Under the pieces are notes generated by a model that searched no databases, was not told the origin of the DNA, and was given only the letters and a program-made list of their open reading frames with translations. Positions 1-28,251 of a stretch of 28,251 bases of DNA are shown one piece after another (position 1 is the first letter of the stretch; every line of letters begins with the position of its first letter). A program made the position numbers and the translations under genes. Source of the stretch: a virus; the IMG/VR virus record IMGVR_UViG_3300045988_167927; one strand, written 5' to 3'.

Positions 1-55
1 TAGAGCGTCTGAACGCCTTAAAAACGCTTAAAAGCGATTTGGGCGATGCGTACCA
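1..55. repeat. Terminal overlap, identical to 28197-28251 (circular-contig signature)
   Basis: Exact 55-nt identity, tagagcgtctgaacgcc...gatgcgtacca, at both window ends. Confidence 0.95.
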
Positions 56-131
56 AAGGTTGAATACCGTACAGTTCGAACGAATCTATAGCGAACTCTT
101 AACCGAGTTGAACGAACGACTGAAACTTTAA
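1..131 (+). CDS. 3' part of a hypothetical helical/coiled-coil protein whose ORF crosses the circular junction (starts at 28007)
   Basis: The frame is continuous from 28007 through 28251 into 1-131, with stop TAA at 129-131. Positions 1-55 duplicate 28197-28251. Translation reads ...ILERLNALKTLKSDLGDAYQRLNTVQFERIYSELLTELNERLKL*. Confidence 0.5.
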   Translation, partial: ERLNALKTLKSDLGDAYQRLNTVQFERIYSELLTELNERLKL

Positions 132-183
132 CTCATATTTCGTTGAAAAATACCTTTTAAGTAAATTTTGTAATTTTTTCCAA

Positions 184-224
184 ACACAGGTGTCTGTGAA
201 GATTGTACTGTGTTTTTTTTTTTT
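184..224 (+). terminator. Rho-independent terminator after the junction-spanning ORF
   Basis: Stem ACACAG (184-189) / CTGTGT (208-213) followed by a run of about 12 T. It abuts the integrase stop codon on the opposite strand. Confidence 0.6.
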
Positions 225-1356
225 ATTTGAATTTCGACATTACACCCTTTACGACATCGCTCTCAACAAGATGTGTGTAAACCCCCAACGTCATTTTAAC
301 CGAGGAATGCCCCAAGCACTTCTGAACAATAGTAGCATCAACGCCTAATCGTATCAACTTGGTGGCATAGTAGTGGCGACATTTATGGAATGTCACCTTT
401 GTCTTAACTTGACAAACACCTGCTATAACTTTCAAGAACTGATTTCCTTTCTGATTTGAAATCACTGGTAACTCGTAGTTGTACTTCTTCAAGACCTCAA
501 TGCCGTCAGGCAGTACAACAGAGTAGAACCTTACTCCTGTTTTCTGTCTGCACTTAGTCACAACAACATTACCGTCTACTGTGGCGGTGAAATCATCTTT
601 AGTCAACGACTTTAAATCAGAGTACGATATACCGCTGTTACAGCAAAAGACAAACAAATCTCTCATTCTGTTCAAATGGGGGTATAGAAAGTCTCTATCC
701 CGAATGTCCCTGTAGTCGTCGTCAGTGAACAGTTCAATCTCTACCTTTACCTTTTCAATCTTGATGCCGTCAAACAGATGCTCCATATCCGAAAATCTCA
801 AACAACTCTTCAACTTAATCATATACTTCTCCGCTGTGTTGACAGACATTGCCCTTTTGAGATTCGTATAGTATGCCCTTATATCATCTACGCTCAAATC
901 ATCTACACTCTTGTCGTTTCCTATAAAGGAGCAGAATCGGTCTCTGCATAGTGTGTACTTGCTGTATGTCGACAACTCTATATCCACTCCGACCTTGACT
1001 CTCAACGTAGCGAGATACCTGTTCCACAACTCCAAGACAGTTTCGCTCCTTGTCTCTCCAGTGCCGAACAGTTCAGACTTTATGCCGTCCACCGTAACGG
1101 CGAGTGATTTGGTCGTTAGTGATAACACAGCGTCGTTGACCTTTGCGTACCAAAGTGCGCAGAACTCCCTCGTAGCGTTCATTCTCTTGGACGATGTCTG
1201 CCTCTTGAAAATGTCAGGTCTTTCCTTTCTCGGAAGTGCCACATACTTGCGCTCTCCGCATACATTGATGCTCAACTCAATCGGGGCGAGTCCCTGTCTG
1301 TTTGTTTTCGATGCCCTACAATAAAAACCTACGTTGAATGTCTGTCTTTGATTCAT
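223..1356 (-). CDS. int: Tyrosine recombinase / phage integrase (Bacteroidota type with N-terminal arm-binding domain)
   Basis: 377 aa. The N-terminus FNVGFYCRASKTNRQGLAPIELSINVCGERKY resembles the Bacteroides integrase arm-binding domain. The C-terminus HKCRHYYATKLIRLGVDATIVQKCLGHSSVKMTLGVYTH carries the H-x-x-R ... H ... Y catalytic signature. Confidence 0.93.
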   Translation of the reverse strand: MNQRQTFNVGFYCRASKTNRQGLAPIELSINVCGERKYVALPRKERPDIFKRQTSSKRMNATREFCALWYAKVNDAVLSLTTKSLAVTVDGIKSELFGTGETRSETVLELWNRYLATLRVKVGVDIELSTYSKYTLCRDRFCSFIGNDKSVDDLSVDDIRAYYTNLKRAMSVNTAEKYMIKLKSCLRFSDMEHLFDGIKIEKVKVEIELFTDDDYRDIRDRDFLYPHLNRMRDLFVFCCNSGISYSDLKSLTKDDFTATVDGNVVVTKCRQKTGVRFYSVVLPDGIEVLKKYNYELPVISNQKGNQFLKVIAGVCQVKTKVTFHKCRHYYATKLIRLGVDATIVQKCLGHSSVKMTLGVYTHLVESDVVKGVMSKFK

Positions 1357-1382
1357 TTGTTTTAATTGATTTAAATGTTAAT

Positions 1383-1631
1383 TAAATAGAGACTGATTTA
1401 GACAAGTAATTGATTTATAGGTGGTAAATGAATCCGTCAACGCCCACAAAAACAAGTCAAACCTTATCAGACCTCGACGCAGAGACTGTGTCGGGGTTTT
1501 CTGTTTCGTAATGTGGTGATTAAATCGAGACTGTCTCAATCAAGGTCTAAATCGGTCTCAAATCGTTATTCCAAAGATAGCGATTATTGTCTGTTTGGAA
1601 AAGTTAAAAATGTTTAAATCGGTGGTGAGAC
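1383..1631. promoter_or_regulatory. Cluster of short repeats upstream of int (candidate attP arm sites or operators)
   Basis: TAAAT(A/C)G occurs at 1383, 1521, 1548 and 1615. GAGACTG occurs at 1389, 1482 and 1527. The inverted repeat GAGAC-T-GTCTC lies at 1527-1537, with further GTCTC/GAGAC copies at 1554 and 1627. No ORF of 60 aa or more is present. Confidence 0.35.
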
Positions 1632-1719
1632 GATGCCCATGAAGTCGTAAATACTACTCTGCTAACAACAAAAAAGTTTTTGTAGATTTTAAACTAATAA
1701 GTTAAAAAAAAATTAGTCT

Positions 1720-2241
1720 ATGTTTACAGAAAAAGAACTTGAGAGCGAAAAGTGGAAAGAGATAGACGGTTATGATGGTATGTACCAAGTAAGCGACTTG
1801 GGCAGGGTTAGGTCATTGAAATTTGGAAAGGTGAGAGTGTTGAGGGATGGAAAGAATCGGGACGGATATTTGACTATAACACTTAACAAGGATAGAAAGA
1901 AAAAGAGCGTATATGTTCACCGATTAGTAGCACAGGCGTTCATACCTAATGACGATGAGAGCAAGATATACATCAATCACATTGATGAATGTAAGCAAAA
2001 TAACCGTATGGGCAATCTCGAATACTGTACGGCACAATATAATATAACCTATAATGACTTACAGTTTCGTAAAAAGAATAGTAAACGCCGTAAACTCAAA
2101 GACCTCTACAATCCATACCTGTCAATCAAACAGAACCTTGAAATCTTCAAGGAAAATGGTATTGAATGCTCTGCACAAACTGTAATTAGACTCCGTAAAG
2201 ACCTCGGTATAACGAGAAAACACACTAAACAGAATCCGTAG
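1720..2241 (+). CDS. HNH homing endonuclease with N-terminal NUMOD4-like motif
   Basis: WKEIDGYDGMYQVSDLGRVRS is NUMOD4-like. HRLVAQAFIPN...INHIDECKQNNRMGNLEYCT matches an HNH_3-type core. The basic C-terminal tail has an HTH-like segment (SAQTVIRLRKDLGI). Confidence 0.85.
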   Translation: MFTEKELESEKWKEIDGYDGMYQVSDLGRVRSLKFGKVRVLRDGKNRDGYLTITLNKDRKKKSVYVHRLVAQAFIPNDDESKIYINHIDECKQNNRMGNLEYCTAQYNITYNDLQFRKKNSKRRKLKDLYNPYLSIKQNLEIFKENGIECSAQTVIRLRKDLGITRKHTKQNP

Positions 2242-2243
2242 CG

Positions 2244-2260
2244 AAAAGCGTACCGCATAG
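2244..2260 (+). promoter_or_regulatory. Conserved intergenic motif AAAAGCGTACCGCATAG (copy 1 of 3 exact)
   Basis: The 16-nt core is identical at 2244, 7016 and 16995. Each copy lies just after a stop codon and 50-95 nt upstream of the next + strand start. Confidence 0.5.
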
Positions 2261-2346
2261 CAGGAAGCAAACTGAAAAATTCAGACAACTATACGTTGTT
2301 TTTTCTGGTAATATATAGTATATATTATATAGAAGAACAACGTAAA

Positions 2347-2820
2347 ATGAATAGAGACGGAAATTTCCAATGCGACATAGCATCGAAGCAGAGGGTTATG
2401 GAAGCGATGCGAGATGCCTACGCCCCAAACATATTCACCTACGAAATAGACCCCGACCCCTACGCAAAAATAGATTGTCTGGCAATCGGTATAACCAAGA
2501 ATGGAAAGACCATACACTACGCCATAGAGTGTAAACAGCGTAACTTCACACCAAGCAAGTACAATACATATTACTGTGAACCGTCAAAATATGCCACACT
2601 CAACTGGGCGAGATTATACGATAATGTTGATAGGGCGTTGATAGCGAACGAGTTCAGTGACGGAACGATACTGCTGTGGAACGTAAACGACCTCGACCCG
2701 AACGATACAGAAGATGTTAGGATAGCGAGAACAACAGTGGGGATAGGCGACTACCTGTCACAGAAAATCGAACAGAGACGAATCTTAATGCACAAGGAAA
2801 AAGCGATTAGAATAAAATGA
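2347..2820 (+). CDS. Hypothetical protein, possible PD-(D/E)xK nuclease fold
   Basis: The listed ORF 2296-2820 begins at a TTG, so the ATG at 2347 is preferred. The motif KIDCLAIGITKNGKTIHYAIECKQR fits D-x17-E-x-K. The stop overlaps the next start (ATGA at 2817). Confidence 0.55.
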   Translation: MNRDGNFQCDIASKQRVMEAMRDAYAPNIFTYEIDPDPYAKIDCLAIGITKNGKTIHYAIECKQRNFTPSKYNTYYCEPSKYATLNWARLYDNVDRALIANEFSDGTILLWNVNDLDPNDTEDVRIARTTVGIGDYLSQKIEQRRILMHKEKAIRIK

Positions 2821-3140
2821 CGAACGCACAAATCATTAACGAGATAGCAAACGCTCACCTGATAGAGGAAATCATTCAGGGCGTAAGTTATAGTAAATTT
2901 GAAAATCCCGAAAACCTCAAAGACCTCGCTCAAGACATCTACCTACAACTTTTACAGATGGACAACACCAAGATAAACGAGTTATATTTTAAAAAGCAGT
3001 TGCGTTTTTGGATAACGAGAATTATCACCAACAATATTCATTCCAAGACCTCTCCATATTACTACCAGTATAAGAAAGAACAGAGGCAGAGTTTAAGCAT
3101 AGACGAGATAGACACAGACAATGAGAGACATAGAGATTGA
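2817..3140 (+). CDS. ECF-type sigma factor, region-2-like half
   Basis: LKDLAQDIYLQLLQMD...LRFWITRIITNNIHS resembles sigma-70 region 2.1-2.4 of ECF sigmas. The ORF ends within the expected region 2-4 linker. Confidence 0.6.
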   Translation: MTNAQIINEIANAHLIEEIIQGVSYSKFENPENLKDLAQDIYLQLLQMDNTKINELYFKKQLRFWITRIITNNIHSKTSPYYYQYKKEQRQSLSIDEIDTDNERHRD

Positions 3141-3351
3141 TATATTTCAAGATACAGATAGAAAGGTGGCACTATTAAATGCCATAGGTCACCTGACAGA
3201 GGCAGACAGAAGAATCCTATACTTATACGCAGAGACAGCGTCAATGAGAGAGACTGGAAAGGCGTTGGGTGTTTCGGCCTCCACTGTTTACTACATCATC
3301 AAGAGAATAAGGCAAGAACTCAAAGATAAACTAAATCAATATGATTACTAA
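3121..3351 (+). CDS. ECF-type sigma factor, region-4-like half (HTH)
   Basis: LTEADRRILYLYAETASMRETGKALGVSASTVYYIIKRIRQELKDKL is a typical sigma region 4 / LuxR-type HTH. It overlaps the previous ORF by 20 nt in the +1 frame. Confidence 0.65.
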   Translation: MRDIEIDIFQDTDRKVALLNAIGHLTEADRRILYLYAETASMRETGKALGVSASTVYYIIKRIRQELKDKLNQYDY

Positions 3352-3655
3352 TTTAATACTCATACAATTAATCGTAGTTATCATCATCGACATCAGTGGA
3401 ATCGTCCAAAGCGTAGAGAACGCTATAGCGAGGGCATTGAAACTAAAGAGCGTAAGCATACACCTTATAGAGTGTTCGTTTTGTATTAATCATTGGGTTG
3501 GGTTACTGTACCTACTGCTTACAGGTTCTCTATCTTTAGAGACATACTGTTTTGTTCTAATCCTTTGCTTTCTAACGAGTGTGACCAAGGAACTGTTATG
3601 GACGGTGAGGGATTTCTTCATCTATCTAATCAGACTTGTTAACAGACTGTTTTGA
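3341..3655 (+). CDS. Small integral membrane protein
   Basis: 104 aa with about three hydrophobic segments (LILIQLIVVIIIDISGIV, WVGLLYLLLTGSL, YCFVLILCFLTSV). Confidence 0.55.
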   Translation: MITNLILIQLIVVIIIDISGIVQSVENAIARALKLKSVSIHLIECSFCINHWVGLLYLLLTGSLSLETYCFVLILCFLTSVTKELLWTVRDFFIYLIRLVNRLF

Positions 3656-3694
3656 AAAATCAAATAATTAAATTATATATTTTTATTAAACATT

Positions 3695-4015
3695 ATGAAT
3701 AAATTGACAAAATCAGATATTGAGAGACTTAAACCACTTGAACCTTATTTTCTCCAAGTCAAGGAAAAGTATAAACGAGCAAGTGCTTTGAGCGAGGATA
3801 TGCTTGTGAGCGAATACTACAAGAAACTGACAGGCAAGAAAGAGAATAACTTCGCTTGCAATCAGTGCGTATTCAAAATCTATAAGACAGTAGGCGAGGC
3901 GTACTGGAAGGCACTAAAGGAAACCGAGACAAAGACCACTACAGACAATAAACCCAAAGCAGTAAAAAAGACAAAGACCAATGACAGACGAAGAACTAAG
4001 ACAAAAAAAGAGTGA
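3695..4015 (+). CDS. Hypothetical protein with K/T-rich basic tail
   Basis: 106-aa ORF with an ATG start and a coding-like composition. No recognisable motif. Confidence 0.5.
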   Translation: MNKLTKSDIERLKPLEPYFLQVKEKYKRASALSEDMLVSEYYKKLTGKKENNFACNQCVFKIYKTVGEAYWKALKETETKTTTDNKPKAVKKTKTNDRRRTKTKKE

Positions 4016-4406
4016 CGGTGGAAAACTCCGTAGAGATGCAAACAACGCTCGTTATTCCAATGCTTCATCTATGGCACTGTCGCTGTTAAGAATGAACTAT
4101 GACTACGATTATATCATAGAACGCTTGAAAGATGAGTTTGACTATACTGACAACAGTGCCAAGAAAGTGTTAGACAAGAACAAGCGCAAATTGAAGAATA
4201 GCGTAGAAAAGAAGATAGACAAGATGGCGGAAGATAACATCAACCGTATAGAGGCCATTATAGACGAGTGTTATGAGCAGAGGAAATACACCGACGCTCT
4301 CAAGGCAATCGATATGCTGAACAAGATGGGAGGTCAATACACACAGAAACTCGATATAAACGGAAACCTCAACCAAGAGTTTACGATTAAAATCAGAGAG
4401 GATTGA
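3981..4406 (+). CDS. Hypothetical protein, possible small terminase subunit (by position only)
   Basis: 141 aa, charged and helical, immediately upstream of the large terminase. Confidence 0.35.
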   Translation: MTDEELRQKKSDGGKLRRDANNARYSNASSMALSLLRMNYDYDYIIERLKDEFDYTDNSAKKVLDKNKRKLKNSVEKKIDKMAEDNINRIEAIIDECYEQRKYTDALKAIDMLNKMGGQYTQKLDINGNLNQEFTIKIRED

Positions 4407-4425
4407 TTAAATCAGATGAAATAAA

Positions 4426-5640
4426 ATGGATATAGTATTCCCCAAAATATACGCACATCAACGAGCAGTCTACGACGCTGTCATAAACGACAACGGCGTA
4501 GGGGGAGACTATGTCGTAAAATCAAAGCGACAGTGCGGAAAGTCGTTCATTGCATCTCTAATTTTAATCTACTTTTCGTTGAACAAGAGAGACACAGTAT
4601 CTATGCTGATAGAACCGACCCTCAACCAGTCAAGGCGAATGTTCAAGGACATAACAAAGATGTTAGAGGGTAGCAATATCATCACAAACGCAAACCAGTC
4701 TCTGTTAACTATAGATTTCATCAACGGCAGTGAATTAATCTTCAAAAGTGCCGAACAGTTCGACGCTATCCGAGGTTACAGTGTCAGTGGCATTTTAATC
4801 ATTGACGAGGGTGCCTACATTCGGGACGATGTGTATGAGATACTATTTCCTGTGCGAGATGCGCATAACGCACCTATGCTCATTATATCAACTCCTTTGT
4901 TCTGTGATGGGTATTTCTACAGGTTGTACAAGTCAAGTAATTCCACCGTATTCGACTGGTGTAAGTACGATACTTCAATGTTCCTGTCCGATGAGAAACT
5001 TGAGCAGTACCGCAGTACTCTTAGCGAGTTGAAGTTCAGGAGCGAGTATTTGGGGCAGTTCATCACCGATGGTGGATATGTGTTCCGCAACATTACAAAC
5101 TGTGTATTGAGCGATTCAATCGTTAAGGGCGAACCTGTGGTGTGCGGTATAGACTGGGCGGTAGGAAACGATGGTGACGATACAGTGCTTTCGCTCCTCG
5201 ACGCAAACGCTAACGCCGTAGATTTCATACGCCTCAACAATATGTCTCCTGTTGAGCAGATAGACACTATCGTAAAAACCCTCAACAGTAGACCTACGCT
5301 CAAAAAGGTTGTGGTCGAGCAGAACTCCATAGGTAACGTCTATTTTGATATGCTCAAGCACAAGTACAGTAGACATTCTATCATCACCAAGTTCAACACA
5401 ACGAATGAGAGTAAGAGGCGTATCATAGAGCAGTTGGCCACAGCGTTTCAGAACGAGAATATACACATACAGAACGACAGGGAGTTAATCAACCAGTTAC
5501 AGCACTACGCCGTAGAAAAGACAGCGAAAGGTTACACATACAACGGACAGGGAGCGCATGACGATTACGTTATGTCTTTGGCAATGGCATACGATGCACT
5601 GACGGCAAAAAACAATTATTGTGTGTCATTCAAAAAATAA
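4426..5640 (+). CDS. terL: Terminase large subunit
   Basis: Walker A-like KSKRQCGKSF, Walker B ILIIDEGAY, and a C-terminal nuclease-type acidic motif GQGAHDDYVMSLAMAY. Confidence 0.9.
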   Translation: MDIVFPKIYAHQRAVYDAVINDNGVGGDYVVKSKRQCGKSFIASLILIYFSLNKRDTVSMLIEPTLNQSRRMFKDITKMLEGSNIITNANQSLLTIDFINGSELIFKSAEQFDAIRGYSVSGILIIDEGAYIRDDVYEILFPVRDAHNAPMLIISTPLFCDGYFYRLYKSSNSTVFDWCKYDTSMFLSDEKLEQYRSTLSELKFRSEYLGQFITDGGYVFRNITNCVLSDSIVKGEPVVCGIDWAVGNDGDDTVLSLLDANANAVDFIRLNNMSPVEQIDTIVKTLNSRPTLKKVVVEQNSIGNVYFDMLKHKYSRHSIITKFNTTNESKRRIIEQLATAFQNENIHIQNDRELINQLQHYAVEKTAKGYTYNGQGAHDDYVMSLAMAYDALTAKNNYCVSFKK

Positions 5641-5666
5641 AGATTAAATTATTTCAAATTGAATAA

Positions 5667-6281
5667 ATGAAGATAAAGGATAAATGGAGCGATGTCACTA
5701 TCGGCGAGTACGAGAGGATAGTGGACATCATAAAGGGTACAGACGATGAAATAGAGCGTCTGACTGGCGTTATAAGTGTTTTGAGCGGTGTGGACGAGGA
5801 CGAGATAGCGGATATGCCCATCGCAGAGATAGCGAGGATTGGGCAGAAACTTGACTTCCTCAACAGTTTCGACTTCAACCGTAACGCATCATACAAGAGT
5901 TTGGCCATAGACGGCGAGACACTTGTGCTGTCAACGAAAAATATGACTGTGGCGCAGTACGTCGACTTTCAGGCGACTTGGAACGCAGAGACCAAAGACC
6001 TCGCAAGAATCATATCTATATGCTATGTGCCGAAAGGGAAAATATACAATAAGGACTACGACATCGAGGAACTGATTGAGAAAATCCGAAACAATGTCAG
6101 CATCGACATGGCGAACAGTATTGGTTTTTTTTTGCTCAAACGGTTAAGCGGATTAACCAGTTTCACTCTACGCTTTTTGGGGGCGGTGAGCAGGTTGAGG
6201 GCGATGAAGACAGCACAGGCGATGACAGGGAAGAAGATGCCGTTGATAAAGCGTTTTCGCTATATTCTTGGTTTTCACTGA
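5667..6281 (+). CDS. Hypothetical structural protein, tail-assembly-chaperone-like; the -1 frame extends to 6427
   Basis: 204-aa frame-0 ORF. A T9 run at 6125-6133 sits within the overlap with a -1 frame that is open from 6080 to 6427. That frame ends in an ATGA overlap with the next gene. Confidence 0.6.
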   Translation: MKIKDKWSDVTIGEYERIVDIIKGTDDEIERLTGVISVLSGVDEDEIADMPIAEIARIGQKLDFLNSFDFNRNASYKSLAIDGETLVLSTKNMTVAQYVDFQATWNAETKDLARIISICYVPKGKIYNKDYDIEELIEKIRNNVSIDMANSIGFFLLKRLSGLTSFTLRFLGAVSRLRAMKTAQAMTGKKMPLIKRFRYILGFH

Positions 6282-6423
6282 TAGACACCTACTGCGAGAC
6301 TACGAGAGAGACGTTCGATGACGCTTGGCAGACAGAGATTAACTACTTCCTTACGGTGATAGAGTACGCAATGGAAAAGGGTAGAAAACAACTTGAAAGA
6401 CAGAGACAAATGAAACTACAACT

Positions 6424-6942
6424 ATGAGCAGTGTTGACAGATTAATCTCAAATGAGATACTACAGAACTTCCTTTCGACCCTAAACGAATACGCACAGAA
6501 AGCGAAGGAACTCTATAAGCGAAAGTTGACCGACAAGGAGATAAACGCCTCGTATAAACTGCTTAACAGCGTTGAGACTGTTGTGAGGCGGAATGACGAT
6601 GAATTTATAGTGACCATCAACCTTGAAGATTATTGGTACTATGTCGAGAATGGACGAGGGCCTGGAAAGTTTCCACCCATTGACAAGATATTAGAGTGGA
6701 TAAGGGTAAAACCAGTCATTCCGTACACAGACAGCAGAGGTCGTCTGCCAACCGAGGAACAACTTGCGTTCCTCATTGCGAGAAAGATAGCGAACGAGGG
6801 AACAGAGGGCAGAAAGGTATTGTTTGAAACCGTTGATGAGTTGAACAGACATTACCTGCCACTTCTACAAAAGGCACTGGACGACGACTTCGCCCGATTC
6901 TCATACGAGATAGACACATACATTGGTTCAATCAGAGTCTAA
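6424..6942 (+). CDS. Hypothetical virion protein, HK97 gp10-like (head-tail/tail completion)?
   Basis: YWYYVENGRGPGKFPP resembles the EfGT...PF motif of the gp10 family. Translationally coupled to the upstream gene. Confidence 0.45.
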   Translation: MSSVDRLISNEILQNFLSTLNEYAQKAKELYKRKLTDKEINASYKLLNSVETVVRRNDDEFIVTINLEDYWYYVENGRGPGKFPPIDKILEWIRVKPVIPYTDSRGRLPTEEQLAFLIARKIANEGTEGRKVLFETVDELNRHYLPLLQKALDDDFARFSYEIDTYIGSIRV

Positions 6943-7015
6943 TTCAAGGCCGAAAACTGTAAAGCATTAATATACAGCACCATTACGGTTCTATGCAGAC
7001 CTGAAAATAGATACT

Positions 7016-7032
7016 AAAAGCGTACCGCATAG
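7016..7032 (+). promoter_or_regulatory. Conserved intergenic motif AAAAGCGTACCGCATAG (copy 2)
   Basis: Exact copy, 50 nt upstream of the start at 7066. Confidence 0.5.
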
Positions 7033-7065
7033 ACAATTATATTTCAATTCAAATGAATTAAATCA

Positions 7066-9279
7066 ATGGCAAGAAAAATCATAATCAATGGAGAGGATAT
7101 TACGACCTCAAAGCAAATATCACTAAAGAACCGTACTATCGCTTCAATAGAGATAGTCGACGATGCCTTTCTTTACTTCAAGAGTGTTTCGGGCGATTTG
7201 GTCTCGCAGTATTTCATCAAGGAAAACACACAGGGCGTAGGGGGCAAGGCGGACTGCCAGTTGAAAGACGTACAACTTGGTAAGCACACACTCATTGTCA
7301 AGTACGCCGTATCAGATGACAGACAGGAGCAGTCGTATGTCATCAACGTCACAGTTATCAGTAGGGACGAGTGCTTTATCAAAATCAACAATGTGAACAA
7401 CGCCACCGATACTGTAAGTGGCGAGGGTGTGGAGAAACTATACACAATAACCACACAGAACATCACAGGCGCACTAAAGGCAGATGTGAGCGGTAACTTC
7501 GCCACTGTGGAGATAGACACTGGCACTCTGTCTGTCTTGGTGTCAAAGAACACAACGGCGATGGAGCGGAACTGTACCGTCAAGGTCTACGGCGTAAACT
7601 CCAACGGCGACACATCATACGCCTATCTCTACCTCGTCCAAAAGGCAGGTACGGAGTATGTGTCTGTCTTTGAACTGTCTATGTACGACTACAGCGTAGG
7701 CGGTAACGAGACATCTATATTCATCGACCCTGTCACTGTCAAGAACGTAAACGCTGGGAAAGTAAGCGTTACGAGCGATGTCTCTTGGGCGAGCGGTGTC
7801 TACAGCGATAGTGTTATTCAGATAGATGGTAAACCTGGCATAACAATAACCGTACAGTCAAACGACAGCGTAGGTGTCAGAGACGGAAACCTCACAGTGA
7901 CGGCCACAGGCACAGACGGTCAGAGTTTCAATCGCACAATAAAACTCCACCAGTTCGGAAACAGTGAACTACCGTACATATCAATCGACAGTGCCGAAGA
8001 TGATGATGCGTTCAAAATTGGTAACAGGAAAGGCGACAGTTGCACAGTGCGTTTCTTCTCACAGAATGTGTTTGAAAACAGTTATTCATTGATATACGAC
8101 GATTACTTCAACGAGTACATATCCATCGCCCTCAACAGAGAAAATATGACTATCACCATTACGTCAAAGTATGACAACCGTCAACCCGACGGGATTACCA
8201 TCGACTTTGTACTTCAAGGGCAAAGCACTAAACCGAAGTACAGCGACATCGTCAGCGCATACTTCACCGTTATCATCGACCCACCTGCACCGTACCTGTC
8301 ATTCCCTGTATGGAAGACAATGAACATTGAAATCCCCATTGTAACCCCATTCTATACTATTAAAAAGGGAGATGATTTAATCTTTAGTGGTAAGGTCTAC
8401 GCACAAAAGACGGATTTGGTTAGAAGTATTAATGTCAACGATATAATCGAGGATTATACAAGCGACGGTATTGACATCACATCATCGCAGAGATGGCAGA
8501 AGACAGAAAACGAGAAAGTGTTCACTCTCGCCACTGGAGCGAACGAGACGGAGATGTCAGATATGTTCAACTTGGTTGTTACAGACGACTGGTCGTATGC
8601 CGACAGGTCGAGAACATACTTCACATCAGACCCTATCTGCTACACCCTCGACAGCAGACAGTATTTCATTTTCTCCGTACAAAACAGATACGGCGACACA
8701 CTGCCCTCGTATGCGTATCAGACCGACACAATGTCAGTTGACGGTGTTGACAGCGGTGACTACAAAGTTGTGAGCGATGAGAGTTACACACAAATCATCA
8801 AGGATATATCAAACTTAAAGACAATAGACATAACAGAGATGAACAATGTAGATGATACGAGATACTTCAAGGTATGCGCTACAAAGAACAAATATTGCCT
8901 GTACTACAAGAACCTCTACGGCGGATATGATTCTATTCTCTTGAACCCTACCTCTCAACTCTCCGCAAGTATAACAGACAACACATTGACAACAGACTAC
9001 GACACAACAACGCTCAACCATTACAAACGCTCATACAGTAAGACAGTACAGAACAAGTGGACGTTAAAGACCAATCTGTTGAACGACGCACAGAGCGAGA
9101 AGATGCGACATATCTACACCTCTAACCAAATGTGGTTGCATAACCTTGAGACAGGCAAACTCTACGCTGTGAACCCTACGGACAAGACATTCACAGAAAA
9201 GACGTTCAAATCGAACAAGCACAAACCTATGTCCTACACCATAACGGTAGAGGAAGCGTACACACAGGACAGACGATAA
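7066..9279 (+). CDS. Tail protein with N-terminal BACON-like Ig repeats and a distal-tail-like C-terminal half
   Basis: 737 aa. Two repeats end in the BACON-type signature R-x-x-x-(V/L)-x-V...Q-x-(A/G): ERNCTVKVYGVNSNGDTSYAYLYLVQKAG (about 7417-7648) and VRDGNLTVTATGTDGQSFNRTIKLHQFG (about 7678-7960). Confidence 0.6.
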   Translation: MARKIIINGEDITTSKQISLKNRTIASIEIVDDAFLYFKSVSGDLVSQYFIKENTQGVGGKADCQLKDVQLGKHTLIVKYAVSDDRQEQSYVINVTVISRDECFIKINNVNNATDTVSGEGVEKLYTITTQNITGALKADVSGNFATVEIDTGTLSVLVSKNTTAMERNCTVKVYGVNSNGDTSYAYLYLVQKAGTEYVSVFELSMYDYSVGGNETSIFIDPVTVKNVNAGKVSVTSDVSWASGVYSDSVIQIDGKPGITITVQSNDSVGVRDGNLTVTATGTDGQSFNRTIKLHQFGNSELPYISIDSAEDDDAFKIGNRKGDSCTVRFFSQNVFENSYSLIYDDYFNEYISIALNRENMTITITSKYDNRQPDGITIDFVLQGQSTKPKYSDIVSAYFTVIIDPPAPYLSFPVWKTMNIEIPIVTPFYTIKKGDDLIFSGKVYAQKTDLVRSINVNDIIEDYTSDGIDITSSQRWQKTENEKVFTLATGANETEMSDMFNLVVTDDWSYADRSRTYFTSDPICYTLDSRQYFIFSVQNRYGDTLPSYAYQTDTMSVDGVDSGDYKVVSDESYTQIIKDISNLKTIDITEMNNVDDTRYFKVCATKNKYCLYYKNLYGGYDSILLNPTSQLSASITDNTLTTDYDTTTLNHYKRSYSKTVQNKWTLKTNLLNDAQSEKMRHIYTSNQMWLHNLETGKLYAVNPTDKTFTEKTFKSNKHKPMSYTITVEEAYTQDRR

Positions 9280-9304
9280 CATACACCTATAATAGACAAT
9301 ATCA

Positions 9305-12115
9305 ATGATAGAACTATACATAGACGGAAAGAGGGCGGACATCGCACAGGACAGCGACATAAAGATGACATACCAAAGCGCAGATGCCAAAGAACCAACA
9401 GCGATAAAGAACTCGTTCTCAAAGTCGCTCAACCTCGACGGCACACCAGTGAATAACTCAATATTCGGACACTGCTACAGACTTGACATCAACATTTTAG
9501 AAAGCGACAAACTCAATGGTGTTAACTTTGACCCCCGAAAGCGAGTGCCATTTGATTTAATCAACAATGGTGAGATAATTGAATCAGGATATATTAAGTT
9601 GAACACAGTAAGCGTAGAGAGCGGAAAGGTGAAATATAACATAACTCTCTACGGCAGTTTGGGCGACTTCTTCTACAACCTCGCATACAACGATGACGGA
9701 GAGCAGTTGACACTCGCAGACATCTACTTCGGGTTTGATGATGTACAGGGTAAGAGGTTAACAGAGAGCGAGGAAACAAAGGACAGGAACATCATCAAGT
9801 GGGACGCTGACTTCATCAAAGATGGTTGGAAGAAATTAAAGACAGGCGCACCAGACAACCACTCGCCCTCAAACTTCATCGTAGGCGCACCGACTTACAG
9901 CGGTTACTACGATGATTTCAATAACGACAAGTTTCTCGTAAACTACAGAACACTGACCGACAGCGAGAAACGTCTATTCCCCGATGTGGACAACGGATAC
10001 GACGGTTATGTCACAGTTACGGCACAGAGGGAGTTCGATGAATGGGAGGCGAGAGACTTGAGGGCGGTATATCAACGCCCTTGTATAAAGACCGATTTCT
10101 TGATTGACGCTATATGCAAAAGTCAGGAGAAAAACGGTTATACGGTGGAGTTGTCAGACAGTATAAGAAACAGCGAGTATTTCAACCGAACTTGGGTTAT
10201 GCTGTCAAGGTTGGACAGGGAGAACTCCACACAGTCGGGCATCTACAACTTGACGCTTGACTACAGCACAACGCCACTACAGTCGAGGTACACAAATATA
10301 CCTCTCAAGCAGGGGAACGACTACGCAATAACTGTGAACAAAAACGAGACAGTATCTTTCAACCTCTTGATTAACAACACAATTCAGTTCCCTACGAGAG
10401 TTGAGAGCGGAAAGAGTGTCGCCACATCGTTCCTTATCTCGAACAAGAAGTCGTACTACTTCCACACCAACTACGGCGGTTATGTCTATGGCATAGTGTT
10501 GAGCGATGAACAAGGCAAGGTTGTCCACATCTCGCCTATGTACTTGCACACAACAAAAATAAACAACAAGTACAACTACCTTTCAAGCGACATATACGGA
10601 AACTGGGCGGTAGACCCTGTAGCACAGTTCGGTGTATTCAAAAACAGGTTGATAACCGACATCAAGACGGATTTAGGCACTACAGACGACCTAACACTAA
10701 AGGTGGTTTACTCCGATTTGGAAGAAACTGACGACGCTACAGGCGGTTCTGTGCGCTTCAAGTTCAAGAGCGATATGAGAGTAAAGACCAATTACTACAA
10801 CGCCACAGAGACAAAGTTGAGGGCGAGACTGTTCTTCCGCCGTATATCATACGCTGTCTTGAACAACAACGCATACGACATAAGCGGTAACGCCACATTC
10901 GGTGTAGATGTCGACGACAACGGTTATTACTGGTTGCATTCAATAGGTGGATTAAATCAAATCAATATGTCTGTCAACAGCGGATTCTTCTACGGTGAAA
11001 TCAACCCCGACACCTCTGTCTCTATGGTGTCGAAGAAGATGCTGTTCGGCAATCTGCCTACACCCCTCGCTTTCCTGACTGACTATTTCAAATTGTTCAA
11101 CTCTCGTTTCGTTTTCGACCCGAAGACGAAGACGGTGAGGATAATGACGGCGAAAGAATACTATAAAGACAGTATTGTTGACATAGAGACGGACATAGAC
11201 CGCTCACAGACGTTGACGATAACACCTACTGTTATTGAGAGCAAGTATTTCCTCTACGGAATGCCTGTGGCAGAGACATACGCCGAGAGACTGTACAGTA
11301 ACAAGAACAATGTGCCATACGGTTATTACAGACTTGTAACACCATACAATTTCTCCAATGACGAAAAGGATATATTCGCAGAGAGCATCTACACAAACAC
11401 AATACCGTACAGGTTGAACTCGCAGATGTTCGGCAGGACAAAGATAGACGAGAGCACATACTACCCGACATTCGCCATTCCGTACACATATTCGTACAAC
11501 TACATGGACAACGACTTCACCCACAACGGAGCGATGGCATCTGTGGTCATACCTCGCTACACTGACGAGATACCAAAACTGTGCTGTTTTGACACAGACA
11601 ACAGTCAGGCGGACATACCTGTGTCGCTCGTATTCTTCGACGGTTTCAAGCGTTCATCTACACCTATCATCATCTCTGATACAATAGACGAGATGATAGA
11701 CACCAACGAAAACCCCTGCTACTTGTACGACAACGCCGTTGAAAAGGTGTACGACATTCCTGTGTTCTCAAAGTACCTCACAGGCGACATAGACTACGGT
11801 AGGGAGGGTTATACACACTCCCTCGACTTCGGCAGACCTGCCTCCACATTCCTCGGTGACTTGGACTATTACACAGACGACACACAGACCTTGAGCGACT
11901 ACTGGCGCACATACATCGACGACATCTACGCAAAGAACGCAAAGACTGTCAAGTTGAAAGCGAGGATAAAGGGAAGACCAAATGACGCTATGAGGGTGTT
12001 TTACGCATTTGACAACTCCCTGTGGTTGCTGTTGAGATTGGACAACTACAACCCGAACGACACCCTGTCAGATGCGACATTCGTCAAAATAGACAGCACC
12101 AGCAATTATATTTAA
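9305..12115 (+). CDS. Large tail/baseplate (Tal-like, host-recognition) protein
   Basis: 936 aa. The N-terminus MIELYIDGKRADIAQDSDIKMTY...SKSLNLDGTPVNNSIFG is typical of phage tail hub/fibre proteins. Flanked by other tail genes. Confidence 0.55.
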   Translation: MIELYIDGKRADIAQDSDIKMTYQSADAKEPTAIKNSFSKSLNLDGTPVNNSIFGHCYRLDINILESDKLNGVNFDPRKRVPFDLINNGEIIESGYIKLNTVSVESGKVKYNITLYGSLGDFFYNLAYNDDGEQLTLADIYFGFDDVQGKRLTESEETKDRNIIKWDADFIKDGWKKLKTGAPDNHSPSNFIVGAPTYSGYYDDFNNDKFLVNYRTLTDSEKRLFPDVDNGYDGYVTVTAQREFDEWEARDLRAVYQRPCIKTDFLIDAICKSQEKNGYTVELSDSIRNSEYFNRTWVMLSRLDRENSTQSGIYNLTLDYSTTPLQSRYTNIPLKQGNDYAITVNKNETVSFNLLINNTIQFPTRVESGKSVATSFLISNKKSYYFHTNYGGYVYGIVLSDEQGKVVHISPMYLHTTKINNKYNYLSSDIYGNWAVDPVAQFGVFKNRLITDIKTDLGTTDDLTLKVVYSDLEETDDATGGSVRFKFKSDMRVKTNYYNATETKLRARLFFRRISYAVLNNNAYDISGNATFGVDVDDNGYYWLHSIGGLNQINMSVNSGFFYGEINPDTSVSMVSKKMLFGNLPTPLAFLTDYFKLFNSRFVFDPKTKTVRIMTAKEYYKDSIVDIETDIDRSQTLTITPTVIESKYFLYGMPVAETYAERLYSNKNNVPYGYYRLVTPYNFSNDEKDIFAESIYTNTIPYRLNSQMFGRTKIDESTYYPTFAIPYTYSYNYMDNDFTHNGAMASVVIPRYTDEIPKLCCFDTDNSQADIPVSLVFFDGFKRSSTPIIISDTIDEMIDTNENPCYLYDNAVEKVYDIPVFSKYLTGDIDYGREGYTHSLDFGRPASTFLGDLDYYTDDTQTLSDYWRTYIDDIYAKNAKTVKLKARIKGRPNDAMRVFYAFDNSLWLLLRLDNYNPNDTLSDATFVKIDSTSNYI

Positions 12116-12142
12116 ATTAAATCAAAACATTCATCTTAATCA

Positions 12143-14896
12143 ATGGCAGAGCAGAACATACTCAACATAACATTAAAGGACTACCGCAAGCAGATTAACG
12201 ACTTGCGTTCAGAACTGCTTGGTCTCGACAAGACAAGCGCAGAGTATGCGAGGATAGCGGACGACATTCGTCAGAAGCAGTCAAAACTGAACGAGGTTAT
12301 GAGCGTAGGCAAGGGTAACGCAGACGCTTTGGACGGCAGTTACAACGCCCTCACACATCAGATGGCGGAGTTGCGCAAGCAGTGGAAAGCGACAAACGAC
12401 GAGGCGGAGAGAGAGGTCTTGGGCAAGCAGATACTCTCAATCAACAACCAGTTGAAAGGAATGGACGCATCAATAGGCAACTGGCAGAGAAACGTAGGCG
12501 ATTACTCCAACGCATTTGTCGAGGCATTCAGTCAGATGGGCGTATCACTTGGAGGTGCGGCCAAAGGGTTCAATCTCGCCACAACAGCATCGGCAGGGTT
12601 CAAGACGGCGTTAGACCTGTTGAAAGCGCACCCTATCATCGCAGTGCTTACGCTCTTGGTCGCCATCTTCCTGAAGTTGAAGAGCGCAATCTCGGAGAAC
12701 GCCACACTCTCGGCGAAATGGAGCAAGGCGTTAGCGACATTCAAACCTATCATCAACGCCATCATCAATGTCATAGACTGGTTGGCAGGAATACTCGTCG
12801 ACCTGTTCTCTATCATAGCGGAGAACATTCCAAAGGTAGTGAAGATGATAGGCAGTGGTGCGAAAACAATCACAAATATATTGGGCAACATTGTCGACAT
12901 TGTCTTGTTCATACCAAGCAAGGTGATAGAGGCGTTCGCTTGGTTGGGGCAGAAGATTTCACAGTTCCTCAACGCAGTTATGCACACCGTCGCAAAGGTT
13001 GCTGACGCTATCGGTTTGGACACACTCGCAAACGGCATACGCAACGTAGGCGACAGCATTGATTCATTTGTCAAGAGCGCATCGAATGGCATCACCAACC
13101 TCGTAAAGAACGCAGGAACGTATGTGAAACAGGTCGGCACAAGCATTGACAAATGGGCGAACTCGCTCTCAAACAGTATGATAAAGGCGAGAAAGGCGGA
13201 AAGTGACCGTCAGAAACTCGCTAAAGATACAAGGGAAGAACAAGTCAAGATAGCGGAGAGTGAAAAACGTCAGGCGGACTTGAGGTTGAAAGCGGCGCAA
13301 CACACAGGCAAGGAGCGTCTGAAGTACCTCAAGTTGGTGATGAAAGAGATAGAGGCAAACGGAAAGCGACAGGTTGCCCTCGCCAAAGAACAGTATAGAC
13401 AGGCAGAGTATTTTGCATCACTAACACCTACAGATGTTGAGGGTAAGAAGAGACTTGCCGAACTCAAGGCAAATGTCACAAAGGCAGAGGTCACTTACAA
13501 GCGTTCTATGGTCGAGATGCAGACACAATCGACAGAGATTCAGAACCGAATAGCGAACGAGTCAAAGGCGACAACTGGGGTCGTACAGAAAGAGAACAAG
13601 AAAAGGGTCGACAGCACAAAGAACGCCCTAAAGGAAAGTGCGGAGGATTTCAAGAAATTCATACAAGATGTTAATGAAAACATAAAAAACGAGGATTCAT
13701 TCACCAAGCAGTTGCTTGATGATTCAAACCAACAGGTTGAACTGCTCAAGTCGATAGGCAAGTACACAGTAGCAGAACAGTTCAAAGCAGAAGAAGAACG
13801 AACCAAGATTGTCAAAGAGGGCATCAAAAACAGGGGGACCATACTTGACGATGCACTACAGCACTTGAGGGATATAGGCAAGACAGAGACAGACGACTAC
13901 CGCAAAATCGAGGCGCAGAAGATGAATATCAACTACGAATATCTCAAAGAGTCTGCTCAAAACCAAATCAATATCAACAAGATAAAACTCGAGAACGAAA
14001 AGGAGACCTACGAAAACATTGTCAAGGCGAGAGAGGAAATGTTCAATAGGGGTTCTGTCGAGAACACAATGAAACAGTCCGAGGACTATGTGGGCATAAC
14101 AGACCAATATCTGAACGGTCTCATCACCTACGAGGATTACCAACAGCAACTTGCCGATATGGACTCAAGATATAAACAACTTGAAATTGACAGGCAGATA
14201 GAAGCAGATGAGTTGAAGTTACAAGAACTTCAAAACTACTACGACCAAGTGTTTGCGATTACTGGTGCTAACTCCGAACAACTGAAAGACATTCAACAGC
14301 AGATAACCGCTACAGAGATTTCGCTCGAACAACAAAAGAGTAACCGCTTGAAACAGATTGCCGACAATGATGTGAAGCAGAAGCAGAAAAACGATAAGGC
14401 GGAAGAAAAACTGCTTAAATTAAAACAGAAACGAGAGCAGAACAACCTCAATACCTACAGCAAGTTCTCAAGTGCGATGCAGTCTATAATGGGAGAGAAC
14501 TCCAAGGCGACAAAGGCACTCGCCATCACAGATGCTGTGGTCTCAACTTGGGTAGGTGCTAACAAGATACTCAAGGAAGGCCCGTCTGCATACGGCCCTG
14601 GCCCTATCGGTGTTGCGTTGATGTACGCCTCTATGGCAGGAGAAATCGCAACAGGTATAGCAAATGTCAAGAACATTATGAGCGAAAAGAACGAGGGTGC
14701 ATCTTCCGCAGTAAACTCAACTGTATCAACTTTATCAACGGCACAGGTAACTCCGTTATTGGACGAAAACCAAAACAACATACCGACACCTATGTATGAT
14801 GTCAACGGAGGAAATCAGAGAGTTTATGTCGTTGAGAGCGATATAACCGATGTTCAACGTCGAGTTCAAGTGTCAGAGTCGGAAAGTTCATTTTAG
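12143..14896 (+). CDS. Tail tape measure protein
   Basis: 917 aa with long K/E/Q-rich coiled-coil stretches. Hydrophobic segments include IIAVLTLLVAIFL and INAIINVIDWLAGILVDLFSIIA. A G/A-rich C-terminal segment reads GPSAYGPGPIGVALMYASMAGEIATGIANV. Confidence 0.8.
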   Translation: MAEQNILNITLKDYRKQINDLRSELLGLDKTSAEYARIADDIRQKQSKLNEVMSVGKGNADALDGSYNALTHQMAELRKQWKATNDEAEREVLGKQILSINNQLKGMDASIGNWQRNVGDYSNAFVEAFSQMGVSLGGAAKGFNLATTASAGFKTALDLLKAHPIIAVLTLLVAIFLKLKSAISENATLSAKWSKALATFKPIINAIINVIDWLAGILVDLFSIIAENIPKVVKMIGSGAKTITNILGNIVDIVLFIPSKVIEAFAWLGQKISQFLNAVMHTVAKVADAIGLDTLANGIRNVGDSIDSFVKSASNGITNLVKNAGTYVKQVGTSIDKWANSLSNSMIKARKAESDRQKLAKDTREEQVKIAESEKRQADLRLKAAQHTGKERLKYLKLVMKEIEANGKRQVALAKEQYRQAEYFASLTPTDVEGKKRLAELKANVTKAEVTYKRSMVEMQTQSTEIQNRIANESKATTGVVQKENKKRVDSTKNALKESAEDFKKFIQDVNENIKNEDSFTKQLLDDSNQQVELLKSIGKYTVAEQFKAEEERTKIVKEGIKNRGTILDDALQHLRDIGKTETDDYRKIEAQKMNINYEYLKESAQNQININKIKLENEKETYENIVKAREEMFNRGSVENTMKQSEDYVGITDQYLNGLITYEDYQQQLADMDSRYKQLEIDRQIEADELKLQELQNYYDQVFAITGANSEQLKDIQQQITATEISLEQQKSNRLKQIADNDVKQKQKNDKAEEKLLKLKQKREQNNLNTYSKFSSAMQSIMGENSKATKALAITDAVVSTWVGANKILKEGPSAYGPGPIGVALMYASMAGEIATGIANVKNIMSEKNEGASSAVNSTVSTLSTAQVTPLLDENQNNIPTPMYDVNGGNQRVYVVESDITDVQRRVQVSESESSF

Positions 14897-14916
14897 ATTA
14901 CATTAAATATTGATAC

Positions 14917-14950
14917 AGAGACCGTTAGCGATGACGGTCTCTATTTTATT
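14917..14950 (+). terminator. Rho-independent terminator after the tape measure gene
   Basis: Perfect 9-bp stem AGAGACCGT (14917-14925) / ACGGTCTCT (14934-14942), 8-nt loop, then ATTTTATT. Confidence 0.8.
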
Positions 14951-15010
14951 CAATCATCAATATGTTTTGATTTAATCAAAATTGAACGATAAATATTTTT
15001 TTTATATATT

Positions 15011-15645
15011 GGTGTACGAGAGCGGATAATATCCCCACATCACTGCTTAGAGGGGTGAAACAATAAAACCCCTTAAATGGGCAAGTTCATCGAAACGTAG
15101 GTTCAGTGCGAACTATTCAACGCCGAGTAGATTTCTTGACTATCCAAACCTTTAAGCAAATAAGTGCTTATCCGCACTCCTACATACAGGGGAGAAAGAG
15201 AGAGCGTAATTGCCCCGATTGCTTGCTTAGATGCTTCCAGTTTACGCCGCTCCACTACAGAGCGAAGAACGCACTATACGTTTTAATGGTTTTCAAACGG
15301 TAAAAACCAGTCATACAACGCAATCCTGTTGCTGAAAGGGAGCAACGTCCTCTACCAGGGTCTGACGACTCCCGACTGCACATCGACAATGCGGTGACAG
15401 GACAAATTGCGGTTCGGTAAATGCCGTAGCACTTGGAGGGTGATTACGGAACTTCTGGATAACGGGAGTGTGCAGGGTCGAATGTATGGCGGTAGAGTGT
15501 AGTGACTCGAAGAATGCACTATCCCATCCTTTTATTTATTTAAGAATTTAATTATTGATTCTTTTATTATTAAAGAGGGTGGAGATAGGTGCAGGATATA
15601 AAGACCCTGGTGTATCTAATCGTAATCTCATAATTCTCATGAGAA
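15011..15645 (+). ncRNA. Candidate large structured RNA with group I (IA2-like) intron core motifs; boundaries approximate
   Basis: This is the largest ORF-free gap in the genome (14897-15876), and its core is visibly more G+C-rich than its AT-rich flanks. It contains multiple nested complementary segments and core-like strings, detailed in the first finding. Confidence 0.5.
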
Positions 15646-15696
15646 ATTCATAAATCAATAATAGAAAAACAAAACGAGGATATGTTCATAACGTAT

Positions 15697-15835
15697 CACT
15701 GCGACGCTCCGATACACTCTCGTTCCATACATAACATCATACGACCTCCACAGATGCGATATAACGCACTAAAACCTTTCCGACATACAACTAATAACCT
15801 ACGCCCTTAGAGTGCGTCAGAATCGCTCATTTAAC
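15697..15835. repeat. Noncoding repeat family X, copy 1 (most diverged)
   Basis: Shares CTGCGACGCTC and ACCTACGCCCTTAGAGTGCGTCAGAATCGCTCATTTAACGCT with the copies at 25206-25316 and 25682-25811. Confidence 0.55.
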
Positions 15836-15876
15836 GCTTAAACAGTATTCTATATATTAATCAAAACACCGCTCAA

Positions 15877-16968
15877 ATGACTAAACTCCCAATATACGAG
15901 GCACTAATTTCTTCGGAAGATGACGGTATCATCACAATATCTCTTGTTGACGACCCTGCCGTTGAGTCTGATTTCGTCTGTTTTGCAAAAGACGGAGGTA
16001 AACAGTTATTCGCCCTGTCAGACACTTCGGAACACCTAATCACTGGTTGTCTTATGAAAGCGGATACACCGATTTATCGCAACGATAACGGTTACGAATA
16101 CTACATAGTATTTTCAAAGGAAACGATAAAGACAATGGCGCAGAAGATGCTTGCAGACTCCACTTTCAAGAATATCGACCTGCAACACAACGGTGAACTG
16201 CTTCCATGTGATTCGCTTATACTTACCGAGGTGTACATCAAGGATTCAAATAAAGGCATAGACCCAAACTTTGTTGACATTCCCGACGGTTCGTTGATGA
16301 CGACGTTCAAGGTGGTAGACGAAAGCATTTGGCAGGAGTGTGTTGAGGGCGAGTATCTTAATGGATTCTCTTTAGAGGGTTTCTTCGATACAAAGCAGAT
16401 TGACTTTTCTAAAAATAAACCAAATAAAATAAATTCATTCAAGATGAGAATAAAGGAAATGTTACGCCGTATGCTTGCGCAGTTCGGCGAGGTGTCGATG
16501 GACGAGTTGACGCTCTATTACGAGGGTGACGGTGAAATCGAGGTAGGCACCAATGTTACCGACATCGACGGAAACCCTGTCGCTGACGGCGAGTACCACA
16601 ACGCCGAAATGACCGTAAAGGTTGTGGACGGCAAGGTTGACGCTATCGAGTACTTCGAAAAGGAAAATGATGATGAACCAGAAACCGATGTTGTGGACGA
16701 GGAACTTGAGGAAAACGATGAAACTGTAGTAGATGAAACAGTGGTTGAAGAACCTGCCAATGAAGAACCTGTGGTTGACATCGAAAAGGAACTCGCTGAC
16801 TTACGCTCTATGGTCGAGGAACTAAAGAAGAGGGTTGACGATATGGTCGCAGAACCAGTGGTAGACCCGATTGAAGAGGAGTTCAGCAAGAAATTCAGGA
16901 GCGACATCACCGACAAAAAGGTGCAAAGAGCGGTTGAAATCGCAAGGGCGTTACACTCAAAGGCATAA
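15877..16968 (+). CDS. XkdF-like prohead protease fused to an acidic scaffold-like C-terminal region
   Basis: The N-terminal region LVDDPAVESDF...YYIVFSKETIKTMAQKMLADSTFKNIDLQHNG resembles the XkdF putative phage serine protease family. The C-terminal third is very D/E-rich and helical. Lies directly upstream of the capsid gene. Confidence 0.65.
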   Translation: MTKLPIYEALISSEDDGIITISLVDDPAVESDFVCFAKDGGKQLFALSDTSEHLITGCLMKADTPIYRNDNGYEYYIVFSKETIKTMAQKMLADSTFKNIDLQHNGELLPCDSLILTEVYIKDSNKGIDPNFVDIPDGSLMTTFKVVDESIWQECVEGEYLNGFSLEGFFDTKQIDFSKNKPNKINSFKMRIKEMLRRMLAQFGEVSMDELTLYYEGDGEIEVGTNVTDIDGNPVADGEYHNAEMTVKVVDGKVDAIEYFEKENDDEPETDVVDEELEENDETVVDETVVEEPANEEPVVDIEKELADLRSMVEELKKRVDDMVAEPVVDPIEEEFSKKFRSDITDKKVQRAVEIARALHSKA

Positions 16969-16994
16969 CATAAATGTTATGCTGTAAACGGCGT

Positions 16995-17011
16995 AAAAGC
17001 GTACCGCATAA
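16995..17011 (+). promoter_or_regulatory. Conserved intergenic motif AAAAGCGTACCGCATAA (copy 3)
   Basis: Exact 16-nt core, preceded by a perfect 9-bp hairpin GCATAACAT-AA-ATGTTATGC that overlaps the upstream stop codon. Lies 95 nt upstream of the capsid gene start. Confidence 0.5.
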
Positions 17012-17089
17012 CGGACACATAGCACTCAACAGTAAATAACTTATTTCTATTTAAGTTAAAATAAACTAAAGCAAAAAACATTATTAACA

Positions 17090-18001
17090 ATGGCAAATCC
17101 TATTGTAACATCATTACCAAAATACGTTGAACAACACATATTGCCTCTTATCTCAAAGAGCGTATTAGGAAGTAAATCAGCAAGTTTGTTCAACCTCTTG
17201 ACTGGTGTCAAAGGCGACACCGCACTCAACCTGCTTGCAACAGATGTGACCTTGCAGTCAGCAAAGACTTGCGGTTGGAACGCAGACGGCACTACCACCC
17301 TCTCACAACGCATCGTTAAACCTGCGTACCTCAAGGTTAACCACAACTTCTGTGACAAGCAGTTGCTCAACACTTGGGCGAATTACGAGGTGAAGATTGC
17401 GGCCGGTCAAAAGACCCTCCCATTTGAGGAAGACTTTGTTAACGGTATCGTTGAGCAGGTCAAGGAGCAAATTGAAAAGATGATTTATCAAGGCACAAAG
17501 GCGAAAGAAGATGAGTTCGAGGGTCTTATCTCTATCCTCACCGACGACGCAACCACCATCAAGGTGAACAAGACCAAGGGCACAAGCGCATACGAGGCAA
17601 TCAAGGCGGTGTACGCATCAATGCCCGAAGAGGTTGTCTCTAAAGACGACGCTGTTATCCTTGTGGGCGCAGGCATCTTCCGCCAGTTCATTCAAGAGTT
17701 GGTTTCAGCAAACCTCTACCACTTTGAACCAAACAGCGCAGCGGGCGAATACAAACTTCCTGGCACTGAACTCCGAGTTATCTCTGTGAACGGTCTCAAC
17801 GGCGTTGCAGACAGCGATGTGATTATCGGCGCAAGACTCTCCAACCTGTTCTATGCGACTGATTTGCAGGGCGATGAAGAGAAGTTCGAACTGTGGTACT
17901 CTCAAGACAACAGGGAGTTCCGTCTCGCTATCGAGTTCATCGCAGGTGTGCAATATGCGTATGGTGATGAAATCGTACTCGGCAAAATCGCTAAAGCATA
18001 A
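17090..18001 (+). CDS. Major capsid protein
   Basis: 303 aa, positioned immediately after the protease/scaffold gene. Size and composition are typical of small HK97-fold capsid proteins. Confidence 0.7.
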   Translation: MANPIVTSLPKYVEQHILPLISKSVLGSKSASLFNLLTGVKGDTALNLLATDVTLQSAKTCGWNADGTTTLSQRIVKPAYLKVNHNFCDKQLLNTWANYEVKIAAGQKTLPFEEDFVNGIVEQVKEQIEKMIYQGTKAKEDEFEGLISILTDDATTIKVNKTKGTSAYEAIKAVYASMPEEVVSKDDAVILVGAGIFRQFIQELVSANLYHFEPNSAAGEYKLPGTELRVISVNGLNGVADSDVIIGARLSNLFYATDLQGDEEKFELWYSQDNREFRLAIEFIAGVQYAYGDEIVLGKIAKA

Positions 18002-18093
18002 CATAGTGTAAACCAAATAGAGACTATGGGTGGTGTGCATCGCCACCCTGTAGGTCTCAAGACAATAACGACACCTAACACAATAGATAACAA

Positions 18094-18609
18094 ATGAGTT
18101 GTACAGCATATACTTTAAAAGGTATCACTAACGACTGCTCGGCCTCAAAGGGCGGTATCAGAGAAATCTACATCGCAGACTGGGAAAAGGACATCTTTAC
18201 AGTTGGCGAGACTGCTGACACCGTCACCGCATTGAAGACCGAGGCAAAGTGGTACAAATACTACATCAAGAAAAACACATCATCGTTCACATCTACAGCG
18301 ACCATTGATTTGGCAAATGGTGTGAATTACGTTAGCACCGAACTCGCACTTGTCTTTACAAAAATGGAGACAGCGAAGCGAGTTGAAATGAGCGCACTCT
18401 TGCTCAACGACGTTGCAGTGCTTGTTGTTGATGCCAACAATAAGGTATGGTGTCTTGGGTTGAATAATCCAGTCAACGCCACCGCAGGTACTGGCGAAAC
18501 TGGCACAGCGGCCACCGATGGCAACAAGTACACCATCACACTCACTGACGAGAGCGACACTTTCCCATTCGAGTATTCGGGTGAACTCCCTGCAAGCGCA
18601 AACGCATAG
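18094..18609 (+). CDS. Major tail (tube) protein
   Basis: 171 aa. The pattern ...VVDANNKVWCLGLNNPVNATAGTGETGTAATDGNKYTITLTDES... resembles siphovirus major tail protein families. Followed by a strong terminator. Confidence 0.6.
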   Translation: MSCTAYTLKGITNDCSASKGGIREIYIADWEKDIFTVGETADTVTALKTEAKWYKYYIKKNTSSFTSTATIDLANGVNYVSTELALVFTKMETAKRVEMSALLLNDVAVLVVDANNKVWCLGLNNPVNATAGTGETGTAATDGNKYTITLTDESDTFPFEYSGELPASANA

Positions 18610-18637
18610 TATCAACCACATAAACCTTAAATACATG

Positions 18638-18672
18638 GATACGGAGCAGTCATACTCCGTATTCTTTTTTTT
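18638..18672 (+). terminator. Rho-independent terminator
   Basis: 8-bp stem ATACGGAG (18639-18646) / CTCCGTAT (18655-18662) followed by TTCTTTTTTTTC. Confidence 0.8.
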
Positions 18673-18716
18673 CTGTATGTTTCAATCAAATGATTTTTTA
18701 AACGATTGATTTAATT

Positions 18717-18822
18717 ATGTTTACTACGAAAGAACTTGAGAGCGAATGGGATTGACTGTACAAGACCGACTCTATGGCGACTCCGTCAAGACCTCGGTCT
18801 AATCAATAGACACTAAACCAAG
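18717..18822 (+). pseudogene. Decayed relic of an HNH homing endonuclease gene (paralog of 1720-2241)
   Basis: ATGTTTACTACGAAAGAACTTGAGAGCGAATGGGATTGA matches the first codons of 1720-2241 (MFTEKELESEKW versus MFTTKELESEWD*). GACTCCGTCAAGACCTCGGTCTAA...ACACTAAACC matches its 3' end (2187-2232). The middle of the gene is absent. Confidence 0.65.
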
Positions 18823-18853
18823 AATACGAGACAAAACCGTCTCGTATTTTTTT
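18823..18853 (+). terminator. Rho-independent terminator
   Basis: 9-bp stem ATACGAGAC (18824-18832) / GTCTCGTAT (18839-18847), loop AAAACC, then a T7 run. Confidence 0.8.
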
Positions 18854-18881
18854 ATATTTTAAATAAAACCATAGTAAACAA

Positions 18882-19148
18882 ATGGCGTTAAGTTTTAAAG
18901 AGTTAGAGGTCAAAGATAAAATCTCGTATATCCTCTGTGTTGCATCGTTTATCTGCGGAGCGGTATTGACTTTTTTTGGGGTTTTCCTCGCACCTGTTGG
19001 CATTATAGATGCTTCAATTTTAACGTCATTGGGCATCTTCCTCTCGTTTAGCGGTGCGCTCATCGGAATAAACACACATTATTCAAAAGAGTTACACACA
19101 TTCAAGACCGAGGTACAAAAGACAATCAAGGAAAAACAAAAAGAATAA
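18882..19148 (+). CDS. Small two-TMD membrane protein, holin-like
   Basis: 88 aa with two hydrophobic helices (ISYILCVASFICGAVLTFFGVFLAPVG and ILTSLGIFLSFSGALIGI) and a charged C-terminal tail. Not adjacent to the endolysin. Confidence 0.35.
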   Translation: MALSFKELEVKDKISYILCVASFICGAVLTFFGVFLAPVGIIDASILTSLGIFLSFSGALIGINTHYSKELHTFKTEVQKTIKEKQKE

Positions 19149-19175
19149 CAAAGGATTAAGATAAAGAAATATAAA

Positions 19176-19397
19176 ATGAGAGTAAGTAACGAGCAAGTAT
19201 TCGGCGTACCGAACACATCATTCGGTGTAAGCGGTTCAGCAAGCGGTTTCACACTGAATTATTCCGTTGACGGTAACACTTGGGGAGTATGGTCAGAGGC
19301 GACAAAGGCGAATGAACCTTTGTTTGTTGTCAACGTCCCAAAGTTTATGAAGTATAAGTTGGTGGGCAACACCGAGCAAGTGGAGGTGCGTTGGTGA
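19176..19397 (+). CDS. Hypothetical small protein
   Basis: 73-aa ORF, tightly packed against the next gene (TGA then ATG 2 nt later). Confidence 0.45.
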   Translation: MRVSNEQVFGVPNTSFGVSGSASGFTLNYSVDGNTWGVWSEATKANEPLFVVNVPKFMKYKLVGNTEQVEVRW

Positions 19398-19398
19398 T

Positions 19399-20670
19399 AT
19401 GATTATAGATTTCGATAGCAAACAACAGGGCGGTGGTTCTAAACCGCCAGTGGTGGAAGCGTTGTCTGTAACAGAGAACGGCACATACAATGCTCCGTCA
19501 GGTGTGGACGGTTACAACCCTGTGACGGTGAATGTTCAGAGCGGTGGTGGCGGAAAGTTCGGGATAGGATTTAACCGTATCGCCTTATCTACTAAAGCAC
19601 AAACTATTGATTTATCAAACCTCGATCCGAGCACATTGACAGATATGGGCAGTATGTTCGAATACTGTGAAAACCTCACCTCACTCGACCTGTCGGGTTG
19701 GGACACAAGTAATGTGACAGATATGAATAGTATGTTCTATTATTGTTCATCGCTCACCTCACTCGATGTGTCAGGGTGGGATACAAGCAAGGTGACGAAT
19801 ATGAATAAAATGTTCAGTTATATCAAACTCACCTCACTCGACCTGTCAAGTTTCAATACAGCAAATGTGACAGATATGGGGGGTATGTTCTATAATTGTT
19901 CATCACTCACCTCACTCGATGTGTCAGGGTGGGATACAAGCAAGGTGACGAATATGAATAAAATGTTCAGTTATATCAAACTCACCTCACTCGACCTGTC
20001 AAGTTTCAATACAGCAAATGTGACAGATATGGGGGGTATGTTCTATAATTGTTCATCACTCACCTCACTCGATGTGTCACATTTCGACACAGCGAATGTG
20101 ACGAGTATGAACAGTATGTTCTCGTATTGTAAAAACCCCACTACTCTAAACCTGTCGGGTTGGGATACAAGCAAGGTGACGAATATGAATAGTATGTTCT
20201 CGTATTGTTCATCACTCACCTCACTCGACCTGTCACATTTCGACACAAGCAAGGTGACGAGTATGTACAATATGTTCTCGTATTGTGAAAACCTCACCTC
20301 ACTCGACGTATCACATTTCAATACAGCGAATGTGACGAATATGAATAGTATGTTCTCGTATTGTTCAAAACTCAAATCACTCGATGTGTCAGGTTGGGAT
20401 ACAAGCAAGGTGACGAATATGAATAGTATGTTCTCTGGTTGTTCATCACTCGAGACAATAAACTGCGACGGTCTGAAATTACCAAATATAAATCTCAGCG
20501 ATATACATTTGGACAGTTCACCACTCACAGTCGAGAGTATCGTAGGACTATTGAACGCCCTGCCACAGTCAACGAACAACTACAGTTTCCAAATCGGTGC
20601 TGACAACATCGCCAAACTGTCAGACATGCAAAAACAGATAGCAACCGACAAGGGTTGGACGCTTGTGTAA
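19399..20670 (+). CDS. BspA-like / DUF285-type leucine-rich-repeat protein (likely receptor-binding or surface-adhesion virion protein)
   Basis: 423 aa with about 11 tandem 25-26-aa units of the form LTSLD(L/V)S(G/H)(W/F)(D/N)T(S/A)(K/N)VT(N/D)M(N/G)xMF(S/Y)YCxx. Confidence 0.9.
   Translation: MIIDFDSKQQGGGSKPPVVEALSVTENGTYNAPSGVDGYNPVTVNVQSGGGGKFGIGFNRIALSTKAQTIDLSNLDPSTLTDMGSMFEYCENLTSLDLSGWDTSNVTDMNSMFYYCSSLTSLDVSGWDTSKVTNMNKMFSYIKLTSLDLSSFNTANVTDMGGMFYNCSSLTSLDVSGWDTSKVTNMNKMFSYIKLTSLDLSSFNTANVTDMGGMFYNCSSLTSLDVSHFDTANVTSMNSMFSYCKNPTTLNLSGWDTSKVTNMNSMFSYCSSLTSLDLSHFDTSKVTSMYNMFSYCENLTSLDVSHFNTANVTNMNSMFSYCSKLKSLDVSGWDTSKVTNMNSMFSGCSSLETINCDGLKLPNINLSDIHLDSSPLTVESIVGLLNALPQSTNNYSFQIGADNIAKLSDMQKQIATDKGWTLV
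19474..19695. repeat. 5' module shared with the short LRR gene (matches 23179-23400)
   Basis: About 222 bp, nearly identical (I saw one mismatch, tacaaTgct versus tacaaCgct). Confidence 0.9.
19753..20079. repeat. Perfect tandem duplication, period 153 bp (2.1 copies), inside the LRR gene
   Basis: Position p equals p+153 for p = 19753-19926. This duplicates exactly two LRR units (51 aa, SGWDTSKVTNMNKMFSYIKLTSLDLSSFNTANVTDMGGMFYNCSSLTSLDV). Confidence 0.92.
20428..20659. repeat. 3' module shared with the short LRR gene (matches 23437-23668)
   Basis: About 232 bp that appear identical, encoding MFSGCSSLETINCDGLKLPNINLSD...QKQIATDKGW. Confidence 0.9.
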
Positions 20671-20700
20671 TTGATTAAATCAAACCTAAATTTAATTAAA

Positions 20701-20729
20701 CAAGAGGCAAAACCGCTTCTTGTTTTTTT
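20701..20729 (+). terminator. Rho-independent terminator
   Basis: Stem CAAGAGGC / GCTTCTTG (one G-U pair), loop AAAACC, then a T7 run. The loop is the same as in the terminator at 18823-18853. Confidence 0.7.
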
Positions 20730-20757
20730 CTATTTATAGGTAAAACATTACTAATTT

Positions 20758-21078
20758 ATGGTTTTAGTCAAGAATAAGGCAGACTCGCCCACAACGATAT
20801 ACCCACCAAAGACTGTGACGAAATCGGTCAAGGAGTTGACGCTAACACTCCACTCGATTTCGTCGAATACGGACTACACATTCCCTGTTGACGACACAGG
20901 GGCGTTGAGGGACTACTACGAGATTGAGGTCGATTTCAGTGCGATGCCTGACGGTGAATACCAATACACCATAGGTTGTGACAGCGGACTACTCGTAATC
21001 GGAGACTACAAGGAGAAACGTAAAGAACAAAACAAGCAATACGATGCAGAAACAAAATACTACCAATACCAAGGATAA
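20758..21078 (+). CDS. Hypothetical protein
   Basis: 106-aa ORF that overlaps the portal gene start by 35 nt. Confidence 0.45.
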   Translation: MVLVKNKADSPTTIYPPKTVTKSVKELTLTLHSISSNTDYTFPVDDTGALRDYYEIEVDFSAMPDGEYQYTIGCDSGLLVIGDYKEKRKEQNKQYDAETKYYQYQG

Positions 21079-22150
21079 AAACAAGTCGTTTAGGTTTAGT
21101 GCGATAAACCGAGAGACTACGTCAAACATAATCCCCGACATCGAGGTAGAGTCCACAAACAGCGGTTTCATCTACTGGGGAGAGGATAACTCGTACCCTA
21201 ACTATATCCACCACCTCTACGAGACTGCCACACCCTTGCGCTCATGTATAGCGTCACTGGTTGACTATGTATGTGGAGACAGTGTGGACAGTGAAATAGA
21301 CGGTATGGAGAAAAAGGTGAGGTGCATAGCGACACAGTACGCCTTGTACGGTTGCTTTGCCATCAATGTGTTGAGAAACCGATTCGGAGAGGTGTGTGAC
21401 ATCATACCGATTGATGTAAGATGCCTACGCTCGAACAAGTCCAACACAGAGTTCTTCTATAGCGAGAACTTCAAGGAGATACGAAAGTGGCAGAGGTACA
21501 AGTGCCTCAAGTACCCAGTGTACGACCCTGACAGGAAAGAGATAGCGTCAAGCATTTACTTCTATAAGAACACCCTGTTCCGAACCTACGGTGAACCAAT
21601 TTACAAGTCCGCCCTGTTGAGTGCGGAGTGTCAGAGTGCTATTAATGAGTATAACATCAACTCATTGAACAACGGCATCACAAGCAATGTAATCATCAAC
21701 TTCAACAACGGAATACCCGATGAGCAACAGCAGAGCGAGATTGAGGATATGGTATATGAAAAGTTCTCATCGTTCAGAAACGCCTGTCGACCTATGATTA
21801 ACTTCGCAGACGATGCAGACCACTCCCTTACAGTGGAGAGGATTGATGTCGACGACTTTGTTGAACGTTATGGAGCACTCGCCAAGCGCAGTGCCGACGA
21901 GATATACTCCGCATTCCGAATGTCGCCGATGTTGGCAGGTATCACTATAGACAACAACGGATTCGCAGAGCAGGACTTCGAGGGTGCTTATCGCCTGTTC
22001 AACAAGACGGTGGTGCAACCGCTCCAAAAGGACATCGTAAACGGAATCAACAACCTCTTGGGCGATAACGCTGTATCTATAACACCGTTCAACATCAAGT
22101 GGGAAGACACAGCAGATGATAATAACCAAAATGTAAACGAGATTAACTGA
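21044..22150 (+). CDS. Portal protein
   Basis: 368 aa. FIYWGEDNSYPNYIHHLYETATPLRSCIASLVDYVCGD and FRMSPMLAGI are typical portal-family motifs. Confidence 0.8.
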   Translation: MQKQNTTNTKDKNKSFRFSAINRETTSNIIPDIEVESTNSGFIYWGEDNSYPNYIHHLYETATPLRSCIASLVDYVCGDSVDSEIDGMEKKVRCIATQYALYGCFAINVLRNRFGEVCDIIPIDVRCLRSNKSNTEFFYSENFKEIRKWQRYKCLKYPVYDPDRKEIASSIYFYKNTLFRTYGEPIYKSALLSAECQSAINEYNINSLNNGITSNVIINFNNGIPDEQQQSEIEDMVYEKFSSFRNACRPMINFADDADHSLTVERIDVDDFVERYGALAKRSADEIYSAFRMSPMLAGITIDNNGFAEQDFEGAYRLFNKTVVQPLQKDIVNGINNLLGDNAVSITPFNIKWEDTADDNNQNVNEIN

Positions 22151-22151
22151 T

Positions 22152-22679
22152 ATGGAGACACTACTTACATCGACAACAACCATACGCACCATAACGAACA
22201 TATCAGATAACGTTAGTGATAAATACTTGCTCTCGGCATTGAGAGAGGCACAGGAGCAGTCTCTTGTGGAGATTACAGGTCAACCACTACTTGACGCACT
22301 AAAGGCGATGGTGGAGAGCGGTACAGTTGACCAGGGCGCACCGTACAAGCGACTGTTAGACCACATCAAATACTACCTCTGCTACAAGGCGGTGTCGAAC
22401 CTGTGTGTAATAGTATCGTTCAAAATTGACAACATAGGCGTAAATCAGACCTCTGACGAGAATGTGCAAGTGGTTGGAATGAAAGACGTATTCAAGATGT
22501 CTGACTACTACCTGCAACGCTCTGATTTCTACAGAAAGCGCATTCAGGAATATCTCTTGAAGAACAAGAGCGATTTCCCCGAACTTGAGAGTTTGAGCGA
22601 TAATCAAATCAACCCGAACCTCGCAACCACAGCGTCGACTGGACTTTTCCTCGGAGGGCATAGGGGCAGAATCCTTTAA
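22152..22679 (+). CDS. Hypothetical virion protein (head-tail connector/adaptor by position)
   Basis: 175 aa, starting 2 nt after the portal stop. Confidence 0.4.
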   Translation: METLLTSTTTIRTITNISDNVSDKYLLSALREAQEQSLVEITGQPLLDALKAMVESGTVDQGAPYKRLLDHIKYYLCYKAVSNLCVIVSFKIDNIGVNQTSDENVQVVGMKDVFKMSDYYLQRSDFYRKRIQEYLLKNKSDFPELESLSDNQINPNLATTASTGLFLGGHRGRIL

Positions 22680-22706
22680 TTCATTTAAAACAAACTGATT
22701 CAATCA

Positions 22707-23162
22707 ATGAAATATAGAGAACTCTTAAACAATATAACCGAGGTGGCGAAGAAACACCCTAATATTAACTCGACATTCATAGGTGATGTTTACGAGTTAA
22801 ATCACCGTAACGATGTTGACTACTGCGCTTTCGTTATCACACAAGGAACGCATAGAGTGAACAGCGATGACGAGACCATTGACTACACCCTCAACCTTTT
22901 CTATGTCGACCGTCTGACAGCGGACGAGGGCAACCGCACACAGATACACTCATCGGGCATCGACTTTATGAATTCGCTGTTGAGAGCGGTCGAGAAACTT
23001 GGTGTAACAGTCGTAGAGCAAACAGTGAATGTGTTCAACGAGAGGTTCAATGATGTGTGCGCAGGTGTTTACGCTGGCGTTGTGTTCAGGTGCAATATAG
23101 ACGAGTGCGGACAGACGATAGAGATTATTTCCTATAACGACCTAAAGACAACCAGTGCTTGA
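22707..23162 (+). CDS. Hypothetical virion protein (neck/tail completion by position)
   Basis: 151-aa ORF with a coding-like composition. Confidence 0.4.
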   Translation: MKYRELLNNITEVAKKHPNINSTFIGDVYELNHRNDVDYCAFVITQGTHRVNSDDETIDYTLNLFYVDRLTADEGNRTQIHSSGIDFMNSLLRAVEKLGVTVVEQTVNVFNERFNDVCAGVYAGVVFRCNIDECGQTIEIISYNDLKTTSA

Positions 23163-23679
23163 TACTCTCAATGTGGTGGAGAACGGCACATACAACGCTC
23201 CGTCAGGTGTGGACGGTTACAACCCTGTGACGGTGAATGTTCAGAGCGGTGGTGGCGGAAAGTTCGGGATAGGATTTAACCGTATCGCCTTATCTACTAA
23301 AGCACAAACTATTGATTTATCAAACCTCGATCCGAGCACATTGACAGATATGGGCAGTATGTTCGAATACTGTGAAAACCTCACCTCACTCGACCTGTCA
23401 CATTTCGACACAAGCAAGGTTGCGAATATGGTGGAAATGTTCTCTGGTTGTTCATCACTCGAGACAATAAACTGCGACGGTCTGAAATTACCAAATATAA
23501 ATCTCAGCGATATACATTTGGACAGTTCACCACTCACAGTCGAGAGTATCGTAGGACTATTGAACGCCCTGCCACAGTCAACGAACAACTACAGTTTCCA
23601 AATCGGTGCTGACAACATCGCCAAACTGTCAGACATGCAAAAACAGATAGCAACCGACAAGGGTTGGAAACTAATTTAG
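23155..23679 (+). CDS. Short BspA-like LRR paralog (N- and C-terminal modules of 19399-20670 with only about 2 LRR units)
   Basis: 174 aa. There is no in-frame ATG, and the listed start at 23155 is GTG, overlapping the upstream stop. Residues 8-82 and 95-172 are essentially identical to the long paralog. Confidence 0.7.
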   Translation: MLDTLNVVENGTYNAPSGVDGYNPVTVNVQSGGGGKFGIGFNRIALSTKAQTIDLSNLDPSTLTDMGSMFEYCENLTSLDLSHFDTSKVANMVEMFSGCSSLETINCDGLKLPNINLSDIHLDSSPLTVESIVGLLNALPQSTNNYSFQIGADNIAKLSDMQKQIATDKGWKLI

Positions 23680-23701
23680 ACACTAATTATATTTAATCAA
23701 G

Positions 23702-24310
23702 ATGAAGATATTAATCGACAATGGACATGGGGTCAACACCGCAGGCAAGCGTTCACCTAAAGGCGGAAAGTATGGTGTACTCTATGAATGGAAATACGCA
23801 AGGGAAATAGCGAGACCACTTGTGGACAGGTTGAAGAAATTAGGTTATGACGCTGAACTCGTTGTGACAGAGGACAACGATGTGTCACTCGGTGAGCGAT
23901 GCCGTAGAGTAAACAGGTGGTGTGATAAACTTGGTGCGAAGAACTGTCTCTTTGTGTCAATTCATTCAAACGCTTCGTCAGATTGTTCAACTTGGCAGAA
24001 ACCTAACGGTTGGTGTGAGTTTGTTTACACTAAAGCATCAAGTGCATCAAAGCGACTTGCACAGTGCCTTTATGATGAGGCGTACAAGAGGGGGTTGAAA
24101 GGTAATAGAAGCGTTCCCGATTGTAGGTATTGGACAGCGAATTTCTATGTACTTAAAAACACCAAGTGCCCTGCTGTGCTTACGGAGAATATGTTCTATG
24201 ACAATATGGAGGATTACGAGTTCCTGCTCTCGGAGACTGGCAGGGAAACGATAATTGACTTGCACATTGACGGCATAGTGAAATACATCAAAGGACTTGA
24301 GAGCAAATGA
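23702..24310 (+). CDS. N-acetylmuramoyl-L-alanine amidase (endolysin)
   Basis: MKILIDNGHGVNTAGKRSP, SIHSNA and LTENMFYDN correspond to the Amidase_3-type zinc-ligand and catalytic motifs. Confidence 0.88.
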   Translation: MKILIDNGHGVNTAGKRSPKGGKYGVLYEWKYAREIARPLVDRLKKLGYDAELVVTEDNDVSLGERCRRVNRWCDKLGAKNCLFVSIHSNASSDCSTWQKPNGWCEFVYTKASSASKRLAQCLYDEAYKRGLKGNRSVPDCRYWTANFYVLKNTKCPAVLTENMFYDNMEDYEFLLSETGRETIIDLHIDGIVKYIKGLESK

Positions 24311-24834
24311 AACTGAAACAAAACGATATAGTCACAATGACATTGACGGTAGGCATCGGTATCGCCTTGATATTGCTGTCTATGCTCTCGTCTTGTTCGC
24401 CTAAAGTTAGATATATAACACAAACGGTTGAGATACCCAAGATACAAAAGGAATATGTGAACAGGGTCGACAGCGTTTTCATCAAAGACGTTGACAGCAT
24501 CTACACCGATAGATACATAAAGTCGGATACGGTCTATATAGAAAAGAATAAGATAAAGTACAGAAACAGGAATATTCTACAGCGAGACACCATTCTCCGC
24601 ACTGATAGTGTATTCGTTCCTGTAAAGTACGACAATCCTGAACTTTTGAGCGAGATTGATACGCTAAATCAGAAATTGAATGACTCCGCTGTTAAAGAGA
24701 AATTGCATAAACATACAATCTCAATGTATAATTATGCTTTATTGCTTGGCGGATTGTGCTTGATATTATTTAATTTAAACAAAATAAAGAAGATTTTCAA
24801 GTTTTTGATTGATTTGATTAGAAAGGTTATTTAA
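24307..24834 (+). CDS. Unimolecular-spanin-like lipoprotein (N-terminal lipobox plus C-terminal TMD)
   Basis: Signal peptide with lipobox LSSC (…ALILLSMLSSCSPK). The C-terminal hydrophobic helix is YALLLGGLCLILFNL. The start overlaps the amidase stop (ATGA). Confidence 0.5.
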   Translation: MKLKQNDIVTMTLTVGIGIALILLSMLSSCSPKVRYITQTVEIPKIQKEYVNRVDSVFIKDVDSIYTDRYIKSDTVYIEKNKIKYRNRNILQRDTILRTDSVFVPVKYDNPELLSEIDTLNQKLNDSAVKEKLHKHTISMYNYALLLGGLCLILFNLNKIKKIFKFLIDLIRKVI

Positions 24835-24899
24835 TCAAATAAAAAATACATCGGTTCTGCATCGGGCATCGCTACCTAAAAGACAAAGGACTGAAATTA

Positions 24900-24938
24900 G
24901 GAGAGAGGGAATGGTGATAACCTCTCTCCGCTTTTTTT
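24900..24938 (+). terminator. Rho-independent terminator after the lysis genes
   Basis: Perfect 9-bp stem GGAGAGAGG (24900-24908) / CCTCTCTCC (24921-24929), then GCTTTTTTT. Confidence 0.85.
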
Positions 24939-25027
24939 ACTGTTCCGTTTACTGTTCACAGAACTGTTCCGTTTTGTCCGTAATTCCTTGACTGTCAACA
25001 ATTAGAACTGTTCCGTTTACTGTTTGG
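24939..25027. repeat. Iteron-like direct repeats ACTGTTCCGTTT(ACTGTT)
   Basis: ACTGTTCCGTTT occurs at 24939, 24963 and 25007, and the copies at 24939 and 25007 extend to 18 nt. Further ACTGT(T/C) hexamers lie at 24951 and 24991. Confidence 0.7.
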
Positions 25028-25205
25028 TTTTTAATTGCTCTCAACTACATTCGGTAAAGCGTTCGCATATCGCTACGCATAGATGTAAATAAAGCGTTTT
25101 AAGCGGTTTTTATATCAGTCCGAGGGTAGTTATAGGGCGAGAGGGAGAAAGTCGCTCACAAGCGAAATTTGGGGCGTTATTCTTGATTTACCACATCATC
25201 AACCC

Positions 25206-25316
25206 ATACGCCCCGATAGCACTCAATCCCTATGACGCTCATATTTGCGTTTTAAGGCGTTAAAATCTCTCAAATGAGTTACTACACCACCTACGACCTT
25301 AAAGTCGCTTAGAATC
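25206..25316. repeat. Noncoding repeat family X, copy 2
   Basis: ATACGCCCCGATAGC...ATCCCTATGACGCTCATATTTGCGTTTTAAG...TCAAATGAGTTACTACACCACC...CTTAGAATCG aligns with 25682-25811 at roughly 80 percent identity by eye. Confidence 0.75.
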
Positions 25317-25341
25317 GATTTAAACGCTATTCTCGTCGATT

Positions 25342-25632
25342 TTAATCGTCCATCTTATCCTTGCTGTTCAATCTTGAGAGTAAATCTCCCTGCTTATCGC
25401 CGTCACTGTCGTCTGTTTTCTCCTTGCTGTTGCGCATCATTATCTCGTACATCTTGTCTCCCCTCAACTCGCTGTTGACGGTGTCGTTGAGGTAGTAGAA
25501 CATCTGCTTCAACAGTCCTACATCTGTACCCTGCTTGTTCACAGCGTCGAGGGCGTAGGTCACAAACCCCTTGAGATGGTCAATCCTGTCGTTTAAATCG
25601 TCAAAATACATTTGAATTTGATTGTCGTTCAT
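25342..25632 (-). CDS. Hypothetical acidic protein
   Basis: 96-aa ORF flanked on both sides by X repeats. Confidence 0.5.
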   Translation of the reverse strand: MNDNQIQMYFDDLNDRIDHLKGFVTYALDAVNKQGTDVGLLKQMFYYLNDTVNSELRGDKMYEIMMRNSKEKTDDSDGDKQGDLLSRLNSKDKMDD

Positions 25633-25681
25633 AATAAAATCATCTAATTTTTAAAATTCGTTTATTGTTGTTGTTTGTAGT

Positions 25682-25811
25682 GATACGCCCCGATAACGTC
25701 ATCGTCCATAGCGGAAATCCCTGCGACGCTCATATTTGCGTTCTAAGAGGCGATAATTGTTTCAAATGAGTTACTACACCACCGAGTACCCTAAAGTGTC
25801 TTAGAATCGCT
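25682..25811. repeat. Noncoding repeat family X, copy 3
   Basis: See the copy at 25206-25316. The stem CTCATATTTG / CAAATGAG is conserved while the loop between its arms differs. Confidence 0.75.
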
Positions 25812-25833
25812 CTTTGACCCCTTAAATCGAATC

Positions 25834-27267
25834 CTATGCGTTAACAACTGCCTGTCTTTTCGCTTGAATGCTCTGATAACGCTCGCATATCGCTTTTGTG
25901 TCGTCATTGGACTTGGGACTAAAGGGCACCATCCACACCTTACTCTTGAGGTAGTTGTAATCGCCGAATCTGTTCCCGTCATCGTCTGTCTCGTCACAGA
26001 GTTTGTCAAGACCAAATGCGTACTGCTCGAACGCCTTGAGGTACTTTTCCTCGTCAAACGCCTTTCCCTCGTTCTTTTCTTGGTCTAACGCTGTCTTACA
26101 GGCGTTGTATGCCTTGAGGATAACGTAGTTGAATATCTCCATCTGCTTATCGGGGAAGTGGAGCAGCGTTTTGTTCGGTGTCTCGCCTACCTTTTTTTCT
26201 TTTTTCTTTTTTTGGTTTGAGGTGGTTTTGACAGCGTCAAGTCTCTCGCTACGAATCTTATTGGTGGTTTCCCACTGCCTGTCTGACAACGAACCACATT
26301 TGAAAAGTTCTTCAAGTTGAGAGTATGCTTGCTCAGGATTGTCACCGTTGCGGAGTTCGTTCCACAGGTTGGTAATGTTTTCCTGTTTTGATGATTGGTG
26401 GGTGGTTTTGAGTGCTATACTGCCTATTGCATCGTTGATGTCATCTACGGTTGCACAGGAGTTAGTTACCATTTCAACATCTTTAGGGGTTGAGGTGGTT
26501 TCAATGGCAGGTTGAGTGTTTGAGATATGAGGGTTCCTGTCTAGTTCCTCCCATGAGATTTTCTTACTAACATCATCAAGAGGTTGAGAGAGGAAAGGAG
26601 AGGTGGTTTCTACTACGTTATCGTCACCGCCTCGGTTTGTGTCAACTCCTTCCTTTGGTTGTTCAATTTCGTTTTCCTGTTGAGGTCTGGTGCTGTCTAC
26701 TGCGAGAGGTTGAACAGAACATTCCAACTTTGAAGAAAGAGGAAGATGGTAGGAGGTTTCAGGAGCGTTCGCTGTATTGGCAGTTGAAATGTACTTCAAC
26801 TCAATGTCGTTTTCGGTTTGCGTTACAGATACGTTGTTAACAACTCCTATCCTATCCTTTCCGTTTCTGTTAATATTACCGTTATCCTTACCATTCCTAT
26901 TACTGTTAAAATTCCTATTTCTATTAATATTAATATTAAGTGTGTAAATAGATTTTTTAAGACCTAAAGTGAAACGATACGTTGACGCTGTTTTGCTCAA
27001 GTTACTGCCCTTGTTAACAACCTCAAAACAACCTTTGCGAACAAGTGATGCGACCATAATGGAAGCGGTCTTTCTACAAATACCAAGTGTATTAGTCAAT
27101 GCGGTCATAGGCATCTTGAATACACCGTCAACATTCCTATCGTCTACGCTCCAAAACCACATATAGGCATAGACACATTTCTCTGTGTTGTTTGTGAACT
27201 TGACACCGTCAGTCGGCATCATCTCAAATAGAACCTCAAGTTCATCGTTGATTTTGATTTTCTTCAT
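25834..27267 (-). CDS. Winged-helix DNA-binding protein, possible replication initiator or regulator
   Basis: 477 aa. The N-terminal segment MPMTALTNTLGICRKTASIMVASLVRKGCFEVV is wHTH-like. It is followed by an N/R-rich low-complexity linker (NININRNRNFNSNRNGKDNGNINRNGKDR, nt about 26841-26931) and a K-rich patch. Confidence 0.55.
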   Translation of the reverse strand: MKKIKINDELEVLFEMMPTDGVKFTNNTEKCVYAYMWFWSVDDRNVDGVFKMPMTALTNTLGICRKTASIMVASLVRKGCFEVVNKGSNLSKTASTYRFTLGLKKSIYTLNININRNRNFNSNRNGKDNGNINRNGKDRIGVVNNVSVTQTENDIELKYISTANTANAPETSYHLPLSSKLECSVQPLAVDSTRPQQENEIEQPKEGVDTNRGGDDNVVETTSPFLSQPLDDVSKKISWEELDRNPHISNTQPAIETTSTPKDVEMVTNSCATVDDINDAIGSIALKTTHQSSKQENITNLWNELRNGDNPEQAYSQLEELFKCGSLSDRQWETTNKIRSERLDAVKTTSNQKKKKEKKVGETPNKTLLHFPDKQMEIFNYVILKAYNACKTALDQEKNEGKAFDEEKYLKAFEQYAFGLDKLCDETDDDGNRFGDYNYLKSKVWMVPFSPKSNDDTKAICERYQSIQAKRQAVVNA

Positions 27268-27620
27268 AGTTAAAAAAGAATCCTACCAAGGAGCGGTTGC
27301 GGTCACTCCAAGGCAGGATTTTATATTATTATCTTTACCTCATCGTCAAACGGCCGCAACTCCATTTGACAGGTCTACTATGTTCTCTACTATAAATATA
27401 TAAAACTTTTAAAAAACATTCGCTCTATACTGCGGTGTTTTTCACTAAAGCATTTCTGAATAATTATTCACTATCTTCAACGCCCTGTAGTGCAAATATA
27501 GCACAATCCGTACCATATCTCAAAATTTTGTAGATTTGACAGTTTTGCCCTACGTCTATAAATACTTCAACAGAGCGAAAAAGTCATGTAATCTTCGTCA
27601 AATTGACAAGGTCTAACAAG

Positions 27621-27649
27621 CGGTATGCGGACGCTTTACAAGCGCATAC
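27621..27649. promoter_or_regulatory. Inverted repeat carrying a degenerate reverse copy of the AAAGCGT(A)CCGCATA motif
   Basis: Stem GTATGCG (27623-27629) / CGCATAC (27643-27649). The reverse complement of 27621-27637 is AAAGCGTCCGCATACCG. Lies in the divergent intergenic region. Confidence 0.45.
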
Positions 27650-28006
27650 ACTTCTATCTCGACAAAACAACCTCATGAGTTTGTTTTCCCATTTTCAACC
27701 GAAAACAGTTGAGTGCGACACATTAATATAATATATAATAGACCTATTCGAGACCCGAACACCTAACGCCTATGGGAGCAGACCCCAACCGAATACGATA
27801 CAGCGGTGAACAAATCTCATAAAACCACTTACAGATTGTAAGAAACTGACATCAACTGCCAAAACAAAATATCGACGGATAAGATAGCAGATGTACAGCA
27901 CAAGGCAAACGCCCTGCTGTTTTCTATACAAAACGCACATATCGCCCCGAACCTGACTGCCAGGGCATACAACGCTCTCAAAGACTGTTGGATTGAATTA
28001 AACCAA

Positions 28007-28251
28007 ATGGAGGTAAAGAACGGCAAGGCAGTGCCGAAGAAGCAGGAGATGATGAACGCCCTAAAAGGTCTAATCCTCAACCTACGTTCGATACAGGGCG
28101 TAACGTCTACTGTCAAAGAACTGCAATCGACGCTGAATTACGCTCTCTCAAGGGCGATAGCGTTCAAGAATGAACAGCACTCCAGTGCGGAGATTTTAGA
28201 GCGTCTGAACGCCTTAAAAACGCTTAAAAGCGATTTGGGCGATGCGTACCA
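28007..28251 (+). CDS. 5' part of the junction-spanning hypothetical protein (continues at 1-131)
   Basis: The ATG at 28007 sits in the context GAATTAAACCAAATGG, which closely resembles the start context of 7066 (GAATTAAATCAATGG). The ORF has no stop before the window end. Confidence 0.5.
   Translation, partial: MEVKNGKAVPKKQEMMNALKGLILNLRSIQGVTSTVKELQSTLNYALSRAIAFKNEQHSSAEILERLNALKTLKSDLGDAY

Follow-up and report, generated by a model that had tools for sequence, protein, structure and literature searches.

A predicted structured RNA of about 600 nt carried as optional cargo between the tail and head genes of temperate gut phages

A long gap without coding potential

What occupies the 980-nt gap between two plus-strand genes of this phage, the upstream one ending at 14896 and the downstream one starting at 15877? 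The second-widest gap within the window (the whole 28,251-nt stretch of viral DNA that was analysed) measured 272 nt, in line with the original prediction, which had put other plus-strand gaps at up to about 270 nt and had read the long one as holding a structured RNA, either related to group I (IA2) introns or 'a different large phage RNA'. The prediction that the approximately 980 nt (14897-15876) lack a credible ORF was borne out in every frame, as the longest ORF was of 65 aa, all three stop codons were present in six of the six frames, and reassignment of any single stop still opened no long frame. In an alignment of the element, variable columns had no 3-nt periodicity (72/54/59) and indels were mostly of 1 nt; the three stop types in all frames and the absent codon periodicity ruled out a recoded protein gene. 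The centre was also richer in G+C, as had been noted, with 0.40-0.55 at about 15000-15500 against 0.26-0.32 in the flanks.

The genes of the host phage include those for an integrase with SAM_5 and Arm-binding domains, an amidase, an XkdF-type protease, a portal, a terminase and a capsid protein. The carrier is a temperate phage whose sequences are known only from human-gut metagenomes, those of Hadza and other cohorts among them, and the integrase type suggests a Bacteroidota host. The prophage is borne on contigs of 130-243 kb, for example ERZ28621049 scaffold_3. The element is located between tail-module and head-module genes, 10 kb from the terminase genes, and no tRNA genes were present in the 28-kb window.

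Covariation and the predicted fold

The plus strand of 15005-15620 gave a folding z of -3.7, with none of 20 shuffles folding as well, and the minus strand gave -1.7. Six distinct RNA-bearing versions from related gut-metagenome phages, about 77-94% identical, were aligned and supported a structure of 112 base pairs in 17 helices, in which 97.5% of cells were paired across the six versions; segments 15383-15423 and 15476-15494 and the junctions are left out of this model. A covariation test of its helices had been called for in the original prediction. Changes on both sides were found in 30 of the 112 pairs, exceeding both shuffled alignments (15.9±2.4; 0 of 500 as high) and slid controls (1-3), the latter contrast being inflated, as the structure was derived from the same alignment that scored it. 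G·U combinations outnumbered A·C combinations by 71 to 6 and made up about 11% of the supported pairs, so the folded molecule is the plus-strand RNA, the strand to which T-G wobbles had been taken to point. A local pseudoknot in domain II was the single exception to a nested arrangement of the supported helices, and the proposed loop-loop contacts, 15234-39/15434-39 and 15080-86/15221-27, were invariant in sequence across versions. Between versions whose capsid 4-fold sites were mostly 69-81% identical, the RNA was 80-94% identical, and this higher identity argues that the RNA is under selection. Judged by these sequence comparisons, 15017-15617 is a real structured non-coding RNA of about 600 nt, composed of the following parts.

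15017..15617, plus strand: predicted structured non-coding RNA of about 600 nt, its ends placed by promoter position and by the limit of conservation and pairing
15018..15179, plus strand: domain I, a long irregular hairpin
15023-29/15168-74, 15038-40/15164-66, 15047-53/15149-55, 15082-85/15135-38 and 15089-91/15130-32, plus strand: helices of domain I, which also has an apical hairpin
15186..15309, plus strand: domain II
15189-92/15213-16, plus strand: domain II helix, invariant GGGG/CCCC
15204-09/15242-47, plus strand: domain II pseudoknot helix
15218-21/15238-41, plus strand: domain II hairpin with the invariant 16-nt loop CUUGCUUAGAUGCUUC; three pair types
15248-52/15260-64, plus strand: domain II hairpin; three both-side changes
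15266-71/15279-84, plus strand: domain II hairpin
15287-93/15303-09, plus strand: domain II hairpin; two both-side changes
15310..15617, plus strand: domain III
15313-17/15611-15, plus strand: domain III outer helix, stacked on the long-range helix 15355-63/15602-10
15328-33/15341-46, plus strand: domain III hairpin
15376-82/15469-75, plus strand: domain III helix enclosing hairpins 15424-34/15438-49 and 15452-57/15463-68
15495-98/15505-08, plus strand: domain III hairpin
15516-33/15573-92, plus strand: domain III 19-bp G·U-rich hairpin with an AT-rich tip

In domain I, both sides were changed in six of the seven pairs of helix 15047-53/15149-55, and helix 15023-29/15168-74 was represented by at least three pair sets among the versions. 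Two versions (L031 and L017) carried a different, longer domain I on different backgrounds, hence this domain appears to be swappable; the alternative 5' domain of the L017 variant had no Rfam match. The domain II pseudoknot helix changed from GCGUAA/UUACGC to GUAGGA/UCCUAC, with four compensated positions. Each helix of domain III showed one to three pairs changed on both sides, except for 15328-33/15341-46 and the core of 15495-97/15506-08, and the hairpin 15424-34/15438-49 displayed the invariant loop UUGGAGG. A further candidate pairing, between 15551-60 in the AT-rich hairpin tip and 15653-62, was rejected as uncompensated in relatives.

About half of the ten helices first proposed were confirmed, and four showed uncompensated changes in relatives, affecting two to five of the six sequences. 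Compensatory changes supported 15022-29/15168-75, 15287-93/15303-09, 15354-63/15602-11, the long hairpin 15516-29/15578-92, and the core (15204-09/15242-47) of the helix drawn at 15202-09/15242-52. The hairpin 15328-33/15341-46 was compatible with the data, but real covariation was absent. Helices 15051-56/15068-73 and 15368-74/15463-69 had uncompensated changes and overlap alternative helices that stay paired and covary. The P4-like helix 15186-90/15325-29 was paired in 23 of 30 cells and carried changes that were uncompensated in three of six sequences, and an alternative helix overlapping it stays paired, without covariation; the P7.2-like helix 15475-79/15504-08 was broken in four of six sequences, the overlapping alternative being both paired and covarying. 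The pairing 15376-82/15469-75, which had been listed as a competitor, gains support from covariation.

An optional insert of narrow distribution

Comparison with 'empty-site' relatives delimited the segment that carries the RNA.

14957..15825, no strand assigned: optional insert that adds about 870 nt compared with 'empty-site' relatives, containing the promoter-like motif, RNA gene, palindrome and C-rich spacer

In L018 and L030 the proximal head-gene promoter-like motif follows immediately on the terminator tail, the gaps being 96 and 114 nt, and in L018, L019 and L030 the tail-protease spacing was 96-114 nt, with identities of 82-85% for the protease and about 96-97% for the capsid protein; the capsid cluster P0121 counts 602 members. 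The 10-nt sequence TTAATCAAAA is repeated perfectly and in direct orientation at 14972-81 and 15857-66. Conservation of the segment in related phages, on which the original prediction was to be judged, was divided: it was kept in six versions, corresponding to six protease variants, and was missing from seven variants (about half of the very close relatives), in which the site was either empty or occupied by an HNH endonuclease gene. Presence or absence of the RNA does not follow the protease tree, the modules forming a mosaic, and the insert site is a recombination hotspot. Two further relatives, L006 and L007, had been taken as element-less owing to a short gap, and were rejected as such when their contigs were found to start inside the element. 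Three assemblies start exactly at base 15571, one of them with a sequencing adapter fused, and in two further assemblies foreign sequence adjoins the element at 15461 and 15488; the original libraries are those of Rampelli 2015 (for example SRR1929408 and SRR1929485).

No copy of the RNA was detected by nhmmer in 80 distant loci, by blastn and tblastn against deposited phages, or by protein and DNA pattern searches of GTDB representative genomes, and exact-string scans of IMG/VR returned either nothing or chance 16-17-mers that failed the sequence profile. 'ORF-free' stretches of 537-852 nt in IMG/VR relatives were considered as analogous RNAs and rejected, the one inspected (L044, 3180-3773) being a tail gene with TGA as a sense codon; an Rfam search of nine such distant loci gave no match. 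The RNA family, as sampled by these searches, is narrow in distribution. Within the whole window, none of the families of Rfam 15 reached its gathering score. The models for GOLLD, ROOL, HEARO and raiA, with which the original prediction had proposed to search, did not match and gave only chance-level hits in a permissive search; the OLE model did not match either. By this measure the RNA is a family not previously catalogued.

Transcription signals and the relation to the head operon

The following signals flank the RNA.

14917..14942, plus strand: intrinsic terminator of the upstream 917-aa tail-module gene, an 11-bp stem and then a T run
14982..15010, plus strand: promoter-like motif of the RNA, TTGAAC-N15-TATATATT, from a consensus scan
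15637..15646, no strand assigned: perfect 10-bp palindrome TCTCATGAGA just 3' of the RNA, invariant in six versions
15650..15828, plus strand: C-rich, G-poor, weakly structured spacer; GC skew -0.30 to -0.50, fold z = -1.5
15830..15858, plus strand: proximal promoter-like motif of the protease/capsid operon, TTTAAC-N15-TATATATT

The element does follow a terminated gene, as had been stated, with the 11-bp stem and T run at 14917..14942. The terminator hairpin plus TATTTTATTCAAT was present in most relatives, RNA-bearing or RNA-less, and marks the left edge of the variable site. The promoter-like motif beyond it would place the transcription start near 15017; it was kept in every one of the six RNA-bearing versions, including those with a different 5' domain downstream, and was 70% identical over 30 nt to the motif located 19 nt before the protease ATG. 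The composite motif had only three plus-strand occurrences in the window, all intergenic, and motifs of this class also lie 14 and 19 nt before the ATGs at 3695 (packaging operon) and 15877 (protease/capsid operon), respectively. The TTTAAC...TATAT core of the proximal motif was found in empty-site and most other relatives and was more diverged in L021, L024, L025 and L113. The palindrome TCTCATGAGA, preceded by 20 nt that varied among the six RNA-bearing versions, may be a protein-binding site. The C-rich spacer, part of which was also found without the RNA in L021 and L028, may serve for Rho loading or be an untranslated spacer. A search for intrinsic terminators gave none between the end of the RNA and the protease gene. 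The proximal head promoter-like motif was present in most RNA-less relatives as well, and L031 keeps the RNA without 15660-15763, from which we infer that the RNA forms a transcription unit separate from the head operon.

The strongest competitor to this arrangement, albeit one that we consider rather unlikely, is a cis-acting leader of the head operon, in which the element would be the 5' part of the protease/capsid mRNA and serve in antitermination, message stabilisation or a structural read-through switch. Such a leader would be in the right place, directly upstream of the protease gene and on the same strand, with no intrinsic terminator found before that gene so that read-through is possible; however, the head operon has its own promoter-like motif 19 nt before its ATG, in RNA-bearing and most RNA-less relatives, and in seven close relatives these genes are expressed though the element is missing. 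Some 210 nt of additional conserved spacer arrive with the RNA in the insert, and complementarities of 7-20 nt exist between the RNA (15016-27, 15482-15501) and the spacer (15712-32), yet these are without compensation, and L031, which keeps the RNA, has lost 15660-15763, including the complementary spacer segment. The 7-mer GUGCAGG is present twice, each copy covarying with a CUGCAC-type partner, and would permit alternative pairings; against this, the C-rich, G-poor and unstructured spacer is more in keeping with a termination zone than with a regulated expression platform, and 600 nt with 17 helices far exceeds known processive-antitermination RNAs.

Relation to group I introns and to DNA-level elements

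Descent from a phage group I (IA2) intron, with the exons lost and the RNA either free-standing or degenerate and perhaps still capable of guanosine-dependent cleavage, has become highly improbable. The element resembles the introns of T4 (td, nrdB) and Twort in being a phage-borne structured RNA of a few hundred nt, in having homing-endonuclease genes of the HNH type commonly at its site, and in carrying short look-alike strings in td order, namely ACGACU, AGGGUC...GUGACUCGAA and GAUAUAA, the last of which precedes the closing helix's 3' strand. These strings, likened to T4 td in the original prediction, are present in the window, but overall similarity to the td core was not significant, with a Smith-Waterman score of 25 falling within the range of shuffles (mean 19.2, maximum 30). 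The Rfam group I model (RF00028), proposed at the time as a check, found no match at E≤10 on 14850-15920, nor in the L017 variant in permissive mode; the model is weak, missing td and nrdB at the gathering threshold, but in the same permissive mode it recovered the genuine T4 td intron with 40.3 bits and an E value of 2.5e-8.

The structure argues in the same direction. The R/S-like strings cannot form a GACU/AGUC P7, no P3/P7 pseudoknot with an intervening P8 exists among the covariation-supported helices, and, unlike in IA2 introns, the P4-like and P7.2-like pairings are not conserved, being broken without compensation. Nor does the element have exons or a splice-site context: it interrupts no gene, having a terminated gene before it, a promoter-like motif of its own, and a further such motif and an ATG after it, and the empty sites are plain intergenic spacers of 96-114 nt with no joined reading frame. 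The HNH genes are encoded on the other strand, beyond the limits of the RNA, and are also present without it. By these sequence-based criteria the element is not a group I intron, and short group I-like strings were an insufficient basis for calling one; the alternative offered at the time, a different large phage RNA, agrees with the strong covariation and the absence of an Rfam family match. A similarity of 15116-38 to the T4 td exon/I-TevI site was also considered, and was not significant.

Equally improbable is a DNA-level element, in which the pairings would form in single-stranded DNA or a cruciform as a replication or packaging signal or an endonuclease target: covariation by itself cannot separate RNA from single-stranded DNA, the site is a hotspot of recombination and homing, and the contig start at 15571 and joins at 15461 and 15488 could mean a DNA break in the AT-rich hairpin tip, but G·T pairs are poor in DNA, the excess of G·U (about 11% of supported pairs, with only 6 A·C) is typical of RNA from one transcribed strand, a conserved promoter-like motif is correctly placed and oriented, close relatives do without the element, which would not be expected of an origin or packaging site, the terminase genes are 10 kb away, and the contig breaks all come from one study's samples within a 48-nt stretch of almost pure A+T, where a loss of coverage or an assembly graph interrupted by a mixture of strains is the simpler account.

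A proposed role as accessory cargo

The explanation that we favour, with a probability of about 0.6, is a new, independently transcribed, late-expressed and trans-acting phage RNA of about 600 nt and three domains, carried as optional cargo. Its gene would be transcribed on its own, late in lytic growth and alongside the virion genes, as its sequence motifs suggest. The 3' end would form past the closing helix; transcription may stop in the C-rich spacer with the help of a termination factor, and the transcript may then be trimmed back. The product is predicted to consist of a swappable 5' hairpin, a middle domain with the pseudoknot and hairpins, and a 3' domain closed by a long-range helix of 9-11 bp; contacts among the three domains, or with a partner, are probably made by the segment GGCAAGU together with the invariant loops CUUGCUUAGAUGCUUC and UUGGAGG, and its context suggests that the RNA would act in trans as a folded molecule. 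An antisense target was sought in the window, and the single 14-mer match (15198-15211 against 28136-28149) is probably due to chance, because its helix is replaced in other variants.

Since close relatives do without the RNA, it would not be needed for building virions, and it would more likely give a conditional advantage in handling host factors, in counter-defence or in competition with related phages; this trans-acting accessory role is our guess from the genomic context. The fold is compact and well supported, and the cassette is single, optional and at a defined site in a temperate gut phage, with otherwise nearly identical natural relatives with and without the RNA, the comparison of which could reveal its benefit to the carrier.

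Comparison with known phage elements and RNAs

Morons of lambdoid and HK97-like phages are additional transcription units that separate genes lying side by side in relatives. The element is likewise inserted between two late genes adjacent in close relatives, with a terminator before it and a promoter-like motif of its own, and is optional and exchanged by recombination; unlike in morons, the cargo would be a large structured RNA instead of a protein gene, and no terminator of its own was found. Expression from a resting prophage, typical of morons, is not expected, because the promoter-like motif of the element resembles those of virion genes. The 'extra cargo' slots of phage late operons would hold RNA genes besides protein genes.

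The pRNA of phi29, of about 170 nt, is essential for packaging in all phages that have it. Both RNAs are phage-encoded and structured, acting (here by prediction) as RNA and not as message, and the new RNA lies within the virion-gene region and would apparently be co-expressed with virion genes; it differs in its size of about 600 nt and in being missing from close relatives with the same portal, terminase and capsid genes. The UG27 reverse-transcriptase ncRNA arrays of Bacteroidota and Bacillota prophages are also structured non-coding regions that prophages of gut Bacteroidota carry, with repeated short hairpin units beside a reverse transcriptase and two accessory ORFs (bioRxiv 10.64898/2026.09.22.753630). 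The new RNA is, by contrast, one non-repetitive 600-nt fold, and no reverse-transcriptase domain was found or recorded among the proteins checked.

Few bacterial and phage RNAs combine a length above about 500 nt with an elaborate conserved fold, and those that are known are ribozymes, parts of large machines or self-assembling RNA cages. GOLLD and ROOL are often encoded beside tRNA clusters, and to our knowledge what they do for their carriers is still unknown. The new RNA is similar to both in being a large (about 600 nt), multi-domain, pseudoknotted non-coding RNA of phages or prophages, with a patchy distribution and no associated protein. In GOLLD the 3' part is conserved and the 5' part variable, and its expression goes up during phage lysis (bioRxiv 10.1101/2024.12.08.627333). 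The new RNA shows the same division into a conserved 3' and a variable 5' part, and a rise at lysis would fit its putative late-type promoter. It differs from GOLLD and ROOL in matching no Rfam model, in having no tRNA island nearby and in its position between tail and head genes. A bolder reading, which we regard as doubtful, makes it the first representative of a new class of ornate large phage RNAs with a biochemistry of its own, as a ribozyme or a ROOL/GOLLD-like particle, carried as late, swappable cargo; were it true, temperate gut phages would use the RNA against the host or rival phages, and its active or contact sites would lie in the invariant loops CUUGCUUAGAUGCUUC and UUGGAGG. The palindromic loops that could be considered as candidates for multimer formation are AT-rich.

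Genomic setting of the element

The window represents a temperate phage's late-gene region, in which the following genes were recognised:

223-1356, minus strand, tyrosine integrase with SAM_5 and Arm-binding domains
1720-2241, NUMOD4/HNH endonuclease
4426-5640, large terminase subunit
7066-14896, three large genes, the last tape-measure protein-like
15877-16968, XkdF-type protease
17090-18001, capsid protein (303 aa), assigned via a homologue bearing a Phage_capsid domain
21044-22150, portal protein
23702-24310, amidase

The late-gene order (4426-22150) is unusual, running from terminase through three very large genes to protease and capsid, with the portal gene ~3 kb after the capsid. The gene at 19399-20670, next after a 73-aa gene, varies among contigs whose protease is identical: it encodes 423 aa in the window and 372 aa in the related loci L002, L003 and L006, and is fragmented in L001 (counterparts at L001 13523-14582 and L002 13523-14641). 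It carries DUF285 and LRR repeats in relatives and may be a fast-changing host-recognition gene.

The gap between the tape-measure-like and protease genes had been predicted to lack a credible ORF and to have a G+C-rich centre, and both features held: its 980 nt contain no ORF above 65 aa, the second-largest gap between + strand genes being 272 nt, and G+C content is 40-55% in the centre versus 26-32% in the flanks. TAA, TAG and TGA each occur in all six frames, and no single stop reassignment opened a long frame in the gap. Together with variable alignment columns spread evenly over the three codon positions (72/54/59) and indels between relatives' versions that are mostly of 1 nt, the stops in every frame rule out a disguised protein gene. 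In distant IMG/VR relatives with capsids ~57% identical, a tail gene runs through an in-frame TGA (L044 3180-3773, with stretches of equal length in L040, L042, L043 and L089); TGA is apparently translated as a sense codon in these phages, and false 'ORF-free' gaps therefore arise under the standard code.

Covariation and strand of the RNA

Related phages supplied the decisive evidence. Public metagenomes contain over 1000 homologues of the protease protein, and contig look-ups yielded six distinct versions of the element, with protease identities to the window of 100% (window type), 92% (L017), 85% (L013), 84% (L031), 83% (L020) and 83% (L022/L023). Pairwise identity among the six RNAs was 77-94%; four-fold sites of the capsid gene in the same genomes were mostly 69-81% identical. 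Helices were curated by hand following an all-against-all column scan, and 112 pairs in 17 helices were then tested. Standard pairs occupied 97.5% of cells, compared with 90.6% in shuffles and 39-47% in slid controls, and 30 pairs had changed on both sides, compared with 15.9±2.4 in shuffles (0/500 reaching 30) and 1-3 in slid controls, these controls being somewhat generous because the six sequences used for scoring had also served to select the structure.

The folding energy of the + strand over 15005-15620 is -186 kcal/mol (z = -3.7), versus z = -1.7 for the - strand. G·U pairs outnumbered A·C pairs by 71 to 6, which bears out the + strand call of the original prediction and makes RNA much more likely than DNA as the folded molecule; a role at the DNA level is very improbable. 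What the region encodes is a genuine, highly structured non-coding RNA, on the + strand and ~600 nt long.

Anatomy of the RNA

Three domains were distinguished:

15018-15179, + strand, domain I: long irregular hairpin
15186-15309, + strand, domain II: invariant GGGG/CCCC pairing, pseudoknot helix and hairpins
15310-15617, + strand, domain III: closed by 15313-17/15611-15, stacked on the long-range helix 15355-63/15602-10

Within domain I, six of the seven pairs of helix 15047-53/15149-55 are compensated. In L031 and L017 domain I is of a different, longer type and is attached to differing versions of the remaining RNA, so that this domain is a swappable module. In domain II, helix 15204-09/15242-47 crosses the GGGG/CCCC pairing to form a pseudoknot and changes from GCGUAA/UUACGC to GUAGGA/UCCUAC (four compensated positions); hairpin 15218-21/15238-41, with an invariant 16-nt loop (CUUGCUUAGAUGCUUC), is accompanied by three more hairpins. 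The long-range helix of domain III is doubly compensated in L017. Nested within it, helix 15376-82/15469-75 encloses two covarying hairpins, one with the invariant loop UUGGAGG; next come a small hairpin and a G·U-rich hairpin of 19 bp (15516-92) whose tip is AT-rich. Invariant segments are perfectly complementary as CUUCCA/UGGAGG and GGCAAGU/GCUUGCU, putative contacts that could tie the three domains together.

Five of the ten helices originally proposed were confirmed and one was compatible with the alignment, whilst four showed uncompensated changes; each of these four overlaps an alternative helix that stays paired, and the alternative covaries in three cases. A direct repeat, CGAAGAAYGCACTAT, lies inside the RNA at 15263-15277 and 15508-15522, each copy directly after a small hairpin.

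Comparison with group I introns and known RNA families

Group I membership, one of the two original predictions, was rejected on several grounds. In permissive searches of the element and the L017 variant, the Rfam group I model (RF00028) gave no match at E≤10. The T4 td and nrdB introns used as positive controls (L112, T4 136000-147000) were both missed at the gathering threshold of 50, but td was found in permissive mode (40.3 bits, E 2.5e-8), so the absence of a match is meaningful, though not absolute. Direct comparison with the td core gave similarity no higher than shuffles, the proposed P4-like and P7.2-like pairings are not conserved in relatives, a GACU/AGUC P7 cannot form, and junctions aligned with relatives revealed no exons at the element. 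Group I ancestry is accordingly very unlikely. The segment 15116-15138 (TCAACGCCGAGTAGATTTCTTG) is similar to the I-TevI target at the end of T4 td exon 1 (TCAACGCTCAGTAGATGTTTTCTTG), a similarity that was not significant against shuffles, and the segment belongs to domain I helices.

No Rfam 15 family reached threshold anywhere in the window, and permissive searches of the element and the L017 variant gave only chance-level matches. The covariation and the lack of an Rfam match favour the other reading first offered, a different large phage RNA. GOLLD and ROOL are the nearest analogues in kind, being large, ornate, phage- or prophage-encoded, patchily distributed and of unknown function. In GOLLD the 3' part is conserved whereas the 5' part varies, and expression of this RNA increases at lysis (bioRxiv 10.1101/2024.12.08.627333). 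The present RNA resembles neither of them, whether by sequence or by model, and does not lie near tRNAs, the 28-kb window containing none. It is also not described in the main text of a published phage structured-RNA catalogue or of a 2026 preprint on prophage RNA arrays (bioRxiv 10.64898/2026.09.22.753630).

An optional cassette at a recombination hotspot

The site between the two genes is variously occupied in very close relatives.

Occupancy of the site in the window and related loci
Empty (96-114 nt between the two genes): L018, L019, L030
HNH/NUMOD4 endonuclease gene on the opposite strand, no RNA: L021, L024-L029, L113
RNA: window, L013, L020, L022, L031
HNH gene and RNA: L017

Aligned junctions define an insert of ~870 nt (14957-15825) between a common terminator tail and a common proximal head-gene promoter, and perfect 10-nt direct repeats (TTAATCAAAA, 14972-81 and 15857-66) bracket the whole cassette. 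Presence of the RNA is discordant with the protease tree, and its similarity pattern conflicts with that of the adjacent capsid gene; the cassette therefore moves by recombination. Distant relatives (80 IMG/VR loci with 26-60% capsid identity; L009, L011) had neither room for the RNA nor a profile match, and the element was not found in deposited phages, GTDB representative genomes or IMG/VR. The RNA constitutes a new family, and a lineage of temperate gut phages carries it as optional cargo, inserted at a recombination hotspot.

NUMOD4/HNH_3 endonuclease genes are found in this lineage at three or more distinct intergenic positions (window 1720-2241; L013 6764-7297; L017 2458-2940 and 6812-7321; L021 2101-2835; L024 2224-2874; L025 2063-2869; L028 2234-2746; L113 2336-2878). 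The variation in their length among close relatives (160-268 aa) points to active homing at several hotspots.

Expression signals and probable role

A promoter-like motif, TTGAAC-N15-TATATATT (14982-15010), is kept in all six versions, including those with a different domain I downstream, and is 70% identical over 30 nt to a motif whose end lies 19 nt upstream of the protease ATG. Only three copies of the composite motif lie on the + strand; the remaining one precedes the ATG at 3695 by 14 nt, where the packaging genes begin. This class shared with virion operons suggests that the RNA would be transcribed late in lytic growth, starting near 15017. The closing helix is followed by a variable 20 nt, a perfect 10-bp palindrome (TCTCATGAGA, 15637-15646) that is invariant in all six RNA-bearing versions and may be a protein-binding site, and a weakly structured C-rich, G-poor spacer (GC skew to -0.5, fold z = -1.5). 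No intrinsic terminator was found 3' of the RNA; the spacer could conceivably load a termination factor.

The most likely reading (probability about 0.6) is an independently transcribed, late, trans-acting RNA that is dispensable for virion assembly. Its main rival, a cis-acting leader of the head operon, is considerably less likely. The function of the RNA can be tested on relatives that differ naturally in having or lacking the element.

Fourteen nucleotides of the RNA (15198-15211, GAGAGAGCGTAATT) are exactly complementary to the + strand at 28136-28149, close to the window's right end. By chance, about 0-0.1 such matches would be expected. The match is probably fortuitous, since L013-type variants have a different sequence in place of this RNA segment. 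Three assemblies, all from one Hadza gut study, begin exactly at T15571, within the long hairpin's AT-rich tip, and in one of them an Illumina adapter is fused to that base; two others join unrelated sequence at 15461 and 15488, and L023 starts at ~15030 (positions in the loci: L002 9573-9695, L006 1-30, L007 1, L010 3585). The explanation may be loss of coverage in AT-rich sequence, assembly-graph breaks caused by mixed strains, or a physical break in the DNA.

Follow-up and report, generated by a model that had tools for sequence, protein, structure and literature searches.

The window analysed here, a stretch of 28,251 nt, is a circular 28.2-kb temperate siphophage-like genome with a terminal overlap of 55 nt, and its recognizable genes include those for an integrase, TerL, a TMP-like protein, a protease, a portal and an endolysin. 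Two genes of DUF285/BspA-type LRR proteins bracket the portal gene, as an earlier note on this DNA had claimed. The slot-1 LRR fibre gene (19399-20670, plus strand, as are the other features of this region) encodes 423 aa, and the slot-2 LRR ORF (23155-23679) encodes 174 aa counted from a GTG. Their assignment relies on a score above the Pfam gathering threshold and on repeated ~26-aa units of the form 'LxxLDLSxxDTSxVTxMxxMFxxC'. The long protein scores 256.2 bits and the short one 40.4 bits against DUF285 (PF03382; gathering cut-off 25).

Unit parsing of the long protein gave an N-terminal peptide MIIDFDSK, which is kept in relatives, followed by a GGG linker, a single 'NGTY' stalk unit, 11 LRRs of 25/26 aa each and a C-cap. 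The slot-2 ORF comprises one stalk unit, two LRR units and a C-cap, so that the earlier estimate of about 11 versus about two repeats proved accurate. The family as a whole follows a common plan: an anchor, a glycine linker, 0-6 stalk units of roughly 25 aa ('L.V.ENGTY.P.GVDGY.PV.VNV'), an LRR N-cap, a variable number of LRRs and a helical C-cap. Structure prediction, which the earlier note had suggested, was informative for the short protein: AF2 modelled residues 45-174 with confidence as LRR plus C-cap, and the stalk unit with low confidence as a monomer. The C-cap is strongly conserved across the family and has a pLDDT above 90. A Foldseek search of the LRR model against the PDB returned only weak generic LRR matches (E>=0.04), indicating that the C-cap has no solved homologue detectable by this search.

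The two genes share nearly identical ends. The 5' module, consisting of the stalk unit, the LRR N-cap and LRR unit 1, occupies 19474-19695 in slot 1 and 23179-23400 in slot 2; 220 of its 222 nt are identical, with an exact run of 203 nt, and the two mismatches are T/C at 19491/23196 and G/A at 19695/23400. The 3' module, which covers the end of the last LRR unit and the helical C-cap (20428-20659 and 23437-23668), is identical over all 232 nt. For comparison, the longest exact repeat expected by chance is 13-18 nt (20 shuffles of the window). Inside the long array, the perfect 153-nt tandem duplication pointed out before (19753-20079, 2.14 copies) was recovered by direct comparison, 19753-19926 being equal to 19906-20079 over 174 nt at an offset of 153. 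It is in frame and corresponds to 51 codons or two LRR units, units 3-4 being the same as units 5-6; TRF gave the array as 10 copies of 78 nt, together with the 153-nt period. Unit 2 of the short cassette carries 16 nt that are absent from the long array. Thus, the two arrays are not simple derivatives of each other, and an origin of the short array by simple deletion from the long one was rejected.

A conserved 73-aa ORF (19176-19397) directly precedes the free-standing fibre gene. Its distance upstream of the fibre gene is 1 nt for slot 1 of L002 and L004-L008, and 25-57 nt in the distant relatives L009-L013. This synteny is the evidence for the ORF, which has no Pfam or PHROG match; its product is possibly a partner or chaperone of the fibre. 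Between the two LRR genes lie a 106-aa ORF kept in relatives (20758-21078; no family match in Pfam or PHROG), the portal gene (21044-22150; Phage_portal, PF04860, 47.7 bits with a cut-off of 39.1, and PHROG portal families), the gene of a DUF6712 protein, presumed to be a head-tail connector component (22152-22679; PF20459, 49 bits), and a 151-aa ORF (22707-23162). The downstream boundary of the cassette region is an N-acetylmuramoyl-L-alanine amidase endolysin gene (23702-24310; Amidase_3, 94 bits; PHROG endolysin).

The phage is considered temperate because of the integrase gene at 223-1356, and in general it appears to be a long-tailed gut phage of Bacteroidales type. The host family is suggested by the BACON and SAM_5-integrase domains and by Bacteroidales MAG contigs carrying distant homologues of the terminator described below. 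No tRNA was found in the whole window, which therefore offers no att/tRNA clue to the host. An ORF-free region of 980 nt gave no Rfam match in either mode, and its folding energy is not unusual. Among INPHARED phages, neither megablast of 17000-25000 nor tblastn of the major capsid protein gave a match, and tblastn of the short LRR protein found only partial LRR matches, in records of Listeria and Butyrivibrio phages. IMG/VR and GTDB genomes gave nothing in a scan for the portal pattern, and a metagenome scan with the portal alignment yielded one 1.5-kb fragment.

A predicted tail terminator precedes slot 2 and is fused to LRRs in relatives

The AF2 model of the 151-aa ORF (pLDDT 85, pTM 0.81) has a gpU-type alpha/beta fold. 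Its Foldseek matches in the PDB include, with probability 1.0, lambda gpU (3fzb; target-normalised TM 0.65, rmsd 4.2 Å), A-1(L) gp7, the proteins of Mu, NF5 and SaPI1, and the pyocin and diffocin collars. Essentially all of the 29 matches at E<=1e-3 are tail terminators or collar proteins, with TM values of 0.45-0.65 at 8-16% identity. On the basis of this predicted structure, the ORF probably encodes the tail terminator. gpU-like terminators assemble into a hexameric ring that closes off the tail tube and meets the head-completion proteins. As with lambda gpU, SPP1 gp17 and T5 p142, the fold is encoded beside the portal and connector genes (PMC11784142), and the order portal, DUF6712, terminator is kept in all relatives, DUF6712 always being in between.

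Relatives from independent samples all have the two-slot architecture. In L004, L005, L006 and L008, whose portals are 85-94% identical, the terminator and the LRR region form one in-frame protein of 494, 663, 404 and 762 aa, respectively, with unchanged synteny. Distant relatives have stand-alone terminators and keep a '93 aa - 73 aa - LRR fibre' cassette, in which the fibre varies from 587 to 711 aa among otherwise near-identical genomes. An exhaustive HMM search with the terminator profile retrieved at least 1,800 clusters (1,813 at E<=1e-3). About 90 of the best 150 matches are at least 250 aa long and carry the terminator domain at residues 1-140; among 89 such long matches, LRR_5 is present in 23 and DUF285 in 20, and other extensions include Phage_tail_C, collagen, coiled coils, and BACON or fibre repeats.

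The slot-2 LRR ORF is split from the terminator by a deletion

Alignment of the junction DNA with the in-frame relatives L004, L005, L006 and L008, combined with three-frame translation, identified CTAAAGACAACCAGTGCTTGA (23142-23162) as the scar left where stalk repeats were deleted out of frame. Within it lie a +1-frame TAA (23143-23145), the GTG (23155-23157) and the deletion-created TGA (23160-23162) at which the terminator ends. Downstream, the LRR ORF is intact over 174 codons in the +1 frame and overlaps the terminator stop by 8 nt. The same junction is found in L002, L014, L015 and P0121, so the split allele is present in at least four assemblies and in P0121. The GTG itself is the conserved Val codon of the stalk repeat. 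The slot-2 ORF is thus best described, from these alignments, as the C-terminal part cut from a terminator-LRR fusion and not as an independent gene by origin. The earlier description of a short copy with a GTG start overlapping the upstream gene is right as regards the ORF, but a free-standing gene it is not, being fused in frame in relatives. Programmed frameshifting was rejected as an account of the split: CTAAAGACAACCAGTGCTTGA carries no X XXY YYZ motif or other slippery heptamer, no shifty stop and no re-pairable P-site codon, and the relatives are in frame without any shift.

The near-identity of the two slots is restricted to one lineage

Comparison with related phages, as had been recommended, showed that in the window and L002 the C-modules of the two slots share 98-100% of their nucleotides, versus 52-72% within L004, L005, L006 and L008, where the slots of one genome are no closer to each other than to those of other genomes. 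Since the slots are that divergent in the relatives, the near-identical ends seen here are best read as the product of a recent, lineage-specific gene conversion. Paralogues closer than orthologues are found only in the window/L002 lineage and not throughout the clade; sustained concerted evolution was therefore rejected, and the data fit a single recent conversion instead. Hence, with regard to the earlier proposal of ongoing conversion or recent duplication, conversion is supported as a recent event but not as an ongoing process.

The number of LRRs, put forward as the main difference between the two genes, also varies between alleles and relatives: L002 has a 191-aa allele, and the proteins of relatives range from 216 to 762 aa. 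Slot 1 of L002 carries the short cassette, with a 472-nt perfect match to its own slot 2 and with the slot-1 SNP retained.

Assemblies of the lineage disagree on the long array

All sequences compared are short-read metagenome assemblies, and five assemblies of this lineage disagree on the length of the array and on the slot that it occupies. The window and scaffold_499 have proteins of 423 and 174 aa, and those of L002 measure 191 and 174 aa. In L014, precisely 19773-19925 is missing, so that the duplicate is absent, and there are further deletions of 77 nt and 69 nt. L015 contains N gaps, and its slot-2 5' module runs into units 2-3 of the long array. Both ends of scaffold_499 lie in the 3' module, and this scaffold holds the portal segment twice. 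The region is consequently polymorphic, assembly-fragile, or both, and the exact copy number and slot of the long array are not secure; the concern about collapse or chimera raised in the earlier note is a real one. Separately, one public scaffold was seen to have a spurious 3-kb terminal redundancy.

Discussion

We consider it probable that the two loci are paralogous genes for virion fibres of adhesin type, that slot 2 derives from the splitting of a terminator-LRR protein, and that recent conversion and changes in repeat number shaped their present form. Slot 1 would encode a free-standing fibre, anchored by the MIIDFDSK..GGG peptide and always placed after the 73-aa gene. Slot 2 would ancestrally have been a C-terminal extension of the tail-terminator protein and, if so, about six LRR-tipped fibres would be expected at the head-tail junction. 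A deletion at an AAAGA(C)AA microhomology would then have taken out stalk repeats out of frame, leaving the 151-aa terminator and the 174-codon LRR ORF in the +1 frame; any translation of this ORF would need reinitiation at the fortuitous GTG that overlaps the TGA. The conserved end modules could have provided the homology for recent intragenomic gene conversion. Repeat number would shift when 78-nt units slip or recombine unequally; the recent 153-nt duplication, the allele of 191 aa and the size range of the relatives may be examples. Display on the virion and a six-fold copy number are plausible consequences, the slot-2 ORF might still be made, and a receptor-binding or adhesin function, including a role in host recognition, seems reasonable given the attachment to a virion protein in relatives.

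The fate of the slot-2 ORF admits two other readings. It may be an unexpressed remnant, the phage relying on the slot-1 fibre alone, its intact appearance then being due solely to a recent overwriting by, or donation to, slot 1. The out-of-frame deletion, the want of a proper start, the mere two LRR units compared with the longer arrays in the relatives' fusions (404-762 aa in total) and the distant relatives that manage with a bare terminator all agree with such a loss. On the other hand, no stop codon interrupts the ORF, zero differences separate the window from L002 over 490 nt where about three would be expected, and the short cassette was copied into slot 1 in L002, which makes it at least a usable sequence donor; we regard the dead remnant as somewhat unlikely. 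Conversely, the split could be functional if ribosomes at GTGCTTGA underwent programmed frameshifting (+1 or -2) or else terminated and reinitiated, giving a minority terminator-LRR fusion or a separate LRR protein, so that only some terminator subunits would bear a fibre, in a way likened to gpG/gpGT or lactococcal TpeX. The intact ORF with its 8-nt overlap of the stop, the persistence of the allele in several samples that differ by 0.5-3% elsewhere and the stand-alone terminators of distant relatives speak for this possibility. We nevertheless find it quite improbable: a slippery heptamer or shifty stop is missing, a GCU codon in the P site would be unable to re-pair on CUU, microhomology deletion relative to the in-frame relatives explains the junction, and the GTG is a stalk-repeat Val and not an evolved start.

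Other readings concern the region as a whole. The two slots may be real while the placement of the array, its total of 11 units or the duplicated 153 nt is an assembly artefact, produced by a de Bruijn graph path through the 203- and 232-nt identical flanks and the tandem loop. The disagreement of the five assemblies is what such an error would leave, but the two-slot architecture recurs in every relative, the duplication junction needs junction k-mers in the reads, and two contigs agree base for base, though possibly from the same reads. Moreover, collapse being the usual assembly error, at least two copies of the duplicated segment are likely, and on balance an artefact appears rather unlikely. 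It is very improbable that the genes are lysogenic-conversion (moron) genes, by which a prophage would make BspA-like cell-surface proteins that change host adhesion. BspA/DUF285 proteins are indeed best known from bacterial surfaces, and the phage is temperate; however, neither a hydrophobic signal nor a lipoprotein sequence can be seen on inspection of the N-terminus MIIDFDSKQQGGGSK, the genes lie on the same strand within the structural module, and relatives have the domain covalently joined to a tail-terminator fold. Likewise, inspection of the N-terminal MIIDFDSKQQGGGSKPP revealed no hydrophobic core, Pfam gave no domain other than LRR, and the secretion or lipoprotein signal and sorting domain of a BspA-like cell-surface adhesin were thus not seen. 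Programmed diversification, by a DGR or by a recombinase-driven shufflon or phase variation, would suit repeated cassettes in a genome that encodes a tyrosine recombinase, yet it is effectively refuted. No reverse transcriptase occurs in any scanned ORF of at least 90 aa, in agreement with the earlier view that this is not a DGR, and the T/C and G/A module mismatches are not adenine-specific. The modules are direct repeats, no flanking inverted repeats were found beyond weak ones (<=24 nt, 75-81% identity), which dismisses an invertible shufflon, and the recombinase is a typical phage integrase ~18 kb away.

Our preferred reading, paralogous fibre genes altered by conversion and repeat-number change, has counterparts in known systems. 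T-even phages (gp37/38) and Streptococcus thermophilus phages (VR2 with collagen-like repeats) exchange RBP cassettes via conserved flanks. There too, conserved ends provide homology around a variable binding region and repeats promote length change; here, in contrast, the exchange would be between two equally oriented slots of a single genome with essential genes between them, and the variable part is an LRR array. The neck passage structure (NPS)/collar-whisker and carbohydrate-binding module (CBM) decorations of lactococcal 936/P335 siphophages are accessory, non-essential adhesion modules at the head-tail junction and along the tail, modular, variable between close relatives and thought to aid adsorption (PMC6669499). 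The present fibres would similarly be modular accessory adhesion units at the head-tail junction that vary among close relatives. However, the lactococcal CBMs belong either to a distinct NPS protein or to extensions of the tail tube produced by frameshifting, whereas here a BspA/DUF285 LRR solenoid is, in relatives, fused directly to the tail terminator; furthermore, the NPS is defined by EM and the present phage is known from its sequence. Some TrPs carry additional domains according to the T5 paper, but these are concerned with sheath termination or are domain duplications, unlike the LRR fibre (PMC11784142). BspA/DUF285 LRR surface proteins of Tannerella, Mycoplasma and Trichomonas, which act as adhesins in cells (PMC2843621), share the PF03382 and PF13306 repeats and copy-number-variable arrays; the phage proteins differ in having no signal peptides, lipoboxes or sorting domains, in their phage-specific anchors and in a distinct conserved C-cap. 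With DGR targets such as Bordetella phage Mtd and those of Bacteroides phages (PMC8143477), the common trait is a gut-phage surface protein diversified at its ligand-binding end, but here there is no reverse transcriptase, TR/VR pair or adenine mutagenesis, and variation comes from recombination and repeat number. In the literature, we found no description of DUF285, BspA or LRR in phage virions, nor of terminator-anchored neck fibres or of a fibre/LRR extension of a terminator.

Host recognition and mucosal adhesion of gut Bacteroidales phages are poorly understood, and few of these phages are cultured. As a tentative extension, terminator-anchored fibres might be widespread, undescribed neck appendages of such phages, often BspA/DUF285-LRR-tipped, whose slots exchange cassettes by homologous recombination through the stalk/N-cap and C-cap modules, and the disagreement among assemblies would then reflect real heterogeneity. 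If true, phage populations would carry alternative lengths and placements of the adhesin (long/short, short/short, long/long), and the terminator-fibre architecture would recur across more than a thousand protein clusters. It would also define a testable architecture, in which the neck displays a terminator fusion whose repeat stalk bears an LRR solenoid, and a simple mutational route, unequal LRR recombination plus two-slot cassette conversion, for which no retroelement is needed. Among the means by which phages vary their surface adhesins, two-slot LRR variation is in itself of interest but recognisable. In practical terms, short-read assemblies of such phages are broken or wrongly circularised by the identical modules, each more than 200 nt long, around the portal.

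Two LRR genes with shared ends

Both ORFs described in the earlier note, the free-standing gene of 423 aa (slot 1, 19399-20670) and the GTG-initiated ORF of 174 aa (slot 2, 23155-23679), were recovered, and both proteins pass the Pfam DUF285 family. Position-by-position comparison also bears out the similarity claimed for their ends: the 5' modules (19474-19695 and 23179-23400) share 220/222 nt and the 3' modules (20428-20659 and 23437-23668) 232/232 nt, with longest exact runs of 203 and 232 nt, respectively, while the longest exact repeat in the shuffled window was 13-18 nt (n=20). A repeat search of the window likewise recovered both long-range pairs, and the repeats are in direct orientation only.

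Within the long gene, the reported 153-nt tandem duplication is indeed perfect (19753-19926 equals 19906-20079, 2.14 perfect copies), and TRF detected 78-nt and 153-nt periodicities. This gene was parsed into 11 LRR units of 25/26 aa each, with units 3-4 equal to units 5-6, and the short one into 2 units. Since the internal units of the long array are 50-83% identical to each other, they are old, the 153-nt duplicate alone being fresh. Simple deletion from the present long array did not produce the short cassette: its unit 2 joins 32 nt from the start of long unit 9, 16 unique nt and 30 nt from the end of unit 11.

The slot-2 LRR ORF and the tail terminator

Exact-protein look-ups found this phage in further samples, as well as four relatives, L004, L005, L006 and L008, whose portals are 85-94% identical to that of the window; L008 lies inside a 148-kb contig and is therefore integrated. 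The gene order is the same in all four: 73-aa gene, LRR gene(s), ~106-aa gene, portal, DUF6712, one long gene (404, 494, 663 or 762 aa) and amidase. The first ~146 residues of the long gene are ~90% identical to the 151-aa ORF of the window (22707-23162), and in alignments its remainder is made up of stalk repeats and DUF285 LRRs, plus the same C-terminal module. In the window, the reading frame changes between these terminator and LRR parts: ...ISYNDLKTTSA* closes the 151-aa ORF, and the slot-2 LRR ORF begins in the +1 frame directly after a TAA. No programmed frameshift is recognisable at this split. When the DNA is aligned, the junction reads CCTAAAGACAAT-CAGGATTGAC...(stalk repeats)...GAAAGAAAACCAGTGCTTGAG in the relatives and CCTAAAGACAACCAGTGCTTGA in the window, which carries an out-of-frame deletion. 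This non-multiple-of-three deletion lies between AAAGA(C/A)AA microhomologies, and the ORF overlap GTGCTTGA is an accident of it. The GTG does overlap the upstream gene, as had been noticed, but it is no evolved start: it corresponds to the conserved Val codon of the stalk motif ...(K/E)PVL(E/D)....

The same split allele is present in three other assemblies of this lineage (L002, L014 and L015) and in the 97%-identical P0121, and is therefore transmitted and no one-off error. The detached ORF could be a dead remnant, a reading that we hold to be rather unlikely; expression of the ORF by frameshift or reinitiation seems quite improbable.

To assign the 151-aa domain, we modelled it with AlphaFold2 from 14 homologues (pLDDT 85, pTM 0.81) and searched the PDB with the result. 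The 29 matches at E<=1e-3 are almost exclusively tail-terminator proteins, including lambda gpU (3fzb; TM 0.65 target-normalised, rmsd 4.2 Å), cyanophage A-1(L) gp7 and those of Mu, NF5, SaPI1, P74-26 and Chi; pyocin, diffocin and monocin collars also match. By family, the anchor is a gpU-like terminator and the repeats are DUF285/BspA-type LRRs.

An exhaustive search of 1.84 billion representative proteins with the terminator profile hit 1,813 clusters (E<=1e-3). Of the 150 that scored best, ~90 are 250-1,204 aa long, with the terminator domain at residues ~1-140. A Pfam scan of 89 long terminator proteins detected LRR_5 (BspA-type) in 23/89, DUF285 in 20/89 and Phage_tail_C in 7/89, and collagen, coiled coils, BACON or fibre repeats are among the matches of the remaining ones. 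Fibre-like C-terminal extensions are therefore common in this terminator family; its other members, among them the abundant P0130 group, are bare terminators of ~140-155 aa. The best match to the profile, P0137 (475 aa), shows three matched stretches, the best at residues 152-291, and may hold terminator domains in tandem, unless the ORF was mis-called or is a fusion.

A common plan of the fibres

Alignments reveal a shared five-part organization: an anchor, formed by the terminator domain or by a short conserved peptide at the N-terminus, and after it a G-rich linker; a ~25-aa stalk unit (L.V.ENGTY.P.GVDGY.PV.VNV) in 0-6 copies; an N-cap; the LRR array; and a ~75-aa C-cap (…LTV[DE]SIVGLLNALP…FQIG..NIAKLS..QK.IAT.KGW.L), which is nearly invariant over hundreds of proteins. 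The anchor peptides are MIIDFDSK or MIANFKDK, and MHINIAKINF or MYINISKVDF in distant relatives. Stalk units number zero in L008 slot 1, two in L006 slot 1 and ~6 in L008 slot 2. In the AlphaFold2 model of the short protein, residues 45-174 form an LRR with a helical cap (pLDDT >90), whose PDB matches are generic LRRs only, and the stalk unit, modelled as a monomer, has low confidence.

The 73-aa gene always precedes the free-standing fibre, even in distant relatives, where the terminator is followed by the entire '93 aa - 73 aa - fibre' block. These more distant phages form an abundant group (L009-L013, about 7075-9242) with the bare terminator P0130 (402 member sequences). Their fibre, an LRR_5-like array built from 23-aa CYxxMFxxCTSLTxAPELPATTL units, measures 587-711 aa and varies in length between otherwise near-identical phages; in L012 no gene was called at the fibre position. 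L004 possesses two tandem slot-1 fibre genes, 9303-9983 and 10001-10675 (226 and 224 aa), with different anchors (MIIDFDSK and MIANFKDK) and diverged C-caps, hence three LRR fibre genes in total. In all relatives, the 73-aa gene and the fibre gene are accompanied by an 88-aa protein (18882-19148 in the window) with two predicted hydrophobic segments and weak matches to 2-TM families, which could be holin-like or a fibre-assembly factor.

Origin of the slot identity and reliability of the assemblies

Over the last 75 codons, nucleotide identity between slots 1 and 2 reaches 98-100% in the window and L002, whereas in L004, L005, L006 and L008 it is 52-72%, not above the between-genome identity. 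Sustained concerted evolution is thereby rejected, and homogenisation of the slot ends is recent and specific to the window/L002 lineage, probably a single gene-conversion or duplication episode. The 191-aa slot-1 gene of L002 retains the slot-1 N-terminus and the slot-1 SNP at 19491, while the rest is a 472-nt perfect copy of the short cassette, the product that would be expected from whole-cassette conversion via the shared end modules.

Five assemblies give five versions of the cassette region. ENA scaffold_499 has the same bases as the window (a JGI/IMG contig), but it runs from the 3' module of one gene to that of the other and contains the 3-kb portal segment twice. This segment is traversed twice between identical 3' modules, which accounts for the scaffold length of 31,260 nt and creates a spurious terminal redundancy of 3,064 nt. 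In L014 (H10_Tanzania_scaffold_516), precisely one 153-nt copy (19773-19925) is missing, and deletions of 77 and 69 nt break the frame. L015 (IMG 3300014770) has N gaps in slot 1, and its slot-2 5' module, bearing the slot-2 SNP, runs into units 2-3 of the long array before the contig ends. Such disagreement could reflect real population polymorphism in cassette placement and length, or short-read graphs failing at the 203- and 232-nt identical flanks; probably both contribute. The presence of two slots is robust, as are the split junction and the identity of the end modules; not secure are how many units there are exactly, how many copies of the duplicate (at least 2) and which slot holds the long array.

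Proposed role and comparison with known systems

The LRR proteins are modular and, in the relatives, covalently linked to a terminator-fold domain. We propose that they are displayed on the virion, where the slot-2 fibre would sit at the neck in ~6 copies and the slot-1 fibre would attach through its N-terminal peptide, possibly together with the 73-aa protein. They may serve as accessory adhesins, binding ligands of the host surface or the mucosa. End identity is lineage-specific and lengths differ among alleles and relatives; unequal recombination or slippage could alter array length, with the end modules serving as homology for conversion. Recombination between the direct repeats might, in addition, excise the portal segment and leave defective genomes.

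No reverse transcriptase was found in the scanned ORFs of the genome, in agreement with the earlier view that this is not a DGR, and a shufflon is ruled out, since the repeats are direct. The closest likeness in function is to the lactococcal siphophage neck passage structure with its CBM decorations (PMC6669499), alongside mosaic tail-fibre cassette exchange. Our literature search found no description of terminator-anchored LRR or neck fibres; a T5 study reports extra domains in some terminators, for sheath termination or by duplication only (PMC11784142). Recombination of this sort is ordinary in repeat-rich phage fibre genes. More interesting is the fusion of terminator and LRR, which, like its breadth in public data, appears undescribed.

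Genome context and host

Bases 1-55 of the window equal bases 28197-28251, so it is a circularised contig, a complete circular genome of 28,196 unique bp. It encodes a tyrosine integrase (223-1356, minus strand), TerL, a tape-measure-like protein (917 aa), an XkdF-type protease, a capsid-like protein (303 aa), portal, DUF6712 and an amidase endolysin, a gene set that identifies it as a small temperate tailed phage. Its structural genes are unusually ordered, with TerL distant from the portal and large proteins before the tape measure. Upstream of the latter, a 737-aa BACON-domain protein (7066-9279; Pfam 25.7 bits, at cut-off) is a further candidate glycan- or mucin-binding virion protein.

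The searches tried found no relatives in the annotated phage collection or IMG/VR. Distant homologues of one protein on MAG contigs binned as Tannerellaceae, Bacteroidaceae and Rikenellaceae, together with the BACON domain and the SAM_5-type integrase, point to a Bacteroidales host.

NUMOD4/HNH homing endonuclease genes occupy varied positions (1720-2241 in the window; 8892-9416, 16406-16945 and 19700-20245 in L008; 4683-5153 in L006, directly downstream of the slot-2 fibre gene) and could be drivers of local gene conversion and mosaicism.

Between the tape-measure-like and protease genes, 980 nt (14897-15876) contain no ORF >=70 aa. Rfam was matched neither at gathering nor at E<=1, and folding of the central 561 nt has a z-score of -1.0. 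This stretch is 100% conserved in same-lineage contigs and ~80% in L005 and L008, and L004 keeps only its first ~48 nt, including a terminator-like hairpin.
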